From positions 1 to 12,588 of the IMG/VR virus record IMGVR_UViG_2713896773_000018: DNA of 12,588 nucleotides, one strand, 5' to 3'. The notes beneath the pieces were generated by a model. That model worked only from the letters and a program-made list of their open reading frames with translations, ran no database searches and had not been told where the DNA came from. Made by a program: the position numbers and the translations under genes. Within the stretch, counting starts at the first letter, position 1. The number at the start of each line of letters is the position of its first letter. Shown here one piece after another: positions 1 through 12,588 of the stretch. The DNA is from a virus (Duplodnaviria > Heunggongvirae > Uroviricota > Caudoviricetes).

Positions 1-597
1 TCATTGGGCTGCCTCCTGGCGAAGTTGGGCGGCGCGAATTGCTTTCCACTGCGACCACATTCCGTTGTAATCAGTACCGGAAAGAGTTGAGTTGCGGTAG
101 CCGTCATCAGTGCGCAAACCTTCTAGCGTGGTCTTAGAGATGAATATCTTCTCCATTACCCATTCTTCGAATAAATCACGCTCCGTCGCTTCATCTGGAA
201 TAGCACTTGCCCGTACTTCAGCCAGGAAAGCGTCGGTGGCTGGGGTTTTGTTATCTGACTCCAGCCACTGGTTGTAGTAATAATCGAACATGCCAGTAGG
301 ATAACCACATCCGCTGTGCACGTGGTCTTTCATAGCAGAACCACACATGCAGTAGTCATTGTCAGTATTGCTAATGATGTCGATAAGTTGCTGTGTCCGT
401 TGCTTCAACATCGCATTCTCCGCAGCCAGCGCCGCGCATCTGGCTTTAAGCTCTGATAATCGGTCACTGCATTCCGCCAGCACCACATCAACATCGGTAT
501 CAAGCGGAGGAACATGCATGCTGGCGCGGCCTTTGGTGAAGTCTTCAAGTGCCTTTTCGATTCGTTCTTTCAGTGCTGGCTGTGTATTATTTTTCAT
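1..597 (-). CDS. hypothetical phage protein (198 aa from ATG at 597; Cys/His-rich central segment CMCGSAMKDHVHSGCGYP); nin-region position downstream of ren
   Basis: Long minus-strand ORF with its stop codon at 1-3. The ATG at 595-597 overlaps the stop of the upstream Ren-like gene (ATGA overlap) and is preceded by a GGGGTGAGAG Shine-Dalgarno-like stretch. The upstream GTG at 651 has no usable spacer. No family recognised. Confidence 0.6.
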   Translation of the reverse strand: MKNNTQPALKERIEKALEDFTKGRASMHVPPLDTDVDVVLAECSDRLSELKARCAALAAENAMLKQRTQQLIDIISNTDNDYCMCGSAMKDHVHSGCGYPTGMFDYYYNQWLESDNKTPATDAFLAEVRASAIPDEATERDLFEEWVMEKIFISKTTLEGLRTDDGYRNSTLSGTDYNGMWSQWKAIRAAQLRQEAAQ

Positions 598-935
598 GCT
601 CTCACCCCGTATACGCTTAAAATTCTTCTCATCGCCGCGCTGTTGCGGCACTCCTGGCAGATCACGTTTGCCTCTGTACGCTGCACCAGCTTCGAATTTC
701 CCTTCGGCATAGCCGGGATTGTTTCTGGTGCGTATTTCATGCCGTAATCGGTCAGCCGATAAAGCCGCTGGCCGTATTTTCCTTCGCAGCGGATCAGGCC
801 GTCTGCCAGCAGCGTGCTCACCGTTCCGGATATCTTTTTGGTGTCCATGCCGATAAGCCCTGCCAGTTTGGCGTTGTTCAACCCTGGGTTGTTGCGCAGG
901 GCGGCCAGCACCTGCTCACGGATTGTTATGTTCAT
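594..935 (-). CDS. ren: Ren-like protein (113 aa)
   Basis: Start at the internal ATG 933-935, one nucleotide after the P stop; the ORF-track N-terminal extension overlaps P and is rejected. C-terminus ...CQECRNSAAMRRILSVYGVRA resembles the C-terminus of lambda Ren as I recall it (...KECRQSAAMKRVLAVYGVKR). Position immediately downstream of P matches lambda. Confidence 0.65.
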   Translation of the reverse strand: MNITIREQVLAALRNNPGLNNAKLAGLIGMDTKKISGTVSTLLADGLIRCEGKYGQRLYRLTDYGMKYAPETIPAMPKGNSKLVQRTEANVICQECRNSAAMRRILSVYGVRA

Positions 936-936
936 G

Positions 937-1626
937 TCACACCATCCCGTTCGACTTGTTGCGGTTGTACTTGGCCAGCAGCAGCTGGATCGGCGTCGGC
1001 CCTTGCTCGGCAGCTGGTGCGGCAATAGCCCGGCGTACCGGCGGCACTGGCTTACCCTCGGTGACGCGCCTTTCCCACATGTCCAGCAGATCGCCTGCCT
1101 CGCGTGCCAGTTCACCATGCGTTAACTGGCGCTCGGTGCTGCGGTGGCGCAATTCTACGCAAATGTGGTACATGACCGGCTGCGACCATGGAAATTGCTC
1201 GCTGGAGATGAATTCGAACGAACGATTACGCCATTCCCAGTACTCGGCGATCACCTGGTCAACGTTGACGCCCAGCGCGCCGCCGCTCTGCTTGCACCAG
1301 GCGACGAACTGGCCCGGCGACGGCAGGAATGGGCGCTCCTGGCGGCGGGCAATGCGCATGCCGGCATCGACCTGAGCCATGGTGTGGATCCCGTTCTCCT
1401 GAAACGCCAGCAGCCACTGACGGCGGAATTCGTTCAGGTCTTCCTGGGTGCGGAAGTTCGCCATGCTGGCCGGGAACGCGGCGCGCAGCTCGTTGAACAG
1501 CTTGTTGAATACCTGCGCCACCTGCTCGACCGGCGCGCACTCCTGGTACTGCTCTGGCAGGTTATGGGCCATGCGGCTCATCTGCTCGCGGTCGTGGTTA
1601 CGCATCTGCTCTGCAAGAGATTTCAT
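937..1626 (-). CDS. P: replication protein P-like (DnaB helicase loader), 229 aa
   Basis: Collinear similarity to lambda P from memory along the whole length (e.g. MKSLAEQMRNHDREQMSRMAHNLPEQY... and RRQERPFLPSPGQFVAWC). Start ATG 1624-1626 overlaps the O stop (ATGA) and is preceded by GGGGTGA. Confidence 0.9.
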   Translation of the reverse strand: MKSLAEQMRNHDREQMSRMAHNLPEQYQECAPVEQVAQVFNKLFNELRAAFPASMANFRTQEDLNEFRRQWLLAFQENGIHTMAQVDAGMRIARRQERPFLPSPGQFVAWCKQSGGALGVNVDQVIAEYWEWRNRSFEFISSEQFPWSQPVMYHICVELRHRSTERQLTHGELAREAGDLLDMWERRVTEGKPVPPVRRAIAAPAAEQGPTPIQLLLAKYNRNKSNGMV

Positions 1627-2531
1627 CGGATCACCCCATAGGCCCAGTCAGTGTTGTTGAAGTCCAGATCTGGCTTGACAGCGCGCTGCTCACCTCCGGC
1701 GTTACGCTGCATTGTCAGCTTGTCCCACTGCTTACGCAGGCTTTCGGGACTCAGGATGTTGGTCTGCCAGAAGTGGTGTTTGCTAGCCCAGTCATACAGC
1801 GCGCAGATGTCCTGGTGCGACCGGTTGTCTATCTGGCGCATCAGGCGAACAGTGTTAGACCAGGAGGTCATGTCCGGGGCTTTGCAGGTTGGGTTAATCA
1901 GCTTCACCCTGGAGGAAATCCACTTAGCTGTCTCGAGGTCTTCAGCAGAGCCCCACTTCGCACCGGATGGTGTGTAGACCGCAGCTTCAGGATGAGTTGA
2001 TAAAAATTTCTTCAGACGTGCGTCAGAGGATTCGTCAGAATTCTCGGACGAAGATCTTTTAATACTGTTCTTGTTCTTGTATTGGGTGTCTACCGTTTTC
2101 GGGAAGGTTATTCCTGATTTCGGGAAGGATTTTCCCGTTTTCGGGAATTTTCTTCCCGTTTCCGGTTTGTCTAAAATCCATGCTGAAAGGTCAGTGTTTA
2201 CACCGACGATTTTCATCATGCCCTGCTTCTGTGAAAAGATGATTTTGCGTTCTGCGAGAGACTTAAGCGCGTCCGATACATGCGTATCGCTCAGGCCCGT
2301 AAGCTCGGCAATAACCGTATTTGTCACGCGGTCCTGTTTCTTGTTCCAGCCGTAGGTAAGCCAGATCACCGCCTCAAAACATTGCCATTCCCGGCCTGAC
2401 AGTCTCAGGCGAGGCTTAAGCTGTTGGATCTCGTTAGCGACCTTGGTATACCCGTTCGACAGGTCGGCCATACGACCTCCCGGTTGTTCGGTTTTATTTG
2501 GGAAATTGATTATTTCAGCGGTGTTTGACAT
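1623..2531 (-). CDS. O: replication initiator O-like protein, 302 aa
   Basis: N-terminal region (MSNTAEIINFPNK...LTYGWNK...) resembles lambda O. Start ATG 2529-2531 with GGGAGTAAGT RBS; the upstream in-frame extension from the ORF track is rejected. A central repeated peptide FPKTGKSFPKSGITFPKT is encoded by the DNA iterons. Confidence 0.85.
   Translation of the reverse strand: MSNTAEIINFPNKTEQPGGRMADLSNGYTKVANEIQQLKPRLRLSGREWQCFEAVIWLTYGWNKKQDRVTNTVIAELTGLSDTHVSDALKSLAERKIIFSQKQGMMKIVGVNTDLSAWILDKPETGRKFPKTGKSFPKSGITFPKTVDTQYKNKNSIKRSSSENSDESSDARLKKFLSTHPEAAVYTPSGAKWGSAEDLETAKWISSRVKLINPTCKAPDMTSWSNTVRLMRQIDNRSHQDICALYDWASKHHFWQTNILSPESLRKQWDKLTMQRNAGGEQRAVKPDLDFNNTDWAYGVIR
2045..2160. other. 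phage origin of replication (ori-lambda-like): three 21-bp-spaced iterons with internal dyad symmetry plus an adjacent AT-rich stretch, inside the O gene
   Basis: TCGGGAA(GG) recurs at 2099, 2120 and 2141, exactly 21 bp apart, each followed by an inverted TTCC(C/T)G arm (CGGGAAGGATTTTCCCG, CGGGAATTTTCTTCCCG). The flanking 2045-2090 segment is AT-rich (cttttaatactgttcttgttcttgtatt). Lambda ori has the same layout within O. Confidence 0.7.
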
Positions 2532-2616
2532 ACTTACTCCCGTTACTTGCCGTAACACAGTGTGATAAGGGCCTTTGAAGTTACCGCTTCAAGGGCTTTT
2601 TCTTTTCTTGTGCCTC

Positions 2617-3159
2617 TCATATAACCCCCAGCATCGATGTAACCATCGTCATCAGCGGTCCTACCTGCTCCGGCATGAGGCGAAACAATGACGCTATGCC
2701 CTCGCTTACCTCCTTCATTTTCTGGTGCTCAGGCGCGTTCAGGAGAACGGCTTGCTTTGCTTCTGAACATTCCTTCATGGCAGATGCGATCAGCGACATG
2801 GTGTCGTTCTGCGGCGCCAGGCGTGTACGAAACTCAACAGGAAGAACAGCCATGATTGCCGGGGTCAGTTCTCTAACGTTCTCGCGGTACTGATCGGAGT
2901 CGAAGCGGTTATCCAGAAAGCGAAAAAGTTTCTGGCGCGCCCTGCTGATGTCTTCTGGGAAGCTGATGGCGGTACCGCCCTGCTCCCGGTATTCGTTGAT
3001 GATCAGCGCTGACACTACGTCCTGATTGTCCAGGGACGACGACCATGCACGGACCGCATCGCGGATTTTGTCGTGACCTGGCTCCGCCTTAGGTTGAGCG
3101 CGGTTTATCATCGCTCCCGGGTGTATTCCGGTATTGTGTTGATACGCAAGTGAATGCAT
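2617..3159 (-). CDS. CII-position regulatory protein, YdaT / CP76-type (180 aa)
   Basis: ATG at 3157-3159 with AAGGGA RBS. Lies between cro and O where lambda has cII, but is twice the size of CII. Segments IINEYREQGG... and RELTPAIMAVLPVEFRTRL resemble Rac prophage YdaT as I recall it. Family assignment is from memory and unverified. Confidence 0.5.
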   Translation of the reverse strand: MHSLAYQHNTGIHPGAMINRAQPKAEPGHDKIRDAVRAWSSSLDNQDVVSALIINEYREQGGTAISFPEDISRARQKLFRFLDNRFDSDQYRENVRELTPAIMAVLPVEFRTRLAPQNDTMSLIASAMKECSEAKQAVLLNAPEHQKMKEVSEGIASLFRLMPEQVGPLMTMVTSMLGVI

Positions 3160-3189
3160 TGCTTTCCCTTTCGTGGTTAGAGCCGCCGG

Positions 3190-3411
3190 TTAGGCGGCAA
3201 AGATACCTGGATATAGAACTTCGCGAGGAAGTCCGGTTACTTCTTCGTATTTACGCATTTTTGTTACTGGAAGGCTGCCACCTCGCTTTTTAAGCATATT
3301 GATGGCCTGAGGCGTTACGCCGACCTTTTCAGCAAGCACCTTTTGAGAGCCGCCCACTGCATTAATGGCTTTCTCAAGCGGGGTGCTGGCGTTGGATTTT
3401 TTGTTGATCAT
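3190..3411 (-). CDS. cro: Cro-like HTH regulator (73 aa)
   Basis: First gene divergent from the repressor. HTH segment QKVLAEKVGVTPQAINMLKKRGG. ATG at 3409-3411 with a GGAG RBS. Confidence 0.8.
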   Translation of the reverse strand: MINKKSNASTPLEKAINAVGGSQKVLAEKVGVTPQAINMLKKRGGSLPVTKMRKYEEVTGLPREVLYPGIFAA

Positions 3412-3432
3412 GTTTTGCTCCGCTCATGTGTA

Positions 3433-3506
3433 ATCAACACCATGTTAATTCATGGCGTGGATTAAATCAACATTATGGTGATGGAAAAAATCCACATGTT
3501 GTTTAC
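3433..3506. promoter_or_regulatory. OR-like operator cluster: three 17-bp sites of form ATC[AC]ACA-N3-TGnTnAn between cro and cI
   Basis: Site A 3433-3449 ATCAACA CCA TGTTAAT; site B 3466-3482 ATCAACA TTA TGGTGAT; site C 3490-3506 ATCCACA TGT TGTTTAC. The same half-site recurs in the OL region at 5458-5541. Confidence 0.65.
3442..3470 (-). promoter_or_regulatory. candidate PR promoter for cro (minus strand): -35 TTGATT (3465-3470), -10 TAACAT (3442-3447), 17-bp spacer
   Basis: Hexamers read on the minus strand; they overlap operator sites A and B as PR overlaps OR1/OR2 in lambda. The -10 is a weak match, so the exact hexamers are uncertain. Confidence 0.4.
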
Positions 3507-3528
3507 CATGCATGGAGCGGAGGGTTTT

Positions 3529-4248
3529 ATGAGCAGCATTTCTGAAAGAATTAAATTTTTACTGGCAAGGGAAGGCTTGAAGCAGCGGGATTTGGCTGAG
3601 GCTTTGTCGACTAGCCCACAGACCGTTAACAACTGGATAAAAAGAGACGCGTTAAGTCGTGAGGCGGCGCAACAAATATCTGAAAAATTCGGTTATTCTC
3701 TTGACTGGTTATTAAATGGAGAGGGTTCTCCAAAGAAGGATCTGGAGAGCAACATCCCGCCAGAGTCTGAGTGGGGAACTGTCGACGCTTGGGACAAAAA
3801 TACCCCCCTACCTGACGATGAGGTGGAAGTACCGTTTCTGAAGGATATCGAGTTTGCGTGTGGTGATGGACGAGTACACGATGAGGATCACAACGGTTTT
3901 AAATTGCGCTTTTCAAAAGCAACGCTCCGTCGAGTTGGAGCTAACACAGATGGGTCTGGCATCCTGTGTTTCCCTGCTACTGGCGACAGCATGGAACCTG
4001 TGATACCGGATGGTACGACTGTAGCCGTCGATACGAACAACAAACGCATAGTTGATGGGAAACTGTATGCCATTGGTCAGACAGATGGCGGGAATGGTCA
4101 ACTCAAGCGCATTAAACAGCTGTATCGTAAGCCAGGTGGGAAGCTGATCATCCGCAGTTACAACAACGACTCCTACCCAGACGAAGAGGCTGATATTGAT
4201 GATGTCGAGATAATTGGCCGTCTCTTCTGGTACTCGGTATTGCTGTAG
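3529..4248 (+). CDS. cI: CI-like prophage repressor (XRE-type HTH + S24 LexA-like autopeptidase), 239 aa
   Basis: N-terminal HTH (RDLAEALSTSPQTVNNWIKRD). C-terminal S24 signatures GDSMEP (catalytic Ser) and GQLKRIKQL (Lys). The ATG at 3529 has a GGAGCGGAGGG RBS; the upstream ATGs at 3475/3481 lie inside operator site B and lack an RBS. Confidence 0.9.
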   Translation: MSSISERIKFLLAREGLKQRDLAEALSTSPQTVNNWIKRDALSREAAQQISEKFGYSLDWLLNGEGSPKKDLESNIPPESEWGTVDAWDKNTPLPDDEVEVPFLKDIEFACGDGRVHDEDHNGFKLRFSKATLRRVGANTDGSGILCFPATGDSMEPVIPDGTTVAVDTNNKRIVDGKLYAIGQTDGGNGQLKRIKQLYRKPGGKLIIRSYNNDSYPDEEADIDDVEIIGRLFWYSVLL

Positions 4249-4294
4249 CGGTGGCCTGATGAGACGTTTTGGTGAAAGCATATAAGGACTGTTG

Positions 4295-5161
4295 ATGGAA
4301 AACACTGGCTTACACGATGTTAATTTTTCACTTAGATATGACGGTTTGGATGCTGAAAAGCATGAGATTGAACTTTCTTCGCTCGGTGAATCGCTAAAGG
4401 GATTTTCGAAGATATTAGCTACAGCTGGAACCTTCGCATTAACCCAAAAGTACTCGCGAAGCACCTCAACTCAAGAGGTTAAAATTTACGCTACCGAAGC
4501 TAGGGCCAATTGTTTTTCTCTTGATACTATCATGAATTTTATCAGTCAGTCTCAATTGTTCTCAGGGTCTGCGGGGGCTATACTTGGCGCATTAGTGCCT
4601 TATATCTTCGCTAAAAACTCGCAGAAGAAAGAGGAAATGAAATACCTAAAAGAAGCACTTGAGAAGGCAATTGAGGCCCTCGGAAATAAAGATAAAGATA
4701 CCATCTCAGGTCTAATCTCAGTGATTGACAAGATGGCTAGTGAGTTACGCCCATCAGTTAGACAGGCAGTTTCCCCCATCGGTACCACCTGTAATAAGAT
4801 AAGCGTCACACCGGGGAATGGTTTCAAGCCTGCTGTAATTGATGAGCAAGATAAAGCAGTAATAGACCAGTTGGACGACGACGAAGTTCTTGGCTTAAGG
4901 GAGTATCGAATCTTCCTTACTGAATTCGACGCTCACCGAATGACCGCTAAAGTCATTATAGAAGGTGATGATTCAGATAAGCGCATCTCAGCACAAATAA
5001 GCGATCCATCTGCTTCAAAGGCAGACAACCCGTATCTCATTTCACTTAGTCGTTTTCTGTCAACGGGTCTAAGTCATGAGTCAGCGGTAAAAGTAACTGC
5101 CAAAGCAGCAGTTAGAAAAGGGGCTATTAGTAAACTTTTCATAGTTGATATTGAGCTTTAA
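4295..5161 (+). CDS. hypothetical protein (288 aa) in the rex/immunity-moron position; one short hydrophobic stretch, no recognised domain
   Basis: ATG at 4295 with AAGGA RBS (the ORF track starts at a TTG at 4292). Immediately downstream of and co-oriented with cI, followed by a terminator. AT-rich: about 38% GC in a hand-counted 130-nt sample. Hydrophobic stretch [17 protein letters not shown], then a K/E-rich helical segment. Confidence 0.8.
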
Positions 5162-5164
5162 CAA

Positions 5165-5187
5165 CCGGCCACCGCGCCGGGTTTTTT
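5165..5187 (+). terminator. rho-independent terminator ending the cI operon
   Basis: CCGGC-CACCG-GCCGG stem-loop followed by TTTTTT, directly after the stop at 5159-5161. Confidence 0.7.
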
Positions 5188-5191
5188 GTGC

Positions 5192-5401
5192 CTACTTCAC
5201 AGCTTTACTACCCTTCCTGACTATCTCAGCTGCATCCCTGTTCACACCCTTACCTATCACGTTTCCCGTTTCCTTCCGGTACCGTTCCAGCTTGTCGATG
5301 ATGTTTTGCTGGGTCATAGGTAAATCTGCCAGTGACAACTCCATGACCGCCCGCCCCATGGCGTGAACCATCATGTTCACTCTTTCTTCATCCAAGTCCA
5401 T
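5192..5401 (-). CDS. hypothetical small protein (69 aa), convergent with the cI operon
   Basis: Strong RBS AAAGGAGTGGGTA before the ATG at 5399-5401. Its upstream region is the AT-rich operator-bearing segment 5402-5500. No family recognised. Confidence 0.6.
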   Translation of the reverse strand: MDLDEERVNMMVHAMGRAVMELSLADLPMTQQNIIDKLERYRKETGNVIGKGVNRDAAEIVRKGSKAVK

Positions 5402-5457
5402 TACCCACTCCTTTTTGATGTTTTTTTCAGCATATCACTTATGCCACCAAAAAATAA

Positions 5458-5542
5458 ATCAACATAAAAATCAACAGTAAACGATTAAATCAACAAAATA
5501 AATCCACAAGGTGTTGACCTACAAATCCACATGATGTTTAAT
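5458..5542 (+). promoter_or_regulatory. OL/PL-like region: operator half-site array plus candidate PL (-35 TTGACC 5514-5519, -10 TTTAAT 5537-5542, 17-bp spacer)
   Basis: ATCAACA at 5458, 5470 and 5489; full sites ATCCACA AGG TGTTGAC (5502-5518) and ATCCACA TGA TGTTTAA (5525-5541). The promoter hexamers sit inside these two sites, as in lambda OL1/OL2. Confidence 0.6.
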
Positions 5543-5588
5543 TACTCCATCGAAACGAAACATCGACAGCTGAGCGAAGTTAGCCAGC

Positions 5589-5619
5589 GGCGGACAGCAA
5601 GTCGCCTGCTTTTTAACAA
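5589..5619 (+). promoter_or_regulatory. candidate nutL-like antitermination site: hairpin (5589-5606) followed by boxA-like TGCTTTTTAACAA (5607-5619)
   Basis: TGCTTTTTAACAA differs at one position from the E. coli rrn boxA core TGCTCTTTAACAA as I recall it. It lies about 40-70 nt downstream of the predicted PL start, preceded by a GGCGG/UCGCC stem. Confidence 0.4.
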
Positions 5620-5843
5620 CATGCAAAGTCGGAACAGCACTCAGTAATCCTGTTTAGACCCCAACGTACAAATTCGGCGCAGCACCGGGCGCGATCCGGT
5701 CGGTGTGAGGCTACCCCCTCGCGAGAGCGATAAAGGCGTGGGAACGGGCAACACTGGCTGGATGAGAGGTGCGAAGCGCAAACAGATTTATTCCAGTCCA
5801 TTCGAAGTTGAGTGGGCTGGGCTGAATCACAAGAGGATTTTTT

Positions 5844-6056
5844 ATGACTCAGACATACATTCCGGCGTGTTTAAGAGACCTTCCTAAGAAGCGTCAGAAG
5901 CCACGCAAACAGGCGATTAAAGAAGCGCAAGTGGAAGTTCTGAATAAGGCAATCGCATCGATAAAAGACGATATGCGTGCGTTCAAAACAGAAGAGCAGC
6001 GTCGCGGTCATTACCAGGCGATCAGCACACTCTCACAGATTCGTGATGAGTTGTAG
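5844..6056 (+). CDS. small basic protein (70 aa), first gene of the PL operon (N position); function unassigned
   Basis: Strong RBS AAGAGGA with a 6-nt spacer. Basic N-terminal segment LPKKRQKPRKQAIK. No clear arginine-rich motif of the lambda N type, so an antiterminator role is positional inference only. Confidence 0.6.
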   Translation: MTQTYIPACLRDLPKKRQKPRKQAIKEAQVEVLNKAIASIKDDMRAFKTEEQRRGHYQAISTLSQIRDEL

Positions 6057-6079
6057 AAGCTGATAGATAAAGCATTTCT

Positions 6080-6097
6080 CCCGCATCAGCGGGTAAC
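6080..6097 (+). repeat. copy 1 of a 17-bp direct repeat CCGCATCAGCGGGTAAC (hairpin CCCGC-ATCA-GCGGG)
   Basis: Identical 17-mer at 6081-6097 and 6303-6319, each just upstream of a gene's RBS. Confidence 0.8.
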
Positions 6098-6113
6098 TAA
6101 GTGGAGAGTACGT

Positions 6114-6302
6114 ATGCACAAGTGTCAATTCTGTGGGTACTTTCTGGCATCTGAAGAGATGCAGAGAATATCTGTAAACATGGTTGGCAGGCCTTACAAC
6201 ATCTGCATTCCATGCTCAGAAAAGTACAAAAAGAAAGGCCTGTGGGATTCGGCAAAAAACGATATCGACTGGAAATCACTTCCATGCGTCGATGAGACAT
6301 AA
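6114..6302 (+). CDS. small zinc-ribbon-like protein (62 aa; CxxC...CxxC)
   Basis: RBS GGAGAG with a 5-nt spacer. Cys pairs CQFC and CIPC about 24 residues apart. AT-rich. Flanked by the 17-bp direct repeats. Confidence 0.6.
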   Translation: MHKCQFCGYFLASEEMQRISVNMVGRPYNICIPCSEKYKKKGLWDSAKNDIDWKSLPCVDET

Positions 6303-6319
6303 CCGCATCAGCGGGTAAC
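6303..6319 (+). repeat. copy 2 of the 17-bp direct repeat CCGCATCAGCGGGTAAC
   Basis: Exact match to 6081-6097; begins one nucleotide after the stop of the 6114-6302 gene. Confidence 0.8.
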
Positions 6320-6335
6320 GACAGAGGGTAAGTCA

Positions 6336-7004
6336 ATGATTCGTCTTAACAACGAAATTAAAAATCAGCTATGCCATAACCTGCTTCTCGCATCCCCATT
6401 GTTTGAGAAAGCGAAAGCTGCGGTTAATGAGAGGGCGAAAATTGTTGAAGAAATTCGACAGGCATTGCTCAAGCAGGAAAACACTAGCGATGAGCAAATA
6501 ACTAAGGCTCGGGAAGATTTCAAAGATAACTCCTTCATCAAGATGCAGGTCGGCGCTAAAACTGCAACTTTAAAGGTCATTATTAATGGTGAGTATCACG
6601 AATTAGCCAGGAACGGTTTGGATCATCGCTATCGCCACCGTGGAAAACATATTGGTAAGCACGATCTTGAAAGCGACCTGTTCTTCGGAGCTTCCTTCGC
6701 GCCTGTAATTGATTCGGGTTTCGTTCCTGAAAGTTACAGCACGCTGAAGAAAGTTGGAAAATTACACGACCGACTCACTGAATCGACGGTAACCATCAAC
6801 GTTCTTTACGATGAAGTTGATGCCTTCCAATTGCAGGTTAAAGGTGCTCTAACCAAAGTCTCAACTGTTAAAAAACTGGCTGAGATGTGGCCTGAGGCAG
6901 TGCCATATTTGCCTGAGGTGGAACGCCGTGAAGCGACCAGCACCGCACTTGCCATTCCCGTTGAAACGCTAAACGCCCTTTGCGGCATACCAAAGAATGA
7001 ATGA
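6336..7004 (+). CDS. hypothetical protein (222 aa), AT-rich accessory gene in the ral/sieB-equivalent position
   Basis: RBS GAGGG. A long ORF with no internal stops in AT-rich DNA, followed by a strong terminator. No family recognised. Confidence 0.8.
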   Translation: MIRLNNEIKNQLCHNLLLASPLFEKAKAAVNERAKIVEEIRQALLKQENTSDEQITKAREDFKDNSFIKMQVGAKTATLKVIINGEYHELARNGLDHRYRHRGKHIGKHDLESDLFFGASFAPVIDSGFVPESYSTLKKVGKLHDRLTESTVTINVLYDEVDAFQLQVKGALTKVSTVKKLAEMWPEAVPYLPEVERREATSTALAIPVETLNALCGIPKNE

Positions 7005-7026
7005 CCCGCTCCGGCGGGTTTTTTAT
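7005..7026 (+). terminator. rho-independent terminator
   Basis: CCCGC-TCCG-GCGGG stem-loop followed by TTTTTTAT, immediately after the TGA at 7002-7004. Confidence 0.8.
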
Positions 7027-7165
7027 CGGCCATACATAGGCAGATTTTCGAGTCTGCCCATTTATGACAACCGGCGGCCATCCACCGCCCATTGAAACAC
7101 TGAATAAATGCGTTGAAGTCTTGTATTAACCGTTCGGCGGCGCGGCCTTAAGCGCGGAGATGATT

Positions 7166-7675
7166 ATGACTCTTATCGAATTGACCAAAAAGAAAATGGC
7201 AATTGAAGCCGAACTGGCTCAGTTGAAGGCGAAGTTTGTTGATGACACCTCACGCATCGGTAAAGAGCTGATTGCCGTGTCTGAAGGTATCAACCAGGCC
7301 AATAAAGGCCTAACGGTTGAGATGGTTAGGCATGGCATGACGATCATTAACTTCGGTGACCCGAAACAAAGCATGGAGCGGCGCGGGTGTGTTGAAGACG
7401 CGATTAACGACATTGCGTCGGGGTTCAACCGTCTGAGCGAGCGTTATTTTGGCACAAAAAACTACGCCCACTGGAGCGATCAGCGTGAAGACCATCGCTA
7501 TGGATATGGCCCTAAACACGGCTCTATCTGCTTCAAGATCGGTTTAACTGGCACCGCACTTAATAAGCTGGCAAGCGGCGGGTTGAGTGATTACGACGCT
7601 GAATGCGCTATCTACTGCCTGATGAACATTGACGCCATCAATGCGGCAAACGACAAAGCCCGGGAGGCATCATGA
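7166..7675 (+). CDS. hypothetical phage protein (169 aa)
   Basis: GGAG at 7156-7159 favours the ATG at 7166 over the one at 7160. The stop overlaps the next ORF's start (ATGA). Confidence 0.7.
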   Translation: MTLIELTKKKMAIEAELAQLKAKFVDDTSRIGKELIAVSEGINQANKGLTVEMVRHGMTIINFGDPKQSMERRGCVEDAINDIASGFNRLSERYFGTKNYAHWSDQREDHRYGYGPKHGSICFKIGLTGTALNKLASGGLSDYDAECAIYCLMNIDAINAANDKAREAS

Positions 7676-7830
7676 CAGTCACCCATAACGGAAAGAAGTA
7701 CACCGCCAAAAAGCTCAACGATAACGAGTGGCAGCTGACGTCCGTATCGGCACCGCGTGAAAAGCTGACGCTTAACCGCTGGCATATGAAGCTGGCTGGC
7801 CTCCTGGAACAGGTTGAGGTGAAGGTATGA
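7672..7830 (+). CDS. small hypothetical protein (52 aa; MTVTHNGKKYTAKKLNDNEWQLTSVSAPREKLTLNRWHMKLAGLLEQVEVKV), not in the supplied ORF track
   Basis: Strong RBS GGGAGG 5 nt upstream of the ATG at 7672. ATGA overlaps with both the upstream and downstream genes suggest translational coupling. Confidence 0.55.
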   Translation: MTVTHNGKKYTAKKLNDNEWQLTSVSAPREKLTLNRWHMKLAGLLEQVEVKV

Positions 7831-8333
7831 TGCGAAAGCACAAGTTGCCAAGTGCTGAGGAGATAGATTCCTTGCTGGATTACAACCCTGAAACCGGAGT
7901 ATTTACGTGGAAAGTGACGAAATCAGGATGGGTTGTAAAGGGGCGGCCTGCTGGTTCAAAAAACAATAATGGCTATCTCCGAGTTGGTATTGGAAGAAGG
8001 CACTACTTCCTTTCTCGAATCGCATTTTTCTTATGCACCGGGGAATCACCTGAAGAAGTAGACCATATCAATGGTGACAGAACAGATAACAGGGCGTGCA
8101 ACTTAAGAGCCGCAAGCCGTCATGAAAACTGCCTCAATAAGTCGGTAAGAAGCGACAGCAGGACTGGTGTAAAGGGCGTCTCATGGCGACCGGATGTTAA
8201 AAAATGGTCTGCACGATCAACTGATTCATCGGGGAAGAGAGTGTTTTTAGGTTACTACCGCACCATCAGAGATGCGGTGGCTGTCCTTAATGATTTTCGG
8301 AGAGAACAGCATGGTGAGTTTGCAAAAAATTAG
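7827..8333 (+). CDS. HNH homing endonuclease with C-terminal AP2-type DNA-binding domain (168 aa)
   Basis: HNH motif EEVDHINGDRTDNRACNLRAASRHENCLN. AP2-like segment GVKGVSWRPDVKKWSARST...KRVFLGYY. RBS GAGGTGAAGG. Confidence 0.85.
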   Translation: MMRKHKLPSAEEIDSLLDYNPETGVFTWKVTKSGWVVKGRPAGSKNNNGYLRVGIGRRHYFLSRIAFFLCTGESPEEVDHINGDRTDNRACNLRAASRHENCLNKSVRSDSRTGVKGVSWRPDVKKWSARSTDSSGKRVFLGYYRTIRDAVAVLNDFRREQHGEFAKN

Positions 8334-8544
8334 CAGCAACTTGCACTACGGCACCACCCCGCTCATTCGCCAGTGCGTCACGCCAGGCATGATGGCATTG
8401 CATGAAGGCCGCACCTATCGCGTCTCAGCAGTCATTCAGGAGCGCAAATGGGTGTACCTGCACACCGATGCAGAAATTATCCGCCTCAGTGACTGCGTGA
8501 TTGACGTCCTTCTGGACGGTCACGGAAACCCTATCCAGCACTAA
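8311..8544 (+). CDS. hypothetical protein (77 aa), start overlapping the 3' end of the HNH gene by 23 nt
   Basis: RBS GGAGAG with a 6-nt spacer before the ATG at 8311; the ORF-track start at 8272 has no RBS. Confidence 0.5.
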   Translation: MVSLQKISSNLHYGTTPLIRQCVTPGMMALHEGRTYRVSAVIQERKWVYLHTDAEIIRLSDCVIDVLLDGHGNPIQH

Positions 8545-8613
8545 CCACCCTATTCATCCGATCGGCCTGGCTTCTGCGGGCGGGATCTGCACATCCAAAT
8601 TTCAGGAGAAACC

Positions 8614-9582
8614 ATGAGCGAAGTAACGGACTTAACTGTCATCGAAATCAAGCCGGAACAGGCCCCAGTGCTTTACGTAGCGGGCGGCCTTGACGCGTAC
8701 CTTGAGCAAATCCGCCAGGCTGTAAACGAAGTGCCGGACCTGTCCACGAAGAAAGGCCGTGACCGTGTCGCCTCTCTGGCGGCGCAGGTATCCCGCAGCA
8801 AGACAGCAATCGAAAAGCCGGGCCGTGAATACCTTAAGCGCCTGAAAGAGGCTGTGCGTCCGGCTGAGGCCGAAATTAAGCGTTTCGTTGATGCTTGCGA
8901 CGAGCTACGTGATGCCACCCGCCGCCCACTCACCGAATGGGAAGCCGAGCAGGAGCGCATCAAGGCTGAAGAAGCCATGAATGCGCTGCACGCCGAAGCG
9001 CTGGAGATGAACGAAGAGTTTGACCGCCAGCGCGCCGCTCAAATCGAAGCGGACCACGAAATGGCTCTGCTGATGAATGAGAAGTTTGACCGTGACCGCG
9101 AAGAGCAGCGCCGCCTGGCAGAACAGGCTCAGCGCGAACGTGACGAACGACTGAAGCAGGACGCGGCAGAACAAGCCCGCCGCGATGCCGAAGCGATGCA
9201 CAAAGCAGAGATTGAAGCCGCAGCGCGCCGTGAAGCTGAAGAGAAAGCACGTGCAGAGCTGGCTGAACGCCAGCGCGTCGAAGCGGAACAGCGTGCAGCT
9301 CGCGAGAAGCAGGAAGCAATCGCAGAAGAAAAACGCAAAGCGCAGGAAGAAGCAGATCGCATCAAGCGCGAAGCTGAAGCGAAAGAGAAAGCCCGTCTGG
9401 CCGAAGAGCAGCGCAAAGTTGAAGAAGAAGCGCGCCGCGCCGCAGACAAAGAGCACCGCCGCACCGTCAACCGTCGCGTCATCGCCGACCTTATAGCTCA
9501 GGGCATCCCCGAAGAATTCGCGCAGAAAGCACTGCTGGCGATCGCTGGCGGCAAAGTGCAGGACGCGCACATCAAATATTGA
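8614..9582 (+). CDS. hypothetical protein (322 aa) with a long Ala/Glu/Arg/Lys-rich low-complexity central region
   Basis: RBS AGGAG. Globular-looking N-terminus of about 100 aa, then about 180 aa of ERKA-rich repeats (e.g. AEEKRKAQEEADRIKREAEAKEKARLAEEQRKVEEEARRA), then a short C-terminal tail. Located immediately upstream of gam. Confidence 0.75.
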   Translation: MSEVTDLTVIEIKPEQAPVLYVAGGLDAYLEQIRQAVNEVPDLSTKKGRDRVASLAAQVSRSKTAIEKPGREYLKRLKEAVRPAEAEIKRFVDACDELRDATRRPLTEWEAEQERIKAEEAMNALHAEALEMNEEFDRQRAAQIEADHEMALLMNEKFDRDREEQRRLAEQAQRERDERLKQDAAEQARRDAEAMHKAEIEAAARREAEEKARAELAERQRVEAEQRAAREKQEAIAEEKRKAQEEADRIKREAEAKEKARLAEEQRKVEEEARRAADKEHRRTVNRRVIADLIAQGIPEEFAQKALLAIAGGKVQDAHIKY

Positions 9583-9589
9583 GGCAACC

Positions 9590-9871
9590 ATGAACGCATA
9601 CCTCACTTACGACCGAATCGAAGATCGGCGCTGGGTTGAGCAGCAGCTCACCGACGAGAAGGAGAAGTGGATCGACAACCGGGCGAAAGAACTGATCGCC
9701 ATGTTCCCGAAATATGCTCTGCAAATGAGTAGCCTGTTTCTCCCAAAAGAAGCGCAAATGGCACTAGTCGGTGAAAAGGCAGAGGAAGCCTATAACGACT
9801 ATGTCACACGCATCTGTTACGACCGCGCCGAAGAAGAGTGGGATCGCCTTCATCCAACCTGCCCATTTTAA
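9590..9871 (+). CDS. gam: Gam-like host-nuclease (RecBCD) inhibitor, 93 aa
   Basis: N-terminus MNAYLTYDRIEDRRW... resembles the short form of lambda Gam (MNAYYIQDRLEAQSW...) from memory. Position directly upstream of the annealing-protein and exo genes. RBS GAGG. Confidence 0.55.
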   Translation: MNAYLTYDRIEDRRWVEQQLTDEKEKWIDNRAKELIAMFPKYALQMSSLFLPKEAQMALVGEKAEEAYNDYVTRICYDRAEEEWDRLHPTCPF

Positions 9872-9880
9872 GGAGGGGCT

Positions 9881-10798
9881 ATGAGCTTAACCCTTGTTGA
9901 TTTCGTCAAACAACAGGAGCCGCTTTTCATTAAGGCGGCCACAGACGAGCGGATGGTGTGGGCGAAGGAAAGCCAGTTCGCCATCCAGCTATTTCAGAAC
10001 AATGACTACCTCGCGAAAGTCGCATTCCAGAACCAGACCAGCACGCAGAACGCAATAATCAACGTTGCGGCTATCGGTATTTCGCTAAACCCAGCTCAGA
10101 AGCTGGCTTACCTGGTTCCGCGTAAAGGGGCAGTTTGCCTCGACATCAGTTACATGGGCCTGATGCACATTGCGCAGCAGTCTGGCGCCATTAAATGGTG
10201 TCAGTCGGCAATTGTTCGCAGAAACGACCAGTTCCGCCGCGAAGGGCTCGATAAGCCGCCGGTCCATATCTACAACGACTTCGATACCGAAGAGCAGCGC
10301 GGGGACATCGTAGGGGCATATGTAACGGTAAAAACTGACGATGGTGATTACCTCACCCATACGATGCGCATCGATGCCATTTACTCCATCCGTGACCGGT
10401 CTGAAGCATGGAAGAAGTACAAATCTGACAACAGTAAAAAGTGTCCATGGGTCACTGACGAAGAACAGATGATCCTCAAAACAGTCGTGAAGCAGGCAGC
10501 AAAATACTGGCCTCGCCGTGAGCGCCTGGACGCCGCCATAGACCACGTTAACACCGAGGGCGAAGAAGGTATCAACTTTACAGCAGAGCGTCAGCCTGAG
10601 CGCGATATAACGCCGCTTAGCGAAACCACGCAGAAAGAGATAAACGACCTGCTTGTCTCTTTGGATAAGACATGGGATGACGATCTTCTCCCTCTCTGCT
10701 CACGCATTTTCAAACGCCCTATCACGCAGCCAGCAGACCTGACAGAGCTTGAAGGTGTTAAAGCTCTCGGGTTCCTCAGACAAAAGGCGGCAGCATGA
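9881..10798 (+). CDS. single-strand annealing protein: RecT-like core with a Red-beta (Bet)-like C-terminal tail, 305 aa
   Basis: Perfect RBS AGGAGG. The C-terminal ~70 aa ([13 protein letters not shown]...[16 protein letters not shown]...[12 protein letters not shown]) closely match the lambda Bet C-terminus as I recall it. The N-terminal ~230 aa look RecT-like rather than Bet-like. Stop overlaps the exo start (ATGA). Confidence 0.8.
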
Positions 10799-11475
10799 CA
10801 CCAGAAATTATCCTGGCCCGGACCGGCATTGACGTAACCACTATCCAGCAGGGCGACGAGGCGTGGCACCGGCTGCGCCTCGGCGTTATCACCGCATCTG
10901 AAGTTCACAACGTCATTTCCAAGCCCAGATCTGGGAAGAAGTGGACAGACATGAAAATTTCCTACTTCCACACCCTACTCGCCGAGGTATGCACCGGCGT
11001 AGCGCCAGAGGTTAACGCCAAGGCGCTGGCCTGGGGGAAGCAGTATGAAGAAGACGCCCGCACCCTCTTCGAGTTCACCACCGACGTGAAAGTCACGGAG
11101 TCTCCGATCTTGTTCCGTGACGAGAGCATGCGCACCGCGTGCTCACCTGACGGCCTTTGCAGTAACGGATTCGGCCTCGAATTGAAATGCCCGTTCACCT
11201 CCCGCGACTTCATGAAATTCCGCCTTGGCGGTTTCGAAGCCATCAAGTCTGCCTACATGGCCCAGGTGCAGTTCAGCATGTGGGTGACCGGGAAAGACGC
11301 CTGGTTCTTTGCCAACTACGACCCGCGCATGAAGCGCGAAGGTATTCACCACGTCGTCGTTGAGCGGGATCCACAGTACATGACCAATTTCAACGAAATG
11401 GTGCCGGAGTTCATCGAGAAGATGGACGAGGCGCTGGCGGAGATCGGCTTCAGGTTCGGGGAGCAGTGGAAATGA
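10795..11475 (+). CDS. exo: lambda-type 5'-3' exonuclease (Red-alpha / YqaJ family), 226 aa
   Basis: Near-collinear, high-identity match to lambda Exo from memory ([14 protein letters not shown]...[24 protein letters not shown]...[31 protein letters not shown]...[10 protein letters not shown]). Confidence 0.93.
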
Positions 11476-11518
11476 AACGCACACCATTTTACCGCAGGCC
11501 CGGGCGAACCGGGCAATC

Positions 11519-12097
11519 ATGAAACGCCTGGACGATGTTTGCGGCAAAGCAGGATGGCGCAATGAATACCGCGATATTCCCAACAACGGCGGAGTTGAAT
11601 GCGGCATATCAATCAAGATTGATTCCGAATGGGTAACCAAATGGGATGCTGCTGAAAACACGCAGGTAGAAGCCGTCAAAGGTGGTCGTTCAGGTGCAAT
11701 GAAGCGTGCTGCCGTTCAGTGGGGAATAGGTCGGTATCTGTATAACCTTGAGGAAGGTTTCGCACAAACATCTCTCGATAAAAAGCAGGGATGGCACAGG
11801 GCAAAACTCAAGGGTGGAACAGGATTTTACTGGCTCCCTCCATCGCTGCCGGGATGGGCAATCCCAGCATCAGATAACAAACCATCACCAGAAAATACCA
11901 ACCATAAATCTCCATCGGTTGACTGCGAGCAAATCCTGAAAGACTTCAGCGATTATGCGTCAACAGAAACTGATAAGAAAAAACTCATCGAGCGTTATCA
12001 GCGTGACTGGCAATTAATGGCTGGCAACGAGGAGGCGCAGGCTAAATGCGTTCAGGTAATGAACATCAGAGTTAACGAACTAAAACAGGCGGCATAA
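11519..12097 (+). CDS. Erf/Rad52-superfamily-like protein, apparently N-terminally shortened (192 aa)
   Basis: C-terminal ~55 aa (EQILKDFSDYASTETDKKKLIERYQRDWQLMAGNEEAQAKCVQVMNIRVNELKQAA) closely match the P22 Erf C-terminus as I recall it. Rad52-like motif AMKRAAVQWGIGRYLY at residues ~60-75 leaves too little upstream sequence for a complete annealing domain. Weak RBS. Confidence 0.55.
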   Translation: MKRLDDVCGKAGWRNEYRDIPNNGGVECGISIKIDSEWVTKWDAAENTQVEAVKGGRSGAMKRAAVQWGIGRYLYNLEEGFAQTSLDKKQGWHRAKLKGGTGFYWLPPSLPGWAIPASDNKPSPENTNHKSPSVDCEQILKDFSDYASTETDKKKLIERYQRDWQLMAGNEEAQAKCVQVMNIRVNELKQAA

Positions 12098-12319
12098 ATG
12101 GCAAGCAGAGGCGTAAATAAGGTGATCATTATTGGTCGCCTTGGGCATGATCCAGAAATCAGAGATTCATTCAACAAGGTTGCAAAGCGCGTTCCGGCAT
12201 TCAAAGGAATCCTCAACGAATGGGATTCACTCGTTGCTCTGTTGAAGTCTGAAATGAAGATACACGGAAACAAAGCACCAGAGACTTACAGAAGAATCAG
12301 CGAGCTACGCAAGGACTAA
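12098..12319 (+). CDS. 73-aa ORF whose first 22 codons are an ssb 5' remnant (MASRGVNKVIIIGRLGHDPEIR) fused to unrelated sequence
   Basis: The first ~66 nt resemble the start of E. coli ssb at protein and DNA level, from memory. After codon 22 no frame continues SSB-like sequence, so this is a recombination junction rather than a frameshift. Whether the product is functional is unknown. Confidence 0.45.
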   Translation: MASRGVNKVIIIGRLGHDPEIRDSFNKVAKRVPAFKGILNEWDSLVALLKSEMKIHGNKAPETYRRISELRKD

Positions 12320-12320
12320 C

Positions 12321-12381
12321 GCCTCACACTCGATGAGGCCTGTACATATCTGATAGAGCCGCTATATGGCGGTTTATTTTT
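12321..12381 (+). terminator. two hairpins after the ssb-remnant ORF; the second (12358-12381) is terminator-like with a T-tract
   Basis: Perfect 6-bp inverted repeat GCCTCA-N7-TGAGGC at 12321-12339. Then CCGC-TATATG-GCGG followed by TTTATTTTT. Confidence 0.45.
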
Positions 12382-12396
12382 GCCTGGAGAATTAAG

Positions 12397-12588
12397 ATGA
12401 CCGATACCAGCCTGATTCCTGAGAAAGAAGTGATGAACAAGCTCGGTGTTTCATCACGTCAGACAATCTGGAACTATACCAAACGGCACGGATTTCCGAA
12501 GCCAGTCAGAACCCACCCCAAATCATACCTTCGTGAAGCTGTTGAAGGGTGGATTCTTAACGGTGGCGTTAATCAGAAATGCTCCTGA
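12397..12588 (+). CDS. xis: excisionase / AlpA-family small HTH protein (63 aa)
   Basis: RBS GGAGAA. Motif EKEVMNKLGVSSRQTIWNYTKRHGFPKPV is typical of the AlpA/Xis family. Sits at the distal end of the early-left operon where xis-int lie in lambdoid phages. The stop is at the last three bases of the window. Confidence 0.75.
   Translation: MTDTSLIPEKEVMNKLGVSSRQTIWNYTKRHGFPKPVRTHPKSYLREAVEGWILNGGVNQKCS

Follow-up and report, generated by a model that had tools for sequence, protein, structure and literature searches.

A phi80-type lambdoid replication origin within the O-like initiator gene of a mosaic phage or prophage

The stretch of viral DNA analysed here, 12,588 nucleotides of IMG/VR record IMGVR_UViG_2713896773_000018 and referred to below as the window, almost certainly holds a phi80-type lambdoid replication origin, located in the linker-coding part of an O-like initiator gene, gene 15. 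This origin is already known and is not novel: it belongs to the classical phage phi80 and is annotated in GenBank. Positions 1500-2700 of the window are 100% identical over 1201 bases to phi80 (X13065, early region; JX871397, complete genome) and 99.5% identical to the phages HK225 and mEp237. In JX871397 the open reading frame is described as 'replication initiation protein 15; similar to lambda O' and the next gene as 'protein 14; similar to lambda P', and four protein_bind features labelled gp15 map within gene 15 (positions in Table 1). An earlier note had proposed, from the letters of the DNA, a lambda-style ori inside the initiator gene, a proposal borne out by the identity with phi80, by the gp15 sites of JX871397 and by alignment with the lambda ori. 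Binding and replication at the origin would be expected from the phi80 annotation together with the analogy to lambda.

Across the whole window only 64% matches phi80, at about 95% identity, so that the window is, judged by its sequence, a phi80-like mosaic phage or prophage with a phi80 replication module. The module can be recognised by its identity with gene 15 and by the iterons inside that gene. The origin DNA, the four annotated gp15 sites, the flanking genes 14, 15 and cII, and the M3 RNA are all the same as in phi80, and the origin itself shows no difference, whereas the surrounding phage is mosaic. The phi80 origin was sequenced in the late 1970s, and it has long been known that lambda and phi80 differ in their iteron sequences and N-terminal domains. 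Lambda-phi80 hybrid phages were reportedly used to map origin specificity (work ascribed to Furth & Yates 1978, Grosschedl & Hobom 1979 and Moore et al. 1979). A literature search found no open paper explicitly describing the phi80 iterons. Searched with the entire window, Rfam returned no family at the gathering threshold, and thus no RNA element from that collection explains the repeats described below.

The initiator matches Pfam Phage_rep_O over residues 20-118 (E=6e-25) and PHROG 277, 'replication initiation O-like' (E=3e-122). Over its full length it is 39% identical to lambda O; the C-terminal half, which aligns with that of lambda O, is better conserved, and the N-terminal domains of the two proteins are strongly diverged. 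Within the N-terminal domain, Pfam reports a weak HTH_Crp_2 match at residues 68-102. A PDB sequence search with gp15 returned a weak match of residues 52-108 to a metal-dependent transcriptional regulator chain, 5zr4_A (E=0.009), and found no solved O-family structure. The repeat array corresponds to residues 122-148 and Phage_rep_O ends at residue 118, which places the origin between the N-terminal DNA-binding and the C-terminal P-interacting domains. The window encodes in cis both the cognate initiator, of the O family, and a helicase loader of the P family, as is typical of a lambdoid origin.

Table 1. Features of the replication module, in positions of the window
Feature	Position	Strand	Evidence
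P-like helicase loader gene (phi80 gene 14), the initiator's partner	937..1626	-	Pfam Phage_lambda_P, E=1e-49; PHROG 109 'P-like helicase loader'; phi80 annotation
Initiator gene (phi80 gene 15, lambda O-like, 302 aa), contains the origin	1623..2531	-	Pfam, PHROG, phi80 identity
Conserved right arm, imperfect palindrome around GAATTC, encodes SSENSDESSD	2022..2053	-	Lambda-like DNA, inverted repeats
AT-rich, strand-asymmetric segment, presumed unwinding site	2054..2089	-	31% GC, stability, strand bias
Iteron 4, TTCCCG-AAAA-CGGTAG, outer half-site degenerate (2 mismatches), adjoins the AT-rich segment	2090..2105	-	JX871397 gp15 protein_bind, mapped 2091-2105
Iteron 3, TTCCCG-AAAT-CAGGAA	2111..2126	-	JX871397 gp15 protein_bind, mapped 2111-2126; pattern match, 1 mismatch
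Iteron 2, TTCCCG-AAAA-CGGGAA, perfect dyad	2132..2147	-	JX871397 gp15 protein_bind, mapped 2132-2147; exact pattern match
Iteron 1, AAACCG-GAAA-CGGGAA, outer half-site degenerate (3 mismatches)	2153..2168	-	JX871397 gp15 protein_bind, mapped 2153-2167
N-terminal origin-binding (winged-helix type) domain coding region	2178..2474	-	Phage_rep_O, aa 20-118

In the sense of the gene, the array reads AAACCG GAAA CGGGAA gaaaa TTCCCG AAAA CGGGAA aatcc TTCCCG AAAT CAGGAA taacc TTCCCG AAAA CGGTAG, that is, half-sites of two alternating kinds, eight in all, separated by 4 or 5 bp on a 10/11-bp lattice. A repeat search recovers it as three in-register copies of a 31-nt unit, starting at 2093, 2114 and 2135 (spacing 21 and 21), along with overlapping inverted repeats, and TRF reports 2093-2165 with a period of 21, 3.5 copies and a score of 90. 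With 3 mismatches allowed, the two possible patterns give 9 and 7 matches where 5.5 and 5.7 are expected, which is uninformative; the search was repeated at no more than one mismatch, where 0.03-0.04 matches to either pattern are expected by chance. At that threshold CGGGAA-N5-TTCCCG, for which the expectation is 0.03, is found at 2100-2116 (one mismatch), 2121-2137 and 2142-2158 (none), and three matches were reached in 0 of 200 dinucleotide-preserving shuffles. The array can also be read as four 16-bp dyads, TTCCCG-N4-CGGGAA, with a 21-bp period, giving the tandem dyad iterons about two helical turns apart that characterise a lambdoid origin. Translation of the minus-strand reading frame over the array gives ...ETGRKFPKTGKSFPKSGITFPKTVD... 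(in a longer stretch, ...DKPETGRKFPKTGKSFPKSGITFPKTVDTQYKNKNSIKRSSSENSDESSD...), with a period of 7 residues or 21 nt. The iterons do account for the repeated peptide, as had been suggested, because a 21-nt period yields the 7-residue repeat FPKTG/FPKSG/FPKT. The A-runs of the array lie roughly 8-12 bp apart and alternate between both kinds of spacer. Intrinsic bending is known for the lambda iterons, and the spacing of the A-runs is compatible with bending of the same kind.

A dyad within a transcribed region can also suggest a terminator. The plus-strand dyad at 2132-2147 is followed by TTTTCTT, and a consensus scan flags this site as terminator-like on the plus strand, with a stem of 6 pairs and a loop of 4 nt. 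It is nevertheless barely credible that antisense transcription of the initiator gene ends here at an intrinsic terminator. The scan gave 6 sites against 2.7 expected in shuffles, which makes single matches weak; the stem is short, and a hairpin arises automatically from an iteron dyad with A/T-rich spacers. Moreover, positions 1500-3600 contain 0 promoter-like sites, with no antisense promoter found there, and the known antisense RNA (M3/oop-like) ends far off, at a hairpin at 2567-2600.

Relatives can be used to ask what has been conserved in this region. A scan of one genome per species yielded 27 loci that encode relatives of the N-terminal domain with 77-99% amino acid identity, from Enterobacter, Citrobacter, Kluyvera, Klebsiella, Pantoea, Pectobacterium, Morganella, Xenorhabdus and others. 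Together with the window and the phages PHB10 and Meifeng, and leaving aside the frameshifted locus L020, these make up 29 distinct sequences, whose alignment has no gaps in the array. Third-position variability, taken as the mean minor-allele fraction at third codon positions in the 29 loci, is 0.338 in the N-terminal domain, 0.094 in the iteron array, 0.083 in the AT-rich segment, 0.169 in the right arm and 0.404 downstream of the origin. The Mann-Whitney p of 4e-9 for the array is indicative only, as the 29 loci are related by descent and their independence is overstated, but the contrast with both flanks is clear. Since synonymous positions in the iterons and the AT-rich region are 3.6-fold less variable than those of the flanking coding sequence, purifying selection acts on the DNA itself, in the iterons, the AT-rich segment and the right arm. 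The length of the array is also stable. Among the related loci from genomes and IMG/VR, 103 of 106 have an array of 84 bp, or four units; the exceptions are a locus with five units (L079), one with two (L091) and L020, in which a 1-nt deletion breaks the frame. The IMG/VR scan, in which 80 of 407 were kept, mostly near-identical copies, added no variable-spacing relatives.

This selection also bears on the simplest alternative, in which the 21-bp repeat only encodes a heptapeptide (FPKTG) that has been duplicated within the initiator's flexible linker, and plays no part as DNA. The repeat is indeed in frame and encodes a 7-residue periodic peptide in the linker region, and indels of whole 21-bp units do occur, as the loci with five and two units show. 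The alternative is nonetheless very unlikely, since the synonymous positions of the half-sites are almost invariant while flanking ones vary freely, dyad symmetry is meaningless for a peptide repeat, and the phi80 record labels the sites as protein-binding. Two loci, L031 (Morganella) and L033, are of particular use here. In most of their half-sites TTCCCG has become TTACCG and CGGGAA has become CGGTAA, at complementary positions of the dyad, and the peptide has changed from FPKTG to an LPETV-like form while the dyad was kept, the opposite of what a purely coding repeat would lead one to expect. The same two loci carry unique substitutions in the N-terminal domain: within the putative recognition helix, N replaces the S of an LSD motif and the D of a VSDA motif, and in the wing, R replaces the Q of an FSQK motif. 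These substitutions are candidate specificity determinants, and they stem from one evolutionary event.

The regular lattice raises the question of how the half-sites should be paired. The units would be either four 16-bp dyads of the type TTCCCGAAAACGGGAA or three 17-bp dyads of the type CGGGAAAATCCTTCCCG, and the lattice alone fits both registers because the period is strictly 21 bp. The earlier note had chosen three iterons of the form CGGGAA...TTCCCG; its 21-bp period and its dyads are real, but the count and the register are probably different, with four iterons TTCCCG-N4-CGGGAA as the best reading. In favour of three functional dyads, bound by three initiator dimers and flanked by AAACCG and CGGTAG as non-functional remnants, it can be said that the pattern is nearly perfect (1, 0 and 0 mismatches against 2, 1, 0 and 3 for the four dyads) and that the half-sites lie 11 bp apart from centre to centre, as in the lambda iterons (6+5). 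Several observations make this an improbable arrangement. It would invert the half-sites relative to the lambda iteron TCCCTC...GAGGGA, although the DNA-binding domains are homologous. With four dyads, iteron 4 in the gene sense, ...AAAACAGGGGGACAC, aligns base for base, as does the right arm, with lambda (ITN4, ...AAAACGGTAGACAC), and this last dyad lies at the same distance from the AT-rich segment as ITN4 does in lambda (...TTCCCGAAAACGGTAGACAC against ...TCCCTCAAAACAGGGGGACAC). Conservation of the outer half-sites equals that of the inner ones, AAACCG being kept in 25 and CGGTAG in 27 of the 29 loci with their synonymous sites invariant (in AAACCG, its synonymous G). Across the 29 loci, variability is lower in the 4-bp spacers (0.131) than in the 5-bp spacers (0.271), and in lambda, likewise, the spacers within iterons are conserved and the gaps between iterons vary in sequence and length. 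Finally, the GenBank annotation of phi80 has four sites. Orientation, the ITN4 alignment, the conservation of outer half-sites and spacers, and this annotation all favour the four-iteron register.

Co-variation of the half-sites in natural variants does not separate the two registers. TTACCG occurs at the third iteron in 12 of the 29 loci, mostly together with an unchanged CGGGAA in both registers, and in L031 and L033 each type of spacer is flanked on either side by changed half-sites, as both registers would allow. Alternatively, the initiator might bind in either register, as four dimers or as three, or might form a continuous filament of head-to-head and tail-to-tail contacts; we consider such binding quite unlikely.

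With four iterons as the preferred reading, the last of them is directly followed by an AT-rich, strand-asymmetric segment, as in other lambdoid origins. It has 31% GC over the 35 bp at 2055-2089, against 51% in the window, and its O-sense strand is 57% A and 11% T. Its 30-mer at 2054-2083 (23% GC) is the least stable of the gene by nearest-neighbour energies and falls in the top 0.2% of the window. The AT-rich segment that the earlier reading placed beside the iterons can thus be accepted on both composition and stability. Beyond it lies a right arm, TCGTCCGAGAATTCTGACGAATCCTCTGAC (about 2022-2053), that is almost identical to the lambda sequence TCGTCAGAGAATTCTGGCGAATCCTCTGAC; this DNA is nearly identical in lambda, PHB10 and a Klebsiella phage. 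Inverted repeats occur at the homologous place in lambda, and the arms of the palindrome centred on GAATTC are 12 nt long and 92% complementary in lambda, and 9 nt long and 89% complementary in the window. Because this lambda-homologous palindromic arm lies downstream of the AT-rich segment, the origin is wider than the 2045-2160 first assigned to it. That location was correct, but the array reaches 2168 and the origin, delimited by sequence, extends down to about 2022, for a total extent of about 2022-2168.

The resemblance to ori-lambda is extensive. In both, the initiator gene contains the origin, which falls between the coding regions of the DNA-binding and the P-binding domain and has four iterons (ITN1-4 in lambda), each a dyad with a pyrimidine-rich left half, a G-rich right half and an A-rich spacer. 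The order is also the same, with four iterons followed by an A-rich, strand-asymmetric AT-rich segment and then a palindromic arm; the right arm is near-identical over TCGTC.GAGAATTCTG.CGAATCCTCTGAC, and the O and P proteins are homologous. The differences lie mainly in the iterons. The unit here is TTCCCG-AAAA-CGGGAA (16 bp) and in lambda TCCCTC-AAAAC-GAGGGA (17-18 bp), and a direct comparison of TTCCCGAAAACGGGAA with ATCCCTCAAAACGAGGGA of lambda agrees with the earlier statement that the iteron sequences differ. The start-to-start spacing is strictly 21 bp here but 20, 24 and 23 bp in lambda, and the phi80 type, unlike lambda, forms a perfectly regular alternating 10/11-bp lattice of half-sites that is without indels in 103 of the 106 loci. 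The AT-rich segment is less extreme than that of lambda, which has 22% GC and 73% purines. The N-terminal domain is strongly diverged from that of lambda O, which implies a different origin specificity; diverged iterons and a diverged N-terminal domain, in proteins that are 39% identical overall, would fit the distinct initiator specificity that had been predicted.

The number of iterons is not fixed among lambdoid phages. The Stx phages P27 and 933W have lambda-type origins with six iterons, and the count can vary by whole units (PMC7466680). They share with the window an O gene that contains a lambdoid origin, comprising iterons and an AT-rich tract, and a unit-wise variation like that of L079 and L091. 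However, their iterons and O proteins are of the lambda type and not of the phi80 type found here.

Natural mosaics show which parts of the module are inherited together. PHB10 and Meifeng have the N-terminal domain and the iterons in common with the window and have diverged C-terminal halves, and in these two phages and the 27 genomes the N-terminal domain is inherited with the iterons. The Klebsiella phage ST16-OXA48phi5.2 presents the reverse case. It has the same kind of C-terminal domain (80% amino acid identity), AT-rich segment, right arm and P-like gene, but an unrelated N-terminal domain, and the slot of the iterons is occupied by 12-bp-periodic repeats of the CATGTGCGG type. These comparisons of sequence agree with joint inheritance of the iterons and the N-terminal domain, and of the AT-rich region and right arm with the C-terminal domain and P-like gene. 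In the lambda model (PMC6022878), recognition of the iterons falls to the N-terminal domain and cooperation with P to the C-terminal domain, and mosaics of this kind are what would be expected under such a division of labour.

A mechanism can be proposed by analogy with lambda. One dimer of lambda O binds each iteron, and the four dimers form an O-some that puts the neighbouring AT-rich region under stress and unwinds part of it; O binds P through its C-terminal domain, and P in turn brings DnaB (PMC6022878; PMC7466680). The two iterons nearest the AT-rich tract have been reported as the minimum for unwinding and for in-vitro replication in lambda (PMC7466680). In the window, rightward transcription from the immunity region would produce gp15 and gp14, and dimers of the gp15 N-terminal winged-helix domain would bind the four 16-bp dyads TTCCCG-N4-CGGGAA, exactly 21 bp apart. 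Four such dimers could then assemble into a nucleoprotein complex resembling the O-some, in which the A-tract-phased DNA is bent or wrapped, and the resulting stress would open the adjoining A-rich, low-stability segment. The C-terminal domain of gp15 would recruit gp14, the P-like protein, carrying the host DnaB helicase, and host chaperones would free DnaB for bidirectional replication. The stoichiometry of binding, the formation of the O-some, the unwinding and the helicase loading are all modelled on lambda.

As a true origin that was recognised from sequence alone, this region can serve as a positive control for such reading, with little discovery value of its own. The comparative set of 29 distinct loci, and 106 in total, documents selection at the DNA level on iterons within coding sequence and a conserved count of four. 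It also includes one lineage in which both types of half-site have changed together, alongside the putative recognition helix. If binding in two registers or as a filament were true, it would mean an O-some architecture or a switching behaviour that is undescribed for lambda.

The match of the window to phi80 ends at position 895, and immediately after the P-like gene comes an ORF for a Ren-like exclusion protein, at a place where phi80 carries another gene, one that is N15 gp45-like. The match is also almost absent across 5761-8344, where phi80 has N, tL1 and the kil-region genes and the window has other ORFs, as outlined in the table. Single-strand annealing proteins of two distinct families can be found within one recombination region (9881-12097), in which RecT is paired with an exonuclease and the pair is followed by a Rad52/22-family ORF. 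This last ORF lies beyond the phi80-matching part of the window.

Features of the window outside the initiator gene, with their matches
Feature	Position	Strand	Match or remark
Ren-like exclusion protein ORF	594-935	-	phrog_142; Pfam winged-helix match
oop-like antisense RNA (phi80 M3 RNA)	2542-2601	+	
phi80 'cII'	2617-3159	-	YdaT_toxin match
phi80 'cro-like' gene 30	3190-3411	-	Pfam YdaS_toxin/HTH_3
phi80 protein 40A ORF	4292-5161	+	DUF7946 and DUF7947 matches; between cI and leftward operators
Nmad5-domain ORF	6336-7004	+	domain match
phrog_13608 ORF	7160-7675	+	PHROG match
HNH endonuclease ORF	7827-8333	+	
RecT	9881-10798		
YqaJ-type exonuclease	10795-11475		paired with RecT
Rad52/22-family ORF	11519-12097		after RecT and exonuclease

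The position of the protein 40A ORF suggests a prophage-expressed gene. The length of phi80 cII differs between the two phi80 records, being 132 aa in X13065 but 180 aa in JX871397. The M3 RNA has a strong terminator hairpin of 15 pairs at 2567-2600, a little upstream of where the initiator gene begins; a search of Rfam over this RNA returned zero families at threshold.

Variation of the iteron array itself can be followed in related loci that carry relatives of the initiator gene. The number of units is one variable: the array of L079 (1561-1665) has five units, with iteron 3 duplicated, and that of L091 (1561-1602) has two units in 42 bp. In the case of the Kluyvera locus L020, a 1-nt deletion in the array (1861-1943) shifts the frame of the initiator gene, the explanation being a defective prophage or else an error in the assembly. 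Klebsiella phage ST16-OXA48phi5.2 (L006) has repeats of the CATGTGCGG type, with a 12-bp period, occupying the iteron slot at 1668-1818. These repeats encode AHEAAH-like peptides, the O-like gene that bears them has an unrelated N-terminal domain, and they are presumably a separate iteron class. A further class, TTACCG-N4-CGGTAA, stands in place of most array half-sites in L031 (Morganella morganii) and L033, where the variant arrays lie approximately 15-100 nt past the match to the initiator's N-terminal, origin-binding domain. Alongside these variant iterons, the initiator of both loci shows three substitutions, two of them in its putative recognition helix (S to N, D to N) and one in the wing (Q to R). 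As judged from the sequences of this single lineage, the substitutions are candidate specificity determinants of the initiator.

Follow-up and report, generated by a model that had tools for sequence, protein, structure and literature searches.

That YdaT proteins can stand in functionally for CII has been established in papers from 2018 to 2025 (PMC5917428, PMC8630535, PMC9986795, PMC11879457). Jurenas et al. reported that YdaT of CP-933P activates the promoter PRE933P, located between ydaS and ydaT, and stated that the protein "is homologous to CII from Phi80" (PMC8630535). Prolic-Kalinsek et al. determined the crystal structure of YdaT and found that it is composed of an N-terminal POU-like helix-turn-helix (HTH) domain of five helices and a long C-terminal helix alpha6, and that it forms a four-helix-bundle tetramer whose operator is TTGATT-N6-AATCAA (PMC9986795). 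Wons et al. located the Rac box, ATGATT-N6-AATCAA, over the start codon of ydaT. They showed that leftward transcription toward racR is activated up to 29-fold and that this requires the box (PMC11879457).

The window considered here, that is, the whole stretch of 12,588 nucleotides that was analysed, carries a gene of this kind where lambda has cII. Taken as a whole, the data are very probably best explained by a phi80-type cII, the product of which is a YdaT-family regulator that does the job of lambda CII via a leftward promoter.

The cII gene and its identity with that of phi80

The gene and its translation signal are as follows.

2617-3159, minus strand: cII coding sequence, 180 aa, YdaT-family CII analogue (ATG start, ORF call, phi80 identity)
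3162-3171, minus strand: cII Shine-Dalgarno region AAAGGGAAAG, 5 nt before the ATG at 3159

The DNA at 2560-3470 is 99.9% identical over 911 bp to positions 35360-36270 of the phi80 record JX871397, in which the same 543-bp ORF (PHI80_49) is annotated as "cII: CII decision making protein". The product agrees with phi80 CII (AFV29185.1) at 180 of 180 residues. The identical protein is present on at least 1000 public contigs and bears the NCBI label "toxin YdaT domain-containing protein". By this identity, the phage has phi80 immunity and the ORF is its cII gene, which has already been named, sequenced and annotated in phi80. Since both the protein and its neighbours are identical to those of phi80, and the CII role of YdaT is in print, the finding is already known and amounts to a rediscovery. 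We take phi80 cII to be a genetically defined gene, relying on the GenBank annotations.

The sole base that differs from JX871397 in 2560-3470 is position 3168, inside the cII Shine-Dalgarno sequence. It is G in the window and T in both phi80 records (X13065 and JX871397), so that the window and nearly all related phages read AAAGGGAAAG and the two records read AAATGGAAAG. The Shine-Dalgarno region is 97-100% conserved among 126 unique junctions. Laboratory phi80 may have a weakened cII ribosome-binding site. The record X13065, which dates from 1988, lists cII as 132 aa. Compared with the window and JX871397, it has a 1-nt gap and one substitution at about 3063-3065 of the window; the shorter cII is due to the gap at about 3065, which shifts the frame.

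A start at M17, encoded by ATG, GTG or TTG depending on the class of CII, was considered and rejected: two classes are missing a usable Shine-Dalgarno sequence there, whereas that of M1 is conserved. M1 is preferred as the probable start of cII.

The immunity region and the mosaic structure of the window

The gene is part of a lambda-type immunity region, mostly on the minus strand, with the order cI, oR-pR-pRM, cro, cII, oop-like M3 RNA, O and P. It follows a Cro-like HTH gene, precedes a replication gene and is divergent from the repressor gene. The other elements of the region are listed below.

3190-3411, minus strand: gene 30 (cro analogue), HTH protein of 73 aa, 73/73 residues identical to phi80
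1623-2531 (ORF to 2558 by one bound), minus strand: gene 15 (lambda O analogue), 302/302 residues identical to phi80
937-1626, minus strand: gene 14 (lambda P analogue), 229/229 residues identical to phi80
3432-3450, 3465-3483 and 3489-3507, no strand assigned: oR, three 19-bp CI operators, exact match to JX871397 features
3442-3447 (-10) and 3465-3470 (-35), minus strand: pR, exact match to a JX871397 feature
3504-3509 (-10), plus strand: pRM, exact match to a JX871397 feature
2542-2601, plus strand: M3 RNA, antisense, phi80 analogue of lambda oop RNA, exact match to a JX871397 ncRNA
3529-4248, plus strand: cI, S24 repressor of 239 aa, chimeric, with a phi80 N-terminal part and an HK225-like C-terminal part

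The M3 RNA has a terminator hairpin (2567-2600), a terminator-like site with a T-run. No Rfam family reached the gathering threshold in the window, and the matches around cII and M3 were at chance level only. Residues 1 to about 155 of CI are identical to phi80 CI, and the CI operators are identical too; the C-terminal part resembles that of HK225, carries an insertion of 5 residues and ends differently. The window is a mosaic. It is phi80-like at 895-5761 but departs from phi80 at its left end, in the C-terminal third of CI and around the N gene (about 5762-7040).

Several other features of the window were recorded. The phi80 N gene is replaced at 5762-7040. A 70-aa ORF at 5844-6056 (PHROG_5305), with the basic stretch KKRQKPRKQ, occupies the N position; the nutL boxA is kept at 5607-5615, and the phi80 nutL core CACGTAAACGTG is absent. 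The N/nut specificity of the window may be different from that of phi80. Between cI and oL, in the position of phi80 "40A" and lambda rexAB, the gene at 4295-5161 matches DUF7946 (E=4e-62) and DUF7947 (E=1e-20); it may be an accessory or defence gene expressed by the prophage. An HNH endonuclease gene (7827-8333; PHROG_99, E=3e-64) is situated in the pL operon between phi80-like segments and is absent there in phi80. An ORF for an Erf-like single-strand annealing protein (11519-12097), which matches its profile at positions 45-251 only, immediately follows the genes for a RecT-like protein (9881-10798) and an exonuclease (10795-11475). From this place and the partial match, it is taken to encode a second, possibly truncated recombinase.

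Assignment of the product to the YdaT family

The protein matches PF06254 (YdaT_toxin) over residues 68-155 with E=2.7e-28 and a score of 98.7 bits, the cut-off being 21. PHROG_163, "CII-like transcriptional activator", is matched over residues 17-179 with E=1e-59. It can be aligned with the PDB entries 8bt1 (E=2e-4 as a single sequence, 5e-8 with a profile) and 3c4r (1.5e-3 and 1e-7, respectively), the profile having been built from five sequences. Both alignments span residues 24-114 and include the QK-FR motif of the recognition helix alpha3, where QKLFRF is matched with QKIFRW. Phi80 CII shares 33% identity over 73 aa with Rac YdaT (b1358; E=2e-9). A single-sequence AlphaFold2 model had a pLDDT of 36.6 and was unusable for judging the POU-like fold and the alpha6 tetramer; the coverage of residues 68-155 by PF06254 should include alpha6.

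In contrast, the comparison with lambda CII gave nothing. Phage_CII (PF05269) had no match at E<=0.1, and BLASTP against lambda CII returned no alignment at E<=100; the lambda query was confirmed by PF05269 at E=1e-48. Direct repeats of the lambda type, TTGC-N6-TTGC, occur near cII as 1-mismatch matches only, and the total for the window is 10 as compared to 18.6 expected. By these matches, the product of the cII slot is a member of the YdaT family, not of the lambda-CII family.

The first-pass annotation had described a 180-aa "YdaT/CP76-like" protein, twice the size of lambda CII, in the cII slot between cro and O. The position and the YdaT character are confirmed (ORF 2617-3159, PF06254 at the E value above), and so is the size, 180 vs. 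97 aa, or 1.9 times. The YdaT part of the label is backed by the Pfam, PHROG and PDB matches; the CP76 part could not be traced, and no relevant literature on it was found. The comparison with the YdaT and CII families pointed to YdaT, not to lambda CII.

The names in use, YdaT_toxin in Pfam and the toxin label at NCBI, would fit another role, in which a YdaS/YdaT toxin-antitoxin pair has this protein as its toxin, which poisons the host instead of regulating. The Cro-like neighbour does have a weak match to YdaS_toxin, and Rac YdaT is toxic on over-expression (PMC11879457). However, over-production of lambda CII is toxic as well (cited in PMC5917428), and three papers argue against a toxin-antitoxin function and show transcription-factor activity (PMC5917428, PMC8630535, PMC9986795). 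Furthermore, the immunity region is a complete one of the lambda type, the gene occupies its cII slot, and the phi80 annotation names it cII. A toxin role is therefore exceedingly improbable, and database names such as "toxin YdaT" mislead.

The hairpin at the cro stop codon

At the end of cro, the rightward transcript can form a stable hairpin.

3182-3198, minus strand: GC hairpin, RNA GCCGCC-UAACC-GGCGGC, with the cro stop codon in the loop (sequence and fold)

It consists of GCCGCC (3182-3187), GGTTA (3188-3192) and GGCGGC (3193-3198), and its loop, read on the sense (minus) strand, includes the cro stop TAA (3190-3192). The RNA has a folding energy of -12.7 kcal/mol (z=-3.9), and none of 200 shuffled sequences folds as well. 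The sequence after the hairpin is UCUAACCAC; there is no U-tract, and the terminator scan omits the hairpin. In its sequence, its position, the missing U-tract and its overlap with the cro stop codon, the hairpin is exactly as the earlier annotation had it.

The set of relatives comprised 187 loci with a common 25-nt core at the cII start. Of 105 unique contexts, 103 contain the hairpin; the Cro-slot proteins that it follows are of 39 distinct kinds, only 3 of which resemble the Cro of the window. Stem pairs 1-5 are invariant and pair 6 is C-G, U-G or G-U, while the loops drift (TAACC, TTAAC, TGATT, TAATT and GTGATACT). The Cro proteins end in Ala-Ala in all five annotated phages that were aligned and are otherwise unrelated; the codons of this ending are the 5' arm of the hairpin. 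In the wider set, the conserved 5' arm of the stem implies the same predicted Ala-Ala-stop ending. A C-terminal Ala-Ala resembles known protease recognition tags, and for this reason the ending may matter at the protein level besides the RNA level.

The same annotation had suggested that the hairpin stands in the place of nutR/tR1 of lambda. The idea that it is the boxB of the phage's nutR, or its tR1 terminator, has in its favour the position between cro and cII, the stability and conservation of the structure, and the fact that no other candidate for nutR was found on the rightward transcript of phi80. Nevertheless, the pR transcript from 3430 to 2500 contains no boxA at up to 2 mismatches and no sequence similar to the annotated nutL core at up to 3, and the rightward transcript of phi80 has neither. 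The variable loops are unsuited to a boxB that is read by one N protein, and the hairpin of the window is identical to that of phi80 in spite of the replacement of the phi80 N gene and nutL core. HK639 also keeps the hairpin, even though its antitermination is RNA-based and proceeds without N. Because the U-tract and boxA are missing and the structure persists where the N gene differs, the hairpin appears to be neither nutR nor an intrinsic terminator. We see only a slight chance that it is either of them, and this part of the earlier suggestion did not hold.

A near-invariant island at the cII start

The hairpin belongs to a longer conserved segment.

3136-3198, minus strand: near-invariant island of about 60 nt with the hairpin, the Shine-Dalgarno sequence, the cII ATG and the first 8 or so codons (alignment of related junctions)

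Its flanks diverge, with Cro proteins at 20-37% amino acid identity and CII proteins down to 31%. Island positions -3 to +21 served as the search pattern and are necessarily invariant in this set; the stem and positions -25 to -4 were outside the pattern and were not selected for. The island overlaps both the predicted start region of pRE and the ribosome-binding site of cII.

One may ask whether the hairpin and the island are a "linker" at a module boundary that has no regulatory role of its own and is kept uniform by recombination among lambdoid phages. The abrupt end of conservation at the cro stop codon points in this direction, as does the joining of 39 unrelated Cro modules to three or four N-terminal classes of CII via the same island. 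Recombination alone, however, does not account for a stem whose pairing is kept (C-G, U-G, G-U) while the loop drifts, nor for the Ala-Ala codons at every Cro end that form the 5' arm. Moreover, two functional elements fall within the island, the ribosome-binding site of cII and the region where pRE is predicted to start. We regard the linker explanation as rather unlikely.

Candidate operator and leftward promoter of CII

The best match to a YdaT box in the cro-cII region lies inside the 5' end of cII.

3094-3111, plus strand: candidate CII operator TTGAGC-GCGGTT-TATCAT, cII codons 17-22
3132-3137, plus strand: candidate -10 hexamer of pRE, TATTGT, directed toward cro and cI, 20 nt from the box, with a predicted start near 3144

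On its own, the box is weak: it differs from the Rac or CP-933P box at 3 positions, its dyad symmetry is only TGA-N10-TCA, and it is not above chance, with 5 matches at up to 3 mismatches as compared to 6.8 expected. A search for the CP-933P-type box TTGATT-N6-AATCAA, again at up to 3 mismatches, found none near the cII start, and the total for the window was below chance. Neither the annotated phi80 pI nor the Q-like gene 17 contains a YdaT box. A motif apparently common to the island and phi80 pI, spotted by eye, was discarded, having a local alignment score of 14 against a null mean of 14.4.

The case for the box comes from the relatives. Phages bearing the island fall into three N-terminal classes of CII, and in each of them, on the strand directed toward cI, a dyad is found at one register (codons 17-22), separated by exactly 20 nt from a hexamer TAnnnT that follows it.

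phi80 class: dyad TTGAGC-GCGGTT-TATCAT, hexamer TATTGT
HK639/HK225 class: dyad GCGATT-CTGGTA-AATCAT, hexamer TACCTT
ENT1 class: dyad TTGATA-AATCGA-AATCAA, hexamer TACTCT

The box of the ENT1 class is perfect or near-perfect (one mismatch to the experimentally defined box), and that of the HK639 class has 2-3 mismatches. TAnnnT has a background of 0.0074 per position (0.74%) in the DNA examined. The conserved bases (TGAT and TC of the dyad; T1, A2 and T6 of the hexamer) fall in codons whose amino acids differ, which points to a constraint on the DNA, not on the protein. The shared register is not fully independent evidence, because the three phi80-family classes are homologous.

A similar geometry was seen in more distant systems. 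On the antisense strand, the mapped Rac box reads TTGATT-TTCATG-AATCAT and is followed after exactly 20 nt by TATGAT (E. coli K-12 Rac L208, 1118-1195). In the CP-933P-type phage vB_EcoS-813R8, a box is likewise followed after 20 nt by TATGAT, and in a Klebsiella phage the distance is 21 nt and the hexamer TATCAT. The spacers in these three are unrelated sequences. Two published placements count against a 20-nt layout: the CP-933P box was put downstream of PRE933P (PMC9986795), and the activated Rac promoter about 190 bp from its box (PMC11879457). The conserved operator-promoter spacing across distant YdaT systems disagrees with the latter position. The mapped Rac box with TATGAT, a good -10 hexamer, 20 nt away suggests a proximal YdaT-dependent promoter, instead of or besides the published one.

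The -35 position of the candidate pRE, CATCGC, matches TTGACA at 0 of 6 bases, and a scan with the sigma-70 consensus detected no promoter in 2400-3600. Both are expected of an activator-dependent promoter. A start about 7 nt past the hexamer, near 3144, places the centre of the dyad at about -41.5. From the dyads at the same register and the Rac-like geometry, we infer that CII binds 3094-3111 and activates pRE at 3132-3137; as the exact targets of CII, both sites are predicted from sequence comparison.

In the mechanism that we propose, CII would be made from the pR transcript just after Cro. Its tetramer would bind the inverted repeat at 3094-3111, within the first part of cII. The centre of this operator would lie about 41.5 bp upstream of a weak leftward promoter (-10 TATTGT, 3132-3137) that lacks a usable -35 element. 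Binding would switch this promoter on, and the transcript, running antisense through cro into cI, would establish repression. In this scheme, the identity of the gene, the family and the lambda-like layout come from the present analysis, while DNA binding, tetramer formation and leftward activation are taken from the literature on homologues.

The first-pass annotation had also proposed that the lysis-lysogeny circuitry may differ from that of lambda, which fits these data weakly. The protein fold, the inverted-repeat operator and the 30-nt spacer between cro and cII speak for a difference; on the other hand, the gene layout is that of lambda, and homologues activate a leftward promoter of the pRE type. 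The logic of the circuit would be that of lambda, with only the protein being different.

A second dyad upstream of the nin and Q genes

Beyond the window, phi80 contains exactly one perfect TTGATA-N6-TATCAA, at 38718-38735 of JX871397, as compared to 0.008 expected. It is intergenic and lies about 3 kb downstream of cII; across related loci, the distance is 1.9-6.9 kb. In 37 related loci, a dyad TTGAT(T/A)-N6-(A/T)ATCAA precedes CATAAT by 5 nt, and its distal half, 17 nt upstream of that hexamer, is in the position of a -35 element. The 6-nt spacers of the dyad differ among these loci, while the half-sites are constant. The dyad promoter is followed by a conserved hairpin with the loop CCUGAACAAC, the element as a whole covering 38718-38810 in phi80. 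No Rfam match beyond chance level was obtained for this nin-region element. No covariation was seen between the distant dyad sequence and the class of CII; TTGATT/AATCAA is found with every class. The element at 38718-38810 may be a CII-repressed promoter ahead of the nin and Q genes, which we offer as a lead, not as a result.

Such an element raises the question of whether CII is mainly a repressor, acting at the perfect dyad over the -35 region and spacer of a strong rightward promoter upstream of nin/Q. Shut-off of that promoter would favour lysogeny, and activation of pRE would be minor or absent. The uniqueness of the perfect dyad in phi80, its fixed distance from CATAAT in the 37 loci with variable spacers and unchanging half-sites, and the much weaker box inside phi80 cII all agree with this possibility. 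Yet the distant element, which is beyond the window, is a putative CII site, and the conservation of its distal half-site may merely reflect its role as a -35 element. In addition, the homologues have been shown to activate leftward transcription, and the roles of repressor and activator are compatible, not exclusive. That CII works mainly by repression is thus improbable, and activation of a leftward promoter remains the preferred reading. If repression at the nin/Q promoter is true, it would be a route to late-gene delay unlike the paQ antisense RNA of lambda.

Comparison with known systems

Put together, these observations lead to a tentative and, in our estimate, rather doubtful proposal. 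YdaT-type CII proteins would share a fixed promoter layout that has not been described (operator, 20-21 nt, TAnnnT; centre at -41.5), those of phi80-like phages would also repress the rightward promoter upstream of nin/Q, and the island would be a control element shared by cro and cII. The spacing, the island and the second, perfect operator, as inferences from sequence, would refine the view of how a non-lambda CII takes part in the lysis-lysogeny decision.

The closest system is phi80 itself, with the same protein, the same neighbours and the same regulatory sites; one base of the Shine-Dalgarno sequence (3168) differs, and the window departs from phi80 in its N region, at its left end and in the C-terminal part of CI.

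YdaT of CP-933P (8bt1) is of the same Pfam family and occupies the same slot between a Cro-like gene and O, and the recognition-helix motif R-x-x-QK-x-FR is common to both proteins. However, identity is only about 25-30% over residues 24-114, and phi80 CII has about 20 extra N-terminal residues. The CP-933P repressor is PaaR2, with an adjoining toxin-antitoxin pair.

In Rac, and by prediction in the phi80-type locus, the operator is at the 5' end of the regulator's own gene, followed by 20 nt and TAnnnT in the antisense direction. Rac YdaT activates transcription of the repressor gene (PMC11879457), and the phi80 counterpart would do so by analogy. In Rac the box lies over the start codon, in phi80 its candidate counterpart is at codons 17-22. 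Rac has no GC hairpin and no invariant island, and its YdaT also regulates the host gene rcsA.

With lambda CII, the protein has in common the position of the gene, a tetrameric HTH architecture, presumed from its homologues, and an oop-type antisense RNA downstream. The presumed task is the same too: a leftward establishment promoter is activated from a site within the first part of cII. There is, however, no detectable sequence similarity between the two proteins, of 97 and 180 aa, respectively. Lambda CII reads the direct repeat TTGC-N6-TTGC, while YdaT proteins read an inverted repeat, and the gap between cro and cII, which in lambda is about 200 bp with nutR and tR1, is 30 bp here.

Follow-up and report, generated by a model that had tools for sequence, protein, structure and literature searches.

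The repeated heptamer ATC[AC]ACA in this prophage in all likelihood marks the OR and OL operators of a lambdoid prophage of phi80 immunity, a sequence-based assignment in which dimers of the cI repressor would bind these sites and the extra half-sites at OL would be auxiliary. A reading of the letters alone has correctly recovered a phage genetic switch. The motif marks phi80 repressor sites, OR and OL, that are already annotated and through which the prophage would be kept silent, so that the finding, though right, is an ordinary one: phi80 is a classical phage, the switch is its own, and GenBank has listed the operators since 1988. No open question is advanced. The part without annotation is the set of conserved direct-repeat half-sites next to the putative promoter of a 69-aa gene, and the only new angle is this array together with its link to the unannotated small gene.

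The window, which is the whole stretch of 12,588 nucleotides that was analyzed, is 97.7% identical to phage phi80 over positions 3150-5900, and across OR (3400-3540) and OL (5150-5620) it is 100% identical to the phi80 record JX871397. Phi80 covers only 64% of the window, at 95% identity, and the window is not phi80 itself. Besides the OR and OL DNA, the two share Cro, the DNA-binding half of cI, and the annotated positions of the operators and of the pR, pRM, and pL hexamers, whereas the C-terminal domain of cI has diverged and the early-left operon differs beyond about 5761. In JX871397 and NC_021190, six CI operators and the pR, pRM, and pL hexamers are annotated at the OR and OL positions. 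Five of the operators are 19-bp CI protein_bind features whose cores are the five sites of form 7+3+7 described below; the sixth, of 20 bp, is made up of the first two left-hand half-sites, HS_a and HS_b. The O-R region of a 1988 record, X13065, corresponds to 3432-3512 of the window and its O-L region to 5457-5548, which takes in all five left-hand half-sites. The phi80 records carry no annotation for the 69-aa gene, for the half-site at 5489, or for an inverted half-site at 3456-3462. The operator identification rests on GenBank feature tables plus sequence, and these tables do not tell footprinted sites from sites assigned by similarity. The phi80 operators are reportedly the subject of Ogawa et al. 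1988 (J Mol Biol 202:537 and 551), and a further primary paper is Rotman et al. 2012 (J Bacteriol 194:6802). A full-text search for the operator sequences matched only a table of putative RacR targets.

As in a lambdoid cI/Cro switch, divergent cI and cro genes flank OR, and a second operator precedes the early-left operon. The genes around these regions are as follows.

3190-3411, minus strand: cro analogue (phi80 gene 30), 73 aa, HTH_3/YdaS-type (open reading frame, Pfam matches)
3529-4248, plus strand: cI repressor, 239 aa, N-terminal HTH (Phage_CI_repr/HTH_3) and Peptidase_S24 (Pfam)
4295-5161, plus strand: phi80 40A gene (DUF7946 and DUF7947), 3' of cI (open reading frame, Pfam, annotation)

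Cro is identical to phi80 gene 30 at 73/73 residues, and cI is identical to phi80 cI over residues 1-139. The Pfam matches in cI, PF07022/PF01381 and PF00717, correspond to an HTH and a LexA-like S24 autocleavage domain. The recognition helices of the two proteins are alike (SPQTVNNWIKR in cI, TPQAINMLKKR in Cro), and among solved structures the N-terminal domain of cI comes closest to that of 434 repressor, a weak match (E = 2e-4) over residues 3-66 only. A terminator scan placed a terminator-like hairpin at 5165-5190, after 40A; an Rfam scan of the whole window returned nothing at threshold.

On the plus strand, OR and OL hold eight copies of ATC[AC]ACA, three between cro and cI (3433, 3466, and 3490) and five upstream of the early-left operon (5458, 5470, 5489, 5502, and 5525), where the preliminary description had placed them. 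An A precedes every one of the eight, giving AATCMACA. The copies at 3433, 3466, 3490, 5502, and 5525 begin full sites, in which the right half, read as its reverse complement, agrees with ATCAACA at 5-6 of 7 positions, and the left and right halves agree with each other at 4-6 of 7. These five dyad-symmetric sites overlap pR, pRM, and pL, and among them they cover the -35 and -10 hexamers of PR and PL. The earlier claim of lambda-like OR and OL arrays for the repressor at 3529-4248 agrees with both the phi80 identity and the JX871397 features. Between cro and cI, the following features are found.

3432-3450, plus strand: OR1, AATCAACAccaTGTTAATt (JX871397 CI operator mapped to the window, pattern match)
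3456-3462, minus strand: inverted half-site ATCCACG, with one mismatch, in the pR spacer between OR1 and OR2 (no GenBank annotation)
3465-3483, plus strand: OR2, AATCAACAttaTGGTGATg (JX871397 annotation, pattern match, conservation)
3489-3507, plus strand: OR3, AATCCACAtgtTGTTTACc (JX871397 annotation, pattern match)
3506-3515, no strand: palindrome CCATGCATGG, overlapping the pRM -10 and start region (chance-level)

In the JX871397 annotation, the pR -10 hexamer TAACAT (3442-3447, minus strand) is inside OR1. OR2 overlaps the pR -35 hexamer TTGATT (3465-3470, minus strand) as well as the first two bases of the pRM -35 (3481-3486), and OR3 overlaps the pRM -10 hexamer TACCAT (3504-3509); the cI Shine-Dalgarno sequence GGAGG follows at 3520-3524. 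Conservation of OR1 is 0.97-0.99 among 22 distinct relatives. One relative has a perfect palindrome, ATCAACAtaaTGTTGAT, as its OR1. The left half of OR3 is the most variable operator half among relatives (0.41-0.68 at two positions).

The left-hand array has the following elements.

5457-5476, plus strand: OL3 as annotated (20 bp), AATCAACAtaaaAATCAACA (JX871397 protein_bind CI)
5489-5495, plus strand: HS_c, ATCAACA, the third extra half-site (no operator annotation; within the O-L region of X13065)
5501-5519, plus strand: OL2, AATCCACAaggTGTTGACc (JX871397 annotation, pattern match)
5524-5542, plus strand: OL1, AATCCACAtgaTGTTTAAt (JX871397 annotation, pattern match)

The pL -35 hexamer TTGACC (5514-5519) is inside OL2, which is conserved at 0.97-0.98, and the pL -10 hexamer TTTAAT (5537-5542) is inside OL1. 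OL3 is built from HS_a (5458-5464) and HS_b (5470-5476), a direct repeat of half-sites 12 bp apart, and it is without the dyad symmetry of the other operators. The copies at 5458, 5470, and 5489 are genuine half-sites, because the partner half agrees with ATCAACA at 1-2 of 7 positions, when composition alone would give 2.2. HS_a and HS_b are conserved at 0.95 each, and HS_c at 0.87 compared to 0.62 for the gap at 5477-5488. The three extra half-sites that the preliminary description had singled out as unusual are real and conserved, although only partly new, as two of them are the annotated OL3 and all three lie in the X13065 O-L region. Direct half-sites as in OL3 are an unusual geometry for an HTH dimer, a point that we counted against the main explanation.

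Comparison with relatives ties the motif to the repressor. We compared 106 loci with cI homologs, of which 51 carry the recognition helix QTV[NH]NW[IL]KR and 55 have the same C-terminal domain with another HTH. At loci with the phi80-type helix, all 28 distinct upstream regions carry 2-5 half-sites within 200 bp upstream of cI, whereas none of the 39 distinct upstream regions at the other loci carries a half-site. The operator sequence, in other words, co-varies with the recognition helix. Half-sites show 0.87-1.00 identity, compared to 0.56-0.69 for most spacers, with the caveat that the relatives are non-independent samples because many are near-identical.

These observations fit a switch in which cI, whose N-terminal domain is a 434-like HTH and whose C-terminal domain is a LexA-type S24, would bind as dimers to 17-bp pseudo-palindromes of form ATCMACA-N3-TGTTnAn. 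Cro, with its similar recognition helix, very probably recognizes these sites as well. At OR, OR1 would cover the -10 and OR2 the -35 of pR, so that bound cI would block rightward lytic transcription. The center of OR2 lies about 42 bp upstream of the presumed pRM start; lambda cI activates PRM from the position near -42. Binding at OR3, over the pRM -10, would permit negative autoregulation. At OL, repressor on OL1 and OL2 would likewise block leftward lytic transcription from the -10 and -35 of pL. The three direct-repeat half-sites upstream of OL2 may be conserved auxiliary docking sites for cI, and their most likely contribution is to cooperative binding or to looping; OR and OL lie 2036 bp apart. 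The three half-sites also appear to adjoin the weak promoter of the divergent 69-aa gene. The scheme rests on sequence identity, annotation, statistics, and co-variation; the order in which the sites are occupied, activation, and what the half-sites do are inferred.

The arrangement resembles lambda in the divergent cI and cro genes around OR, the three OR sites, the overlap of sites with both the -10 and the -35 of PR and PL, the position of the middle OR site near -42 of PRM, the HTH plus LexA-like S24 repressor, and the 17-bp operators. However, the half-site ATCMACA is unrelated in sequence to that of lambda, and the dyad is strongly asymmetric, with a near-invariant half and a degenerate half, all in one orientation. 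OR1 and OR2 are 33 bp apart from center to center, whereas adjacent lambda operators are 20-24 bp apart. In addition, the third OL element consists of direct half-sites with no dyad, and the pRM transcript would have a leader with the Shine-Dalgarno sequence at 3520-3524, unlike the leaderless PRM mRNA of lambda. The resemblance to 434 is in the repressor N-terminal domain, which is closest in structure, and in the similar recognition helices of repressor and Cro; in 434, the two proteins use such helices to recognize a common set of operators. The 434 operators differ in length (14 bp, ACAA-N6-TTGT, compared to 17 bp here) and in sequence, and the structural match is weak.

Another role for the extra half-sites is suggested by the small gene beside them.

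5192-5401, minus strand: 69-aa gene, transcribed divergently from PL (phrog_3975, a family of the unknown-function category; open reading frame, absent from the phi80 record annotation)
5429-5457, minus strand: putative promoter of the 69-aa gene, with -10-like TATGCT (5429-5434), a 17-bp spacer, and -35-like TTATTT (5452-5457) (inferred)

Pfam gave no family for the 69-aa protein, and its 490 homologs are all named ‘hypothetical’. The AlphaFold model has three helices with a pLDDT of 65, too weak a basis for a fold search. An initial guess that the protein is AriR/YmgB-like found no support. The -35-like TTATTT directly adjoins HS_a. Among 31 distinct OL regions, 27 have a TAnnnT element (TATGCT, TAAGTT, or TACGCT) 16-18 bp from a TTATTT that abuts HS_a, while the spacer sequence varies; the -10 is conserved at 0.88, the -35-like element at 0.97, and the spacer at 0.66.

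It is conceivable, if doubtful, that the half-sites at 5458, 5470, and 5489 mainly control this divergent promoter, which would make OL, in the manner of OR, a second two-way switch: with cI beside the weak -35, the 69-aa gene would be activated or repressed in the lysogen, and OL1 and OL2 would shut pL. The proposal bears solely on what the extra sites do, and it does not conflict with their assignment to the cI operator set. Every representative locus with extra half-sites has a minus-strand gene of 63-76 aa (44 aa in one case) whose start lies about 60-190 bp away from OL1 (82-124 bp in most), and two relatives that are without the small gene keep only OL1, OL2, and degenerate remnants. The retention of the promoter geometry beside HS_a despite the varying spacer points the same way, and promoters that depend on an activator, lambda PRM among them, typically have a weak -35. 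However, one lineage (L075/L076) has two direct half-sites past the cI terminator and no small gene, and a 17-mer starting from HS_a would, by calculation, be centered near -44 rather than at -42 as at pRM. The putative promoter was also not called by a simple sigma-70 consensus scan, which likewise called none of pR, pL, and pRM, whose positions come from GenBank annotation and direct sequence reading. Finally, the half-sites and the small gene could be co-inherited as one block. We put forward only tentatively that OL of phi80 immunity is a second divergent switch, at which the repressor, by binding non-palindromic direct repeats, would directly control, and probably activate, a small protein expressed in the lysogen; the gene for this protein, of 65-76 aa, is widespread. 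Common laboratory strains carry the 69-aa gene, namely DH5alpha, DH10B/TOP10, and further phi80dlacZ lysogens, and in DH5alpha, DH10B, and TOP10 the region is 100% identical. Control by the repressor would make the 69-aa gene a prophage gene with constitutive expression in these strains, and would provide a case of a cI-type repressor acting on direct-repeat half-sites.

It is very unlikely that the A/T-rich ATCAACA repeats before pL are instead host-factor or architectural elements, such as IHF sites, boxes resembling the DnaA box TTATCCACA, phased A-tracts, or an UP element stimulating pL. By direct sequence reading, ATCAA is common to the repeats and the IHF core WATCAA, and ATCCACA agrees with the DnaA box at 7/9 positions; the region is very A-rich, and lambda PL has a known upstream IHF site. 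The full IHF consensus WATCAANNNNTTR, however, has no match in the window, and the DnaA box TTATNCACA is absent from OR and OL even with one mismatch allowed. We rejected the IHF and DnaA readings because these consensus sequences were unmet. The repeats are, moreover, identical to the half that is conserved in all five annotated cI operators, down to the preceding A, and they are confined to loci with the phi80-type recognition helix.

Chance recurrence of a short A-rich 7-mer in two A/T-rich intergenic regions is refuted by shuffles and comparative data: the window has 16 copies of ATC[AC]ACA on both strands compared to 3.27 +/- 1.74 in shuffles, with none of 200 dinucleotide shuffles reaching 16, and the sites are kept in relatives and co-vary with HTH type. 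The full-site pattern ATCMACANNNTGNTNA, a search for which the preliminary description had proposed, occurs exactly five times in the window, only at the OR and OL sites, when 0.02 would be expected. Its count of at least eight heptamers, five of them in 17-bp 7+3+7 sites, is borne out by these numbers. The other eight copies (487, 1389, 3143, 3408, 4296, 7243, 9901, and 11369) are mostly within coding sequence and have no partner half; only the one at 9901 has the preceding A, and we treated all eight as background.

The palindrome CCATGCATGG near the third OR site is present as earlier described, but it is not a feature, because perfect 10-bp palindromes are at chance level in the window (10 compared to 12.3 expected) and its right half has an identity of only 0.32-0.64 in relatives. 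In the inverted half-site between OR1 and OR2, six of the seven positions are conserved at 0.82-0.95, compared to 0.18-0.77 in most of the neighboring gap, and in HK225 and others the same position holds a perfect ATCCACA.

On the plus strand, the half-site ATC[AC]ACA has three copies between the cro-like gene and the repressor gene (3433, 3466 and 3490) and five ahead of the rightward-reading early operon (5458, 5470, 5489, 5502 and 5525), in agreement with the preliminary description. Both strands of the window together hold 16 copies, against 3.27 ± 1.74 expected from 200 dinucleotide shuffles, none of which reaches 16. An A precedes each of the eight operator copies, but just one of the eight background copies (9901). 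The full-site pattern ATCMACANNNTGNTNA (7+3+7, 17 bp) has exactly five matches in the window (3433, 3466, 3490, 5502 and 5525), against 0.02 expected; this bears out the five sites proposed, and the search found none beyond them. In these five, the reverse-complemented right half agrees with ATCAACA at 5-6 of 7 positions. For the other three copies (5458, 5470 and 5489), the partner half agrees at only 1-2 of 7, against 2.2 from local composition, which makes these copies genuine half-sites, arranged as direct repeats. Exact ATCAACA also occurs on the minus strand at the cro start (3402-3408), near the cII start (3137-3143) and at the 40A start (4290-4296), each time lacking both the preceding A and a partner half; we take these copies as background. 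The half-site has some likeness to parts of the IHF and DnaA consensus sequences, which were therefore tested; it matches neither.

The positions and identities of these sites are direct observations, and they coincide with features already annotated in phage phi80. GenBank JX871397 and RefSeq NC_021190 carry six 'CI operator' protein_bind features, together with the pR, pRM and pL hexamers, which fall in the window as follows.

Operators, genes and extra half-sites (HS_a to HS_c), in window coordinates; identities are across 30 other distinct OL regions
3190-3411, minus strand: cro-like gene (cro analogue), 73 aa
3432-3450: OR1, overlapping pR -10 TAACAT (3442-3447, minus strand)
3465-3483: OR2, overlapping pR -35 TTGATT (3465-3470, minus strand) and two bases of pRM -35 (3481-3486)
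3489-3507: OR3, overlapping pRM -10 TACCAT (3504-3509)
3529-4248, plus strand: cI repressor gene, S24 domain
5192-5401, minus strand: 69-aa ORF, phrog_3975; upstream region 5402-5457
5457-5476: OL3, overlapping no promoter element
5458-5464, plus strand: HS_a, identity 0.95
5470-5476, plus strand: HS_b, identity 0.95
5489-5495, plus strand: HS_c, identity 0.87
5501-5519: OL2, overlapping pL -35 TTGACC (5514-5519)
5524-5542: OL1, overlapping pL -10 TTTAAT (5537-5542)

The five annotated 19-mers are the 7+3+7 sites plus one flanking base per side, and the 20-bp OL3, AATCAACATAAAAATCAACA, consists of HS_a and HS_b. The earlier reading of OR and OL as operators overlapping the PR and PL hexamers thus holds, and public records already contain it. 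The 1988 sequence X13065 delimits an O-R region (window 3432-3512) and an O-L region (5457-5548) that runs from exactly the first half-site to past the pL -10. The three extra left half-sites, described earlier as unusual, are real and conserved, but two of them are the annotated OL3 and all lie within this O-L region. The primary papers are those of Ogawa et al. (1988, J Mol Biol 202:537 and 551) and Rotman et al. (2012, J Bacteriol 194:6802).

The window, judged from its sequence, belongs to the phi80 immunity group, since its operators, the cI DNA-binding domain and Cro are identical to those of phi80 and its sites coincide with the annotated ones. Positions 3150-5900 match the phi80 immunity region at 97.7%; identity to JX871397 reaches 100% over OR (3400-3540) and over OL including its left flank (5150-5620). 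The cro analogue is identical at 73/73 residues, as are cI residues 1-139 (DNA-binding domain and linker); the S24 C-terminal domain has diverged, with a 5-residue insertion, giving 89% identity over the whole protein. Phi80 covers only 64% of the window, at 95% identity, and by this sequence comparison the window is a mosaic relative and not phi80 itself. One mosaic joint lies within cI (3529-4248), between the phi80-identical residues 1-139 and a C-terminal domain common to many loci with unrelated N-terminal HTH domains. The nearest solved structure for cI is the 434 repressor N-terminal domain (E = 2e-4).

Many loci share this C-terminal domain while carrying another N-terminal HTH, which provides a natural swap experiment. 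We compared 106 fetched loci encoding cI homologs. The phi80-type helix QTV[NH]NW[IL]KR is found in 51, with 28 distinct upstream sequences; all 28 have 2-5 half-site matches in the 200 bp preceding cI, and in 25 of them there are 2-3 full 7+3+7 matches. Among the 55 loci with other HTH domains, by contrast, none of the 39 distinct upstream sequences has a half-site match. A diverged relative (L069/L008, 75% cI identity) has the perfect palindrome ATCAACAtaaTGTTGAT at OR1, which defines the ideal site as ATCAACA-N3-TGTTGAT.

Across 22 distinct relatives, the OR half-sites are 0.84-1.00 identical to the window, the central triplets 0.65-0.89 and the OR1-OR2 gap 0.69. The least conserved operator half at OR is the left half of OR3, as might be expected of a weak autoregulatory site. 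The recognition helices of cI (SPQTVNNWIKR) and Cro (TPQAINMLKKR) are alike, which fits one shared operator set. Between OR1 and OR2, the pR spacer contains an unannotated inverted half-site with one mismatch, ATCCACG (3456-3462, minus strand). It is conserved better than most of the surrounding gap, and HK225 and several other relatives have the perfect form ATCCACA. The palindrome CCATGCATGG, noted earlier, is present at 3506-3515, but it is not an element in its own right: conservation of its right half in relatives is no more than 0.32-0.64, and the window holds 10 perfect 10-bp palindromes against 12.3 expected.

The extra half-sites at OL are conserved and not incidental. Their identities of 0.87-0.95 compare with 0.62 (5477-5488), 0.56 (5509-5511) and 0.67 (5519-5524) for the gaps, in a comparison set of which many sequences are closely related to each other; OL1 conservation is uninformative because the alignment was anchored on OL1. 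Spacing is also kept. Centre-to-centre distances are 12 bp from HS_a to HS_b, 13 bp from HS_c to OL2, 32 bp from HS_b to OL2, 31 bp from HS_a to HS_c, 23 bp from OL2 to OL1, 33 bp from OR1 to OR2 and 24 bp from OR2 to OR3, so that pairs about three helical turns apart (31-33 bp) recur at both operators.

For occupancy, activation and cooperativity, we infer the following scheme as the most likely. Dimers of cI would bind ATCMACA-N3-TGTTnAn, occluding the pR -10 and -35 from OR1 and OR2, and the pL -10 and -35 from OL1 and OL2, respectively. The OR2 centre (3474) precedes the inferred pRM start by about 42 bp, and lambda cI activates PRM from this geometry. OR3, placed over the pRM -10, could allow negative autoregulation, and Cro would compete with cI for the same sites. 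Through the S24 domain, RecA-stimulated self-cleavage would lead to induction; Eguchi et al. (1988) reportedly established such cleavage in the case of phi80 cI. The direct-repeat half-sites may serve as additional weak docking sites, with a part in stabilizing higher-order or looped complexes, in controlling the divergent gene, or in both. The lambda switch has the same working scheme, whereas the window differs in its half-site sequence, in strongly asymmetric dyads that all share one orientation, in the 33-bp OR1-OR2 spacing, in an OL3 that is not a dyad and in a predicted leadered pRM transcript.

A minus-strand ORF of 63-76 aa (44 aa in one case) accompanies the array in 15/15 representative loci, starting about 60-190 bp, mostly 82-124 bp, from OL1. 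In two lineages that lack the small gene, OL1 and OL2 are the only sites apart from degenerate remnants. One lineage without it (L075/L076) retains two direct half-sites, ATCAACAcaaaaaaATCCACA, immediately past the cI terminator, at about 780-870 bp from the cI start and about 50 bp ahead of OL2, which suggests that the role of the direct-repeat pair does not depend on the small gene. In the window the small gene is the conserved 69-aa ORF, divergent from pL. Upstream of it, a -10-like TATGCT (5429-5434, minus strand) is separated by 17 bp from TTATTT (5452-5457), which directly adjoins HS_a. The same geometry is found in 27/31 distinct OL regions, where the -10-like hexamer is TATGCT, TAAGTT or TACGCT, the distance is 16-18 bp and the spacer varies; a consensus promoter scan did not call it. 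The element is suggestive of a putative repressor-controlled promoter, and it is conceivable, if rather doubtful, that OL3 and the neighbouring half-site control an unannotated lysogen-expressed small gene via direct-repeat binding.

The 69-aa ORF is unannotated in JX871397 and NC_021190, and in X13065 it contains three indels. No Pfam family was found for the protein, all 490 of its homologs are named 'hypothetical', and its AlphaFold model, of low confidence (pLDDT 65), consists of three helices. An Rfam scan of the window gave no match. Phi80 homology stops near 5761, past the nutL-like region. The place of the phi80 N gene is taken in the window by a 70-aa ORF (5844-6056, phrog_5305) with a lysine/arginine-rich N-terminus, which HK225 also has. 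Downstream of cI, in the rexAB position, lies a DUF7946+DUF7947 gene (4295-5161; phi80 protein 40A), which is a candidate for an exclusion or defence function expressed in the lysogen.

Follow-up and report, generated by a model that had tools for sequence, protein, structure and literature searches.

Gene 40A of phage phi80 encodes a 288 aa protein and is found directly behind the CI repressor gene. Its homologues, too, are nearly always found behind phage repressors, and these belong to many unrelated immunity types. The positional linkage to repressors is the strongest new evidence on 40A. Comparative genomics gives good support to a reading of 40A as an accessory gene in the rex slot that would be expressed in the lysogen. 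The function proposed here is more tentative: 40A may protect the lysogen against other phages by exclusion or abortive infection, acting on its own as a single protein, and we put the probability of this at about 0.4. The gene has long been known and is DUF-catalogued. What is new concerns its function and the strength of the repressor linkage, and not the existence of the gene.

The cI-40A locus

The DNA analysed, termed here the window, is a 12,588 nt stretch (IMG/VR record IMGVR_UViG_2713896773_000018) from a phi80-type lambdoid prophage, whose early/immunity region it constitutes. Its best natural match is a prophage of E. coli O19:H7 730V1, and the RefSeq coding sequences of that prophage coincide exactly with those of the window. 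The minus strand carries O/P-type replication genes, a cII-like gene and a cro-like gene (positions 3190-3411). Between the cro-like gene and cI is the OR/PRM-PR control region (3412..3528), which has operator repeats of the AAATCAACA / AAATCCACA type; the corresponding stretch of phi80 is annotated with CI operators, pR and pRM. The cI gene (3529..4248, plus strand; a RefSeq coding sequence) encodes a 239 aa repressor with an HTH and a Peptidase_S24 domain. Its Pfam matches are to Peptidase_S24 (E = 7.5e-16) and Phage_CI_repr (E = 2.5e-10), and alignment to phi80 reveals a phi80-type repressor with a variant C-terminus.

Gene 40A (4295..5161, plus strand) starts with the ATG at 4295 and ends with the TAA at 5159-5161, and the same coding sequence is present in the RefSeq annotation of 730V1. 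It is separated from cI by a spacer of 46 nt (4249..4294, plus strand) that has a Shine-Dalgarno sequence, AAGGA, at 4284-4288, 6 nt before the ATG. A sequence scan and folding revealed no promoter-like or terminator-like site in this spacer. The phi80 counterpart of the spacer is 136 nt in length and has a duplicated GTGGCCTGA(A/T)GAGACGTTT motif. Downstream of 40A, a terminator-like hairpin (CCGGC-CACCGC-GCCGG) with a U-run closes the cI-40A unit (5165..5187, plus strand). The hairpin proper (5165-5180) has a 5-bp GC stem and a folding energy of -9.7 kcal/mol, which with z = -0.5 is no better than that of shuffled sequence. A 69 aa gene (phrog_3975; 5192..5401, minus strand) is convergent to 40A. 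The far boundary of the immunity region is the OL/PL operator-promoter region (5452..5542), which carries repeat families D1, D2, D5 and D8; D1, D2 and D5 are common to the OR and OL regions. CI operators and pL are found at the equivalent place in the phi80 annotation. The PL-side early genes are situated beyond 40A on the plus strand. Operator-type repeats (AAATCAACA / AAATCCACA) are thus present on both sides, upstream of cI and at 5452-5542, and because they flank both genes, cI and 40A are placed inside the immunity region, as they are in the phi80 annotation. An Rfam scan of the window gave no match.

A first-pass annotation, made from the letters of the window alone, had described a 288 aa gene behind cI on the same strand at 4295-5187, with a gap of about 45 nt and a clean terminator. 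RefSeq, Pfam and the homologous clusters all confirm the open reading frame, and the start and the gap are as described. The end at 5187 takes in the hairpin and T-run, with the coding sequence ending at 5161, and "clean" is a generous term for a hairpin and U-run of this stability. The gene was also correctly seen to be AT-rich, with a GC content of 42.1% vs 48.1% for cI and 51.0% for the window, but the 38% GC first given fits only the GC3 value (37.8%). The assignment to the rex position is well founded: 40A is on the cI strand and within the OR/OL repeats, and no terminator intervenes. In the explanation favoured here, 40A belongs to the phi80-type immunity region as an accessory ("moron") gene, and in lysogens its expression would most likely be driven, together with that of cI, by the maintenance promoter.

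Identity and distribution of the 40A family

The window protein is 100% identical to phi80 gp40A (WP_000432054.1). In the phi80 genome entry, 40A is PHI80_46 and is labelled "acetate kinase superfamily domain" (GenBank JX871397); an older GenBank record of the phi80 early region (X13065) annotates it as 40A/40B. The acetate kinase label was rejected, as there is no such match in Pfam at E <= 1 or in NCBIfam at 0.1, and no such fold match. The identical protein is also annotated in NEB5-alpha, a DH5alpha derivative that carries phi80dlacZdeltaM15, and the cI-40A locus of this DH5alpha-type strain is identical as well. The phi80 cI region is on record in DH10B too.

Two Pfam domains are present, both far above the gathering cutoff of 27: DUF7946 at residues 11-191 (E = 3.8e-62, 210 bits) and DUF7947 at residues 201-286 (E = 1.2e-20, 73.8 bits). 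The 40A family is defined by these two domains, both above the gathering score and in that order, and 40A has this arrangement. In PHROGs the protein is phrog_5147, of unknown function. The term "uncharacterised" used at first is apt with respect to function, but the gene is not undescribed, being 40A of X13065 and a DUF7946/DUF7947 protein. Literature naming DUF7946, DUF7947 or PDC-S42 (a defence candidate discussed below) was not found, although coverage was incomplete and an earlier published test of the family is possible. A literature search on phi80 and 40A yielded unrelated papers only.

A word-indexed search gave 40A homologues in 97 clusters at 90% identity, and an exhaustive profile search gave about 640 clusters at 50% identity. 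With few exceptions, full-length members measure 270-300 aa. Variants in length or coverage show the same two domains only, with no fused effector or enzyme domain in a Pfam scan, and a profile search with the N-terminal domain for other architectures found truncated DUF7946 fragments only. Residues H23, P161, D237-P238, Y247 and K270, conserved family-wide (invariant or at least 90% in the family alignments A1 and A3), are all present in the window protein. The hosts are mostly Klebsiella, Serratia, Enterobacter, Morganella and Proteus, and the family reaches Vitreoscilla. A tblastn search of about 50,000 sequenced phage records found only phi80 and one metagenomic phage as carriers; 40A is a prophage gene. 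A minority of homologues are situated outside recognisable prophages; the small genes upstream of these have no Pfam domain.

Linkage to repressors and polymorphism of the slot

Synteny was determined in a sample of 80 IMG/VR viral-contig loci that have a 40A homologue, 79 of them with an upstream open reading frame on the same strand. The nearest such reading frame encodes an S24-type repressor in 63 of the 79 loci and an HTH-only repressor in five more. The upstream reading frames form 36 clusters (<80% identity), and Pfam calls Peptidase_S24 in 26 of the 36. At least 26 unrelated repressor types are represented, and the mean column identity among the upstream proteins is 16%. In addition, linkage to a repressor persists at loci where the 40A homologue is only 28-33% identical. 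The repressor-40A gap ranges from 14 to 249 nt, with a median of 84 (30 loci that sample different lineages). A Vitreoscilla prophage has a 48%-identical homologue behind an S24 repressor, followed by a SIR2_2 gene, and metagenomic lambdoid phages with different replication modules likewise have a 40A homologue behind an S24 repressor. This synteny across unrelated immunity types requires an explanation even if the defence reading fails.

The slot itself is polymorphic among phages with a phi80-type cI. Its cargo is 40A in phi80 and in the window, a hypothetical gene and a YafO-family toxin in strain CX07, and HK97 gp48/gp49-like genes in HK225. Because phi80-type cI phages carry different cargo there, the repressor can do without 40A, which behaves as interchangeable cargo. 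The first-pass annotation had called for a comparison of this slot across related prophages, and the two patterns, polymorphism behind one repressor type and recurrence behind S24 repressors in many unrelated prophages, bear out its placement of 40A.

Genes downstream of 40A homologues also vary by lineage and encode an N peptide, SieB, a SIR2_2 protein, a ThsA-like/PNP protein or a deaminase. The SIR2_2 neighbour protein matches PADLOC PDC-S25 with E = 2e-142. As the downstream genes are not conserved, 40A lacks an obligate partner. The convergent 69 aa gene, which the first-pass annotation had named, was rejected as a partner, since it is found downstream in only eight of the 80 loci and stays beside other cargo in CX07.

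The interval between cI and N is a hotspot that holds rexAB and bstA, and bstA has been described as "strikingly" conserved behind repressors (PMC8585504). Single-gene defences such as GiPD474 are situated in the immunity region, and remAIN is a further immunity-region defence (PMC12724215).

Architecture of the 40A protein

The AlphaFold2 model of 40A has a mean pLDDT of 81.5 and a pTM of 0.66. The DUF7946 region (4325..4867, plus strand) comprises an N-terminal unit, a hydrophobic helix and a K/E-rich helical segment. In the model the N-terminal unit is a small beta-alpha-beta-beta structure with near-invariant RYDGLDAxxH and ANCF motifs, and the K/E-rich helical segment that follows the hydrophobic helix ends in a conserved SPIG turn. 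DUF7947 (residues 201-286; 4895..5152, plus strand) forms a C-terminal, OB-like, five-stranded barrel that contains an inserted helix and the conserved D237-P238, Y247 and K270. The barrel is not basic, with 13 K+R vs 14 D+E. A search of solved structures with the family sequence profile gave nothing meaningful, the best match having E = 0.017 and consisting of helical fragments. The model of the N-terminal domain alone (pLDDT 65) was too poor for a fold search. The N-terminal domain seems to pack against the rest of 40A.

The hydrophobic helix is at residues 87-106 (4553..4612, plus strand) and has an S-xxx-G-xxx-G motif. A hydrophobic stretch at residues 90-106, with a K/E-rich helix after it, had been noted at the outset and is present. 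The best 19-residue Kyte-Doolittle window has a value of 1.67 (residues 88-106), and the Wimley-White octanol free energy is -4.1 kcal/mol. The position of the helix is conserved family-wide, yet no part of the protein is less conserved in sequence. Small-xxx-small motifs are frequent in the helix of family members, and the segment is without a charged residue in 59 of 94 members; in distant members the helix is weaker. K/R residues are enriched on the C-terminal flank in 72 of the 94 (3.3 K+R vs 0.9 on the N-terminal flank). By these sequence properties the helix is a borderline candidate for a transmembrane or membrane-insertion segment. If it is transmembrane, the C-terminal two-thirds of 40A would be cytoplasmic because of the K/R bias on the C-terminal flank. 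[quoted passage not shown]

Proposed function and alternative explanations

It is probable that 40A has some anti-phage role. The gene is placed behind repressors in a polymorphic slot, the slot neighbours are defence-like, the architecture is fixed and non-enzymatic, the helix is conserved in position and there is a weak tie to PDC-S42, and on these grounds defence is the best reading. It is weakened by the borderline nature of the helix, by the homologues situated outside prophages, and by a PDC-S42 match that is N-terminal and to a family that is itself an unvalidated candidate. In the mechanism proposed, the OB-like barrel and the conserved N-terminal unit would bind a phage-derived ligand; given a barrel that is not basic, this ligand is no less likely to be a protein than a nucleic acid. 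Ligand binding would alter the state of the membrane helix, e.g. by oligomerization mediated by small-xxx-small motifs, and the altered helix would perturb the membrane and abort infection. This is how AbiP and PdpSau, as single proteins, and RexAB, as a two-protein system, are thought to act. That 40A acts after phage entry, in an abortive or exclusion mode, is a possibility that falls somewhat short of an even chance, and membrane perturbation as the effector step is unlikely, if plausible. Perhaps 40A founds a new family of single-protein prophage immunity factors, widespread in Proteobacteria, tied to the repressor operon and made only in lysogens. A membrane-inserting glycine-zipper helix would there be joined to an OB-like sensor barrel, a pairing of folds for which there is no solved or characterised relative, and the protein would abort or exclude heterologous phages; in this full form the proposal is doubtful.

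Phenotypes of phi80 lysogens bear on these proposals. Lula/phi80 lysogens do not plate T4 in a spot assay at 30 C in AB1157 (Rotman et al. 2010; PMC2885432). They also cut the P1 yield about 10-fold, and no gene is named for either effect (PMC2885432). Infecting P1 nevertheless gains entry to phi80 lysogens, where the prophage titre rises, as it does in lambda lysogens (PMC2885432). As the only gene that would share the cI transcription unit, 40A is an obvious candidate for the T4 resistance of the lysogen. However, DH5alpha is a routine plating host for wild-type T4 at 37 C (PMC7588440). Because a DH5alpha-type strain has the identical cI-40A locus, 40A alone is probably not the cause of T4 resistance, and it was downgraded as sole T4-exclusion determinant. 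If neither temperature nor strain background nor expression level plays a part, 40A alone does not block T4, and the link of 40A to T4 is therefore taken to be weak.

The same phenotypes are relevant to an entry-blocking form of superinfection exclusion. Here 40A would be a single-pass inner-membrane protein, N-out and C-in, whose periplasmic or OB-like domain hinders the genome-injection machinery. P22 SieA and HK97 gp15 act by interfering with genome injection. The charges flanking the helix favour an N-out/C-in orientation, 40A has no enzymatic domain, and SieB is in the neighbouring position in one lineage. SNIPE, which is membrane-anchored and has a cytoplasmic DNA-binding domain, acts at injection sites (PMC13190303), and the failure of phi80 lysogens to plate T4 is consistent with a block of entry (PMC2885432). 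On the other hand, movement of an 86-residue N-terminal domain across the membrane without a signal peptide would be unusual, and that domain is poorly predicted when taken alone and seems to be packed against the rest of the protein. Entry of P1 into phi80 lysogens, with its rise in prophage titre (PMC2885432), and the plating of T4 on DH5alpha (PMC7588440) also argue against an entry block, which we regard as distinctly unlikely.

Travel with S24 genes would be explained if 40A were an accessory of the lysogenic switch that modulates repressor stability or cleavage, induction or the lysis-lysogeny decision. The association with S24 repressors in 63 of the 79 loci, across many immunity types, is in keeping with this, as is the presence in one locus (L087) of DinI, a RecA modulator, between the repressor region and the 40A homologue. 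OB folds can bind single-stranded DNA, and P1 infection raises titres in phi80 lysogens, though also in lambda lysogens (PMC2885432). Yet 40A is missing, with unrelated cargo in its place, from phages whose phi80-type cI is 93% identical, which indicates that the repressor works alone; the companion repressors are as unrelated to one another as a mean column identity of 16% implies, which argues against a specific protein partnership; homologues exist away from any S24 gene; and BstA is equally linked to repressors and is nevertheless a defence protein (PMC8585504). A role in the switch is accordingly improbable. Still more so is a role in lysogenic conversion, as a bor/lom-type moron that acts on the envelope, stress or colonisation, or the possibility that 40A is a misplaced structural gene. 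The hydrophobic and K/E-rich helix does resemble envelope-associated anchors, and one source labels a homologue YhcB-like; however, Pfam reveals no adhesin-type or OMP-type domain, a signal peptide is lacking and the neighbours in the slot are defence-like and not virulence-like. As for a virion role, there is an NCBIfam match to LAPAL_fam ("putative phage structural protein"; E = 1.2e-5), but its 24.8 bits are far under the cutoff of 60 and it covers the N-terminal region only, and a virion gene would not be expected on the cI strand inside the immunity region.

If 40A is indeed a defence or exclusion protein, a structurally new family joins the repressor-linked prophage defences (Rex, BstA and GiPD474), the AbiP/PdpSau type of membrane-anchored, OB-like factor gains a Gram-negative counterpart, and gene 40A of X13065 has a function. 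This would also raise a practical point. An identical copy of 40A is present in DH5alpha-type strains and the phi80 cI region is on record in DH10B, so that phage and defence-system assays done in these strains would have a background variable that has been overlooked.

Comparison with known systems

40A occupies the slot of lambda RexA/RexB, inside the immunity region, immediately after cI in the same orientation and ahead of the PL-side operators. Expression in lysogens is presumed, and the proposed membrane-level abortive outcome would be analogous. Rex consists of two proteins, whereas 40A is one. RexB is a multi-pass channel; 40A is a single open reading frame with at most one borderline hydrophobic helix. 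There is no RexA/RexB homology: Pfam at E <= 1 gives DUF7946, DUF7947 and three chance-level matches, and PADLOC gives PDC-S42 only. SieB (PF14163) is not matched in Pfam either, although the same library did detect SieB in a neighbour gene of another lineage. The initial failure to match the protein to RexA, RexB or SieB agrees with the Pfam and PADLOC scans.

BstA, from Salmonella BTP1 and other prophages, has a KilA-N-like DNA-binding domain, localises to phage replication sites and is associated with a DNA self-immunity element (aba). Pfam and PADLOC scans revealed no BstA homology in 40A. The resemblance is one of genetic arrangement, in that BstA is also encoded by a single gene for about 300 aa, with homologues behind the repressor in diverse Gram-negative prophages (PMC8585504). 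SNIPE / PD-lambda-1 is comparable to the proposed 40A topology as a membrane-anchored single protein of the inner membrane with a periplasmic N-terminus and a cytoplasmic ligand- or DNA-binding domain (PMC13190303). SNIPE has DUF4041 and a GIY-YIG nuclease, whereas 40A contains neither a nuclease nor any other catalytic domain.

PDC-S42 is the only match of 40A in a defence catalogue, and it is weak and N-terminal (E = 1.1e-5; residues 9-136 vs profile positions 4-130 of 302). It is matched by 15 of 62 diverse family members, with a best E value of 3.2e-8. PDC-S42, a computational candidate in PADLOC, is similar to 40A in overall length. Given the partial match, it looks like a sister family and not the same family.

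The nearest functional class in architecture is that of AbiP of Lactococcus and PdpSau of S. aureus prophages. These are single proteins in which an OB-like domain accompanies one hydrophobic membrane helix and the basic or K-rich helix behind it, and the prophage-encoded PdpSau, at 278 aa, is similar in size to 40A. AbiP is a nucleic-acid-binding protein that blocks the replication of phages, and cells positive for pdpSau show a change in membrane potential and permeability after infection (PMC13064643; PMC10127798). There are differences in detail. [quoted passage not shown] Homology is not evident: hhalign of PdpSau (phage 53 ORF016) against family alignment A3 gave a probability of 0.5% (E = 0.11), with only the helix-plus-basic stretch aligned, and tblastn found no staphylococcal phage match to 40A. 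By analogy, 40A may work like the AbiP/PdpSau class without being a member of it, and this class provides the closest model for how 40A works.

Genes at the position behind the repressor

The position directly behind the prophage repressor gene, held in the window by 40A (4295-5161, + strand), contains additional genes in some prophages that carry a 40A homologue. A gene for a 537-aa SIR2_2 protein (PADLOC candidate defence profile PDC-S25, E = 2e-142) is found immediately 3' of the 40A homologue at two loci (L005, 9661-11274; L071, 7655-9265), thus forming a two-gene stack of candidate defences downstream of the repressor. The host of the first of these pairs is a prophage of Vitreoscilla sp. 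C1. In some prophages, the closest same-strand open reading frame 5' of the 40A homologue encodes a DinI-like protein or a DUF333 lipoprotein (L087, 636-869; L020, 5656-5880), and therefore several lysogen-expressed genes can stack at this position. At most loci the repressor gene itself lies where these two loci have the DinI-like or DUF333 gene.

An inverted repeat of 9 nt without mismatches, GCGGTGGCC / GGCCACCGC (window 4248-4261 and 5162-5175), flanks the 40A open reading frame; one arm directly follows the cI stop codon and the other is within the terminator hairpin 3' of 40A. In phi80 (L001, 3840-3977), the 136-nt cI-40A spacer has two copies of GTGGCCTGA(A/T)GAGACGTTT; the window has one copy and a spacer of 46 nt. 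The C-termini of the CI proteins also differ, ...GRLFWYSVLL in the window against ...GFVFWYSVLRYRR in phi80. Perhaps this pattern of repeats and spacers marks a cassette boundary or a recombination scar, or it may have arisen by chance.

Convergent with 40A is a 69-aa gene (phrog_3975, WP_000362427.1; 5192-5401, - strand). Operator-type repeats (AAATCAACA) are present immediately 5' of its start (upstream region 5402-5500), and because of these CI may control it as an early gene whose transcription diverges from PL and runs towards 40A. The phi80 GenBank record JX871397 has no annotation for it. DNA of ∼84% identity occurs in HK639 and in Enterobacter phages without 40A.

Relationship to phi80

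The phi80 40A gene, PHI80_46, is named 'protein 40A (acetate kinase superfamily domain)' in JX871397 / NC_021190; Pfam, NCBIfam and fold searches do not support the acetate kinase label. In the older record X13065 the gene appears as two, 40A (209 aa) and 40B (95 aa); a sequencing frameshift is the probable cause of this split.

The DH5alpha-type cloning strain NEB5-alpha (L094, 4130-5843; NZ_CP053607.1) has kept the phi80 cro-cI-40A-69aa module intact, with a 40A protein identical to that of the window. The HK225 annotation mentions phi80 cI in DH10B.

Compared with phi80, the window is a mosaic: identity is 97-99% across the cro-cI-40A-OL module, but the genes on the PL side are different (5560-12588 compared). 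A 70-aa phrog_5305 gene (5844-6056) is present in place of phi80 N, and there is an Nmad5-family gene (6336-7004). Open reading frames at 9881-11475 may be RecT/exonuclease-type genes.

Follow-up and report, generated by a model that had tools for sequence, protein, structure and literature searches.

The locus

The 12,588-nucleotide stretch of viral DNA analysed here (the window) comes from a lambdoid prophage of the phi80 type and holds its early/immunity region. Positions 5140-5625 are 100% identical to phage phi80 (JX871397), with divergence past 5625. The phi80 annotation, mapped onto the window, places the cro-like gene 30 at 3190-3411 on the minus strand, OR1-3 at 3432-3507 and cI, in plus-strand layout, at 3538-4248; together with Pfam domains it defines gene 40A (289 aa, DUF7946 and DUF7947) at 4292-5161. 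The cI-40A operon ends in a GC hairpin at 5165-5190 (CCGGCCACCGCGCCGG), whose T-run lies on the plus strand and which is a strong terminator in that direction. The far side of the locus is formed by the OL region (5457-5542) with pL (-35 at 5514-5519, -10 at 5537-5542, plus strand), followed by the leftward early operon. The initial annotation had noted a PL-like promoter here, firing away from cI, and this agrees with the position of pL in the phi80 GenBank entry.

Between the hairpin and pL lies a 69-aa coding sequence on the minus strand (5192-5401; ATG start, WP_000362427-type, PHROG 3975). It is read towards cI and is preceded by the Shine-Dalgarno sequence AAGGAG (5413-5408, minus strand), which is placed 6 nt 5' of the ATG and is conserved in relatives, in keeping with the near-ideal ribosome binding site first described for this ORF. 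The upstream segment, also singled out then as AT-rich, has a GC content of 27% at 5402-5500, against 51% for the whole window. On the lambda map we know of no gene at the corresponding slot.

The small ORF is intact and identical in phi80, yet it is unannotated in JX871397. Predictions of it as a hypothetical protein exist in RefSeq (WP_000362427, in DH10B) and in phages HK639 and HK225, with no name or function. The exact 69-aa protein occurs on at least 1000 contigs, and the exact locus is present in the phi80dlacZdeltaM15 remnants of the strains DH5alpha, DH10B and NEB10-beta. The 1988 sequence of the phi80 early region (X13065; L002, 2195-3300) differs by about 5% from the 2012 genome, and cuts the small ORF to 57 aa (rather than 69) and 40A to 209 (rather than 289). 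These differences probably stem from errors in sequencing, which then left their mark on the historical annotation, and the small gene was probably never named because the differences truncate it.

The window is itself a mosaic. Its cI (3538-4248, compared with L001 1849-2559) is identical to that of phi80 in the DNA-binding domain and linker, and diverges in the S24 domain, which takes up roughly the final 100 residues; the differences there include an insertion of 5 residues. Since the operators are identical to those of phi80, the immunity specificity is the same, while the cleavage/oligomerisation domain is mosaic. Identity to phi80 ends at about 5625, in the nutL region. Beyond it, phi80 N is replaced by a 70-aa protein (5844-6056; PHROG 5305, no Pfam family), and a 62-aa zinc-ribbon-like ORF (6114-6302) and a Nmad5-domain protein (6336-7004) are found further on. 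The stretch 5625-7004 thus differs from phi80, which makes the window a mosaic relative of phi80 and not phi80 itself. Gene 40A falls in PHROG 5147 and has a weak PADLOC match to PDC-S42 (E=1e-5) and an NCBIfam LAPAL_fam match below cut-off; possibly it is a defence gene that lysogens express, placed where lambda has rexAB.

Conservation of the small gene

The small ORF is almost certainly a real gene. Disruption of the ORF in relatives, which the initial annotation had named as evidence that would speak against it, was seen in none of the 81 copies compared: All 81 are intact and all begin with ATG. The gene is under purifying selection, with a median dN/dS of 0.082 (1374 pairs among the 81 copies) and variable sites distributed 29/22/60 over the three codon positions.

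Residues 2-65 of the protein match PHROG 3975, a family of unknown function, along profile positions 5-68 of 68 (E=7.1e-35). A search of 5.8 billion proteins returned 490 homologues from Escherichia, Enterobacter, Citrobacter and Kluyvera (Enterobacteriaceae), and a full HMMER scan gave 51 clusters at 50% identity which, one artefact excepted, consist of stand-alone proteins of 50-100 aa. P0158, a 1312-aa repeat protein from the representative search, was set aside as a low-complexity artefact. The window gave no Rfam matches at E<=0.1. No literature was found under the RefSeq accession, the locus tag or the PHROG identifier, and that on M3-RNA/phi80 and on HK639/HK225 contained nothing of relevance.

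Relationship to YmgB/AriR

A sensitive homology search on the 69-aa protein had been suggested at the outset, and YmgB/AriR was found by means of a family profile. This profile, built from 27 sequences, was searched against all PDB sequences: hmmsearch recovered 2oxl_A (YmgB/AriR) with E=7e-5, aligning profile positions 14-64 to residues 9-59 of the chain (51 residues), and the next hit had E=0.24. An hhalign comparison with AriR gave a probability of 72.7% and an E of 3e-5, with 30% identity across 50 columns; the AriR sequence used for it agrees with the 2oxl alignment. AlphaFold2, run on the family alignment, returned a confident three-helix model (pLDDT 94.3, pTM 0.81), and the predicted fold can be superposed on the YmgB crystal structure (PDB 2OXL). 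The small protein thus shares with YmgB both sequence features and, as modelled, a fold, and it is very probably a YmgB-like homologue.

The window protein has no match among curated families. It has no Pfam match at gathering score, PF10798 included, and that family was touched weakly by only 2 of the 27 profile members (best E about 0.007). Neither NCBIfam nor PADLOC yielded a usable match for it, and a Foldseek search against viral structures (BFVD) gave no hit at E<=0.001.

Previous work has shown that YmgB binds the TGS-helical region of SpoT and pushes SpoT towards ppGpp synthesis, and that the R74G variant loses SpoT binding and ppGpp accumulation with Rcs activation intact (PMC10704370). 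Activation of the Rcs phosphorelay is a second, independent activity of YmgB, by which colanic acid goes up and curli goes down via RprA; for both activities the abundance of YmgB is the signal (PMC10704370; PMC3509220). In our hhalign alignment, YmgB R74 corresponds to R55 of the phage protein, within a helix-3 motif common to both (R-x-x-x-E-I-V). R55 is conserved in the phage core group and replaced in several distant members. The phage family also has strongly conserved features of its own, namely the GNVIGKG segment (part of its best-conserved stretch), K51, A57, A58 and R62, which have no YmgB counterpart. Given these features and the variability of R55, the partner of the phage protein may differ from SpoT and Rcs.

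A constant slot with changing neighbours

We surveyed the context of the gene in 80 viral loci from IMG/VR, found with a single-protein query. In all 80, it sits between a convergent repressor operon and a divergent early-left operon. The repressors of these loci range in identity to the window cI from 96% down to undetectable by tblastn, and in six of the types classed as undetectable the convergent ORF still encodes a protein with HTH and Peptidase_S24 domains. Gene 40A adjoins the small gene in only about 6 of the 80 loci; elsewhere, what separates the small gene from cI is DUF1828, HK97 gp48/49-like genes, three unknown genes or BstA_C, or there is no cargo at all. The first gene past pL likewise varies, being phi80 N, the 70-aa protein or an N_peptide protein, with put RNA in HK639. 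The slot is also unchanged for a member of only 35% identity, although the region around it is of the lambda/P22 type and has a true Phage_CII gene.

The gene is also missing from some relatives and present in other places. CobraSix and KO-TP1 have the pL leader and a YdaS/YdaT-type switch, and in them cI is followed directly by OL, with no small gene. A 42%-identical member lies at the far end of a Pantoea prophage, beside tail-fibre genes and dinI, and P0171 (34% identical; L088, 1-4240) is encoded on a chromosomal non-phage contig downstream of two GAF-GGDEF-EAL genes. The latter setting is reminiscent of ymgB in E. coli K-12, which adjoins the gene for the EAL protein BluF.

The absence from CobraSix and KO-TP1, the varied cargo and the other positions indicate that the gene is dispensable for the switch and not tied to 40A. 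With the constant slot and the varied neighbours, the absences and the distant sites argue that it forms a self-contained accessory cassette, a mobile unit. The cassette is independent of both the repressor allele and the cargo. Two suggestions had been made for the gene in this respect: that it might be a partner of the neighbouring large protein (then counted as 288 aa), for which the rarity of 40A beside it is unfavourable, and that it might be an independent moron. The second, offered as a fallback, fits best.

Predicted promoter, leader and terminator

An alignment of 67 distinct upstream sequences from many immunity types contains a conserved promoter-like element upstream of the ORF, which lends comparative support to the earlier proposal of a promoter reading towards cI. 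It is a predicted extended -10 (TGaTATGCT, minus strand), which in the window reads TGATATGCT at 5437-5429, with the TG at 5437-5436 and the hexamer at 5434-5429. The consensus is TGnTAYGCT, in which TG-n-TA---T is essentially invariant: TG stands at -15/-14 in 67/67 sequences, TAYRCT is found in 59/67 and an A/T-rich discriminator in 64/67, and C occupies -13 in 26/67. The -10 consensus for sigma-S is KCTAYRCTTAA (Weber 2005, as quoted in PMC5650638). This 11-nt consensus is matched at 11/11 positions in 19 of the 67 relatives (GCTACGCTTAA or GCTATGCTTAA) and at 9/11 in the window (GATATGCTGAA). From this pattern we infer a promoter with a transcription start near 5422; its timing and any preference for sigma-S are likewise read from the DNA and should be taken as provisional.

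A simple sigma-70 scan gave no minus-strand promoter in 5402-5520, and missed this one because it has no acceptable -35 at 16-18 nt. TTGATT was considered as a -35 and rejected, its spacing to the -10 being 21-22 nt. Across 3100-6100 the scan gave only two sigma-70-like hits, at 4526-4565 on the minus strand, antisense within 40A; these are probably due to chance, because shuffled sequences give more (mean 4.4).

The upstream edge of the cassette is an A/T tract at 5449-5459, GATTTATTTTTT on the gene strand, which is conserved in relatives. The DNA from this tract to the ATG is common to the different immunity types, and what lies upstream of the tract changes with the operator type. At the other end, nearly all of 41 distinct downstream sequences have a GC hairpin about 5-15 nt past the stop. 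In the window this is the hairpin at 5165-5190, which on the minus strand lies 11 nt past the small-gene stop; as a minus-strand terminator the phi80 hairpin is weak, with a 5-bp stem, a UUGUU U-tract and a z-score of 0.35. The 35%-identity homologue has the A/T tract, the TGATATACT element and the hairpin. The anatomy of the cassette is thus conserved at the level of its sequence elements, and it is likely that they make up an autonomous unit with its own promoter.

Operator half-sites and possible repressor control

The initial annotation had pointed to three copies of the operator half-site ATCAACA upstream of the gene, and these are present exactly at 5458, 5470 and 5489. The word occurs 11 times in the window, against 1.8 expected, and none of 200 shuffles reaches 11. 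We built a half-site matrix from the ten halves of five dyad operators, all five of which it recovers with dyad scores of 19.7-23.3. It scores all three sites high, which marks them as genuine consensus half-sites. They are AATCAACAT (5457-5465, plus strand), which shares the best half-site score of the window and is the proximal half of OL3 as annotated in phi80; AATCAACAG (5469-5477, plus strand), a direct repeat of it and the second part of the annotated OL3; and AATCAACAA (5488-5496, plus strand), a further direct repeat, to which JX871397 assigns no operator.

All three share one orientation and have no inverted partner, and the operator matrix finds no 19-bp dyad above background in 5402-5500, where a true operator would score 19.7-23.3. 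The 'OL3' of JX871397 is a 20-bp feature made of two half-sites, and the 92-bp O-L feature of X13065 (1988) encloses all three. By comparison, OL2 (5501-5519) and OL1 (5524-5542) have dyad scores of 19.9 and 22.0 and overlap pL. The phi80 OL is thus an oddity, with consensus half-sites in direct repeat instead of a third dyad. Among relatives with phi80 immunity (14 distinct sequences), none of the three half-sites changes, and the spacers between them vary.

Relative to a start near 5422, the half-sites would be at about -35 to -43, -47 to -55 and -66 to -74, and none touches the small-gene -10 or the spacer. The edge of the proximal half-site is 22 nt from the -10 hexamer, compared with 20 nt between phi80 OR2 and the PRM -10, and CI bound there could either hinder or help RNA polymerase. 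In other immunity types, the operator words common to OL and OR are different ones, and the nearest ends 43-57 nt upstream of the -10. It follows from this distance that occlusion by repressor is not built into the cassette. The initial annotation had suggested a second, repressor-controlled divergent promoter; our tentative reading is that the predicted promoter works in essence independently of repressor, which may modulate it in phages of phi80 immunity.

Some further features of the region were observed. The pL leader (…CCATCGAAACGAAACATCGACAGCTGAGCGAAGTTAGCCAGCGGCG…, 5543-5600) is near-invariant in most of the immunity types sampled (L006-L085), where the adjoining operators differ. A hairpin followed by a T-run forms part of it at 5589-5606, immediately ahead of boxA as annotated. 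An isolated ATCAACA half-site at 4290-4296 (minus strand) overlaps the start of 40A, and a weak dyad-like site at 4307-4325 has a score of 9.5 and one good half, AATTAACAT; these two could reflect chance or a weak site for repressor within the cI operon.

Proposed role

In kind, the small gene adds a divergent representative to a family of small proteins that is already known, and the prophage carries it as an accessory gene. The explanation that we consider best, with a probability of roughly 55%, is that it belongs to an accessory cassette ('moron') encoding a YmgB-like connector to host signalling. The cassette sits in the cargo position that separates the repressor operon of the prophage from OL/PL, and consists of the A/T tract, a predicted extended -10 of sigma-S-like sequence with no usable -35, a short A-rich leader with a strong ribosome binding site, an ORF of 65-69 aa, and a GC hairpin doubling as the convergent terminator of the cI operon. 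Expression would come from its own promoter and might be favoured in stationary phase.

The product would be a small three-helix protein of the YmgB/AriR fold, probably dimeric and, by analogy with YmgB, acting stoichiometrically. Its partner would be a host signalling protein, either SpoT (at the TGS-helical region) or a member of the Rcs phosphorelay, or both, and it would shift the stress physiology of phage-carrying cells through the ppGpp level and the capsule and curli programme. Both the target protein and the physiological effect are proposed on the strength of the resemblance to YmgB, and for this mechanism as such our support is tentative, at somewhat below even odds.

The fixed position beside OL in many immunity types could instead reflect a role in the phage's own switch. 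The small gene would then be a CI-controlled component of the phi80-type lysis-lysogeny circuit: Its promoter, divergent from pL, would be repressed, or activated in the manner of PRM, by repressor on the OL3 half-sites, and the small protein would act on the phage decision, for example on CI, a YdaT-type CII or a host protease. The conserved slot agrees with such a role, but a switch of this type operates in CobraSix and KO-TP1 with no small gene, and members of the family are found outside immunity regions. In the phi80-immunity phages, a joint-best proximal half-site stands 22 nt from the -10, against the 20 nt of OR2 and PRM and so near class-II activation geometry, the three half-sites are held invariant amid drifting spacers, and the lack of a -35 is frequent among PRM-type activated promoters; however, 5402-5500 contains no dyad operator, and the cassette is the same from A/T tract to hairpin in phages whose unrelated operators are 43-57 nt away. 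The homology, too, leads to a host-signalling connector and not to a known switch protein. On balance we regard a role in the switch as unlikely, at about one chance in four. A role like that of lambda CIII was also considered, phi80 having no annotated cIII, and was rejected for lack of any similarity or positional correspondence.

Elements of the two explanations might be combined, in that a YmgB-type connector to host SpoT/ppGpp and/or Rcs signalling would be expressed from a sigma-S-type promoter bounded upstream by the OL3 array, where repressor tunes it, possibly by PRM-like activation. We consider this improbable. If true, it would mean that the stress state of the host, the immunity of the prophage and the stringent response are connected, also in cloning strains of the DH5alpha/DH10B type.

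It is very improbable that the small protein is a functional partner of the 289-aa DUF7946/DUF7947 protein 40A, such as an antidote, a regulator or a second subunit. The two genes are adjacent and convergent with one hairpin in common, and PDC-S42, which 40A matches weakly, is a candidate defence family; against this, 40A adjoins the small gene in only about 6 of the 80 loci, and elsewhere the neighbour is another gene (DUF1828, BstA_C, HK97 gp48/49-like genes or the three unknown genes) or cI itself. It is likewise very improbable that the ORF is due to chance or that the region has a non-coding function, such as an antisense transcript against the cI operon: the gene is unannotated in the phi80 reference genome and read-through antisense to 40A and cI is conceivable with so weak a minus-strand hairpin, but a dN/dS of 0.08, variation dominated by third positions, the lack of disrupted copies and of Rfam matches, the conserved ribosome binding site and a confident predicted fold that matches a solved structure all oppose it.

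Significance

Preferring the accessory cassette with a YmgB-like product, we note that the link to YmgB/AriR and the anatomy of the cassette are, as far as could be found, new. A classical lambdoid phage, phi80, and common cloning strains carry a gene that is missing from the reference annotation. The likeness to YmgB/AriR suggests a testable hypothesis, namely that a prophage product modulates SpoT-dependent ppGpp or Rcs. ppGpp influences the lysis-lysogeny decisions of lambdoid phages. Were such modulation true, it would matter for the fitness of lysogens, for superinfection and capsule, and for tolerance to antibiotics.

Comparison with known systems

The arrangement of PRM and OR2 in lambda and phi80 resembles that of the small gene in its weak -35 and in a repressor site about 20-22 nt upstream of the -10 hexamer. 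It differs in that the small gene has a half-site array and no dyad, with a spacing that is off by 2 bp, and the 22-nt geometry is absent in other immunity types.

Among annotated phages, HK639_46 (86% identity) and HK225_042 (46%) are homologues in the same position and orientation, both annotated as hypothetical. HK639 differs from the window in its repressor, its cargo and its put-type antitermination; HK225 has phi80 immunity like the window, but other cargo.

With lambda rexAB and other morons, the cassette shares the accessory slot between repressor and OL/PL, a flanking terminator and the presence or absence among relatives. Unlike rexAB, the small gene is read towards cI from its own predicted promoter rather than being cotranscribed with cI. 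It also stays constant while the cargo co-oriented with cI varies, and it belongs to no recognised defence family.

YmgB/AriR itself is separated from the phage protein by an identity of about 25-30%, which leaves the latter below Pfam thresholds. The phage protein lacks the N-terminal extension of about 24 residues found in YmgB, and its family has its own GNVIGKG segment at the start of helix 3. The phage gene is monocistronic and lies in an immunity region, whereas ymgB is part of the BluR-controlled ycgZ-ymgABC operon. What the two have in common is their small size with no enzymatic motif, their enterobacterial distribution, the similarity of their profiles and, for one distant phage-family member, a place beside GGDEF-EAL genes like that of ymgB beside bluF.

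Follow-up and report, generated by a model that had tools for sequence, protein, structure and literature searches.

The window, by which is meant the whole stretch of 12,588 nucleotides, comprises the immunity and early-left region of a lambdoid prophage of the phi80/HK225 type. Identity is about 95% with phi80 over positions 5100-5762 and about 96% with HK225 over positions 5417-6327, and a copy with 99.6% identity is carried by the chromosome of E. coli O19:H7. The gene located between cI and PL (4292-5161, plus strand; "40A" in phi80) matched DUF7946 and DUF7947 and is followed by a strong terminator at 5165-5187. In lambda this position is held by rexAB, and by analogy the 40A-type gene may be expressed from the prophage and serve in exclusion or defence. 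On the minus strand, three 21-nt tandem repeats (CCGTTTTCGGGAAGG...) were observed at 2093-2165 inside an O-like replication gene and are presumably origin iterons.

The early-left operon is read on the plus strand. Its first gene (5844-6056) encodes a 70-aa protein of unknown function assigned to phrog_5305 and is followed by a 62-aa ORF at 6114-6302. The gene at 6336-7004 matched Nmad5 (nucleotide modification associated domain 5) with a value of 6e-31. Its end coincides with the hairpin of an intrinsic terminator, GACCCGCTCCGGCGGGTTTTTT, which the scan reported on the minus strand as well. This sense-strand terminator, noted at 7005-7026 in the first-pass annotation, was found to be real and strong, at 7003-7024, and is the likely read-through target inside the operon. 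An isrK-like Rfam match at 6968-7024 turned out to be merely the terminator hairpin. Further downstream, an HNH endonuclease gene with a weak AP2-domain match (7827-8333, plus strand) lies in the early-left operon just before kil (8272-8544).

The PL promoter was placed by transferring the phi80 annotation of the pL -35, the -10 and the CI operators onto the 95%-identical window. It occupies positions 5514-5542 on the plus strand, with a -35 element TTGACC (5514-5519), a 17-nt spacer and a -10 element TTTAAT (5537-5542), and is overlapped by cI operator-like AAATCCACA repeats. The initial transcribed segment (5546-5592, plus strand) is common to HK639, CobraSix and BHUENT6, with 95.7% identity in HK639 and 100% in CobraSix over query positions 2-48. 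Past this segment the leaders of these three phages carry other RNAs. In the window it leads into positions 5589-5619, which consist of GGCGGACAGCAAGTCGCC (5589-5606) followed by the 13-mer TGCTTTTTAACAA (5607-5619, plus strand).

The 13-mer is the presumed binding site of NusB/NusE(S10). Compared with the E. coli rrn boxA, TGCTCTTTAACAA, it is equal at 12 of 13 positions, the sole change being C5 to T. No other site in the window matched the rrn boxA with at most one mismatch, and the chance expectation for such a match, estimated from 200 shuffles, is 0.01; the earlier description of the 13-mer as one position off the rrn boxA was therefore correct. The high-affinity rrn-type form, UGCUCUUUAACAA, is likewise matched at 12 of 13 positions in the window and at 13 of 13 in members from Stx phages and APSE phages. 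In the PL transcript, the start of which was taken from phi80, the boxA lies at about +58 to +71, in agreement with its earlier placement some 40-70 nt past the PL start. The phi80 record JX871397 labels the equivalent of window positions 5607-5615 "nutL boxA; putative", and in M11919, an older phi80 record, the whole stretch is given as "nutL regulatory signal". The phi80 records thus contain both the boxA and its nut reading, and the boxA as such is no new observation. Together with the conservation described below, the match makes it very likely that the 13-mer is a genuine, conserved boxA. A second boxA-like 13-mer, TGAGCTTTAACAA, with two mismatches, was seen at 5152-5164, where the 40A-like gene ends, abutting the terminator at 5165-5187. 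It is probably a chance match, since 0.35 matches are expected at the two-mismatch stringency.

Directly 5' of the boxA a GC hairpin (5589-5606, plus strand) is formed by six base pairs with one bulged G and a loop of AGCAA, so that the GC stem-loop earlier reported at this place is indeed present in the window. Its free energy was calculated as -8.9 to -9.6 kcal/mol, with a z-score of -1.6, which makes it unremarkable by itself. Within the phi80-type leader lineage the hairpin is kept by compensatory variants (GGCGG/CCGCC, and GCCAGAC/GTCAGGC with one mismatch). Other lineages have a different hairpin beside the boxA or none, with z-scores that are mostly insignificant. The first-pass annotation had regarded the succession of hairpin and boxA as an rrn-like element order. 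As a meaningful architecture this was not upheld: the 5' flank holds at most 0.7 bit per position over 47 lineages, many of which are without an adjacent hairpin, and an upstream hairpin common to the whole family is ruled out by this unconserved 5' sequence. Because the upstream region is unconserved and the hairpin missing in many lineages, the order of hairpin and boxA is a local feature, and the hairpin at 5589-5606 is an accessory of the phi80-type leader lineage, outside the conserved cassette. The alignment of related leaders for boxA and boxB conservation, suggested along with the earlier reading, thus gave a divided result, with a strongly conserved boxA and an upstream hairpin that is not conserved across lineages.

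The hairpin and the TGCTTTTT that follows it, the U-rich start of the boxA, together received a weak terminator-like score. They could be read as an attenuator or a pause site close to the promoter, with the effect of limiting transcription from PL, given that the terminator scan reports the site as a 5-pair stem followed by TGCTTTTTAA and that compensatory changes keep the hairpin in the phi80-type lineage, where the boxA is more U-rich. With about -9 kcal/mol and z = -1.6, however, the stem is weak, GC next to the stem breaks the U tract, and the same boxA and downstream domain occur in many lineages that have no such hairpin. An attenuator would also leave the conservation of the AACAA half of the boxA and of the domain unexplained. 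We consider this explanation highly improbable.

A distant-similarity search with the leader (5545-5845) as query matched 127 phage records, among them phi80, HK225, Klebsiella KO-TP1, Hamiltonella APSE phages, Edwardsiella Edno5 and Providencia PSTCR7lys, as well as Stx2a, Stx1a and related phages including VT2phi_272, PA2, TL-2011c and P13374. Most of these matches are unannotated at the leader, and regulatory features are given in phi80 only. Scanning of viral contigs (twice) and of bacterial genomes (once), with nhmmer as a check, brought the number of phage or prophage loci fetched to 165. All genomic hosts that were confirmed belong to the Enterobacterales (Enterobacter, Escherichia, Kluyvera, Citrobacter and Xenorhabdus), to which the phage records add the host genera Klebsiella, Providencia, Edwardsiella and Hamiltonella. 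The leaders that were compared have in common a boxA and then a conserved block of about 150-170 nt, and the sequence before the boxA is unrelated between groups.

In a scan anchored on the domain, with the boxA left out of the pattern, 56 unique upstream sequences were obtained. The motif [..]T[CT]TTTAA[CA]AA was present in 52 of them and one-mismatch variants in the other four, and the distance from the end of the boxA to the P3 loop motif was 66-74 nt in all 56. TGCTTTTTAACAA was the commonest form of the boxA (25 of the 56). Over 47 lineages the information content stays at or below 0.7 bit per position up to 2 nt before the T of GCT and then rises to 1.5-2 bits across GCT(C/T)TTTAACAA. 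This onset of conservation exactly at the boxA makes the boxA the 5' boundary of a mosaic cassette. On comparison of the sequences, the leader of the window is a conserved RNA cassette of about 220 nt, made up of the boxA, a 30-nt spacer, a domain with five or six helices predicted at 5650-5760 and a predicted 3' hairpin at 5785-5828. The aligned spacer (5620-5649, plus strand) is of the AAAGTCGGAACAGCAC type; phi80 and HK225 carry an alternative GATTTACAGCGTCAATGA type, and relative to both phages the window is mosaic at this point. No match was obtained at 5500-5900 with the Rfam covariance models (cmscan, E <= 1), and in the literature on phi80 nutL, HK639, boxA with Stx phages, and Nus factors with prophages no account of a boxA-led leader RNA was found. 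What is new beyond the boxA label of phi80 is this larger, boxA-led structured leader RNA, which the first reading had missed.

The core of the cassette is a multi-helix RNA domain at 5650-5760 on the plus strand, predicted from an RNAalifold consensus of 28 diverse members and from pair counts. It would be closed by helix P1 (5650-5654/5756-5760) and a second closing helix, P1b (5660-5662/5746-5748). Within these lie P2 (5665-5668/5673-5676), which is the "nutL core" of phi80, and a long hairpin formed by its base P3a (5677-5678/5710-5711) and by P3 (5682-5691/5697-5706). The loop of P3 is the near-invariant GCGAUCCGG, and GGUGUGAGG is the 3' strand of this helix. A variable hairpin with a GAGA tetraloop, P4/P5, follows at 5717-5722/5727-5736. 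On the named structure 93.8% of the cells pair, compared with 33-45% when the partner columns are slid. Changes on both sides were found in 17 of 29 pairs, compared with 8.8 +/- 1.4 in shuffled alignments, and none of 500 shuffles reached 17; as the loci are related, these counts are not independent events. The hairpins P2, P3 and P4 form in all sequence variants, and in Edno5 the P1 strands CUGUU/GGCAG are replaced by GUAAC/GUUAC with pairing kept. Frequent G-U pairs are compatible with the plus strand only. A protein-coding reading of the domain was rejected, as none of the six frames is consistently open and the indels are not multiples of three. The domain at 5650-5760 is thus, on this comparative basis, very likely a structured RNA. 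The window copy has one U-U mismatch in P1 and one in P2, and the single-sequence minimum-energy fold of its leader conflicts with the consensus structure; the comparative structure was used for the window helices in preference to the single-sequence fold.

With regard to the order of stem-loop and boxA, the hairpin does precede the boxA in the window as first described, but the conserved, covarying partner is located 3' of the boxA, in the domain at 5650-5760, which is the lambda-like arrangement. The fixed spacing and the common inheritance of the two elements make it quite probable that boxA and folded domain are one functional unit.

The domain is followed in the window by a 3' module of the HK225 type (5768-5828, plus strand), which consists of a small GCGAAGCGC hairpin and the long hairpin at 5785-5828 and in which conservation stops at GGGCTGAAT. 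The module folds at -28.7 kcal/mol. It was found in 16 unique leaders with different first genes, and the long stem shows compensatory changes. In phi80, KO-TP1 and the Stx phages the core domain is followed by another conserved non-coding 3' extension of about 190 nt, which ends in CATCGCCAAAGCATTTC (locus L001, 3650-3830, for phi80; L004, 2640-2840, for VT2phi_272; L008 for KO-TP1). The window and HK225 are without this phi80-type extension.

An obvious question is whether the RNA has a dedicated protein partner. Across 53 unique loci a conserved protein partner was sought, and only the upstream cI-like repressor was common to them: a cI-type repressor gene lies on the same strand upstream of the cassette in 48 of the 53 and is the only protein family that the loci share. 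No downstream protein family was present in more than 19 of the 53 loci. The first ORFs after the RNA belong to many sequence types, and their distance from the domain varies widely. No N36, N_peptide or other N-family match was obtained for the ORFs of the window in Pfam or PHROGs, in searches where lambda N matched N36 at 1.5e-26. The first gene (5844-6056) thus does not encode an N protein, in line with the earlier remark that it lacks an obvious N-type arginine-rich motif. The further suggestion, that the product of this gene might be a non-canonical antiterminator, is not supported by the distribution of the protein. Many phages without the RNA, some of them virulent judging by their names, have homologues of the 70-aa protein with about 48% identity, and in mEp213-type phages they sit in the middle of the genome. 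The 70-aa ORF was rejected as the cognate antiterminator because its distribution is mismatched with that of the RNA, and it is not a dedicated partner of the cassette.

The phi80 N protein was rejected on the same ground. It is absent from the window, where HK225-type ORFs of 70 and 62 aa take its place. Its homologues occur in 2 of the 53 cassette loci and also in Salmonella, Erwinia, Hafnia and Vibrio phages lacking the RNA. In Erwinia phage vB_EhrS_59 and Salmonella phage STGO-35-1 (L229, 2492-2791, and L230, 2489-2788) homologues of phi80 "N" were observed deep in multi-gene operons, in STGO-35-1 adjoining lysis and capsid genes, and no boxA or leader RNA was found near either of them. 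Such a placement in operons without a boxA casts doubt on whether the phi80 "N" family is really an N-type antiterminator. The 62-aa ORF of the window is preceded by AAAGCATTTCTCCCGCATCAGCGGGTAAC (6070-6098), a segment with a small hairpin inside, which is also found 5' of N in phi80 and of gp28 in KO-TP1. This common segment indicates that the 62-aa ORF occupies the phi80 N slot, and the segment itself looks like a portable junction between gene cassettes. In PSTCR7lys a small ORF about 1 kb 3' of the cassette (L010, 3525-3722), on which Pfam is silent, starts with MNSKKRQERRRKAWIAERRNKP. Its N-like, arginine-rich N terminus resembles the arginine-rich motifs of P22 and phi21 N, and a phage protein partner may therefore exist in some lineages.

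These data bear directly on the possibility that the cassette is a canonical N-dependent nut site, in which an N analogue particular to each phage binds boxA and P2. This role would fall to phi80 N in phi80 and, in the window, to one of the small early ORFs (5844-6056 or 6114-6302). The phi80 records label a nutL boxA, a nutL core and N, and P2 is a covarying hairpin of 3-5 bp with A-rich loops such as UAAA and AAAA. The 70-aa protein contains a K/R-rich stretch, KKRQKPRKQAIKEAQ, and the ORF of PSTCR7lys with its ARM-like start lies downstream of the RNA. Against this, the RNA stays 70-95% identical and yet no downstream protein co-varies with it. The protein candidates are spread as described, with phi80 N in 2 of 53 loci and elsewhere without the RNA and the 70-aa protein in phages lacking it, and no N36 or N_peptide domain was matched in Pfam. 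P2 is moreover the least conserved helix and contains a U-U mismatch in the window. The lack of a nutR copy, considered next, points in the same direction, and a canonical N-dependent nut site is in our opinion unlikely.

The copy number of the cassette was found to be one per locus in all 165 loci, one in the whole phi80 genome and one in the window. A second copy in the PR operon was not detected by nhmmer in phi80, the window or any of the loci; the 15 nt matched at 1129-1143 are part of an ORF and were put down to chance. Of 85 unique regions, 60 had strict sense-strand intrinsic terminators in the 3.5 kb that follow, compared with 23 of 85 in the antisense control, the regions being interrelated. 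The median position of the terminators was 495 nt past the domain in these 85 unique regions, which are related and not independent samples.

It could be argued that the boxA is a mere Rho shield of a long untranslated leader, as in CRISPR arrays and the suhB leader. The domain would then have a job of its own: for example, it might control how the first cistron is translated or how stable it is, offer RNase III a processing site like that of the lambda N leader, or give rise to a small RNA by processing. The leader of the window is about 290 nt long and untranslated, that of phi80 is longer, and a large hairpin lies just 5' of the ribosome-binding site, all of which would suit this explanation. 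Antitermination of untranslated RNA by Nus factors from a boxA only is also established (PMC7665894). It does not fit as well that boxA and domain are always co-inherited at a fixed spacing, with the edge of the module exactly at the boxA, or that sense terminators are enriched further downstream. After the domain there is no terminator by which a small RNA could be released as a discrete product. The wide variation of the first genes and of their distance to the domain argues against gene-specific translational control. A Rho shield with an unrelated domain is thus improbable, if slightly less so than the N-dependent site.

Processive antitermination of the early-left operon, as proposed in the first-pass annotation, remains the best reading in view of the conserved boxA and the sense terminator downstream. 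Its anatomy and context make this a fairly likely function of the cassette. The antitermination idea as such was already annotated for phi80, and so it is reasonable but not new. More specifically, and with marginally less confidence, the boxA and domain cassette would be a cis-acting antitermination site, in which the boxA recruits NusB/S10 and the domain stabilises the complex, possibly without N. That antitermination works without any N-type phage protein is conceivable, and we regard it as somewhat short of an even chance.

The events would be as follows. After loss of the repressor PL would fire, as the phi80 annotation implies. The nascent boxA would then bind NusB/S10, which would dock with NusG and NusA on RNA polymerase; this docking is established for the rrn and lambda boxA. 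The downstream domain, the folding of which is supported by covariation, might stabilise the modified complex, either in direct contact with polymerase or with a host factor, or by way of a phage factor that is not encoded beside it. The modified polymerase could in this way pass Rho-dependent sites in the long untranslated leader and the terminator at 7003-7024, and kil and the recombination genes would be expressed. The high affinity of an rrn-type boxA would be favourable to such a mechanism: NusB binds the rrn boxA at 130 nM and the lambda nutL boxA at 2200 nM (PMC2800207), and a Nus-dependent anti-Rho activity on untranslated RNA has been obtained from a boxA alone (PMC7665894).

Several points count against the antitermination reading. 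The cassette occurs in the PL operon only, unlike lambda nut or HK022 put. P1 and P2 of the window copy contain U-U mismatches. For complexes of boxA alone, action against Rho-dependent terminators is also documented better than action against intrinsic ones.

The closest relative of the site is phi80 nutL, which is orthologous and has the same position after PL, an identical boxA 13-mer and upstream hairpin, and the same core helices. It differs in having N, the 3' extension of about 190 nt and the other spacer type, where the window has the HK225-type 3' module and the ORFs of 70 and 62 aa. The phi80 annotation covers the boxA and the P2 hairpin only, and the larger domain has gone unrecognised. 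In lambda nutL, as in the cassette, structured RNA comes after a boxA located tens of nucleotides past the PL start; the leader is long, with a large hairpin ahead of the first gene, and terminators lie further on in the operon. In contrast to lambda nut, no boxB-type hairpin with a purine-rich pentaloop is found next to the window boxA. The first conserved hairpin, P2, is 45 nt 3' of the boxA, has loops of 4-5 nt (UAAA, CAAA) and is embedded in a larger junction. The window further differs from lambda in lacking an N-family protein and a second (nutR) copy, and in the cassette the RNA partner is a multi-helix domain of about 110 nt with a boxA of the high-affinity rrn type.

The resemblance to the rrn leader is confined to the boxA, which agrees with that of rrn at 12 of 13 positions in the window and exactly in the members from Stx and APSE phages, apart from the hairpin that precedes the boxA in the lineage of the window as it does in rrn. 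Antitermination of rrn, with its boxB hairpin, boxA and boxC and the factors NusA/B/E/G, SuhB and S4, needs no phage-type N. The downstream domain of the cassette, however, has no visible rrn counterpart, and the cassette serves a phage mRNA operon with intrinsic terminators. With the stand-alone boxA of CRISPR arrays and the suhB leader (PMC7665894) the cassette shares a consensus boxA near the 5' end of a long untranslated segment. It differs in that its boxA is fused to a specific folded domain, ahead of protein genes that are separated by intrinsic terminators.

Lambdoid early transcription is made terminator-proof in two known ways, by N acting on boxA/boxB RNA or by a stand-alone put RNA. 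If the proposed mechanism is true, a boxA joined to a large folded RNA, with no protein inherited alongside, would add a third way that is a hybrid of the two. A testable candidate would then also be at hand for the manner of early gene expression in the Stx2a phages of medical relevance that have the cassette and no N gene nearby. We tentatively suggest, as the boldest and least secure form of the preferred reading, that the cassette may represent an undescribed class of cis-acting antiterminator RNA, N-independent and Nus-dependent, in which an rrn-type boxA recruits Nus factors and the folded domain replaces N. Its carriers would then be phi80/HK225-like phages, APSE and Stx2a phages (P13374, TL-2011c, PA2 and VT2phi_272 among the matches). 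For practical use, the cassette offers an RNA family for prophage annotation and a compact candidate part for engineered terminator read-through. Should it be an ordinary N-dependent nut site, the result would shrink to the conservation of phi80 nutL.

The cassette resembles put in its position right after PL, in being a structured RNA and in the apparent lack of a dedicated phage protein that tracks with the RNA. PL and roughly the first 45 nt of the transcript are the same in HK639, and the place that boxA and domain have in the window is taken there by an annotated putL-like antiterminator RNA. HK022 carries two put copies, putL and putR, and mutations in the zinc-binding domain of beta' block put. 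The cassette differs in its other fold, its boxA and its single copy, and no sequence similarity to the put loci of HK022 or HK639 was detected (nhmmer --max). Put has a length of about 70 nt, two stems and no boxA, and does not need Nus factors (PMC9378689). A GATTCGGTCAG in the put-like RNA of HK639 was considered as kin of the P3 loop; HK022 put is without GATTCGGTCAG, and the likeness was treated as a coincidence. In BHUENT6 (L011, 2575-2790) PL, the initial transcript and the hairpin are as in the window and are followed by a degenerate boxA, TGCTCATTAAGAA, and then by about 130 nt of unrelated sequence closed by a long helix (CAGCAAATCA ... TGATTTGCTG). Next to the cassette and put, the BHUENT6 leader may represent a third type of PL leader RNA.

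Follow-up and report, generated by a model that had tools for sequence, protein, structure and literature searches.

A repeated hairpin around a single early gene

Why is one small gene in the early-left operon of a prophage enclosed by two copies of the same short hairpin? The question arises from a stretch of viral DNA of 12,588 nucleotides (IMG/VR record IMGVR_UViG_2713896773_000018, positions 1 to 12,588; hereafter the window), for which a preliminary description had proposed either a structured RNA element, such as a processing site or an antitermination-sensitive pause, or a boundary sequence at which a gene cassette was inserted by recombination. The repeats themselves are as described: two exact copies of CCGCATCAGCGGGTAAC lie on the plus strand at positions 6081-6097 and 6303-6319, on either side of a gene encoding a 62-aa CxxC...CxxC protein (6114-6302, +; PHROG 19863). 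Copy 1 is located 24 nt past the TAG of a 70-aa open reading frame (5844-6056, +; PHROG 5305) and 16 nt ahead of the ATG of the 62-aa gene. Copy 2 begins immediately after the TAA of the latter and ends 16 nt ahead of the ATG of an Nmad5-family gene (6336-7004, +; Pfam PF18757, E=6e-31), the resident gene that the cassette precedes. The window contains no third copy of the 17-mer, even at up to 3 mismatches, and two or more matches to CCGCATCAGCGGGTAAC occur in 0 of 200 dinucleotide-preserving shuffles.

The starts of the two copies are 222 bp apart, and their identity extends over exactly 17 nt, because the flanks differ on either side. Each copy consists of the hairpin CCGC-ATCA-GCGG plus GTAAC and can fold as had been proposed, but the two hairpins are not equivalent. 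The stem of copy 1 can reach 5 bp through C6080 (C6080-G6093; -9.0 kcal/mol), whereas that of copy 2 (CCGC/GCGG; -6.6 kcal/mol) is limited to 4 bp because the preceding base is an A.

Both hairpins are carried by a transcript that begins near position 5550. Its promoter is of the pL type (TTGACC, 17-nt spacer, TTTAAT; 5514-5542, +) and lies in OL operator repeats (operator-like repeats at 5497-5519 and 5520-5542); the region is 91% identical to the O-L/pL region of phi80, which is annotated with -35, -10, and CI operators (phi80 annotations were taken from GenBank throughout). The pL leader contains a boxA-like TGCTTTTTAACAA (5607-5619, +), identical to the phi80 'nutL boxA' annotation and located about 460 nt upstream of copy 1. 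The nearest candidate for an intrinsic terminator in the terminator scan is a terminator-like hairpin with a T-run at 7003-7020 (+); the homologous stretch of HK639 is annotated as a terminator.

The hairpin is the core of a conserved junction block

The 17-mer is merely the core of a longer and very widespread element, which had escaped the preliminary description. It forms the center of a block of about 50 nt with sharp boundaries, CCAAAGCATTTCTC-CCGCATCAGCGGGTAAC-GACAGAGGGTAAGGnnATG. Lambdoid prophages of the phi80 type in Enterobacteriaceae have this block between the long pL leader, which is non-coding, and the first early-left gene, to which it provides the Shine-Dalgarno sequence and start codon. 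In phi80, the first gene is N, with the block directly ahead of it. In the window, the 5' arm of the block, AAAGCATTTCTC (6069-6080, +; at least 93% conserved over 144 non-redundant flank combinations), precedes copy 1, and the 3' arm, GACAGAGGGTAAGTCA, plus ATG (6320-6338, +) follows copy 2, where it serves as Shine-Dalgarno sequence and start codon for the gene downstream. The stretch between the two copies (6098-6302, +) is a one-gene cassette, comprising its own Shine-Dalgarno region, TAAGTGGAGAGTACGT, and the 62-aa gene. The 70-aa gene represents a separate insertion at the junction between the leader and the conserved block.

Across 144 non-redundant occurrences, conservation is at least 0.93 at positions -12 to +23 but about 0.35 outside; it amounts to 0.95-0.99 at +18 to +23 and 0.58-0.85 at +24 to +31, reaches 0.79-0.91 at the ATG of the block, and is at background level beyond. 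The same occurrences have 79 left and 91 right flank types, and the DNA upstream of the block falls into 24 unrelated clusters. As is characteristic of a conserved linker, the sequence is kept between genomes with unrelated DNA on either side.

Of 5426 complete E. coli genomes, 112 contain the block (mostly as a single copy), as do more than 119 IMG/VR contigs and genomes of at least 14 other species of Enterobacteriaceae; it occurs also in HK225 and in phages of Enterobacter and Klebsiella. The bare 17-mer has 76 matches in genome contigs, with about 69 expected by chance (596 Gb, two strands); the majority of these matches are due to chance, and only those in Enterobacteriaceae contain the full block. 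Even in phi80, the block is unannotated. A role as linker alone leaves 36 nt that are almost invariant across genera unexplained, so some cis function must exist; the block thus marks, at the start of early phage gene expression, a cis element whose conservation calls for a functional explanation.

Presence and absence of the cassette

The origin of the repeat pair is most evident from close relatives of the window. Compared with a near-identical prophage (E. coli 730V1), the window has exactly 222 bp more, corresponding to one 17-mer and the 62-aa gene with its own ribosome-binding site. Loci L001 and L003 lack the 62-aa gene but match the window on both sides at 99.3% identity or more (in the case of L001, 99.8% in the leader, 99.6% in the 70-aa gene, and 100% in the right arm). 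Both loci possess a single 17-mer, whose left flank is that of copy 1 and whose right flank is that of copy 2. The endpoints of presence and absence therefore coincide with the repeat copies, giving a clean 222-bp indel with a hybrid copy at the empty site; the difference fits gain or loss alike. In L001, L003, L004, and L005, the Nmad5 gene directly follows one single block.

The cassette is present in 15 other loci, between two copies of the hairpin every time. It is 95.5-100% identical across about seven left and five right contexts, and both hairpins are always there. In one of these contexts (L112), homology to the window reaches no further than 30 nt past the right end of the cassette, and on the left the leader is unrelated. 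There is also evidence for exchange inside the conserved sequence. All four haplotypes of sites -9 and +17 occur, and 17 left flank types are found with both alleles at +17, although recurrent mutation may account for part of this four-gamete pattern.

The single-copy relatives, the many contexts of the cassette, and the shuffling of flank types across the block lend good support to the earlier suggestion that the repeats mark a recombination boundary. The 17-mer is found in related prophages, and among 91 right-flank types, it brackets only the 62-aa gene. Distant homologues of this gene have other repeated ribosome-binding sequences on their flanks. In RefSeq genomes, the 62-aa gene is left unannotated.

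Other insertions and the proposed origin of the repeat pair

Further insertions at the same junction differ in what they duplicate. In L071, a second inserted gene duplicates about 15 nt (GGGTAACGAYAGAG); the second copy lacks the hairpin, and the gene downstream of the cassette does without one. In L046, the whole block is duplicated. The joint of the 70-aa gene shares about 3 nt: in relatives with the same leader (L012, 98.9%; L019; L249), the leader is joined straight to the block, with only AAG as microhomology. Because the duplicated stretch varies from 3 nt through about 15 nt without hairpin to the whole block, these joints point to unequal and homologous recombination in the conserved linker and not to an insertion mechanism that is specific for the hairpin.

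We therefore propose, with a probability of roughly 0.78, that the doubled hairpins arose by duplication of the block core when a small gene recombined into a phi80-like junction, and that the block itself is a 5'-UTR module of the first gene. The doubled hairpin would have been created by an unequal (illegitimate or microhomology-mediated) join of two block-bearing phages, one with the 62-aa gene in first position and the other contributing the block from the hairpin onward. Later gain or loss of the unit may have occurred by homologous recombination via the block or via longer flanking homology, and loss alternatively by deletion between the 17-bp direct repeats. A RecT-family annealing protein (9881-10798, +; Pfam PF03837, E=1e-29) and a YqaJ-type exonuclease (10795-11475, +; Pfam PF09588, E=6e-31) are encoded in the same operon. 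This pair, which tolerates short homology, is a candidate catalyst for such exchange and probably helped.

What would have preserved the block is its service to the first early gene as a portable module that combines 5'-UTR and translation initiation, with the hairpin as a putative structural or stability element at the end of the structured leader; the conservation of the block would in turn make it the common crossover site. This proposal meets with objections. Phages like the window and phages like L001 could recombine through their long flanks, which are 100% identical, instead of the block, and a 5'-UTR role of the hairpin has no support from covariation and is at odds with the gene downstream of the cassette in L071.

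The block as a possible dedicated RNA signal

A related explanation would be that the block is mainly a dedicated RNA signal, either a processing site or a translational operator, and that recombination is a by-product of its conservation. Such a view agrees with the preferred origin by recombination and differs from it in which aspect is primary; we regard it as possible but rather doubtful. In one variant, an RNase E-type site (AAGC↓AUUUC, which fits the preference of the enzyme for RN↓WUU) would be followed by a 5'-protective hairpin; cleavage would free the mRNA of the first gene and separate it from the nut-bearing leader that is tethered to RNA polymerase. In the other variant, the CU-rich arm would hide the Shine-Dalgarno sequence; in phi80, UUUCU could base-pair with AGAGG, a part of the Shine-Dalgarno sequence, and in copy 1 its partner would be GGAGA.

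That the block, unpaired arms included, is nearly invariant across genera suggests that it is read in a sequence-specific manner. The fold of the hairpin is stable (-9.0 kcal/mol; 3 of 200 shuffles fold equally well), and variation within it is found mostly at the last loop base (in a flank-anchored sample). Moreover, the block starts exactly at the end of the structured leader, and in six to seven leader types, its 5' edge marks the end of a tRNA-like fold; it is at such edges that tRNA precursors undergo 3' processing.

An exhaustive scan of IMG/VR for variants on the 5' side of the stem, which is almost invariant, revealed no compensated pairs; the single variants comprise three that preserve pairing as G.U and four that break a pair, so stem-breaking variants persist. 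Larger folds (54-60-nt contexts) are no better than those of shuffles (z = -0.4 to -0.9), and the second gene in L071 lacks the hairpin. Because copy 2 lacks the 5' arm and has a stem of only 4 bp and copy 1 lacks the 3' arm, neither copy in the window is a complete signal. Rfam had no match at the site in the window, searched in E-value mode, and none in 16 related loci. Of the structured RNA element that had been suggested for the locus, the thermodynamic plausibility of the fold stands, whereas compensatory changes and a T-run are absent and the block lies outside the annotated nutL of phi80.

Other explanations of the hairpins

The location of the hairpins in the pL transcript, the boxA in the leader, and the position of the phi80 block just before N would be in keeping with nut-type (boxB-like) antitermination sites, or with signals for pausing or termination of transcription in the pL operon, but this is very improbable. 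According to the depositor's annotation of phi80 (M11919), nutL extends from 661 to 938, whereas the block is located at 996-1052. A profile search of 190 loci detected no copy, intact or diverged, in the rightward (pR) operon or on the opposite strand, and a boxA-like sequence is present within 500 nt in only 47 of 144 leaders. The first genes after the block comprise dozens of unrelated types (the 70-aa protein of the window is itself unrelated to phi80 N), and the block is equally conserved where the first gene is not a homologue of phi80 N. A nut site was consequently rejected, as the block is outside the annotated nutL and has neither a pR partner nor a constant cognate N. An intrinsic terminator was rejected as well: the tails of the hairpins, TAACTAAG and TAACGACA, are devoid of a T-run, and neither copy was flagged by the terminator scan. 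The same hairpin might also mimic the type I-E CRISPR repeat of the host and act as an RNA anti-CRISPR-like decoy or as a site processed by Cas6e. Its synthesis would fall in the earliest transcript of the phage, and its two copies around a 205-nt segment would resemble a repeat-spacer-repeat unit. All hosts belong to the Enterobacteriaceae, in which the type I-E repeat family is common. CCCGC-ATCA-GCGGG matches one distal repeat of the K-12 array exactly over 14 nt and the canonical repeat GAGTTCCCCGCGCCAGCGGGGATAAACCG at 12 of 14 positions (the upper five stem pairs and CA of the loop), with a local alignment score that was equalled in 40 of 5000 shuffles. Phage-borne solitary repeats and mini-arrays are known to inhibit type I-E systems (PMC10651486; bioRxiv 10.1101/2024.10.29.618823). 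If the resemblance were functional, the pL-made hairpin, transcribed within seconds of the onset of infection or induction, would bind Cas6e or be cut by it, thereby decoying crRNA processing or releasing the mRNA of the first gene, and the doubled copy would make the 62-aa gene a unit that Cas6e can excise. Such mimicry, however, is very improbable. The bottom C-G pair beside the Cas6e cleavage site and the AUAAACCG handle are absent, only TTC-CCCGC..CAGCGGG aligns to the repeat, and the conserved arms of the block are dissimilar. The match was found post hoc by a text search, and the number of possible sequences for GC-only stems of 5 bp is small. The spacer-like parts of known type I-E mini-arrays measure about 24 nt (bioRxiv 10.1101/2024.10.29.618823), as opposed to the 205-nt gene here, and the block is absent from the published Racr candidates. 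A criterion used for solitary repeats is a promoter within about 250 bp upstream, with expression as a small RNA (PMC10651486); the nearest promoter, pL, lies beyond this limit, at a distance of about 530 nt in the window and about 340 nt in phi80.

An exact direct repeat around a small insert that is present or absent in near-identical genomes is also reminiscent of a target-site duplication or a site-specific recombination site, as in a transposon, an integron (attC-like), or a homing cassette, and a gene for an HNH endonuclease is located 1.5 kb downstream. Such an origin is a very remote prospect. The ends of the insert (TAAGTGGAGAG... and ...GATGAGACATAA) are not inverted repeats, the insert contains no recombinase gene and encodes only the 62-aa protein, and 17 bp is far above the usual length of a target-site duplication. 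The sequence GTTACCC, as read here, does not fit the attC core, whose consensus is GTTRRRY. Other joints at the junction duplicate 3, about 15, or about 50 nt, which a site-specific mechanism would not produce, and the 17-mer brackets one gene only among all 91 types of right flank. Transposition, target-site duplication, and attC were rejected in view of the missing inverted repeats and the varying length of the duplications. Hardly conceivable is that the block is conserved as coding sequence, either as the tail of an upstream open reading frame or as the start of a gene on the minus strand. RefSeq does contain minus-strand CDSs of 150-157 aa that start in the block or cross it, among the PGAP annotations there are open reading frames of the 'ECs_2282 family zinc-binding protein' that start at an ATG complementary to the CAT of the hairpin, and the frame from this ATG is at least 50 codons long in 45 of 136 leaders. 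Yet the lengths of the minus-strand frames are erratic (quartiles 13-63 codons) and their translations are of low complexity, and the upstream frames on the plus strand have a median open length of only 18-24 codons. The CxxC domain of ECs_2282 (residues 84-139) is confined to certain leader types, where its coding sequence lies about 250 nt upstream of the block; in other types, it is annotated as a 59-aa open reading frame. The minus-strand frame of the window has no match to the ECs_2282 family, and to the right of the ATG, the conservation would fall in non-coding DNA that has no Shine-Dalgarno sequence. A coding explanation is contradicted by these frame statistics. Of practical relevance to annotation, PGAP wrongly extends minus-strand open reading frames over the block.

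Comparison with known systems

The paired hairpins around a small gene have an ordinary explanation, namely, that the gene recombined into a conserved junction. Like a moron, the cassette is a single small gene that is present or absent in close relatives and lies between resident genes. Morons carry their own promoter and terminator (PMC3029335); the cassette, by contrast, possesses only its own ribosome-binding site and depends on transcription from pL, and a scan of its sequence found no promoter- or terminator-like site. The cassette also resembles those of integrons in being a promoterless open reading frame with a hairpin repeat at its 3' side, just downstream of a common promoter and leader. 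The differences are the size of the hairpin (13-14 nt, compared with 60-120 nt for the imperfect attC), the absence of an integrase and a GTTRRRY core, the restriction of the bracketing to one type of gene, and the differing joints elsewhere at the site.

Like the N leader and nutL of lambda, the block is transcribed from pL, follows the promoter-proximal leader, and precedes the first gene (N in phi80); its GC hairpin is small, about as large as a boxB, and there is a boxA upstream of it. It differs in lying outside the annotated nutL of phi80, in the absence of a pR partner, and in being conserved regardless of an N homologue; loop and stem are presumably also unlike the boxB of lambda, P22, or phi21. 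The resemblance to the type I-E repeat, including solitary repeat units and Racr/Cracr RNAs, comprises the upper 5 bp of the stem bound by Cas6e and the size of the tetraloop, and the block shares with Racr/Cracr RNAs that it is phage-encoded and transcribed early. Unlike the repeat, it lacks the basal pair, the context of the cleavage site, the 5' handle, and a nearby promoter; unlike repeat units, it is embedded in an mRNA leader, and its 'spacer' is a gene of 205 nt.

The closest parallel is provided by the linkers of mosaic phages. These go with the modular theory of Susskind and Botstein, and boundary sequences have been described in lambdoid phages. Like such linkers, the block is a short conserved sequence at a gene boundary between non-homologous modules. 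A boundary sequence of about 50 bp has been described in mycobacteriophages, where presence or absence in Island3 and Brujita is explained by general recombination between the copies and, as in the present case, gain and loss are indistinguishable (PMC3029335). Most mosaic joints are without such a conserved sequence (PMC3029335). Compared with other linkers, the block is exceptionally widespread and its limits are sharp; its partners number about 80 on the left and 90 on the right, in several genera, and it is restricted to one regulatory position between the pL leader and the first gene, where it combines a hairpin with a ribosome-binding site. The value of the locus thus lies in the junction itself, which is nearly invariant across more than 100 prophages from several enterobacterial genera and offers a clean natural system for testing the long-standing 'linker' model of mosaicism in phages, for which convincing examples are few.

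The conserved block and its spread

The preliminary description had identical 17-bp hairpin repeats bracketing a 62-aa gene, each between the stop codon of one gene and the ribosome-binding site of the next, and this holds exactly. Copies of CCGCATCAGCGGGTAAC lie on the plus strand at 6081–6097 and 6303–6319; the window contains no third copy even when up to three mismatches are allowed, and two matches were found in none of 200 dinucleotide-preserving shuffles. Copy 1 separates the stop codon of a 70-aa ORF (5844–6056) from the ribosome-binding site of the 62-aa CxxC...CxxC ORF (6114–6302). Copy 2 begins directly 3' of the stop codon of the latter and is followed by the ribosome-binding site of an Nmad5-family gene (6336–7004). 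The identity between the copies comprises exactly 17 nt, and their stems can form five base pairs in copy 1 (−9.0 kcal/mol) and at most four in copy 2 (−6.6 kcal/mol). The 62-aa gene is unannotated in all three complete E. coli genomes bearing it.

Conservation extends well beyond the 17-mer, which forms the center of a far longer block; the consensus of this block in an alignment of all occurrences is CCAAAGCATTTCTC-CCGCATCAGCGGGTAAC-[G/T]ACAGAGGGTAAGGnnATG. The majority base reaches at least 0.93 from −12 to +23, except at the G/T site +17 (0.81), and the background level (~0.35) is reached a few bases farther out on the left and, on the right, immediately past the ATG. Among the 144 non-redundant occurrences, 79 left-flank and 91 right-flank types can be distinguished, and the 147 nt upstream fall into 24 unrelated clusters. 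The bare 17-mer occurs in more than 119 IMG/VR contigs among the matches listed and in at least 14 Enterobacteriaceae of the species-genome collection (Enterobacter, Kosakonia, Scandinavium, Trabulsiella, Pseudocitrobacter, Pseudescherichia, and Escherichia); the remaining matches in that collection are at chance level (~69 expected by calculation). The block is located directly 5' of the N gene in phi80 and is present also in HK225, four Enterobacter phages, and one Klebsiella phage. Of 5426 complete E. coli genomes, 112 carry it, almost always as a single copy. None of the records examined annotates it.

Prophage and operon context

The window is a lambdoid prophage of the phi80/HK225 type with a cI-type repressor gene (3475–4248), operators and a pL promoter (5497–5542; 91% identity to phi80), and a boxA-like TGCTTTTTAACAA (5607–5619). 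The early-left operon runs rightward on the plus strand and encodes the 70-aa and 62-aa proteins, Nmad5, an HNH endonuclease, Kil, GamL, RecT, and the YqaJ exonuclease, which places both hairpins on the pL transcript, at distances of about 530 and 750 nt from its 5' end.

The position between the repressor gene and pL is another variable slot, occupied in the window by a DUF7946/DUF7947 gene (4292–5161), in phi80 by gene 40A, and in relatives by other accessory genes (a YafO toxin, DUF6932). Within the early-left operon, positions 7827–8333 encode a homing-endonuclease-like protein of 168 aa, which has an HNH_3 domain and a weak AP2 domain. Three tandem 21-bp repeats (CCGTTTTCGGGAAGG...; 2093–2165) within a 311-aa minus-strand ORF (1623–2558) look like origin iterons in a replication-initiator gene, by analogy to lambda O. 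A sub-threshold Rfam match to the Gifsy-1 sRNA IsrK at 6968–7024 (21.3 bits vs. a gathering score of 50; E = 0.49) overlaps a terminator-like hairpin 3' of Nmad5 and is probably only a terminator.

Probable gene insertion and exchange at the block

The suggestion that the repeats mark the boundary of an inserted gene cassette is supported by an empty site. In E. coli 730V1 (L001) and NCTC9040, the 70-aa gene is followed by one block and Nmad5, and the single 17-mer has the left flank of copy 1 and the right flank of copy 2. The leader (the non-coding 5' part of the pL transcript), the 70-aa gene, and the right arm of L001 are 99.8%, 99.6%, and 100% identical to the window, and the two sequences differ only by a clean indel whose length, 222 bp, is the spacing of the repeats. 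The unit consisting of the 62-aa gene with its own Shine-Dalgarno sequence between two 17-mers recurs at 15 further loci (95.5–100% identity). Its left neighbor is either the 70-aa gene or one of six leader kinds, which makes about seven left contexts; on the right there are about five, formed by Nmad5, phi80-type N, the sequence found in HK225, and two further genes. The nearest relatives differ for each segment of the window, which by its sequence is a classic mosaic.

Exchange appears to take place inside the block. All four haplotypes of sites −9 and +17 are present (85, 24, 8, and 4 occurrences), and both +17 alleles are found with 17 left-flank types. At locus L112, the leader on the left is unrelated to that of the window and homology on the right stops 30 nt past the cassette, which confines the joints to the block, a stretch of a few tens of bases.

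The mechanism of insertion would not be hairpin-specific, because the joints of other insertions at this junction differ. At locus L071, a 73-aa gene lies between repeats of ~15 nt (GGGTAACGA[T/C]AGAG), with its stop codon within the repeated GGGTAAC and a second copy that lacks the hairpin, and L046 carries two complete blocks 967 nt apart. The 70-aa gene of the window is a separate insertion relative to three loci with the same leader, with only AAG microhomology. Distant homologs of the 62-aa gene (68–85% identity) occur in unrelated phages, and two of these lineages (L282/L283 and L267, around the homolog at 1501–1686) are flanked by direct repeats of another ribosome-binding sequence (AATAACGGAGGGAGTATG, and TCACGTTAT.A.GGGG), suggesting that the start region of the downstream gene generally tends to duplicate upon gene insertion. 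Unequal or illegitimate joins between genomes with a common conserved gene-start region would generate duplications of variable length, and the RecT/YqaJ pair encoded by the prophage may catalyze such events. A transposase or site-specific recombinase would not yield variable duplicated lengths, and the insert has no terminal inverted repeats; on these features, a target-site duplication is rejected.

Coding potential, RNA signals, and leader structures

The block is not coding. Plus-strand frames entering it are open for a median of only 18–24 codons. On the minus strand, long RefSeq ORFs of the "ECs_2282 family" start at the ATG complementary to the hairpin CAT, but their erratic length, their low-complexity translations, and the location of the true CxxC domain ~250 nt upstream of the block, in some leader types only, argue against such a gene as the source of the conservation; the long calls are probably over-extended ORFs. 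The minus-strand ORF of the window does not match the family. CxxC ORFs of this family, 59–60 aa, are antisense in some pL leaders (all minus strand: L005, 1781–1960; L252, 2037–2216; L284, 802–1275; L285, 769–1221), and in some RefSeq genomes PGAP lengthens them to 150–157 aa, with the start inside or past the block.

The hairpin may be an RNA signal, the other reading offered in the preliminary description. The near-invariance of the block across genera, unpaired positions included, a stable small hairpin that varies mostly at the last loop base, and a 5' start at the exact end of structured leaders are all consistent with such a role. Other observations speak against it or are neutral. An exhaustive IMG/VR scan of 5'-stem variants yielded three G.U-preserving and four pair-breaking changes and no compensated pairs, and each hairpin copy of locus L265 has its own stem-breaking substitution (~1468–1484, CCGCATCAACGG; ~1690–1706, CAGCATCAGCGG), so that the copies evolve independently and tolerate lost pairing. 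Larger folds are no better than shuffled controls, neither window copy has both block arms, and Rfam has no match at the block. A terminator is rejected because no T-run follows the hairpin, and a nut site because the annotated phi80 nutL (M11919, 661–938) leaves out the block (996–1052) and rightward operons have no partner copy. We therefore interpret the block as a portable module for the 5' UTR and translation initiation; the most attractive RNA role would be mRNA processing away from the leader or 5'-end protection.

Some leaders have putative structures of their own. ARAGORN predicts tRNA-like cloverleafs of two sequence types in 6–7 of 127 distinct leaders (L071, 11356–11426; also L046, L030, L059, L212, L246, and L025), with a T-loop TTCGATT or TTCGAAT, a 7-bp acceptor stem, and an ...ACCA end. 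Every one of these predictions stops where the block begins on its 5' side, with none at any other place; they are below the threshold of the Rfam tRNA model, and the leader of the window is not among them. Many otherwise unrelated leaders (phi80 as locus L254, ~3470–3345, minus strand; L006, L038, L071, L005, and L046) share the 5' motif GGAATGTT(T/A)TGGG, followed by a G/U-rich strand complementary to a C/A-rich strand immediately 5' of the block. Apparent covariation across types, judged by eye (GGTGTGG/CCACACC, GATGTGGT/ACCACATC, GGTGAGT/ACTCACC), suggests that a long-range helix may close a variable structured domain, for which Rfam has no match.

Comparison with known systems

The only match to the core sequence in a text search of the literature is the E. 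coli type I-E CRISPR repeat printed in PMC9782134. In the K-12 array, a single distal repeat, a degenerate one, carries the ATCA loop; the loop is GCCA in 10 of the 13. The five upper stem pairs and two bases of the loop are common to the block and the canonical repeat, but the basal pair, handle, and cleavage-site context of the repeat have no counterpart in the block; on these features, the block is not a bona fide solitary repeat. The local alignment score was matched by 40 of 5000 shuffles, and the block is absent from published Racr candidates; known phage type I-E mini-arrays have spacers of ~24 nt (bioRxiv 10.1101/2024.10.29.618823). The resemblance is a highly improbable lead. An attC site was rejected on the features examined.

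The closest known kind are the short conserved boundary (linker) sequences that serve as recombination sites of mosaic phages (PMC3029335). The block agrees with them in all sequence-level characteristics and would represent an unusually clear new case, whose significance lies not in the repeat pair but in how widespread and how sharply bounded the conserved junction is, and in its unexplained invariance.

Follow-up and report, generated by a model that had tools for sequence, protein, structure and literature searches.

The two small genes at 6114-7026 of the window (the whole 12,588-nt stretch of viral DNA that we analysed) are separately exchangeable units and not a matched pair. We favour, with a confidence that leans only just to its side, the reading in which both are separate single-gene cargo cassettes, stacked in a hypervariable slot at the start of the early-left operon of phi80/HK225-type lambdoid phages; this confidence covers the whole reading, including the steps of exchange, immediate-early expression and action of each protein as a lone binder. 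The anatomy of the slot is a matter of observation: on the 5′ side there is a conserved linker and on the 3′ side the first terminator of the backbone, tL1, and a conserved stretch of about 130 nt. The features on which the analysis rests are the following.

5513..5541, + strand: PL promoter (TTGACC, 17-nt spacer, TTTAAT), driving the operon of both genes.
5542..5592, + strand: conserved 51-nt start of the PL transcript, as found in linker-bearing IMG/VR contigs.
5844..6056, + strand: optional first PL gene, 70 aa, phrog_5305, basic (pI 9.8).
6069..6097, + strand: linker copy 1, AAGCATTTCTCCCGCATCAGCGGGTAAC, with hairpin CCCGC-AUCA-GCGGG; 5′ junction of the slot.
6114..6302, + strand: zinc-ribbon cargo gene, 62 aa, CxxC-23-CxxC, orphan family phrog_19863.
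6303..6335, + strand: linker copy 2, core CCGCATCAGCGGGTAAC followed by the canonical spacer and RBS GACAGAGGGTAAGTCA, reaching the ATG.
6336..7004, + strand: Nmad5-family cargo gene, 222 aa, full-length match to Pfam PF18757.
7003..7026, + strand: intrinsic terminator of tL1 type, from terminator scan and fold, which closes the slot.
7004..7135, + strand: conserved backbone segment past the slot, from alignment; 3′ junction of cassette exchange.

Both ORFs called in the initial annotation, of 62 aa (6114-6302) and 222 aa (6336-7004), are real, each with a Shine-Dalgarno sequence before it. The region had also been described as AT-rich. The GC content of 6114-7026 is indeed below that of the window (45.5% vs 51%), but the difference is modest and the neighbouring genes are similar (cI 47.8%, DUF7946 gene 42.1%, 70-aa gene 47.4%). 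The 70-aa gene upstream is present in only 11 of the 119 linker-bearing IMG/VR contigs and is missing from several Nmad5 loci.

The linker is about 46 nt long and is composed of a short hairpin, a spacer and an RBS, ending at the ATG of the cargo gene. The same 17-nt core precedes each of the zinc-ribbon and Nmad5 genes, with 2 copies in the window versus 0.02 expected by chance. The two copies form a 17-bp direct repeat on either side of the zinc-ribbon unit, and this unit, of 222 bp, carries the duplicate core. Linker copy 1 was a mosaic breakpoint in all the related loci fetched; the BLAST breakpoints against these loci (L001-L025) fell at 6069-6097, 6303 and 6998-7004. We scanned IMG/VR with the exact linker 17-mer and obtained 119 contigs. 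The linker 29-mer was found in 118 of them, and only 2 carried two linkers. Copy 2 fits the 3′ half of the consensus across 118 contexts, in which conservation reaches the ATG of the cargo. In the window the linker hairpin occurs in the PL operon only, with none near PR. Its perfect conservation could reflect an RNA or protein-binding function. Rfam, run over the whole window, gave nothing near threshold, and the match of isrK over the terminator was discarded as due to chance (21 bits vs a cut-off of 50).

The genes that follow the linker are diverse. The 112 ORFs found in this position in the 119 viral contigs belong to 47 unrelated families, mostly unannotated. This supports the view of the initial annotation that the two genes are accessory cargo, here in a recombination hotspot. 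Of these ORFs 5 are Nmad5, 4 are phi80 'N' and 1 is the zinc ribbon, and the cargo between PL and tL1 is usually one gene per contig. Among the 45 slot families scanned, 43 had no Pfam match, the PHROG families matched had no known function, and no known anti-defence protein was found.

The slot ends in the same way whatever gene it holds. The strong terminator reported after the two genes is real: the hairpin at 7003-7020, located by terminator scan, has a 7-pair stem (5 G-C pairs), a 4-nt loop and a following TTTTAT run, its fold energy is -16.2 kcal/mol and it overlaps the stop codon of the Nmad5 gene. The terminator is not, as had been supposed, one belonging to the cassette, since phages with other cargo have the same hairpin and the ~130 nt following it as part of their backbone. 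The tL1 segment (7004-7135) was present in 110 of the 119 linker-bearing contigs irrespective of the gene before it, at a distance from the linker of 133-933 nt (median 286; 108 contigs measured). The terminator aligns with the annotated HK639 terminators and with phi80 tL1A, and its stem is kept by means of different sequences in phi80 and HK225. Judged by these alignments, it is a tL1-type backbone terminator common to phi80, HK639 and HK225.

In these three phages (phi80, accession JX871397) an identical linker stands before the cargo (phi80 'N', HK639_44 and the HK225 genes), and the same terminator segment follows it. The cargo differs, being a 98-aa 'N' in phi80, a 149-aa gene in HK639 and a zinc ribbon plus a phrog_13002 gene in HK225; the window differs from them in its two cargo units and the extra 70-aa gene. 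The position of the two genes, upstream of the first PL terminator, is that of phi80 'N', a gene likewise preceded by the linker and followed by tL1A. It is not equivalent to that of ral and sieB, as first proposed, because in lambda these genes lie beyond N.

From the breakpoints at the linker we infer that cargo is exchanged by homologous recombination at this site. The two conserved flanks would supply the homology with which one cargo is swapped for another, and recombination between linker copies could add or remove tandem units. In T4-type phages, early genes are shuffled as promoter/stem-loop cassettes (PeSLs), and the slot of the window likewise has a short repeated stem-loop element before each cargo gene. 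Conserved flanks with diverse, small and mostly unannotated cargo are also a trait of the phage accessory regions of Silas et al., and an enrichment of counter-defence genes has been described for such variable hotspots (bioRxiv 10.1101/2023.04.06.535777). The slot differs from both the accessory regions and the PeSLs in its ~46-nt non-coding 5′ linker, which carries no promoter, in its 3′ terminator and in normally holding a single gene.

The initial annotation had suggested that the zinc ribbon and the 222-aa protein could be an anti-defence or defence pair, closed by a terminator of the cassette itself; we now give hardly any credence to such a two-component system. The two genes are neighbours on one strand, separated by 33 nt and with a single terminator downstream, and the exact arrangement recurs in other loci (L008/L018, L010, L023 and L024), as a functional pair would predict. 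Nmad5 is also over-represented after the zinc ribbon (3 of 10 contexts vs 5 of 119 slots overall; Fisher p ~0.016, the contexts not being phylogenetically independent), and a loose association between the two is conceivable. Against a functional pair, the two sets of genes are disjoint: in 5426 complete E. coli genomes the zinc-ribbon gene was found in 8, this Nmad5 gene in 8 and both in none, and in the 119 IMG/VR contigs the corresponding numbers were 1, 5 and 0. Cargo of at least four unrelated families was found directly after the zinc-ribbon gene. Among the 10 distinct contexts of the exact zinc ribbon, the next gene was Nmad5 in 3 and otherwise a phrog_13002 or phrog_35236 gene; in locus L135 the zinc ribbon was followed by a 68-aa gene. 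Conversely, Nmad5 usually occurs without the zinc-ribbon gene, which was upstream of it in 2 of the 10 distinct contexts of the exact Nmad5 protein. In mEp213 a zinc-ribbon homologue lies directly 3′ of N with neither linker nor Nmad5, and the seven annotated phage neighbourhoods of Nmad5 that we inspected, from 188 phage records with homologues, had no such partner overlapping or flanking the match. The terminator, being backbone, does not bind the two genes together either. The distribution of the genes has thus already largely refuted the pair. The initial annotation had taken a complete lack of co-occurrence as evidence against it; "never" is too strong, given the few contigs with the exact arrangement, but the genes do assort independently.

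The 62-aa protein was assigned to phrog_19863 (5e-44). The CxxC...CxxC signature noted initially holds: C4, C7, C31 and C34 are invariant across the full-length homologues, while one N-terminally cut cluster has no first CxxC. Compared with its mEp213 homologue, the gene has pN 0.20 and pS 0.82 (pN/pS ~0.25), and it is therefore under purifying selection. The AF2 model of the protein (pLDDT 82.6) had L24e-type zinc ribbons as its nearest Foldseek neighbours in the PDB, with weak scores (E = 0.2-1). With two conserved CxxC knuckles and a predicted beta-hairpin zinc-ribbon fold, the protein fits the zinc ribbon/treble-clef class of small zinc-binding proteins, with predicted metal binding. A profile search for remote relatives returned a narrow enterobacterial family only, of 16 clusters, none with an informative name; NCBIfam gave no match and the PDB sequence search only noise. 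The protein is an orphan family. Lambda Ral (66 aa, four Cys) resembles it as a small Cys-containing protein near the start of the PL operon, but Ral lies beyond N whereas the zinc ribbon of the window lies before the first terminator, and there is no sequence similarity between them; the best pairwise BLASTP match covered 10 residues (E = 0.055) and Ral was rejected as a relative. We also rejected the zinc-binding protein ECs_2282, which adjoins Nmad5 in strain 1218KP and is unrelated to the zinc ribbon and on the opposite strand.

For the larger protein, the statement that neither product matches a recognisable family does not hold. Pfam Nmad5 (PF18757) matched it with 108.5 bits (cut-off 27; E = 6e-31), residues 2-219 covering profile positions 1-206 of 206, PHROG assigned it to phrog_1965 (2e-49), and identical copies are already called Nmad5 in RefSeq. 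The family of the larger protein is already named, and the locus is not a new two-gene system.

No NCBIfam model matched the Nmad5 protein and the PDB sequence search found nothing. Its AF2 model (pLDDT 88.8, pTM 0.83) retrieved from BFVD only other Nmad5 or unnamed proteins with the same predicted fold, and the fold searches matched it to no solved or enzyme-like fold. Over 62 diverse homologues W185, P186 and N213 are invariant and G85, T177, L181, P193, L212, G217 and P219 near-invariant (T177, L181, P193, L212, G217 and P219 in >=90% of the sequences), and no acidic, His, Cys or Lys residue is conserved across the set. The C-terminal motif of the family, T-x-x-K-L-x-x-x-W-P-E ... L-N-x-x-x-G-x-P, is present in the protein, which has only 23-33% identity with homologues in isolated phages. 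Nearly all of 132 Nmad5 representatives are stand-alone proteins of about 200-250 aa.

The neighbourhoods of Nmad5 homologues in the phages inspected are unrelated to one another. In Dhillonvirus it is a solitary gene of the opposite strand within the head module; the homologue of a Vibrio phage is among tail genes and that of Pantoea phage MED16 adjoins lysis genes. In a Guernseyvirinae phage, eiAU and ECO1230-10 it is beside helicase-primase, exonuclease, ssDNA-annealing or Holliday-junction resolvase genes, and in lambdoid prophages it is upstream of kil, gamL, recT/recE and exo. These last two settings would suit a non-essential replication or recombination helper, such as a loader or modulator of the replisome or Rec module, or an inhibitor of a host nuclease. 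We regard such a role as unlikely: the head, tail and lysis settings do not fit it, the Dhillonvirus phage is still viable after deletion of the gene (PMC11846954), and the lambdoid slot alternates Nmad5 with 46 unrelated small genes, a poor fit to core replication.

The name of the family, in Pfam and RefSeq, points instead to nucleotide or DNA base modification, for instance as an accessory subunit of hypermodification that guards phage DNA from restriction. M6/SN1-like Pseudomonas phages do list Nmad5 in a thymidine hypermodification cassette, where its neighbours are aGPT-Pplase1, a kinase, a radical-SAM enzyme and a PLP enzyme (PMC9476957), and a queuine tRNA-ribosyltransferase-like gene lies ~3 kb from the homologue of Pantoea phage MED16. 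For the copy of the window we consider this role quite improbable. The window ORFs scanned against Pfam included no modification enzyme (aGPT-Pplase, 5-hmdU DNA kinase, pyrimidine hydroxymethylase or PLP/radical-SAM enzymes), nor does the annotation of a whole prophage with Nmad5, that of E. coli 730V1, list any of them. The name derives from a gene-neighbourhood prediction, with no assay behind it, and most homologues are in phage neighbourhoods that have no modification genes. The Dhillonvirus and M6-type proteins belong to a head module or a hypermodification cassette, whereas the copy of the window is cargo of a lambdoid PL slot. Since it has no conserved catalytic-type residues, no modification enzymes nearby and varied neighbourhoods, Nmad5 is probably a non-enzyme; on its predicted structure, it would consist of a helical hairpin and a small conserved C-terminal module and would not be a DNA-modifying enzyme here.

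Expression of the slot can be read from its position. PL of the window aligns with the annotated -35 and -10 of phi80 pL, and 5400-5761, comprising PL and leader, is 90.6% identical to phi80. Of the 119 IMG/VR contigs, 96 have the 51-mer of the PL start, at a distance of 223-1197 nt before the linker (median 438), and a sequence scan found no sigma-70-like promoter between 5545 and 7000. Genes before tL1 would be transcribed from PL once repression is lifted or the DNA enters the cell; cargo in this position would be independent of antitermination and would stay off in the lysogen. We infer immediate-early expression of both genes from the analogy with lambda N and phi80 'N'; this timing presupposes in vivo termination at tL1 and a lambda-like antitermination. 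Neither cargo protein has the arginine-rich N-terminus of a lambdoid N antiterminator.

A defence role in the lysogen is unlikely, since the promoter scan gave nothing in the stretch from PL to the genes. Defence was among the options of the initial annotation, and one or both genes might act in superinfection exclusion, in the manner of sieB or rexAB. Such genes are known from prophage early regions and lambda sieB is in the PL region, but genes that are enclosed by a repressed PL and tL1 and lack a promoter-like site should not be expressed in the very lysogen that they would protect. Moreover, PADLOC-DB gave no match at E <= 0.01 for either protein, and the DUF7946/DUF7947 gene directly after cI, with a weak PADLOC match to PDC-S42, is better placed for this role, which we therefore consider very improbable for the two genes.

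Returning to stacked single-gene cargo as the preferred reading, each protein would function by itself in the immediate-early phase, binding a component of the host or of a defence system without enzymatic activity, with a role in host takeover or counter-defence. That both are accessory proteins of this phase, most probably binders directed at the host or at its defence, is suggested by analogy and is the weakest step of the argument; the case for counter-defence draws on position and analogy. The one experimental link of Nmad5 is to immune evasion (Tmn) and not to DNA chemistry: in Dhillonvirus a K-to-E change in Nmad5 leads to escape from the Tmn system, deletion of the gene does not, and attempts to clone nmad5 failed, apparently due to toxicity (PMC11846954). 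In a 253-aa Dhillonvirus Nmad5 a lysine of this kind is residue 216, and its aligned counterpart in the protein of the window is K180, within the most conserved motif. The protein of the window resembles the family in profile, in predicted fold (that of the BFVD Nmad5 models), in stand-alone size and in the C-terminal motif, with the lysine that aligns with the Tmn-escape position.

A bolder version, which we put forward only tentatively, is that the ~46-nt linker and tL1 form a dedicated exchange site, integron-like but with no integrase, which supplies interchangeable immediate-early counter-defence proteins of at least 47 families, almost all unannotated, Nmad5 and the zinc ribbon being independent inhibitors among them. 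The exchange site would then be the first transcribed position of phi80/HK-type lambdoid phages. If this is true, Nmad5 would be a non-enzymatic inhibitor or decoy directed against a host immune sensor, with the lysine motif as its contact surface, and the zinc ribbon a second inhibitor that can be stacked before any cargo.

As regards nomenclature, the name Nmad5 looks misleading for most members of the family: in the lambdoid copy we find neither enzyme partners nor conserved catalytic-type residues, and its predicted fold is not enzyme-like. It would also be worth revisiting how phi80 'N' is annotated, this gene being only one of the alternative cargoes of the slot. The slot itself is easily found with a 17-nt probe and a terminator, and it gives access to dozens of small proteins that are probably among the first made after infection or induction; it is thus a practical source of candidates for counter-defence screens.

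The window is the early region of a lambdoid prophage of the phi80/HK225 type. The stretch 5400-5761, which includes PL, is 90.6% identical to phi80, and PL coincides with the pL annotated there. We considered the following features (+ or - for the strand).

3411-3190 (-), cro, then a YdaT/cII-like gene, the replication genes O and P, and others
3475-4248 (+), cI-type repressor
4292-5161 (+), DUF7946 + DUF7947 protein, 289 aa, with its own terminator at 5165-5180
5192-5401 (-), 69-aa gene (phrog_3975), between that terminator and PL
5513-5541 (+), PL, TTGACC-17-TTTAAT
5542-5606 (+), 51-nt PL-start sequence directly 3' of the PL -10, followed by a hairpin and U-run (5589-5606) that overlaps the phi80-annotated nutL boxA
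5844-6056 (+), gene of a 70-aa basic protein, the first downstream of PL
6114-6302 (+), zinc-ribbon gene, 62 aa
6336-7004 (+), Nmad5 gene, 222 aa
7003-7026 (+), tL1, the first PL terminator, then a 171-aa gene and a 52-aa gene
7827-8333 (+), HNH_3 + AP2 endonuclease (phrog_99), then a KilR-like gene, a homologue of phi80 agt/Mog, gamL, recT, a YqaJ exonuclease and a Rad52-like gene

The phrog_3975 gene is conserved and recurs in HK225 and in many related loci, and the PL-start sequence is also found in phages with different immunity regions, e.g. HK639. The endonuclease was found in the window and in two related loci (L023, L024), while a third (L025) has the same junction without it, a pattern that fits a mobile homing-endonuclease insertion.

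The initial annotation had suggested that the zinc-ribbon and Nmad5 genes could be a functional pair. They are not a pair but two independent cargo units. Among 5426 complete E. coli genomes the zinc-ribbon gene was found in 8 and this Nmad5 gene in 8, with an overlap of 0, and none of the 119 listed IMG/VR contigs holds both. Their neighbours vary as well: of 10 distinct contexts in which the exact Nmad5 protein occurs, 2 (L008, L010) have the zinc ribbon upstream and the others have the 70-aa gene, a 113-aa gene or nothing in that place; the exact zinc-ribbon protein, also in 10 contexts, is followed by Nmad5 in 3, by an 80-aa phrog_35236 protein in 3 and by phrog_13002 proteins in 4. At one locus (L135) the gene of a 68-aa protein comes after the zinc ribbon, and in mEp213 a zinc-ribbon homologue directly follows N, without the linker described below. 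A true two-gene system would be favoured by the recurrence of the window arrangement, with L023 100% identical over 5400-7300 and L024 and L008/L018 sharing the gene order, so that the genes do co-occur sometimes; moreover, Nmad5 is more frequent after the zinc ribbon (the above 3/10) than in the listed slots overall (5/119; p about 0.016, for contexts that share ancestry). Because of this shared ancestry we read the excess as history, not function, and with no shared genome among the complete E. coli we find a two-gene system hardly credible.

Both genes have the same sequence in front of them, its core being CCGCATCAGCGGGTAAC at 6081-6097 and 6303-6319 (2 copies in the window versus 0.02 expected by chance). 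It is part of a linker conserved at 90% or more from AAGCATTTCT through a hairpin and the RBS up to the cargo ATG, which likewise precedes the phi80 gene annotated as N and HK639_44. BLAST of 5400-7300 versus the related loci L001-L025 breaks exactly at 6069-6097, 6303 and 6998-7004. In the window the linker's 5' half is canonical in copy 1 and its 3' half, with the RBS, in copy 2, hence the zinc-ribbon gene looks like an inserted 222-bp unit with a 17-bp core duplication; two linkers in one contig were found in only 2 of the 119 listed.

An exact-match scan of IMG/VR with the linker core returned at least 119 contigs, and all IMG/VR slot counts refer to the matches listed.

Elements flanking the slot (the linker-to-tL1 interval) in the listed IMG/VR contigs
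29-nt linker: 118/119
tL1 segment (7004-7135, +) downstream: 110/119; start measured in 108, 133-933 nt past the linker, median 286
PL-start 51-mer upstream: 96/119; 223-1197 nt ahead of the linker, median 438

The 112 ORFs that follow the linker in these contigs fall into 47 unrelated families, to which Nmad5 contributes 5 ORFs, the zinc ribbon 1 and phi80 'N' 4. A Pfam scan of the 45 other families left 43 without a match, and none of the PHROG families that they matched has a known function. Among the cargoes are several small proteins that are Cys-rich or strongly acidic; the 80-aa phrog_35236 cargo after the zinc-ribbon gene (L016, 3223-3465) is Cys-rich too (CDVCGKAC ... HAKCE). The phi80 'antiterminator N' (L005, 3119-3469, versus window 6069-7026) is a 98-aa phrog_25091 protein without an arginine-rich N-terminus and shares this slot with 46 other unrelated families; calling it N looks questionable.

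The terminator after the Nmad5 gene exists, as a 7-pair stem (7003-7020) with a T-run and a fold of -16.2 kcal/mol, but it is not the cassette's own. The hairpin and the next ~130 nt (7004-7135) are backbone sequence, which also follows HK639_44, the HK225 cargo gene, the phi80 gene annotated as N (there under the name tL1A) and further unrelated genes; the stem is retained in phi80 and HK225 despite its changed sequence. The two genes therefore sit upstream of the first PL terminator, where phi80 and lambda have N, and the ral/sieB position previously assigned to them lies beyond. The tL1 segment also holds a 26-nt stretch, TTATGACAAYCGGCGGCCATCCACCG, invariant save for one C/T position, with a GGCGG-N7-CCGCC hairpin. 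A 21-codon ORF starts within the segment but is not retained in HK639, which makes a peptide seem less likely than a signal at the RNA or DNA level.

We propose that recombination at the two conserved flanks exchanges the cargo, and that recombination between linker copies would give rise to tandem units. Cargo would be transcribed from PL at once, without antitermination, and be silent in the lysogen; a scan of the window found no promoter-like site between PL and 7000. Expression of the two genes in the lysogen as a defence is highly improbable, and for prophage-encoded defence the DUF7946 + DUF7947 gene is the better candidate: it lies directly 3' of cI, in a rexAB-like position, and is therefore probably co-transcribed in the lysogen, and its product has a weak PADLOC match to the candidate system PDC-S42 (1e-5). 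Each of the two proteins may on its own bind a component of the host or of a defence system; variable phage hotspots of this kind have been described as enriched in counter-defence genes (bioRxiv 10.1101/2023.04.06.535777). We hold the anatomical part alone, two independent cargo units in a hypervariable slot between linker and tL1, with high confidence and the counter-defence part only tentatively; the whole statement, from independent cargo and flank exchange to immediate PL expression and host or defence binding, we judge slightly better than even.

Both ORFs are real genes. The 62-aa protein matches phrog_19863 at 5e-44, the four Cys of its CxxC-23-CxxC are retained in every full-length homologue, and pN is 0.20 versus a saturated pS of 0.82 against the 68%-identical mEp213 homologue. 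The protein's orphan family is narrow, with 16 clusters at 90% identity from prophages of E. coli and Providencia, and no cluster has a name or a Pfam match. The AF2 model of the 62-aa protein (pLDDT 82.6) gives a predicted fold weakly resembling L24e-type zinc ribbons. Lambda Ral and the ECs_2282 zinc-binding protein, which adjoins Nmad5 in one strain, are unrelated to it. The gene is PL-proximal in every context examined. In mEp213 (L157, 2165-2689 and 3650-4150) its homologue is directly 3' of one N-like gene and a homologue of the window 70-aa protein directly 3' of a second, so both small proteins are N-proximal in a phage without the linker.

The 222-aa protein, for which no family had been recognised, matches phrog_1965 and the full Pfam profile Nmad5 (PF18757, 108.5 bits), and identical copies already carry the RefSeq label 'Nmad5 family putative nucleotide modification protein'. 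The reported AT-richness of the two-gene stretch is slight (45.5% GC versus 51% for the window) and similar in neighbouring genes. An exhaustive profile-free search gave 132 representatives, nearly all single-domain and about 160-290 aa long. In a 62-sequence alignment W185, P186 and N213 are invariant and G85, T177, L181, P193, L212, G217 and P219 nearly so, with no active-site-type conserved Asp, Glu, His, Cys or Lys. Despite its name, the protein is very unlikely to take part in DNA modification: the label derives from neighbourhoods like that in the M6/SN1 thymidine-hypermodification cassette (PMC9476957), not from an assay, and modification enzymes are missing both from the window and from the annotation of the complete Nmad5-bearing 730V1 prophage. 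That Nmad5 helps replication or recombination is unlikely; homologues in other phages lie beside replication/recombination genes, and also among small early genes, next to lysis genes, among tail genes and, in Dhillonvirus, alone on the opposite strand within the head module.

The only experimental lead on Nmad5 is Tmn escape in Dhillonvirus. Phages that evade this defence system have an Nmad5 with K216E or K296E, and reverting the residue to wild type makes them sensitive again; deletion of nmad5 gives no escape, and its cloning failed, apparently for toxicity (PMC11846954). In the 253-aa Nmad5 of the Dhillonvirus phage Ioannina residue 216 is the lysine of TTDTK-LIKAWPE. Its aligned counterpart in the window protein is K180, in STVKK-LAEMWPE, the family's best-conserved motif; escape position 216 would thus correspond to K180, as mapped via Ioannina rather than the phage of PMC11846954. 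The Tmn evidence points to Nmad5 touching host immunity through a binding surface, not as an enzyme.

The two genes encode a member of a named family of unknown function and an orphan small protein, both in a phage accessory hotspot. A limited literature search found no description of a single-gene slot that is bounded by a linker and holds dozens of cargo families, and this slot is a more interesting result than the gene pair as originally posed.

Follow-up and report, generated by a model that had tools for sequence, protein, structure and literature searches.

Nucleotides 7832-8343 of the window (the whole 12,588 nt stretch of DNA analyzed here) are likely to be a free-standing homing-endonuclease cassette specific for an ATGAT/CACTACGG slot which phi80-like prophages of Enterobacter, E. 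coli, and their relatives have in their early-left operon, and comparison of these sequences suggests that the HNH-AP2 homing endonuclease it encodes is probably active or was recently active. Specifically, i) genomes that are otherwise homologous differ in whether they have the gene, always at one precise site; ii) it is free-standing, with its own start and stop codons, and the downstream gene kil restarts in another frame; iii) flanking markers have been co-converted with the element; and iv) the cassette has spread horizontally, as seen in its low divergence across many backgrounds. A first-pass annotation of this DNA had proposed a selfish insertion that spreads by homing and that may also have promoted the module mosaicism downstream; the comparative evidence (empty sites, a chimera, and an invariant cassette) strongly supports the first part of this proposal and does not support the second.

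The prophage locus

ORF and profile annotation identify the window as the immunity, replication, and early-left region of a lambdoid prophage, and it is 100% identical to contig LDYI01000066.1 (assembly GCA_001309485.1) over positions 4672-10830. The identical small proteins are listed as E. coli by the sources. The genes are as follows.

3475-4248, plus strand: cI-like S24 repressor
Between the repressor and the orf52 region, plus strand: DUF7946/7947 gene, then Nmad5 gene
Minus strand, opposite to the HNH operon: Cro/YdaS, YdaT, O, and P
7672..7830, plus strand: orf52, 52 aa, homologue of phi80 gp43 and left flank of the insertion slot
7827..8333, plus strand: HNH-AP2 endonuclease ORF, 168 aa
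8311..8544, plus strand: kil/KilR homologue, 77 aa (phi80 kil DNA identity; PF27398)
8614-9582, plus strand: 322 aa homologue of phi80 Agt/Mog
9590-9871, plus strand: GamL
9881-10798, plus strand: RecT
10795-11475, plus strand: YqaJ exonuclease

Rereading of the ORFs bears out the layout described in the first-pass annotation, in which the HNH gene is coupled through ATGA to an upstream ORF, overlaps the next ORF by 23 nt, and lies in the early-left operon 5′ of the recombination module: the ATG at 7827 overlaps the orf52 TGA at 7828-7830, the 3′ end of the HNH ORF and the 5′ end of kil share 8311-8333, and the agt/mog-like, GamL, RecT, and YqaJ exonuclease genes all lie downstream. These overlaps are not due to chance, since both are identical in all occupied loci (n >30) and ATGA is the ancestral orf52-kil junction. 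A GC dip (45-49% compared with 52-58%) is modest and not decisive.

What that annotation overlooked is the identity of the overlapped downstream ORF. By its sequence this ORF is a homologue of phi80 kil and Rac KilR: the DNA is 96.4% identical to phi80 kil, and PF27398 (KilR) is on record, as precomputed annotation, for the identical 77 aa protein, which had no match in our local copy of Pfam. The kil gene encodes an inhibitor of cell division.

Empty and occupied alleles

Comparison with relatives lacking the HNH gene, as the first-pass annotation had recommended, defines the insertion site as 512 nt at 7832-8343 in place of 4 nt. Far from being universal at this position, the HNH gene is missing from most relatives, and empty alleles are the majority state. 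In these, orf52 is ATGA-coupled directly to kil, and the classical phage phi80 is likewise empty, with gp43 ATGA-coupled directly to kil (ATGATCAACCACTACGG). The empty junction reads ATGAT-NNNN-CACTACGG, or more fully ...GGTATGAT-NNNN-CACTACGG..., where NNNN is CAAC, GCAC, CAAT, GTCG, GCAT, TCAC, GTCT, or TTCA.

The exact orf52 protein of the window is encoded by 24 contigs, 22 of them empty and 2 occupied; none of the 7 matches among species-representative genomes (one Citrobacter, five Enterobacter species) has the cassette; and the best 80 of 295 kil-encoding stretches in IMG/VR comprise 71 empty loci, 8 occupied loci, and 1 other. HNH DNA is absent from all 5426 complete E. coli genomes, 127 of which contain the flanks. 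Occupancy is thus about 4-10%, so that the HNH gene is a minority allele and the element is not sweeping. A 30-mer from the gene was found in 12 contigs among all of IMG/VR searched, and the exact protein in 551 blocks of the assembly collection; judging by the names of protein clusters, the gene resides mostly in the Enterobacter cloacae complex.

Wherever it was seen, the HNH gene lies between orf52 and kil (10/10 diverse places shown, 12/12 IMG/VR contigs, and 8/8 occupied loci of the kil sample). The empty alleles are more diverse (orf52 pi of 0.20) than the near-monomorphic cassette, and are also distributed more widely, over E. coli, Citrobacter, Salmonella, Superficieibacter, Enterobacter, and phi80.

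Fit of the cassette to the operon

Alignment to the empty alleles and direct reading of the sequence place two further features within the coupled gene pair.

7832..8343, plus strand: inserted cassette, 512 nt replacing 4 variable nt of empty alleles (alignment to empty alleles)
8299..8313, plus strand: replacement kil Shine-Dalgarno sequence GGAGAG (8299-8304), 6 nt spacer, and ATG (8311), inside the 3′ end of the HNH ORF (read from sequence)

The HNH ORF starts with the very ATG (within ATGATG) by which kil begins in empty alleles, and is so coupled translationally to orf52 in place of kil. From the final 45 nt of the cassette kil then receives the GGAGAG motif, the ATG at 8311, and 11 codons (MVSLQKISSNL) that replace the Met and two variable residues of empty alleles (MIN, MMH, or MMS); gene callers place the kil start at ATG 8311 in all occupied loci and at the ATGA in empty alleles. 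By analogy, this change at the kil N-terminus is probably tolerated, because the N-terminal 6 residues of Rac KilR are largely dispensable and it is the C-terminus that is essential (PMC12482147).

No promoter or terminator of its own was found in the cassette. An Rfam scan of 7400-8800 gave no match at E<=1, and a group I or group II intron or other RNA element around the HNH gene was therefore rejected. At the cassette ends there are no direct repeats that could be terminal repeats or a target-site duplication, and the sole inverted match is 8 nt long (CAAGTTGC/GCAACTTG), as frequent as expected by chance.

The same slot also holds a second HNH-AP2 lineage. In Enterobacter hormaechei L043 and L044, a different 168 aa HNH gene, 48% identical to that of the window, lies between orf52 and kil in a cassette that starts at ATGAT, ends directly before CACTACGG, and brings a kil restart of its own (MAKSISSY), with 8 nt of overlap. 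This cassette is rare, and had no match in the IMG/VR scan. Either one ancient cassette has diversified in place, or related endonucleases have invaded the slot independently. The nearest non-self homologue of the window protein (P0003, 48% identical) is uninformative regarding the site, as it comes from an unrelated phage context beside genes for DNA polymerase A and an SNF2 helicase.

We therefore raise, as a tentative suggestion that we would not yet favor outright, the notion of an "operon-compatible" homing element which takes the ATGA start of its target, supplies that target, from within its own 3′ coding sequence, with a new ribosome binding site, start codon, and N-terminal codons, and could in this way invade a coupled gene pair without polar damage; the occupation of a single 4 nt slot by two lineages only 48% identical might then reflect long-term cycling of, or competition between, homing endonucleases, with repair perhaps performed by the GamL, RecT, and exonuclease that the phage itself encodes on the same transcript.

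The HNH-AP2 protein

The 168 aa protein matches the HNH_3 profile (PF13392) over residues 60-101 with 41 bits (E=1.5e-10), well above the 24.8-bit cut-off. D79, H80, N92, L93, R94, and N101 are invariant in an alignment of 61 sequences (the protein and 60 homologues), and the DH...N...N residues align with those of I-HmuI. The AlphaFold model built from the 60-homologue alignment is confident (pLDDT 93.9) and has a beta-beta-alpha fold.

8055..8135, plus strand: HNH beta-beta-alpha catalytic core, residues 77-103 (DH 79-80, N92, N101) (I-HmuI alignment, family alignment, model)
8163..8321, plus strand: predicted C-terminal AP2-fold DNA-binding domain, residues 113-165, three strands followed by a helix (weak Pfam AP2 match, model)

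The AP2 profile (PF00847) scores 19.1 bits (E=0.0016), under the gathering cut-off of 33.3 bits; the same profile is annotated on many homologues at 35-48% identity, and in the model a three-stranded sheet packs on a helix and can be superposed on solved AP2 domains. The protein as modeled thus has an intact HNH active site, an N-terminal and catalytic fold like that of I-HmuI, and a DNA-binding domain of AP2 fold.

Most differences between haplotypes of the HNH ORF are synonymous (12:3 and 9:6), and only one metagenomic copy, with homopolymer indels, lacks an intact ORF; the synonymous bias and the intact ORFs point to purifying selection and a functional product. An apparent 85% identical variant (P0002/L041) proved to be the same DNA at the same site with three homopolymer indels, which are due to decay or to long-read error.

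Diversity of the cassette and its flanks

Nucleotide diversity (pi) and segregating sites were compared among 14 distinct occupied haplotypes.

orf52: pi 0.105, 51/155 sites segregating
Cassette: pi 0.005, 18/517 sites segregating
Cassette without the second haplotype: pi 0.001, 3/517 sites segregating
kil: pi 0.053, 45/201 sites segregating

The cassette is 10-20 times less diverse than the adjoining flanks (Fisher P about 2e-24 for the contrast), a low diversity which is partly ascertained, with non-synonymous variation suppressed, because an exact match to the HNH protein served to retrieve loci L003-L012, and one to a 30-mer loci L029-L040; the kil-based sample and synonymous sites, both free of this retrieval bias, agree with it. 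Copies of the cassette (n >30) differ by 0-1 nt, or by 15 nt in the second haplotype, and flank polymorphisms begin 1-7 nt from the left end of the cassette and 9 nt from its right end. The occupied loci are themselves spread over 10 types of left neighbor and 9 types of right neighbor.

Across 17 occupied and 67 empty haplotypes, no flanking SNP is linked to occupancy. Candidate diagnostic "immunity" SNPs in occupied flanks were rejected, the best Fisher P being 3.5e-3 among about 100 variable sites.

A gene-conversion patch in the window

The window itself records one such transfer.

Minimal 7832..8721, maximal 7809-8768, plus strand: gene-conversion patch (comparison with L015, L019, L021, and L040)

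Compared with the empty loci L015, L019, and L021, the window has 0 differences over the 1763 nt to the left of the cassette (6069-7831); to the right, 21 of 22 difference columns (a gapped count, owing to a 1 nt indel) fall in 8382-8721 and the remaining 1 in 8722-11338, a clustering with P of about 2e-23. The window is, moreover, identical to the occupied locus L040 over 7809-8768 only, and diverges from it on either side. From its identity to L019 outside 7832-8721 and to L040 inside, the window is a chimera in which an L019-type backbone has received an L040-type patch. The patch is 890-960 nt long in an otherwise isogenic empty prophage: besides the cassette it takes in no more than 23 nt on the left and, on the right, 378-425 nt of donor DNA that runs through kil and the spacer into the agt/mog-like ORF (its first ~110 nt). 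Comparison of L040 with the empty loci L013 and L001 reveals a similar patch, with differences at 8352-8575 and then near identity for about 1 kb.

Homing and its alternatives

Free-standing HNH homing endonucleases are known to spread, together with neighboring DNA, through gene conversion (PMC2790892, PMC2988022), and by analogy with these enzymes and with I-HmuI we infer the following steps. In a cell where two phages or prophages are active, one HNH-plus and the other HNH-minus, i) the enzyme would be made from pL transcription; ii) it would bind the orf52/kil junction of the empty allele, with the invariant 5′ segment of kil (CACTACGGNACCACCCCGCTCATTCG) to the right of the slot as the most likely contact; iii) it would nick or cut near the slot; iv) the break would be processed by the phage GamL, exonuclease, and RecT encoded just downstream, which as products of the same operon are plausible repair factors by analogy; v) repair from the occupied allele would copy the cassette together with a variable, often short, and rightward-biased flank; and vi) the occupied allele would be protected, as the cassette splits the recognition site. 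We favor recognition within the kil 5′ segment because it is constant in all alleles seen, and to the right of the slot because the left flank can differ right up to the ATG (as in L004) and because both mapped tracts run rightwards; self-protection by splitting of the site is suggested by the lack of protective SNPs. The 4 nt of the slot vary among empty alleles, and the enzyme would need to tolerate this variation.

We consider it unlikely that the cassette is instead a passive passenger (a moron) moved by general or RecT/Red recombination through orf52 and kil, its HNH protein being inactive or unrelated to the movement. The chimera is formally a double crossover between co-resident prophages, these phages have recombinases of their own and are extremely mosaic whether or not they have the HNH gene, and the low occupancy also suits a passenger. 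Ordinary recombination would account for the chimera, however, and not for exchanges tightly centered on a near-invariant cassette: DNA only 1-9 nt away is 10-20 times more diverse and in linkage equilibrium with the cassette, implying many very short exchanges centered on it, as a break at the site would give. The catalytic residues are moreover intact, most variation is synonymous, and two diverged HNH lineages hold the same slot.

Still less likely is a domesticated nuclease that is not primarily selfish and benefits the phage, whether by excluding competing phi80-like genomes or by feeding breaks to GamL, RecT, and exonuclease. The gene does lie directly 5′ of the recombination module with which it is co-transcribed, its ORF is under purifying selection, and homing endonucleases of T-even phages are known to cause marker exclusion (PMC2988022); yet about 90% of related prophages do without the gene, it is found with RecT/YqaJ, Rad52/SSB, and RNase T-like modules and tied to none of them, and the exclusion of competitors would follow from homing itself and is no alternative to it.

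Finally, although a presence/absence polymorphism has by itself no direction, we give almost no credence to an ancestral HNH gene from which the "empty" alleles arose by repeated precise deletions, a reading which these sequences effectively refute already: empty alleles are far more diverse and taxonomically wider than the near-monomorphic cassette, no direct repeats flank the cassette to yield ATGAT-NNNN-CACTACGG, and the empty counterparts that are identical to the window outside the patch have a different kil allele inside it, as no deletion could bring about.

Mosaicism of the neighborhood

In empty and occupied prophages alike, the orf52-kil pair forms a small conserved block amid highly variable modules. 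Its left neighbors are of at least 25 unrelated types and its right neighbors of 13, with the 85 empty loci distributed among them in the same way as the occupied loci, so that mosaic junctions exist without the HNH gene. Thus the suggestion that the gene promoted the downstream mosaicism is unsupported, empty loci being equally mosaic, and nothing in the sequences points to a contribution from it. Nuclease genes at exchange boundaries have been documented in other phages (PMC10448857).

Relation to known systems

Homing endonucleases have been well studied in virulent phages (T4, T5, SPO1, and ICP1), and much less in temperate lambdoid prophages. A point against homing at this locus is that many of these enzymes target essential genes, whereas kil is non-essential.

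The combination of HNH and AP2 domains is a recognized homing-endonuclease architecture, found in a family from phages, cyanobacteria, and protists with the HNH domain N-terminal and the AP2 domain C-terminal, as in the window protein (PMC10448857); examples are ICP1 gp59 and gp209 ("IPA-HNH") and a protein of Salmonella phage Seszw ("HNH homing endonuclease"). Many homologues of the window protein carry both Pfam domains. Among phage proteins the best full-length identity is 45%, and with next relatives at <=48% identity the window lineage is isolated within the family. We found no description of the orf52/kil junction as a homing site.

I-HmuI of the Bacillus phage SPO1 (PDB 1U3E), to which the window protein is 21% identical, is an intron-encoded HNH nicking homing endonuclease. 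It lies inside a group I intron, whereas the HNH gene of the window is free-standing and translated by coupling, and the window protein, unlike I-HmuI, is predicted to have a C-terminal DNA-binding module of AP2 fold.

The T-even Mob proteins, including MobE (the Seg proteins are GIY-YIG analogues), offer a further parallel. Like the cassette, their genes stand free between conserved genes, occur in some relatives and not in others, and travel with adjoining DNA through unidirectional gene conversion (PMC2790892, PMC2988022), and the HNH_3 catalytic domain is common to both. The Mob proteins, however, combine HNH_3 with a zinc finger (PMC10448857), where the window protein has AP2 instead; mob genes belong to virulent phages and the HNH gene of the window to temperate phi80-like prophages; and the latter, unlike mob, is spliced without a promoter of its own into a translationally coupled gene pair.

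Current concepts are unchanged, and the kind of element is already known; it is the natural record of its spread that is unusually clean. The locus amounts to a natural experiment in which a classical laboratory phage, phi80, provides an exact empty site, an isogenic pair of empty and occupied prophages provides a mapped conversion tract, and a second endonuclease lineage occupies the same slot. It could be used to measure the share of homing in prophage gene flow in Enterobacter and E. coli, and could show how homing genes insert harmlessly into translationally coupled operons. The early-left operon of phi80 (pL, N, gp43, kil, agt/mog, gamL, and a RecT-like gene) has the same genes in the same order as the flanks in the window, and with gp43 coupled directly to kil, phi80 lacks the cassette and is thus a natural empty-site substrate.

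Related endonuclease genes and a frame-broken cassette

In two related prophage loci from Enterobacter hormaechei assemblies, L043 (2502-3008) and L044 (1-491), the slot between orf52 and kil holds a different HNH-AP2 gene in exactly the same position; it is only 48% identical to the window HNH, and the kil restart that it supplies (MAKSISSY, with an overlap of 8 nt) is not that of the window. Other relatives carry further HNH_3/AP2 genes, about 36-37% identical to the window HNH, at positions other than this slot and farther down their early-left operons:

L003, 12431-12967, HNH_3/AP2 gene
L005, 12937-13539, HNH_3/AP2 gene
L002, 6254-6748, HNH_3/AP2 gene

The early-left operons of related prophages appear to be repeated targets of colonisation by the HNH_3/AP2 endonuclease family.

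A copy of the HNH cassette occupies the same site as the window's in a locus from JGI metagenome 3300045647:

L041, 4001-4459, cassette copy with disrupted HNH frame

Three homopolymer-run indels break the frame, reflecting either a decaying copy or long-read sequencing error.

Genes downstream of the cassette

RefSeq and UniRef entries widely label the Kil/KilR homologue (8311-8544) and its own homologues "cell division protein FtsZ", a wrong name for an FtsZ inhibitor that has apparently spread from record to record. The next ORF is very charged:

8614-9582, 322-aa ORF rich in E, K, R, and A

It matches in position and size the phi80 agt/"Mog", whose annotation reads antitoxin or modifier of the neighbouring Gam-like protein. 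Co-conversion with the HNH cassette took in the ~110 nt at the 5′ end of the window's ORF.

Variable genes upstream

Two genes upstream of the slot vary among relatives:

4292-5161, 289-aa DUF7946+DUF7947 protein, directly after the repressor gene
6336-7004, Nmad5 (nucleotide modification associated domain 5) protein, early-left operon (E=6e-31)

The position after the repressor in lambdoid phages is often home to exclusion or defence genes, and relatives of the window carry unrelated genes there, including YafO toxin, KilA-N/BstA, and P63C; the Nmad5 gene is present in some relatives and missing from others. Between these two genes, 5759-6068 (~310 nt) does not align to the near-identical HNH-minus prophages L015 and L019, which carry ~160 nt instead, and this is another small replacement among near-identical prophages, separate from the HNH.

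Possible remnants after the recombination module

Two ORFs lie directly downstream of the RecT/YqaJ module:

11519-12097, Rad52/Sak-like protein gene
12098-12319, 73-aa ORF

The first lacks the first ~37 profile positions, and the first ~25 residues of the second are an SSB N-terminus. The two look like leftovers of a Rad52+SSB recombination module such as the related loci L007 and L010 have in intact form, and hence like a mosaic scar.

What the first reader, a model, noticed from the sequence alone, without database searches (positions are those of the whole stretch)
8614..9582. 322-aa protein with a ~180-aa Glu/Arg/Lys/Ala-rich repeat region upstream of gam
The central region is strongly charged, predicted coiled-coil and low-complexity. 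It is encoded by GC-rich repetitive DNA that throws off spurious ORFs in several other frames. Lambda has kil and cIII here instead. The function is unknown.
Basis: seen in the sequence. Interest (0 to 1): 0.45.

Follow-up and report, generated by a model that had tools for sequence, protein, structure and literature searches.

The report
Phage phi80 Agt-like recombination-module protein
This is a real prophage gene, a close relative of phage phi80's agt ("anti-toxin for Gam"). It belongs to a large family with no known mechanism that sits next to phage DNA-recombination genes of every type, which suggests a general recombination helper rather than a dedicated Gam antidote.

Summary
The ORF at 8614-9582 (+, 322 aa) is real. 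It is the ortholog of phage phi80 agt (87% nt and 86% aa identity; residues 1-110 are 100% identical, with only synonymous changes). GenBank annotates agt as "anti-toxin for Gam / modifier of Gam". Here it lies in a phi80-like early-left operon in the order kil, agt, gamL, recT, exo.

The Glu/Arg/Lys/Ala-rich centre is not a DNA or protein repeat and not a classic coiled coil. Its charges are patterned like an ER/K single alpha-helix (z = 5.2 against shuffles) and it has no hydrophobic seam.

The family (PHROG 1376; no Pfam family, no solved relative; over 4,000 50%-identity clusters) always has three parts: a conserved N-terminal module, a charged helix spacer, and a roughly 40-aa C-terminal mini-domain ending in Tyr.

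Across Enterobacterales, Pseudomonas and Vibrio phages, 91% of species-level loci have a single-strand annealing protein gene (RecT, Erf, Rad52-like, Sak4) within 3.5 kb. Only 16% have GamL. GamL, even at 100% identity, often occurs without Agt.

The gene is therefore best read as a general accessory of phage recombination modules, and its GamL-buffering effect in phi80 as one manifestation of that role. A weak resemblance of the C-terminus to RuvA domain III is an untested lead.

The parts
8604..8608 (+). AGGAG ribosome-binding site of agt, 5 nt before the ATG
   Evidence: Read directly from the sequence.
8614..9582 (+). agt-like gene (322 aa plus stop), ortholog of phi80 agt/mog (PHI80_40)
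   Evidence: Megablast gives 87.1% identity over the full length to phi80 agt. PHROG 1376 matches full-length at E 3.6e-103. The codon-position pattern of substitutions fits this frame.
8614..8943 (+). Conserved N-terminal module (aa 1-110), with the family motif EVPDLxTxKGRxRIASLAAxVSxSKTAVEKPGRxYL...LRDExRxPLTxWE
   Evidence: It is 100% aa-identical to phi80 despite 22 synonymous nt changes. Near-invariant residues are seen across 70 diverse members. As a query it finds 4,209 50%-identity clusters. AF2 pLDDT is above 90.
8749..9063 (+). Long amphipathic helix (aa 46-150), continuing out of the N-terminal module
   Evidence: AF2 predicts helix 46-150. Hydrophobic periodicity has z 2.6 against shuffles.
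8998..9100 (+). The only true internal duplication: 37-nt units at 8998-9034 and 9064-9100 (ALEMNEEFDRQR / ALLMNEKFDRDR)
   Evidence: the repeat finder family D4, 76% identity, 66-nt spacing.
9091..9453 (+). ER/K-type charged single alpha-helix spacer (aa 160-280), the core of the Glu/Arg/Lys/Ala-rich region (aa 111-280 = nt 8944-9453)
   Evidence: There are 66 attractive i+3/i+4 charge pairs against 40.8 +/- 4.9 in shuffles (z 5.2). Same-charge pairs are depleted (z -5.0). Hydrophobic content is 5-10% with no heptad signal. The PDB profile search hits only known ER/K helices: myosin VI, drebrin, zuotin, INO80. AF2 predicts helix 168-295.
9454..9579 (+). C-terminal mini-domain (aa 281-322): helix, G-hydrophobic turn, helix, then an extended tail ending in a near-invariant Tyr
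   Evidence: The family consensus is HRxxINxxAxxxLxxxGxxEExAKxxxxAIAxGxxxxVxIxY. AF2 of the isolated domain gives pLDDT 89. There is a weak similarity to RuvA domain III.
9581..9592 (+). Junction of agt and gamL: the GAGG ribosome-binding site of gamL overlaps the agt TGA stop, and the gamL ATG is at 9590 (7-nt gap)
   Evidence: Read from the sequence. The same 8-13 nt spacing occurs wherever GamL follows an Agt homolog.
9590..9871 (+). gamL, the phi80-type host nuclease (RecBCD/SbcCD) inhibitor
   Evidence: NF033500 equivalog E 1.8e-43. PHROG 1050. phi80 annotation.
9881..10798 (+). recT single-strand annealing protein
   Evidence: Pfam RecT 1.4e-29.
10795..11475 (+). YqaJ-type recombination exonuclease
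   Evidence: Pfam YqaJ 6e-31.
8272..8544 (+). kil (FtsZ inhibitor) immediately upstream; the true start is probably internal to this ORF
   Evidence: NF008465 1.2e-32 on residues 25-90, and PHROG 294.

Best explanation
The ORF is the agt (mog) gene of a phi80-like lambdoid prophage. It is transcribed from pL as part of the early-left operon, directly ahead of gamL-recT-exo.

Its product is a three-part adaptor:
- a highly constrained N-terminal module (about aa 1-110, running into an amphipathic helix to about aa 150);
- a roughly 120-residue ER/K-type single alpha-helix of conserved length that acts as a stiff spacer;
- a roughly 40-aa helix-turn-helix C-terminal mini-domain with an exposed G-hydrophobic turn and a terminal Tyr.

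It most likely works as an accessory of the phage recombination module. It would hold two binding activities a fixed distance apart on the host DNA-end and branch-processing machinery, or on recombination intermediates. In phi80-type modules this has the recorded effect of making GamL (the RecBCD/SbcCD inhibitor) tolerable to the cell.

Shown here: identity, architecture, charge patterning, operon position, and the family-wide linkage to annealase genes.
Taken from the phi80 GenBank record: the GamL-toxicity relief.
Inferred: the tether or adaptor mechanism and the nature of the partners.
For: Identity:
- 87% nt and 86% aa identity to phi80 agt over the full length, with the same gene order.
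- PHROG 1376 at E 3.6e-103.

Selection:
- The N-terminal module is 100% conserved against phi80 with only synonymous changes. The centre is 76% identical but keeps its composition and length.

Architecture:
- The three-part build is conserved in about 100 diverse representatives.
- AF2 gives pLDDT 87.8 with helices 46-150 and 168-295.
- ER/K patterning has z 5.2 here and a median z of 3.3 in 70 family members, 90% of them above 2.

Context:
- In 61 of 67 species-representative genome loci a RecT, Erf, Rad52-like, Sak4 or c69 gene lies within 3.5 kb on the same strand. A single annealase gene in a 45-kb phage would give about 16% by chance.
- In D3-type phages the annealase starts about 7 nt after the stop.
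- In Vibrio-type phages the recombination genes lie on either side, so adjacency survives rearrangement.
- The linkage holds for at least four non-homologous annealase families.
- There is no promoter or + strand terminator between kil and recT.
- The agt stop overlaps the gamL ribosome-binding site.
Against: - No partner or biochemical activity is shown.
- No fold or sequence relative has a known function.
- Position next to the recombination module could partly reflect the fixed layout of early-left operons in lambdoid phages.
- The only experimental statement, the phi80 annotation, points specifically at GamL. I could not read the primary paper (Rotman et al. 2012, J Bacteriol).
- The 2025 survey of lambdoid Rec modules does not list this family as a Rec-module gene.
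- Whether the two long helices form one rod or fold into a hairpin is unresolved (pTM 0.38).
Confidence: 0.55

Rival explanations
1. Agt is a dedicated protein antitoxin of GamL. It binds GamL stoichiometrically and blocks or tunes its inhibition of RecBCD/SbcCD, as a type II antitoxin does, and has no other role.
For: - The phi80 GenBank record reads agt = 'anti-toxin for Gam; Mog (modifier of Gam)' and gamL = 'toxic without Mog'.
- The genes are adjacent with a 7-nt gap, and the agt stop overlaps the gamL ribosome-binding site.
- Wherever both genes occur the order is always Agt then GamL, 8-13 nt apart.
Against: The two genes assort independently.
- Only 11 of 67 species-level Agt loci have GamL. 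None of 73 D3-type loci and none of 73 HK544-type loci have it.
- 20 of 78 loci whose N-terminal module is 98-100% identical to this one lack GamL.
- Conversely, only 15 of 30 loci with GamL at 95-100% identity have Agt upstream. L343 has an identical GamL and no Agt. TL-2011c/Stx2a phages, HK639 and Chronis also lack it.
- No Agt residue distinguishes GamL-positive from GamL-negative loci.
- C-terminal domain types do not co-vary with GamL presence or GamL variant.
Confidence: 0.2
2. The C-terminal mini-domain mimics RuvA domain III and binds host RuvB. Agt-family proteins would recruit or, more likely, antagonise RuvAB branch migration at phage recombination and replication intermediates.

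This would also explain the relief of GamL toxicity. By established knowledge (Seigneur et al. 1998, cited from memory), cells without RecBCD activity suffer RuvABC-dependent breakage of reversed forks.
For: - The C-terminal profile's best PDB hits are RuvA domain III from three species (E 0.028-0.09). The family consensus 'nEALaaLvaaGlseeqAkavitaIak' aligns with E. coli RuvA 161-186 '[26 protein letters not shown]'.
- hhalign against a RuvA domain III alignment gives probability 65% and P 6e-5. An hHR23A UBA domain gives 22% and EF-Ts gives 0.1%.
- RuvA chains give the highest query TM-scores in Foldseek, 0.55-0.60.
- The positions that align with RuvA L167, G171 and Y172 are conserved as Leu, Gly and a hydrophobic residue. 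My recollection that these are RuvB-contact residues is from memory.
- The recombination-module context fits.
Against: - No match is statistically significant at database scale.
- Only 1 of 56 single C-termini hits Pfam RuvA_C.
- AF2 gives two helices and an extended tail, not the three-helix domain III.
- Foldseek E-values are above 5.
- C-terminal types in near-identical phages share only about 21% identity, which is odd for a module aimed at the highly conserved RuvB.
Confidence: 0.12
3. Agt-family proteins are counter-defence or decoy proteins. They would shield the phage from host systems that sense recombination-module proteins or RecBCD inhibition, and they sit at the module boundary for co-expression only.
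For: - The gene is expressed early from pL alongside host-takeover genes such as kil and gamL.
- The family is very widespread in temperate phages of Proteobacteria.
- The C-terminus is variable and exchangeable, as expected under an arms race.
Against: - There is no match to any defence or anti-defence model tested (PADLOC).
- The N-terminal module is under strong purifying selection rather than diversifying.
- Tight linkage to annealase genes persists across rearrangements.
Confidence: 0.08
4. The protein is a TolA-like envelope protein or a Kil-like division inhibitor, or the ORF is a compositional artefact.
For: - Public annotations of homologs include 'cell envelope biogenesis protein TolA'.
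- The region throws off ORFs in several frames.
Against: - There is no transmembrane segment (maximum Kyte-Doolittle 19-residue mean 0.88).
- There is no TolA, Kil or any other Pfam/NCBIfam match. SMC scores 15.5 bits against a cut-off of 729.
- A separate kil gene is present upstream.
- Synonymous-only change in codons 1-110 proves that this frame is translated.
Confidence: 0.03

Closest known systems
Phage phi80 (Lula) Agt / Mog, PHI80_40, AFV29176.1
   Same: - Full-length ortholog: 322 aa in both, 86% aa identity, N-terminal 110 aa identical.
- Same operon position, between kil and gamL-recT-exo.
   Different: - The central helix is 24% diverged, and there are three substitutions in the C-terminal domain.
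- This prophage has an HNH endonuclease gene upstream of kil and lacks the 278-aa PHI80_41 that precedes agt in phi80.
- The phi80 function rests on the GenBank annotation. I could not read the primary paper.
PHROG 1376 ('unknown function'), including Sf6 gp33, HK544 gp37 and Pseudomonas phage D3 orf53
   Same: - Same three-part architecture and family motifs.
- Same placement beside the recombination module.
   Different: Most members sit next to Erf, Rad52-like, Sak4 or RecET genes and have no GamL. Their C-terminal domains fall into divergent types.
ER/K single alpha-helix (SAH) domains of myosin VI/X, drebrin, zuotin and INO80
   Same: - Composition and lack of Pro, Gly or a hydrophobic seam.
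- Strong excess of i/i+3-4 opposite-charge pairs.
- These are the only PDB sequences the family profile touches.
   Different: This is analogy of physical design only, not homology. The eukaryotic examples are lever arms or spacers in unrelated proteins. The helical, monomeric state has not been measured here.
Type II toxin-antitoxin pairs
   Same: - The upstream 'antidote' gene is tightly spaced with a downstream gene recorded as toxic when cloned alone.
   Different: - The two genes are not an obligate pair and do not co-vary.
- The protein is far larger than typical antitoxins and has no recognisable DNA-binding antitoxin fold.
- GamL is a host-nuclease inhibitor, not a classic toxin.
P22 Arf and Abc1 (accessory recombination functions); lambda Gam position
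   Same: - Non-essential small or medium genes embedded at the promoter-proximal edge of phage Rec modules.
- In D3-type phages the Agt homolog occupies exactly the slot that gam holds in lambda, in the order x, annealase, exonuclease.
   Different: - No sequence relationship.
- Arf (PHROG 2445) co-occurs with Agt in some loci, so it is not a substitute.
RuvA domain III (RuvB-binding) / UBA-like helix-turn-helix modules
   Same: The 26-28 residue helix, G-aromatic/hydrophobic turn and helix motif aligns with RuvA 161-186.
   Different: - The similarity is below significance.
- The third helix is replaced by an extended tail ending in Tyr.

Membership tests
phi80 Agt family (PHROG 1376) | Full-length sequence homology to phi80 Agt or the family profile | tested here: met
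   87.1% nt identity over 969 nt. 86.4% aa identity. PHROG 1376 at E 3.6e-103, covering 1-322.
phi80 Agt family (PHROG 1376) | Three-part build: N-terminal module, charged helix, ~40-aa C-terminal domain ending ...I-x-Y | tested here: met
   The window protein ends ...AHIKY.
phi80 Agt family (PHROG 1376) | Location in the pL early-left operon at the promoter-proximal edge of the recombination module | tested here: met
   The order kil, agt, gamL, recT, exo matches phi80. There is no promoter or terminator inside.
phi80 Agt family (PHROG 1376) | Relieves the toxicity of GamL when co-expressed | not testable with these tools
   Known only from the GenBank notes of JX871397. The primary paper is not held.
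Type II toxin-antitoxin pair (Agt antitoxin / GamL toxin) | Adjacent, co-oriented, tightly spaced genes | tested here: met
   7-nt gap, with the stop overlapping the next ribosome-binding site. Spacing is 8-13 nt in all loci that have both genes.
Type II toxin-antitoxin pair (Agt antitoxin / GamL toxin) | Obligate co-occurrence of the two partners | tested here: not met
   Agt occurs without GamL in 56 of 67 species-level loci and in 20 of 78 near-identical loci. GamL at 95-100% identity occurs without Agt in 15 of 30 loci. Examples are L343, TL-2011c, HK639 and Chronis.
Type II toxin-antitoxin pair (Agt antitoxin / GamL toxin) | Co-variation or specificity between the partners | tested here: not met
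   No discriminating Agt column among 271 variable columns (best P 4e-4). C-terminal type is independent of GamL presence and GamL variant.
Type II toxin-antitoxin pair (Agt antitoxin / GamL toxin) | Direct antitoxin-toxin binding | not testable with these tools
   No complex prediction or binding assay is available.
Canonical coiled coil | Heptad periodicity of hydrophobic residues | tested here: inconclusive
   Residues 46-150 give z 2.6. Residues 168-295 give z -0.9 to 1.4, with 5-10% hydrophobic content.
ER/K single alpha-helix | High E/R/K content, no Pro or Gly, no hydrophobic seam | tested here: met
ER/K single alpha-helix | Excess of opposite-charge i/i+3-4 pairs and depletion of same-charge pairs | tested here: met
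   66 against 40.8 +/- 4.9 (z 5.2), and 15 against 39.7 (z -5.0). 90% of 70 family members have z above 2.
ER/K single alpha-helix | Stable monomeric helix in solution | not testable with these tools
   Needs circular dichroism, SAXS or analytical ultracentrifugation. AF2 predicts helix 168-295 with pLDDT above 90.
TolA (a common database label for homologs) | N-terminal membrane anchor and TolA C-terminal domain | tested here: not met
   Maximum Kyte-Doolittle 19-residue mean is 0.88. No Pfam or NCBIfam TolA match.
   No match for this ORF. A distinct Kil gene is present at 8272-8544.
RuvA domain III-like module | Significant profile similarity to RuvA_C | tested here: inconclusive
   PDB hmmsearch E 0.028-0.09. 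hhalign probability 65%. 1 of 56 members hits Pfam RuvA_C.
RuvA domain III-like module | Three-helix fold | tested here: not met
   AF2 gives two helices plus an 11-residue extended tail. Foldseek E is above 5, and TM-score to RuvA is 0.55-0.60.
RuvA domain III-like module | Binds RuvB | not testable with these tools
   No assay or complex prediction is available.
SMC | Score above the family cut-off | tested here: not met
   TIGR02169 scores 15.5 bits against a cut-off of 729.4. This is a compositional hit.

The most novel reading that the evidence does not exclude
Agt-family proteins are a previously unrecognised, near-universal accessory of phage recombination modules. Their C-terminal mini-domain would mimic RuvA domain III to capture or block host RuvB. 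The conserved N-terminal module would bind a second conserved host target or DNA, held about 18 nm away by an ER/K helix. This would let the phage control branch migration and fork breakage, and would explain why Agt makes a RecBCD/SbcCD inhibitor tolerable.
Probability: 0.13. Interest if true: 0.8.

Novelty: new member of a known kind. Interest (0 to 1): 0.42.

Why it matters
The gene itself is not new, because its phi80 ortholog was named in 2012. The family, however, is large: over 4,000 50%-identity clusters. It has no Pfam family or solved structure, it is commonly mislabelled 'TolA', and a 2025 survey of lambdoid Rec modules does not mention it.

The comparative evidence here links it to recombination modules built on at least four unrelated annealase families in phages of Enterobacterales, Pseudomonas, Vibrio and others. 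If it is a general recombination accessory, three things follow:
- It is a missing component in models of phage recombination-dependent growth and mosaicism.
- It is a candidate additive for recombineering systems, either to give less toxic RecBCD inhibition alongside GamL or to help RecT/Erf function in non-model hosts.
- It would be a clear bacterial-virus example of an ER/K single-helix spacer.

The phi80-derived copy is also present in common cloning strains: DH5alpha, DH10B, TOP10 and JM83.

Tried and rejected
- **Family libraries.** Pfam, NCBIfam and PADLOC scans of the whole protein, of each end, of 70 diverse members and of 10 atypical long members found nothing usable.
- **Sequence search against PDB.** Full-length and N-terminal profiles gave only compositional hits: ER/K helices, ribosomal protein S13, designed repeats.
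- **Tandem and direct repeat searches.** No repeat array was found.
- **C-terminal type as a specificity determinant.** I tested whether the C-terminal domain type tracks the downstream module or the GamL variant. It does not.
- **GamL-specific adaptation anywhere in Agt.** None was found.
- **Literature.** The phi80 genome paper (PMC3510586, doi 10.1128/JB.01353-12) is not held. No searchable paper mentions Agt together with GamL. The 2025 Rec-module survey and the 2022 co-transfer study do not discuss this family.
- **First related-loci scan.** The scan with the 70-sequence alignment failed because no stretch was conserved enough. I replaced it with a 10-sequence N-terminal alignment.
Full report
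**1. What is in the sequence**

The window is the immunity, replication and early-left region of a lambdoid prophage.
- On the minus strand lie ren, P, O, cII and cro homologs. On the plus strand lies cI.
- Then comes a plus-strand early-left operon: an Nmad5-domain protein, small ORFs, an HNH endonuclease, kil (8272-8544), the ORF in question (8614-9582), gamL (9590-9871), recT (9881-10798), a YqaJ exonuclease (10795-11475), a truncated Rad52-like annealase, an SSB fragment and an AlpA/Xis-like gene.

The ORF starts at an ATG five bases after AGGAG. Its TGA stop overlaps the GAGG ribosome-binding site of gamL, seven bases before the gamL ATG. No promoter-like site and no plus-strand terminator-like site lies between 8200 and 10000.

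**2. Checking the observation**

The 322-aa product is as described in composition.
- Residues 111-280 are 71% Glu/Arg/Lys/Ala and 53% charged, with no Pro or Gly.
- The DNA is locally GC-rich (about 0.60) and strongly A-over-T skewed.
- This explains the long open frames on the opposite strand and in another plus-strand frame.

The plus-strand frame is the translated one. Against phage phi80 there are 137 nucleotide differences, 80 of them at third codon positions. All 22 differences in the first 110 codons are synonymous. The antisense frames are less conserved or carry stops.

The region is not a repeat.
- Tandem Repeats Finder reports nothing.
- The direct-repeat search finds only scattered imperfect 16-38 nt matches and one 66-nt-spaced duplication, 8998-9034 / 9064-9100.
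- The best internal protein alignment (score 78) is within the range of composition-preserving shuffles, 72 +/- 8.

**3. Identity**

Megablast against phage genomes gives a full-length 87.1% match to phi80 gene agt. The next gene, gamL, is annotated 'host RecBCD/SbcCD enzymes inhibitor; toxic without Mog'.
- Gene order in phi80 is kil, a hypothetical gene, agt, gamL, recT, exo, the same as here.
- The protein matches PHROG 1376 ('unknown function') end to end at E 3.6e-103.
- It matches no Pfam, NCBIfam or PADLOC family.
- The phi80 genome paper that introduced these names (Rotman et al. 2012) is not in the held library. The functional statement therefore rests on the GenBank record.
- From memory, not verified here: that paper reports an E. 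coli-toxic gene found as a gap in the sequencing contigs.

**4. Anatomy of the protein and its family**

A HMMER scan of 1.84 billion representatives with residues 1-125 finds 4,209 clusters at E <= 1e-3 and 1,140 at E <= 1e-10. Nearly all have the match at their N-terminus and are 300-390 aa long.

About 100 full-length representatives share one build:
- an N-terminal module;
- an E/D/R/K/A/Q-rich stretch free of Pro and Gly (median 126 aa);
- a roughly 40-aa tail with the consensus HRxxINxxAxxxLxxxGxxEExAKxxxxAIAxGxxxxVxIxY that ends the protein.

Near-invariant residues cluster in the N-terminal module: L26, D42, T45, G48, R49, S54, S62, K63, G70, K78, D96, L98, R99, R103, P105, L106, E110. 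Y322 at the very C-terminus is also near-invariant.

AlphaFold2 with a 70-sequence alignment gives a mean pLDDT of 87.8. It predicts short helices at 14-20 and 27-36, one helix from 46 to 150, a low-confidence break at 152-164, a second helix from 168 to 295, and a last helix at 300-311. The pTM of 0.38 and the lack of coordinates leave open whether the long helices form a rod or a hairpin.

**5. Coiled coil or single helix**

- Residues 46-150 show amphipathic periodicity (z 2.6). Residues 168-295 do not (z between -0.9 and 1.4) and contain only 5-10% hydrophobic residues.
- The charges are strongly ordered instead. In residues 160-280 there are 66 opposite-charge pairs at i+3/i+4, against 40.8 +/- 4.9 in shuffles (z 5.2). 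There are 15 same-charge pairs against 39.7 (z -5.0).
- The same bias holds in 70 diverse members (median z 3.3; 90% above 2).
- The only PDB sequences the family profile touches are known ER/K single-helix regions: myosin VI, drebrin, zuotin and INO80.
- Length is tightly held within lineages although the sequence drifts. It is 322/323 aa in 72 of 80 close relatives, 354 aa in 75 of 80 D3-type relatives, and 322 aa in 78 of 80 HK544-type relatives. Against phi80 the centre is 76% identical, while the N-terminal module is 100% and the tail 93%.

This is the signature of a spacer of defined length, not of a variable repeat.

**6. Genomic company**

I collected 254 IMG/VR loci in four lineages and 80 loci from species-representative genomes.
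- *Species-level loci.* Among 67 with at least 3 kb on both sides, 61 (91%) have a recognised single-strand annealing protein gene within 3.5 kb on the same strand. Only 11 (16%) have GamL.
- *D3-type Pseudomonas phages.* Erf or RecT starts about 7 nt after the homolog's stop and a YqaJ exonuclease follows (72 of 73 loci). None has GamL.
- *HK544/Sf6-type phages.* The order is homolog, cIII, kil, a small gene, then Erf, Rad52-like, RecT or Sak4 plus SSB. None has GamL and 15 of 73 have Abc2.
- *Vibrio-type lineage (33-98% identity).* Erf/exonuclease or RecE/RecT lie immediately upstream or downstream, so adjacency survives changes of gene order.
- *Closest relatives.* Where the N-terminal module is 98-100% identical to this one, 58 of 78 loci have GamL next. 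The other 20 instead have a PHROG 7311 gene, Arf, a Rad52-like annealase and SSB.

A single annealase gene in a 45-kb genome would fall within +/-3.5 kb of a random gene about 16% of the time.

**7. Is it a GamL antidote?**

The converse survey, anchored on GamL, shows Agt upstream in only:
- 15 of 30 loci where GamL is 95-100% identical to this one;
- 5 of 14 loci at 79-85% identity;
- 8 of 28 loci at 70-79% identity.

Locus L343 encodes an identical GamL preceded by kil and a zinc-finger protein, with no Agt. TL-2011c and the Stx2a phages, HK639 and Klebsiella phage Chronis also have GamL without Agt.

Within the close relatives, three further tests found no link:
- No Agt alignment column separates GamL-positive from GamL-negative loci (best P 4e-4 over 271 variable columns).
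- The C-terminal domain comes in at least three types that share about 21-40% identity. These assort independently of GamL presence and of annealase type.
- They also assort independently of the GamL sequence variant.

The two genes are thus independent modules that happen to abut when both are present. This does not contradict the phi80 observation. A phage does not need to protect a host it is about to lyse. It does argue that GamL neutralisation is not the family's reason for being.

**8. Search for a mechanism**

A profile of 56 C-terminal domains gives RuvA domain III as its best PDB hits:
- 1ixs_A at E 0.028, E. coli RuvA at 0.046 and 7pbl_G at 0.066. The alignment runs over helix, G-aromatic turn and helix.
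- hhalign against a small RuvA domain III alignment gives 65% probability (P 6e-5). A UBA domain gives 22% and EF-Ts gives 0.1%.
- An AF2 model of the isolated domain (pLDDT 89) has two helices and an extended tail.
- In Foldseek, RuvA chains reach the highest query TM-scores (0.55-0.60) but with E above 5.
- Only one of the 56 single sequences hits Pfam RuvA_C.

I treat this as a lead, not a finding. It is attractive for two reasons. RuvA domain III is the RuvB-binding module. And, by established knowledge cited from memory (Seigneur et al. 1998), cells lacking RecBCD activity are damaged by RuvABC acting on reversed forks. A RuvB antagonist would therefore relieve the toxicity of a RecBCD inhibitor. 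Against it stands the high divergence of C-terminal types among otherwise near-identical phages.

**9. Verdict**

- The gene is an ortholog of a named but barely characterised phi80 gene.
- Its family is a widespread, three-part protein built around a single-helix spacer and linked to phage recombination modules in general.
- The most likely function is a recombination-module accessory or adaptor whose effect in phi80-type modules includes buffering GamL. The partners and chemistry remain to be found.
- Interest is moderate. The element is already named, but the family-level association and architecture appear unreported in the literature I could search.

Noticed in passing
window 7827-8333 (+): A free-standing HNH endonuclease gene (Pfam HNH_3 plus a weak AP2 hit; PHROG 99) sits between the 52-aa ORF (7672-7830) and kil, and overlaps the 5' end of the kil ORF. 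In relatives L343 and L011 the 52-aa ORF is followed directly by kil. This looks like a homing-endonuclease insertion.
   Followed up: partly
window 11519-12097 and 12098-12319 (+): A Rad52/Erf-like annealase lacks its first ~44 residues (it matches profile positions 45-251). An ORF follows whose first ~25 residues only match SSB. Both sit just after the intact recT-exo pair. Intact versions (241-aa annealase plus 165-aa SSB) occur in GamL-less relatives such as L011. This looks like the scar of a recombination-module replacement.
   Followed up: partly
window 4292-5161 (+): The 289-aa gene just downstream of cI is the homolog of phi80 protein 40A (PHROG 5147). It gives a weak hit to the PADLOC candidate defence family PDC-S42 (E 1.1e-5). 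Its position matches that of lambda rexAB, so it may be a prophage-encoded defence gene.
   Followed up: no
window 6336-7004 (+): [quoted passage not shown]
   Followed up: no
loci L014, L019, L036, L054, L073, L251, L265 (gene between gamL and exo): A ~170-aa protein of PHROG 21613 ('unknown function') occupies exactly the slot of RecT between GamL (or the Agt homolog) and the YqaJ exonuclease. It is a candidate for an unrecognised type of annealing protein.
   Followed up: partly
E. coli genomes, hits H66-H85 (e.g. NZ_CP025520.1 123341-125779): The laboratory strains DH5alpha, DH10B, TOP10, NEB5-alpha, JM83 and EPI300 carry the phi80-derived kil-agt-gamL-recT segment (90.6% identical to this window). 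RefSeq labels agt there as 'hypothetical protein'.
   Followed up: no
window 8944-9453, with loci L008-L087: Among close relatives the N-terminal 120 aa are 98-100% identical, while the C-terminal 42 aa fall into three types with 21-40% identity. Variability rises from about column 120 of the alignment. The charged central region therefore seems to act as a mosaic junction where gene halves are exchanged.
   Followed up: partly
phage records and protein clusters: Homologs are annotated inconsistently as 'TolA', 'cell envelope biogenesis protein', 'fibrinogen binding protein', 'ribosome recycling factor', 'major outer membrane lipoprotein' or 'antitoxin protein'. These are evidently compositional mis-annotations caused by the charged helix.
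   Followed up: no

Follow-up and report, generated by a model that had tools for sequence, protein, structure and literature searches.

A RecT-family annealing core joined to a Red-beta-type C-terminal domain beside a lambda-type exonuclease gene in a phi80-like prophage

Annealase/exonuclease pairs work only with the cognate partner, and a locus in which the annealing protein seems to combine the core of one family with the tail of another raises the question of whether the protein is a natural chimera and of what joins it to its exonuclease. The locus lies in a 12,588-nucleotide stretch of DNA (the window; positions 1 to 12,588 of IMG/VR virus record IMGVR_UViG_2713896773_000018, Caudoviricetes). 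A preliminary description of this sequence placed two overlapping open reading frames at 9881-10798 and 10795-11475, exactly where we find them, and read the first as a RecT-like core with a Bet-like tail, formed by a natural domain swap, and the second as a lambda-type Exo. The features that bear on the question are the following:

8614-9582, + strand: agt/Mog-like gene, agreeing with phi80 agt in length and position (phrog_1376, 3.6e-103)
9590-9871, + strand: gamL, phi80-type inhibitor of the host nuclease RecBCD (NCBIfam NF033500 phi80_GamL, 1.8e-43)
9881-10798, + strand: rec, 305-aa single-strand annealing protein (SSAP), ortholog of the phage phi80 'rec' product (RecT-like), with two domains and a linker
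9881-10564, + strand: annealing core of Rec, aa 1-228, RecT family, 'SAP-4' type (name taken from PMC12315714)
10514-10603, + strand: interdomain linker of Rec, aa ~212-241, disordered in the AF2 model (pLDDT <50)
10565-10795, + strand: Red-beta-type C-terminal domain (CTD) of Rec, aa 229-305, with helices at aa 248-260, 265-277 and 289-304
10600-10960, + strand: patch diverging from phi80
10795-10798, + strand: overlap of the rec stop and the exo start, ATGA, 4 nt
10795-11475, + strand: exo, 226-aa lambda-type 5'-3' exonuclease (YqaJ/lambda Exo family)
11041-11079, + strand: ridge of Exo helix E, aa 83-95

The window carries a lambdoid prophage's early region, and its positions 895-11517 are about 95% identical to phi80 at the nucleotide level, the phi80 immunity region included. 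The early-left operon on the + strand also holds an HNH endonuclease gene and kil. The opening gene of the three-gene rec module is gamL, which takes the position that it has in phi80 and Enterobacter phage vB_EclS_CobraSix (hereafter CobraSix); the order, spacing and overlap of gamL-rec-exo are common to all three. The agt/Mog-like gene lies upstream, as the partner of gamL (agt of phi80 is annotated as 'anti-toxin for Gam'), and the whole agt-gamL-rec-exo module is colinear with phi80 at ~95% nucleotide identity. By analogy with lambda bet/exo, which also overlap by 4 nt (exo 31348-32028, bet 32025-32810), the ATGA overlap most probably couples the translation of rec and exo. No promoter-like sites or + strand terminators were found between 8400 and 12355. 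For this phi80-like lambdoid prophage, gamL-rec-exo is the recombination module, and it would be transcribed within the early-left operon. Since the antisense open reading frames in 10085-11679 have no Pfam match and the window holds no Rfam family, the + strand reading has no competitor. The DNA 3' of exo is unrelated to phi80. Directly downstream lie decayed recombination genes, a truncated Rad52/Erf-like SSAP and the remnant of an SSB fusion, which tell that local rearrangement has occurred.

The two parts of Rec resemble different families. The Pfam RecT model (PF03837) matches aa 31-213 (1.4e-29; 103.5 bits against a cut-off of 24), and the NCBIfam model TIGR00616 'rect' is passed with 56.1 bits (cut-off 52.65). 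Rec is not matched by the TIGR01913 'bet_lambda' equivalog, which is the single NCBIfam model matched by lambda Bet (169.5 bits, over residues 12-176 only). Rec is no ortholog of RecT itself, since it scores 70.6 on the E. coli RecT equivalog NF007351, far under 296; over its aa 57-211 it is 29% identical to Rac RecT (~160 aa, E 2e-15). With PHROGs, aa 4-253 come out as RecT-like and aa 178-300 as Bet-like, and BLASTP against lambda Bet returned nothing outside aa 229-304. The similarity is not uniformly to one family, with Bet aligning to aa 229-304 only and Rac RecT to aa 57-211. Among PDB sequences and structures, Red-beta 1-177 gave no match to Rec by phmmer or Foldseek, and Listeria RecT 7UB2 gave a weak phmmer match to the core (E 0.006). 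The AF2 model of full Rec was built from a shallow alignment (19 close homologs), with a pLDDT of about 50-70 in the core; with this low-confidence core, Foldseek found Listeria RecT 7UB2/7UBB (E 1e-5 and 6e-3, TM 0.38-0.57), the sole significant matches of the Rec model outside the CTD. Because the AF2 core is of low confidence, it is on sequence profiles that the assignment to RecT rests, and by these the core is of the RecT family and not of the Bet family. Of the earlier statement that the first ~230 residues are RecT-like and not Bet-like, the first half therefore stands (PF03837 and TIGR00616 matched, TIGR01913 not); the second half is valid at the level of family and not as a difference of fold, RecT and Red-beta sharing one superfamily.

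The tail is a Red-beta CTD, as judged by sequence and predicted fold. Residues 229-304 of Rec align with lambda Bet 180-255 at 67% identity and ungapped (BLASTP, E 3e-33), bearing out the claim that the last ~70 residues resemble the Bet CTD. In a phmmer search of PDB sequences, the Red-beta CTD chains 8TFU (6.7e-29) and 6M9K (8.2e-22) match aa 232-304. AF2 predicts a three-helix bundle with a pLDDT of 79-95, which Foldseek superposes on 6M9K/8TFU/8TG7 with a TM of 0.89-0.95 and an rmsd of 0.4-0.6 Å.

By sequence, the partner gene encodes a clear ortholog of lambda Exo, lambda-type and not RecE. The protein is 85% identical to lambda Exo over 226/226 aa, ungapped (E 2e-155), with 78% identity at the nucleotide level, and 94% identical to the Exo of phi80. 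Pfam YqaJ (PF09588) is matched at 6e-31 (108.2 bits against a cut-off of 22), and TIGR03033 at 53.2, below its cut-off of 68.05. The active-site stretch SPDG...LELKCPF is the same in the alignment of the window and lambda proteins, and D119, E129 and K131 are presumably the catalytic residues. The exonuclease had been described as lambda-type rather than RecE-like, as we also find, but 'nearly identical' to lambda Exo overstates an identity of 85% (aa) or 78% (nt).

Where were the two parts of Rec joined? In a codon-anchored comparison, nucleotide similarity to lambda bet starts abruptly at about nt 10577, at the codons for T-A-E-R-Q-P-E-R-D; upstream of this point there is none, and the ~36 nt that follow are about 85% identical. 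The onset falls within the linker that divides the two domains of Red-beta. A second discontinuity is seen against phi80: in a 60-nt identity profile, the patch at 10600-10960 drops to 55-70% nucleotide identity, whereas the flanks on both sides stand at about 95%. The patch extends over the CTD and some 55 codons at the start of exo, and CobraSix has it too. Between the window and phi80 the core is 99% identical in amino acid sequence, and the CTD is 62% identical, with 42% identity at third codon positions; outside the patch, exo is 94% identical to phi80 at the nucleotide level. Read from these sequence discontinuities, Rec most probably arose by recombination within the linker between its domains.

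Such a joint could also be an artefact, through mis-assembly of two prophages or as a decaying pseudogene fusion, and the decayed recombination genes directly downstream of exo would fit that reading. An intact 305-aa open reading frame with the same junction is found, however, in the independently sequenced phi80, CobraSix and ENT47670, as well as in 105 complete E. coli genomes, many IMG/VR contigs and about a dozen Enterobacterales species, and the phi80 gene is functional (see below). These independent occurrences refute an artefact, to which we assign a negligible probability.

If Rec arose by recombination in its linker, the CTD may be looked for on other cores. A homologous CTD was found directly upstream of a lambda-type Exo on four annealing cores:

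Core type 1, Bet: lambda and SEN34
Core type 2, phi80/SAP-4 RecT: the window, phi80, CobraSix, ENT47670, Midgardsormr38 and Stx2a phage PA2
Core type 3, the Klebsiella ST11-VIM1phi8.1 type
Core type 4, ERF (PF04404, 6e-23): P0171, an IMG/VR locus (L096), Erwinia aeris (L131) and Xenorhabdus

A CTD-bearing SSAP is present at all 80 IMG/VR loci whose Exo shares 93-98% identity with that of the window; a small open reading frame sits between rec and exo in 23 of them, four of which were inspected directly. Conversely, phages HK140, HK639 and Dewey, which have MuGam and no Exo, carry cores 58-60% identical to the window's, followed by a common helical tail unrelated to the CTD. In SAP-4 relatives with distant Exos (37-40% identity), similarity of the tail to the CTD is weak (profile E 3e-10 in Yersinia) or undetected; the tail of Yersinia YenM_12 is 31% identical and that of Vibrio is marginal. 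Three classes of CTD allele occur among the IMG/VR loci on cores with 96% identity or more, and at many loci an Exo ~97% identical to the window's stands beside a Klebsiella-type CTD only ~49% identical to the window's. That the CTD and exo always travel together is rejected by these near-identical Exos; because of them, the two are not strictly co-inherited, and specificity must in consequence rest on a few residues.

Wider searches for the CTD were of uneven use. With HMMER, a search of 50%-identity representatives gave 27 matches, mostly fragments, the ERF-core chimera P0171 among them; clustering into such representatives hides CTD matches. A CTD-only search of a word index of 5.8 billion proteins returned fragments only and was uninformative on cores. 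In a genome scan with a narrower CTD alignment, more than half of the matches came from lambda DNA that contaminates unrelated assemblies, and these were set aside; the genuine ones were all from Enterobacterales.

An alternative without any swap is that the CTD is ancestral to the RecT/Red-beta superfamily and was inherited vertically, the tail merely evolving more slowly than the cores. RecT and Red-beta do have a common fold and a single Pfam family, and the weakly similar tails that distant SAP-4 proteins keep beside distant Exos (YenM_12 and, marginally, Vibrio) are compatible with an old association of CTD and Exo. Among close relatives, however, it is the CTD that has changed fast or been replaced, as the comparison of the window with phi80 shows, and the same CTD is borne by an ERF core, which belongs to another Pfam family. 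The Exo-less SAP-4 cores, 59% identical to the window's, end in an unrelated tail. PA2, with a core no closer than those of Aeromonas and Vibrio (55-58%), nevertheless has an Exo 84% identical to the window's, against 38-40% for theirs. Together with the abrupt onset of similarity to lambda, the four cores, the 80 of 80 loci, the tails of the Exo-less relatives and the CTD alleles make vertical inheritance with a slow tail unlikely, and we consider it very improbable.

A natural domain swap, as first proposed for this protein, is supported by the same comparisons: four cores, unrelated tails where Exo is absent, at least three CTD alleles, and similarity to lambda that begins abruptly in the linker. 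The exchange may have brought a Bet-type tail onto a RecT core or, equally, a RecT-type core in front of a CTD-exo unit. Judged by its distribution, the CTD is a cassette that occurs, mostly in company with exo, on several annealing cores unrelated to one another; on the phi80-type core its allele has undergone more than one replacement.

What the tail might do is suggested by the lambda complex. In 6M9K, the surface of Exo helix E docks into a groove of the CTD, with T90, L91, F94 and T95 of Exo entering a pocket formed by L223, I227, F249 and L250 and capped by K253; complex formation needs each of L91, F94, L223 and F249 (PMC6393309). All six positions of the Exo ridge (Q83, D87, T90, L91, F94 and T95) are identical between the window and lambda, as are L272, I276, F298, L299, Q301 and K302 of the window CTD, which correspond to lambda L223, I227, F249, L250, Q252 and K253. 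Differences lie at the periphery, in the CTD at Q226 (R275 in the window), R229 (K278) and E256 (A305), and in Exo at L184 (I) and Y186 (H); alanine changes at Q226, R229 and E256 were tolerated in lambda (Caldwell et al. 2019, PMC6393309). [quoted passage not shown] In the distant Exos of Aeromonas and Vibrio this core is lost (A91/A94), and the tails of their SSAPs are not recognisably Red-beta-like. From the conservation of these residues and the adjacency of the genes, we infer that the CTD of Rec would cooperate with its lambda-type Exo.

The same conservation might instead reflect binding of host SSB, as an adaptation to Enterobacterales, in which case the adjacent lambda-type Exo would be incidental and any cooperation with it independent of the CTD. 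The Red-beta CTD pocket that takes up helix E is also implicated in binding the C-terminal tail of SSB (PDB 8TFU/8TG7; PMC6393309), mutants in L223, F249 and K253 lose Exo-independent ssDNA recombination as well (PMC6393309), and the genuine genomic CTD matches are confined to Enterobacterales. Yet the Exo-less E. coli phages HK140, HK639 and Dewey use another tail in spite of having the same host SSB, and a CTD-bearing SSAP was present at every lambda-type Exo locus examined. Moreover, L91 and F94 of Exo, which are needed for CTD binding only (PMC6393309), are invariant in the lambda-type Exos compared and absent in the distant ones. The two roles are also compatible, the published model being a hand-off from Exo to SSB. 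A CTD kept for SSB alone is in our view very unlikely, marginally more so than an ancestral CTD.

Taken together, the reading that we prefer, and regard as highly probable, combines a modular annealase, recombination in the linker and a CTD that grips a lambda-type Exo. The RecT-family N-terminal domain of Rec would bind and anneal ssDNA, and a flexible linker would connect it with the three-helix CTD of the Red-beta type. By analogy with lambda Red, the groove of the CTD (L272, I276, F298 and L299, with K302 as the cap) would grip helix E (L91, F94) of a trimeric Exo; physical binding of the CTD to Exo and SSB, and the mechanism of loading, are likewise extrapolated from lambda.

A bolder extension of this reading is possible but doubtful: the CTD, usually with a lambda-type exo, might be a portable adaptor for any Rad52-superfamily core (Bet, two RecT-like types or ERF), the conserved linker motif serving as a recurrent recombination joint, with repeated allele replacement on cores that hardly differ otherwise, possibly driven by selection for partner specificity or by anti-recombinase defence. 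If so, some 60 residues would determine nearly all of the partner specificity of annealases and exonucleases, which could then be redesigned freely for recombineering. Short of this, the Rec family and its sister chimeras form a natural test set for asking whether partner specificity depends on the CTD alone, and are useful for the design of tail-swapped recombineering proteins. There is also a point of annotation, in that the label 'recombinase RecT' hides a second, unannotated domain; more than 5900 Rec homologs were found, and they bear this label wherever the source names them. Of 5426 complete E. coli genomes, 105 carry the rec-exo pair, which is also present in many Enterobacterales.

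The gene pair is that of phi80 rec-exo (Lula; NC_021190 / JX871397), which is known, annotated and functionally tested. Both have the gamL-rec-exo order, proteins of 305 and 226 aa, the same spacing and the ATGA overlap; Rec is 90% identical overall (core 99%) and Exo 94%, and the differences are the CTD allele (62%), the 5' end of exo and the DNA downstream of exo. In phi80 the genes are annotated as 'RecT-like ssDNA annealing protein (note: bet)' and 'exonuclease, similar to lambda Exo'. Deletion of phi80 recT lowers phage-prophage recombination in vivo, in a study whose sole description of RecT-phi80 was its 32% identity with Red-beta (De Paepe et al. 2014, PMC3945230). The closest deposited phage for the gene pair is CobraSix (NC_071003; 94.4% nucleotide identity), with an SSAP 98% and an Exo 97% identical in amino acid sequence and the same CTD allele at 93.5%; its genes are labelled only as hypothetical or putative (putative RecT and exonuclease), and the flanking genes differ.

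Lambda Red shares with the window the CTD (67%), Exo (85%), the hydrophobic interface and the bet/exo overlap, but its core is of another family; Bet's final five residues and E256 are missing from Rec, and GamL takes the place of Gam. Rac RecT/RecE offers the converse likeness, a RecT-family core (29% over about 160 aa, matched by the same Pfam and TIGRFAM models), with a short unrelated tail of 39 aa and with RecE, not a lambda-type Exo, as the partner. According to a passage of PMC5052646 that cites Muyrers 2000, RecT does not cooperate with lambda Exo. Closer in architecture are Stx2a phages PA2/P13374 (SAP-4), Klebsiella ST11-VIM1phi8.1 and the ERF-core proteins, in which a homologous CTD precedes an Exo 71-98% identical to the window's; their cores are, respectively, 55% identical, Bet-like (27%) and ERF, and their CTDs are 45-65% identical to that of the window. 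A SAP-4-type core is reported to be paired with RecE in phage Edno5 (PMC12315714), which was absent from the best 60 matches listed in the phage collection.

As to the domain itself, the Red-beta CTD was reported to have no significant homology to other proteins (Caldwell 2019, PMC6393309), and a 2023 review gave it as unknown whether annealases beyond Red-beta use a similar CTD (PMC11611040). In 2021 and again in 2025, annealases were proposed to shuffle Red-beta-CTD-like domains, so that the idea of tail shuffling is already published. Because the pair is the known phi80 rec-exo, the interpretation first given to this locus was right but not new; what the present comparison adds is modest, and consists of a domain map with the junction in the linker, the conservation of a solved interface, the occurrence of the CTD on four cores and the repeated replacement of CTD alleles.

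A Red-beta-type C-terminal domain (CTD) is also present on annealases of the ERF superfamily (PF04404, 6e-23), namely P0171, an ERF-core protein found by database search, and the proteins encoded at three comparison loci, L096 (2992-4424), L131 and L133. At these three loci, from one IMG/VR contig, Erwinia aeris and Xenorhabdus stockiae, the gene for the CTD-bearing ERF-core annealase is followed by one for a lambda-type Exo, 71-81% identical to that of the window. The joining of an ERF core to a Red-beta-type CTD is a cross-family chimera, of which we found no published description.

In the annealases of phages HK140, HK639 and Dewey, the core belongs to the same RecT-like family as the window's, but the tail is another one, a helical stretch of about 75 residues common to the three (53-96% identity among them), and the gene after that of the annealase is Mu Gam-like, in place of an exonuclease gene. 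The tail may be a domain that binds some other partner. The loci of the three proteins are:
L008, 2992-4369
L094, 2995-4394
L095, 3001-4381

Among the 80 IMG/VR loci with a near-identical Exo, 23 (L014, L027, L031, L061 and 19 more) carry a small ORF between the annealase and exonuclease genes, of 68, 78 or 95 aa (the last Cys-rich), with loss of the usual ATGA overlap; the rec/exo boundary is thus itself a mosaic insertion point.

A scan of genome contigs with the CTD also returned matches identical to that of lambda bet in assemblies of unrelated organisms, including Oceanobacillus, Shewanella, Bradyrhizobium, Kitasatospora, Pseudomonas and a Nanosynbacter MAG (L101-L118, L121, L125, L128 and L129). 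The carriers are short or ~48-kb contigs of low coverage, and L102, when checked, proved to encode lambda Bet at 100% identity, followed by lambda Exo. These loci are almost certainly contaminating lambda control DNA.

Right behind exo, the window holds leftovers of a second recombination module (11519-12319), and similarity to phi80 stops at the same place where these begin:
within 11519-12319, Rad52/Erf-like annealase ORF (Pfam Rad52_Rad22 positions 38-153), lacking about 44 N-terminal residues and covering phrog_1097 positions 45-251 of 251
within 11519-12319, 73-aa ORF, the start of an SSB (first ~24 residues) joined to the final portion of an unrelated PHROG family
The segment looks like a module-replacement scar.

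The early-left operon also contains an HNH endonuclease ORF, which runs into the beginning of the overlapping kil-like ORF (8272-8544); the phi80 and CobraSix stretches compared carry no HNH annotation:
7827-8333, HNH endonuclease ORF (phrog_99, 3.3e-64)
With 53.2 bits, the window Exo (10795-11475), despite its 85% identity to lambda Exo, does not reach the 68.05 bits set as curated cut-off for the NCBIfam model TIGR03033 ('lambda-exonuclease family protein'), and would be left unnamed by that model on its own.

Relative to phi80, a patch of the window (10600-10960), which takes in the CTD plus about 55 codons at the start of exo, has been replaced, with a brief island of identity at the rec/exo overlap inside it; the Exo residues contacting the CTD fall beyond its end. 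CobraSix, unlike phi80, has the window's version of this patch.
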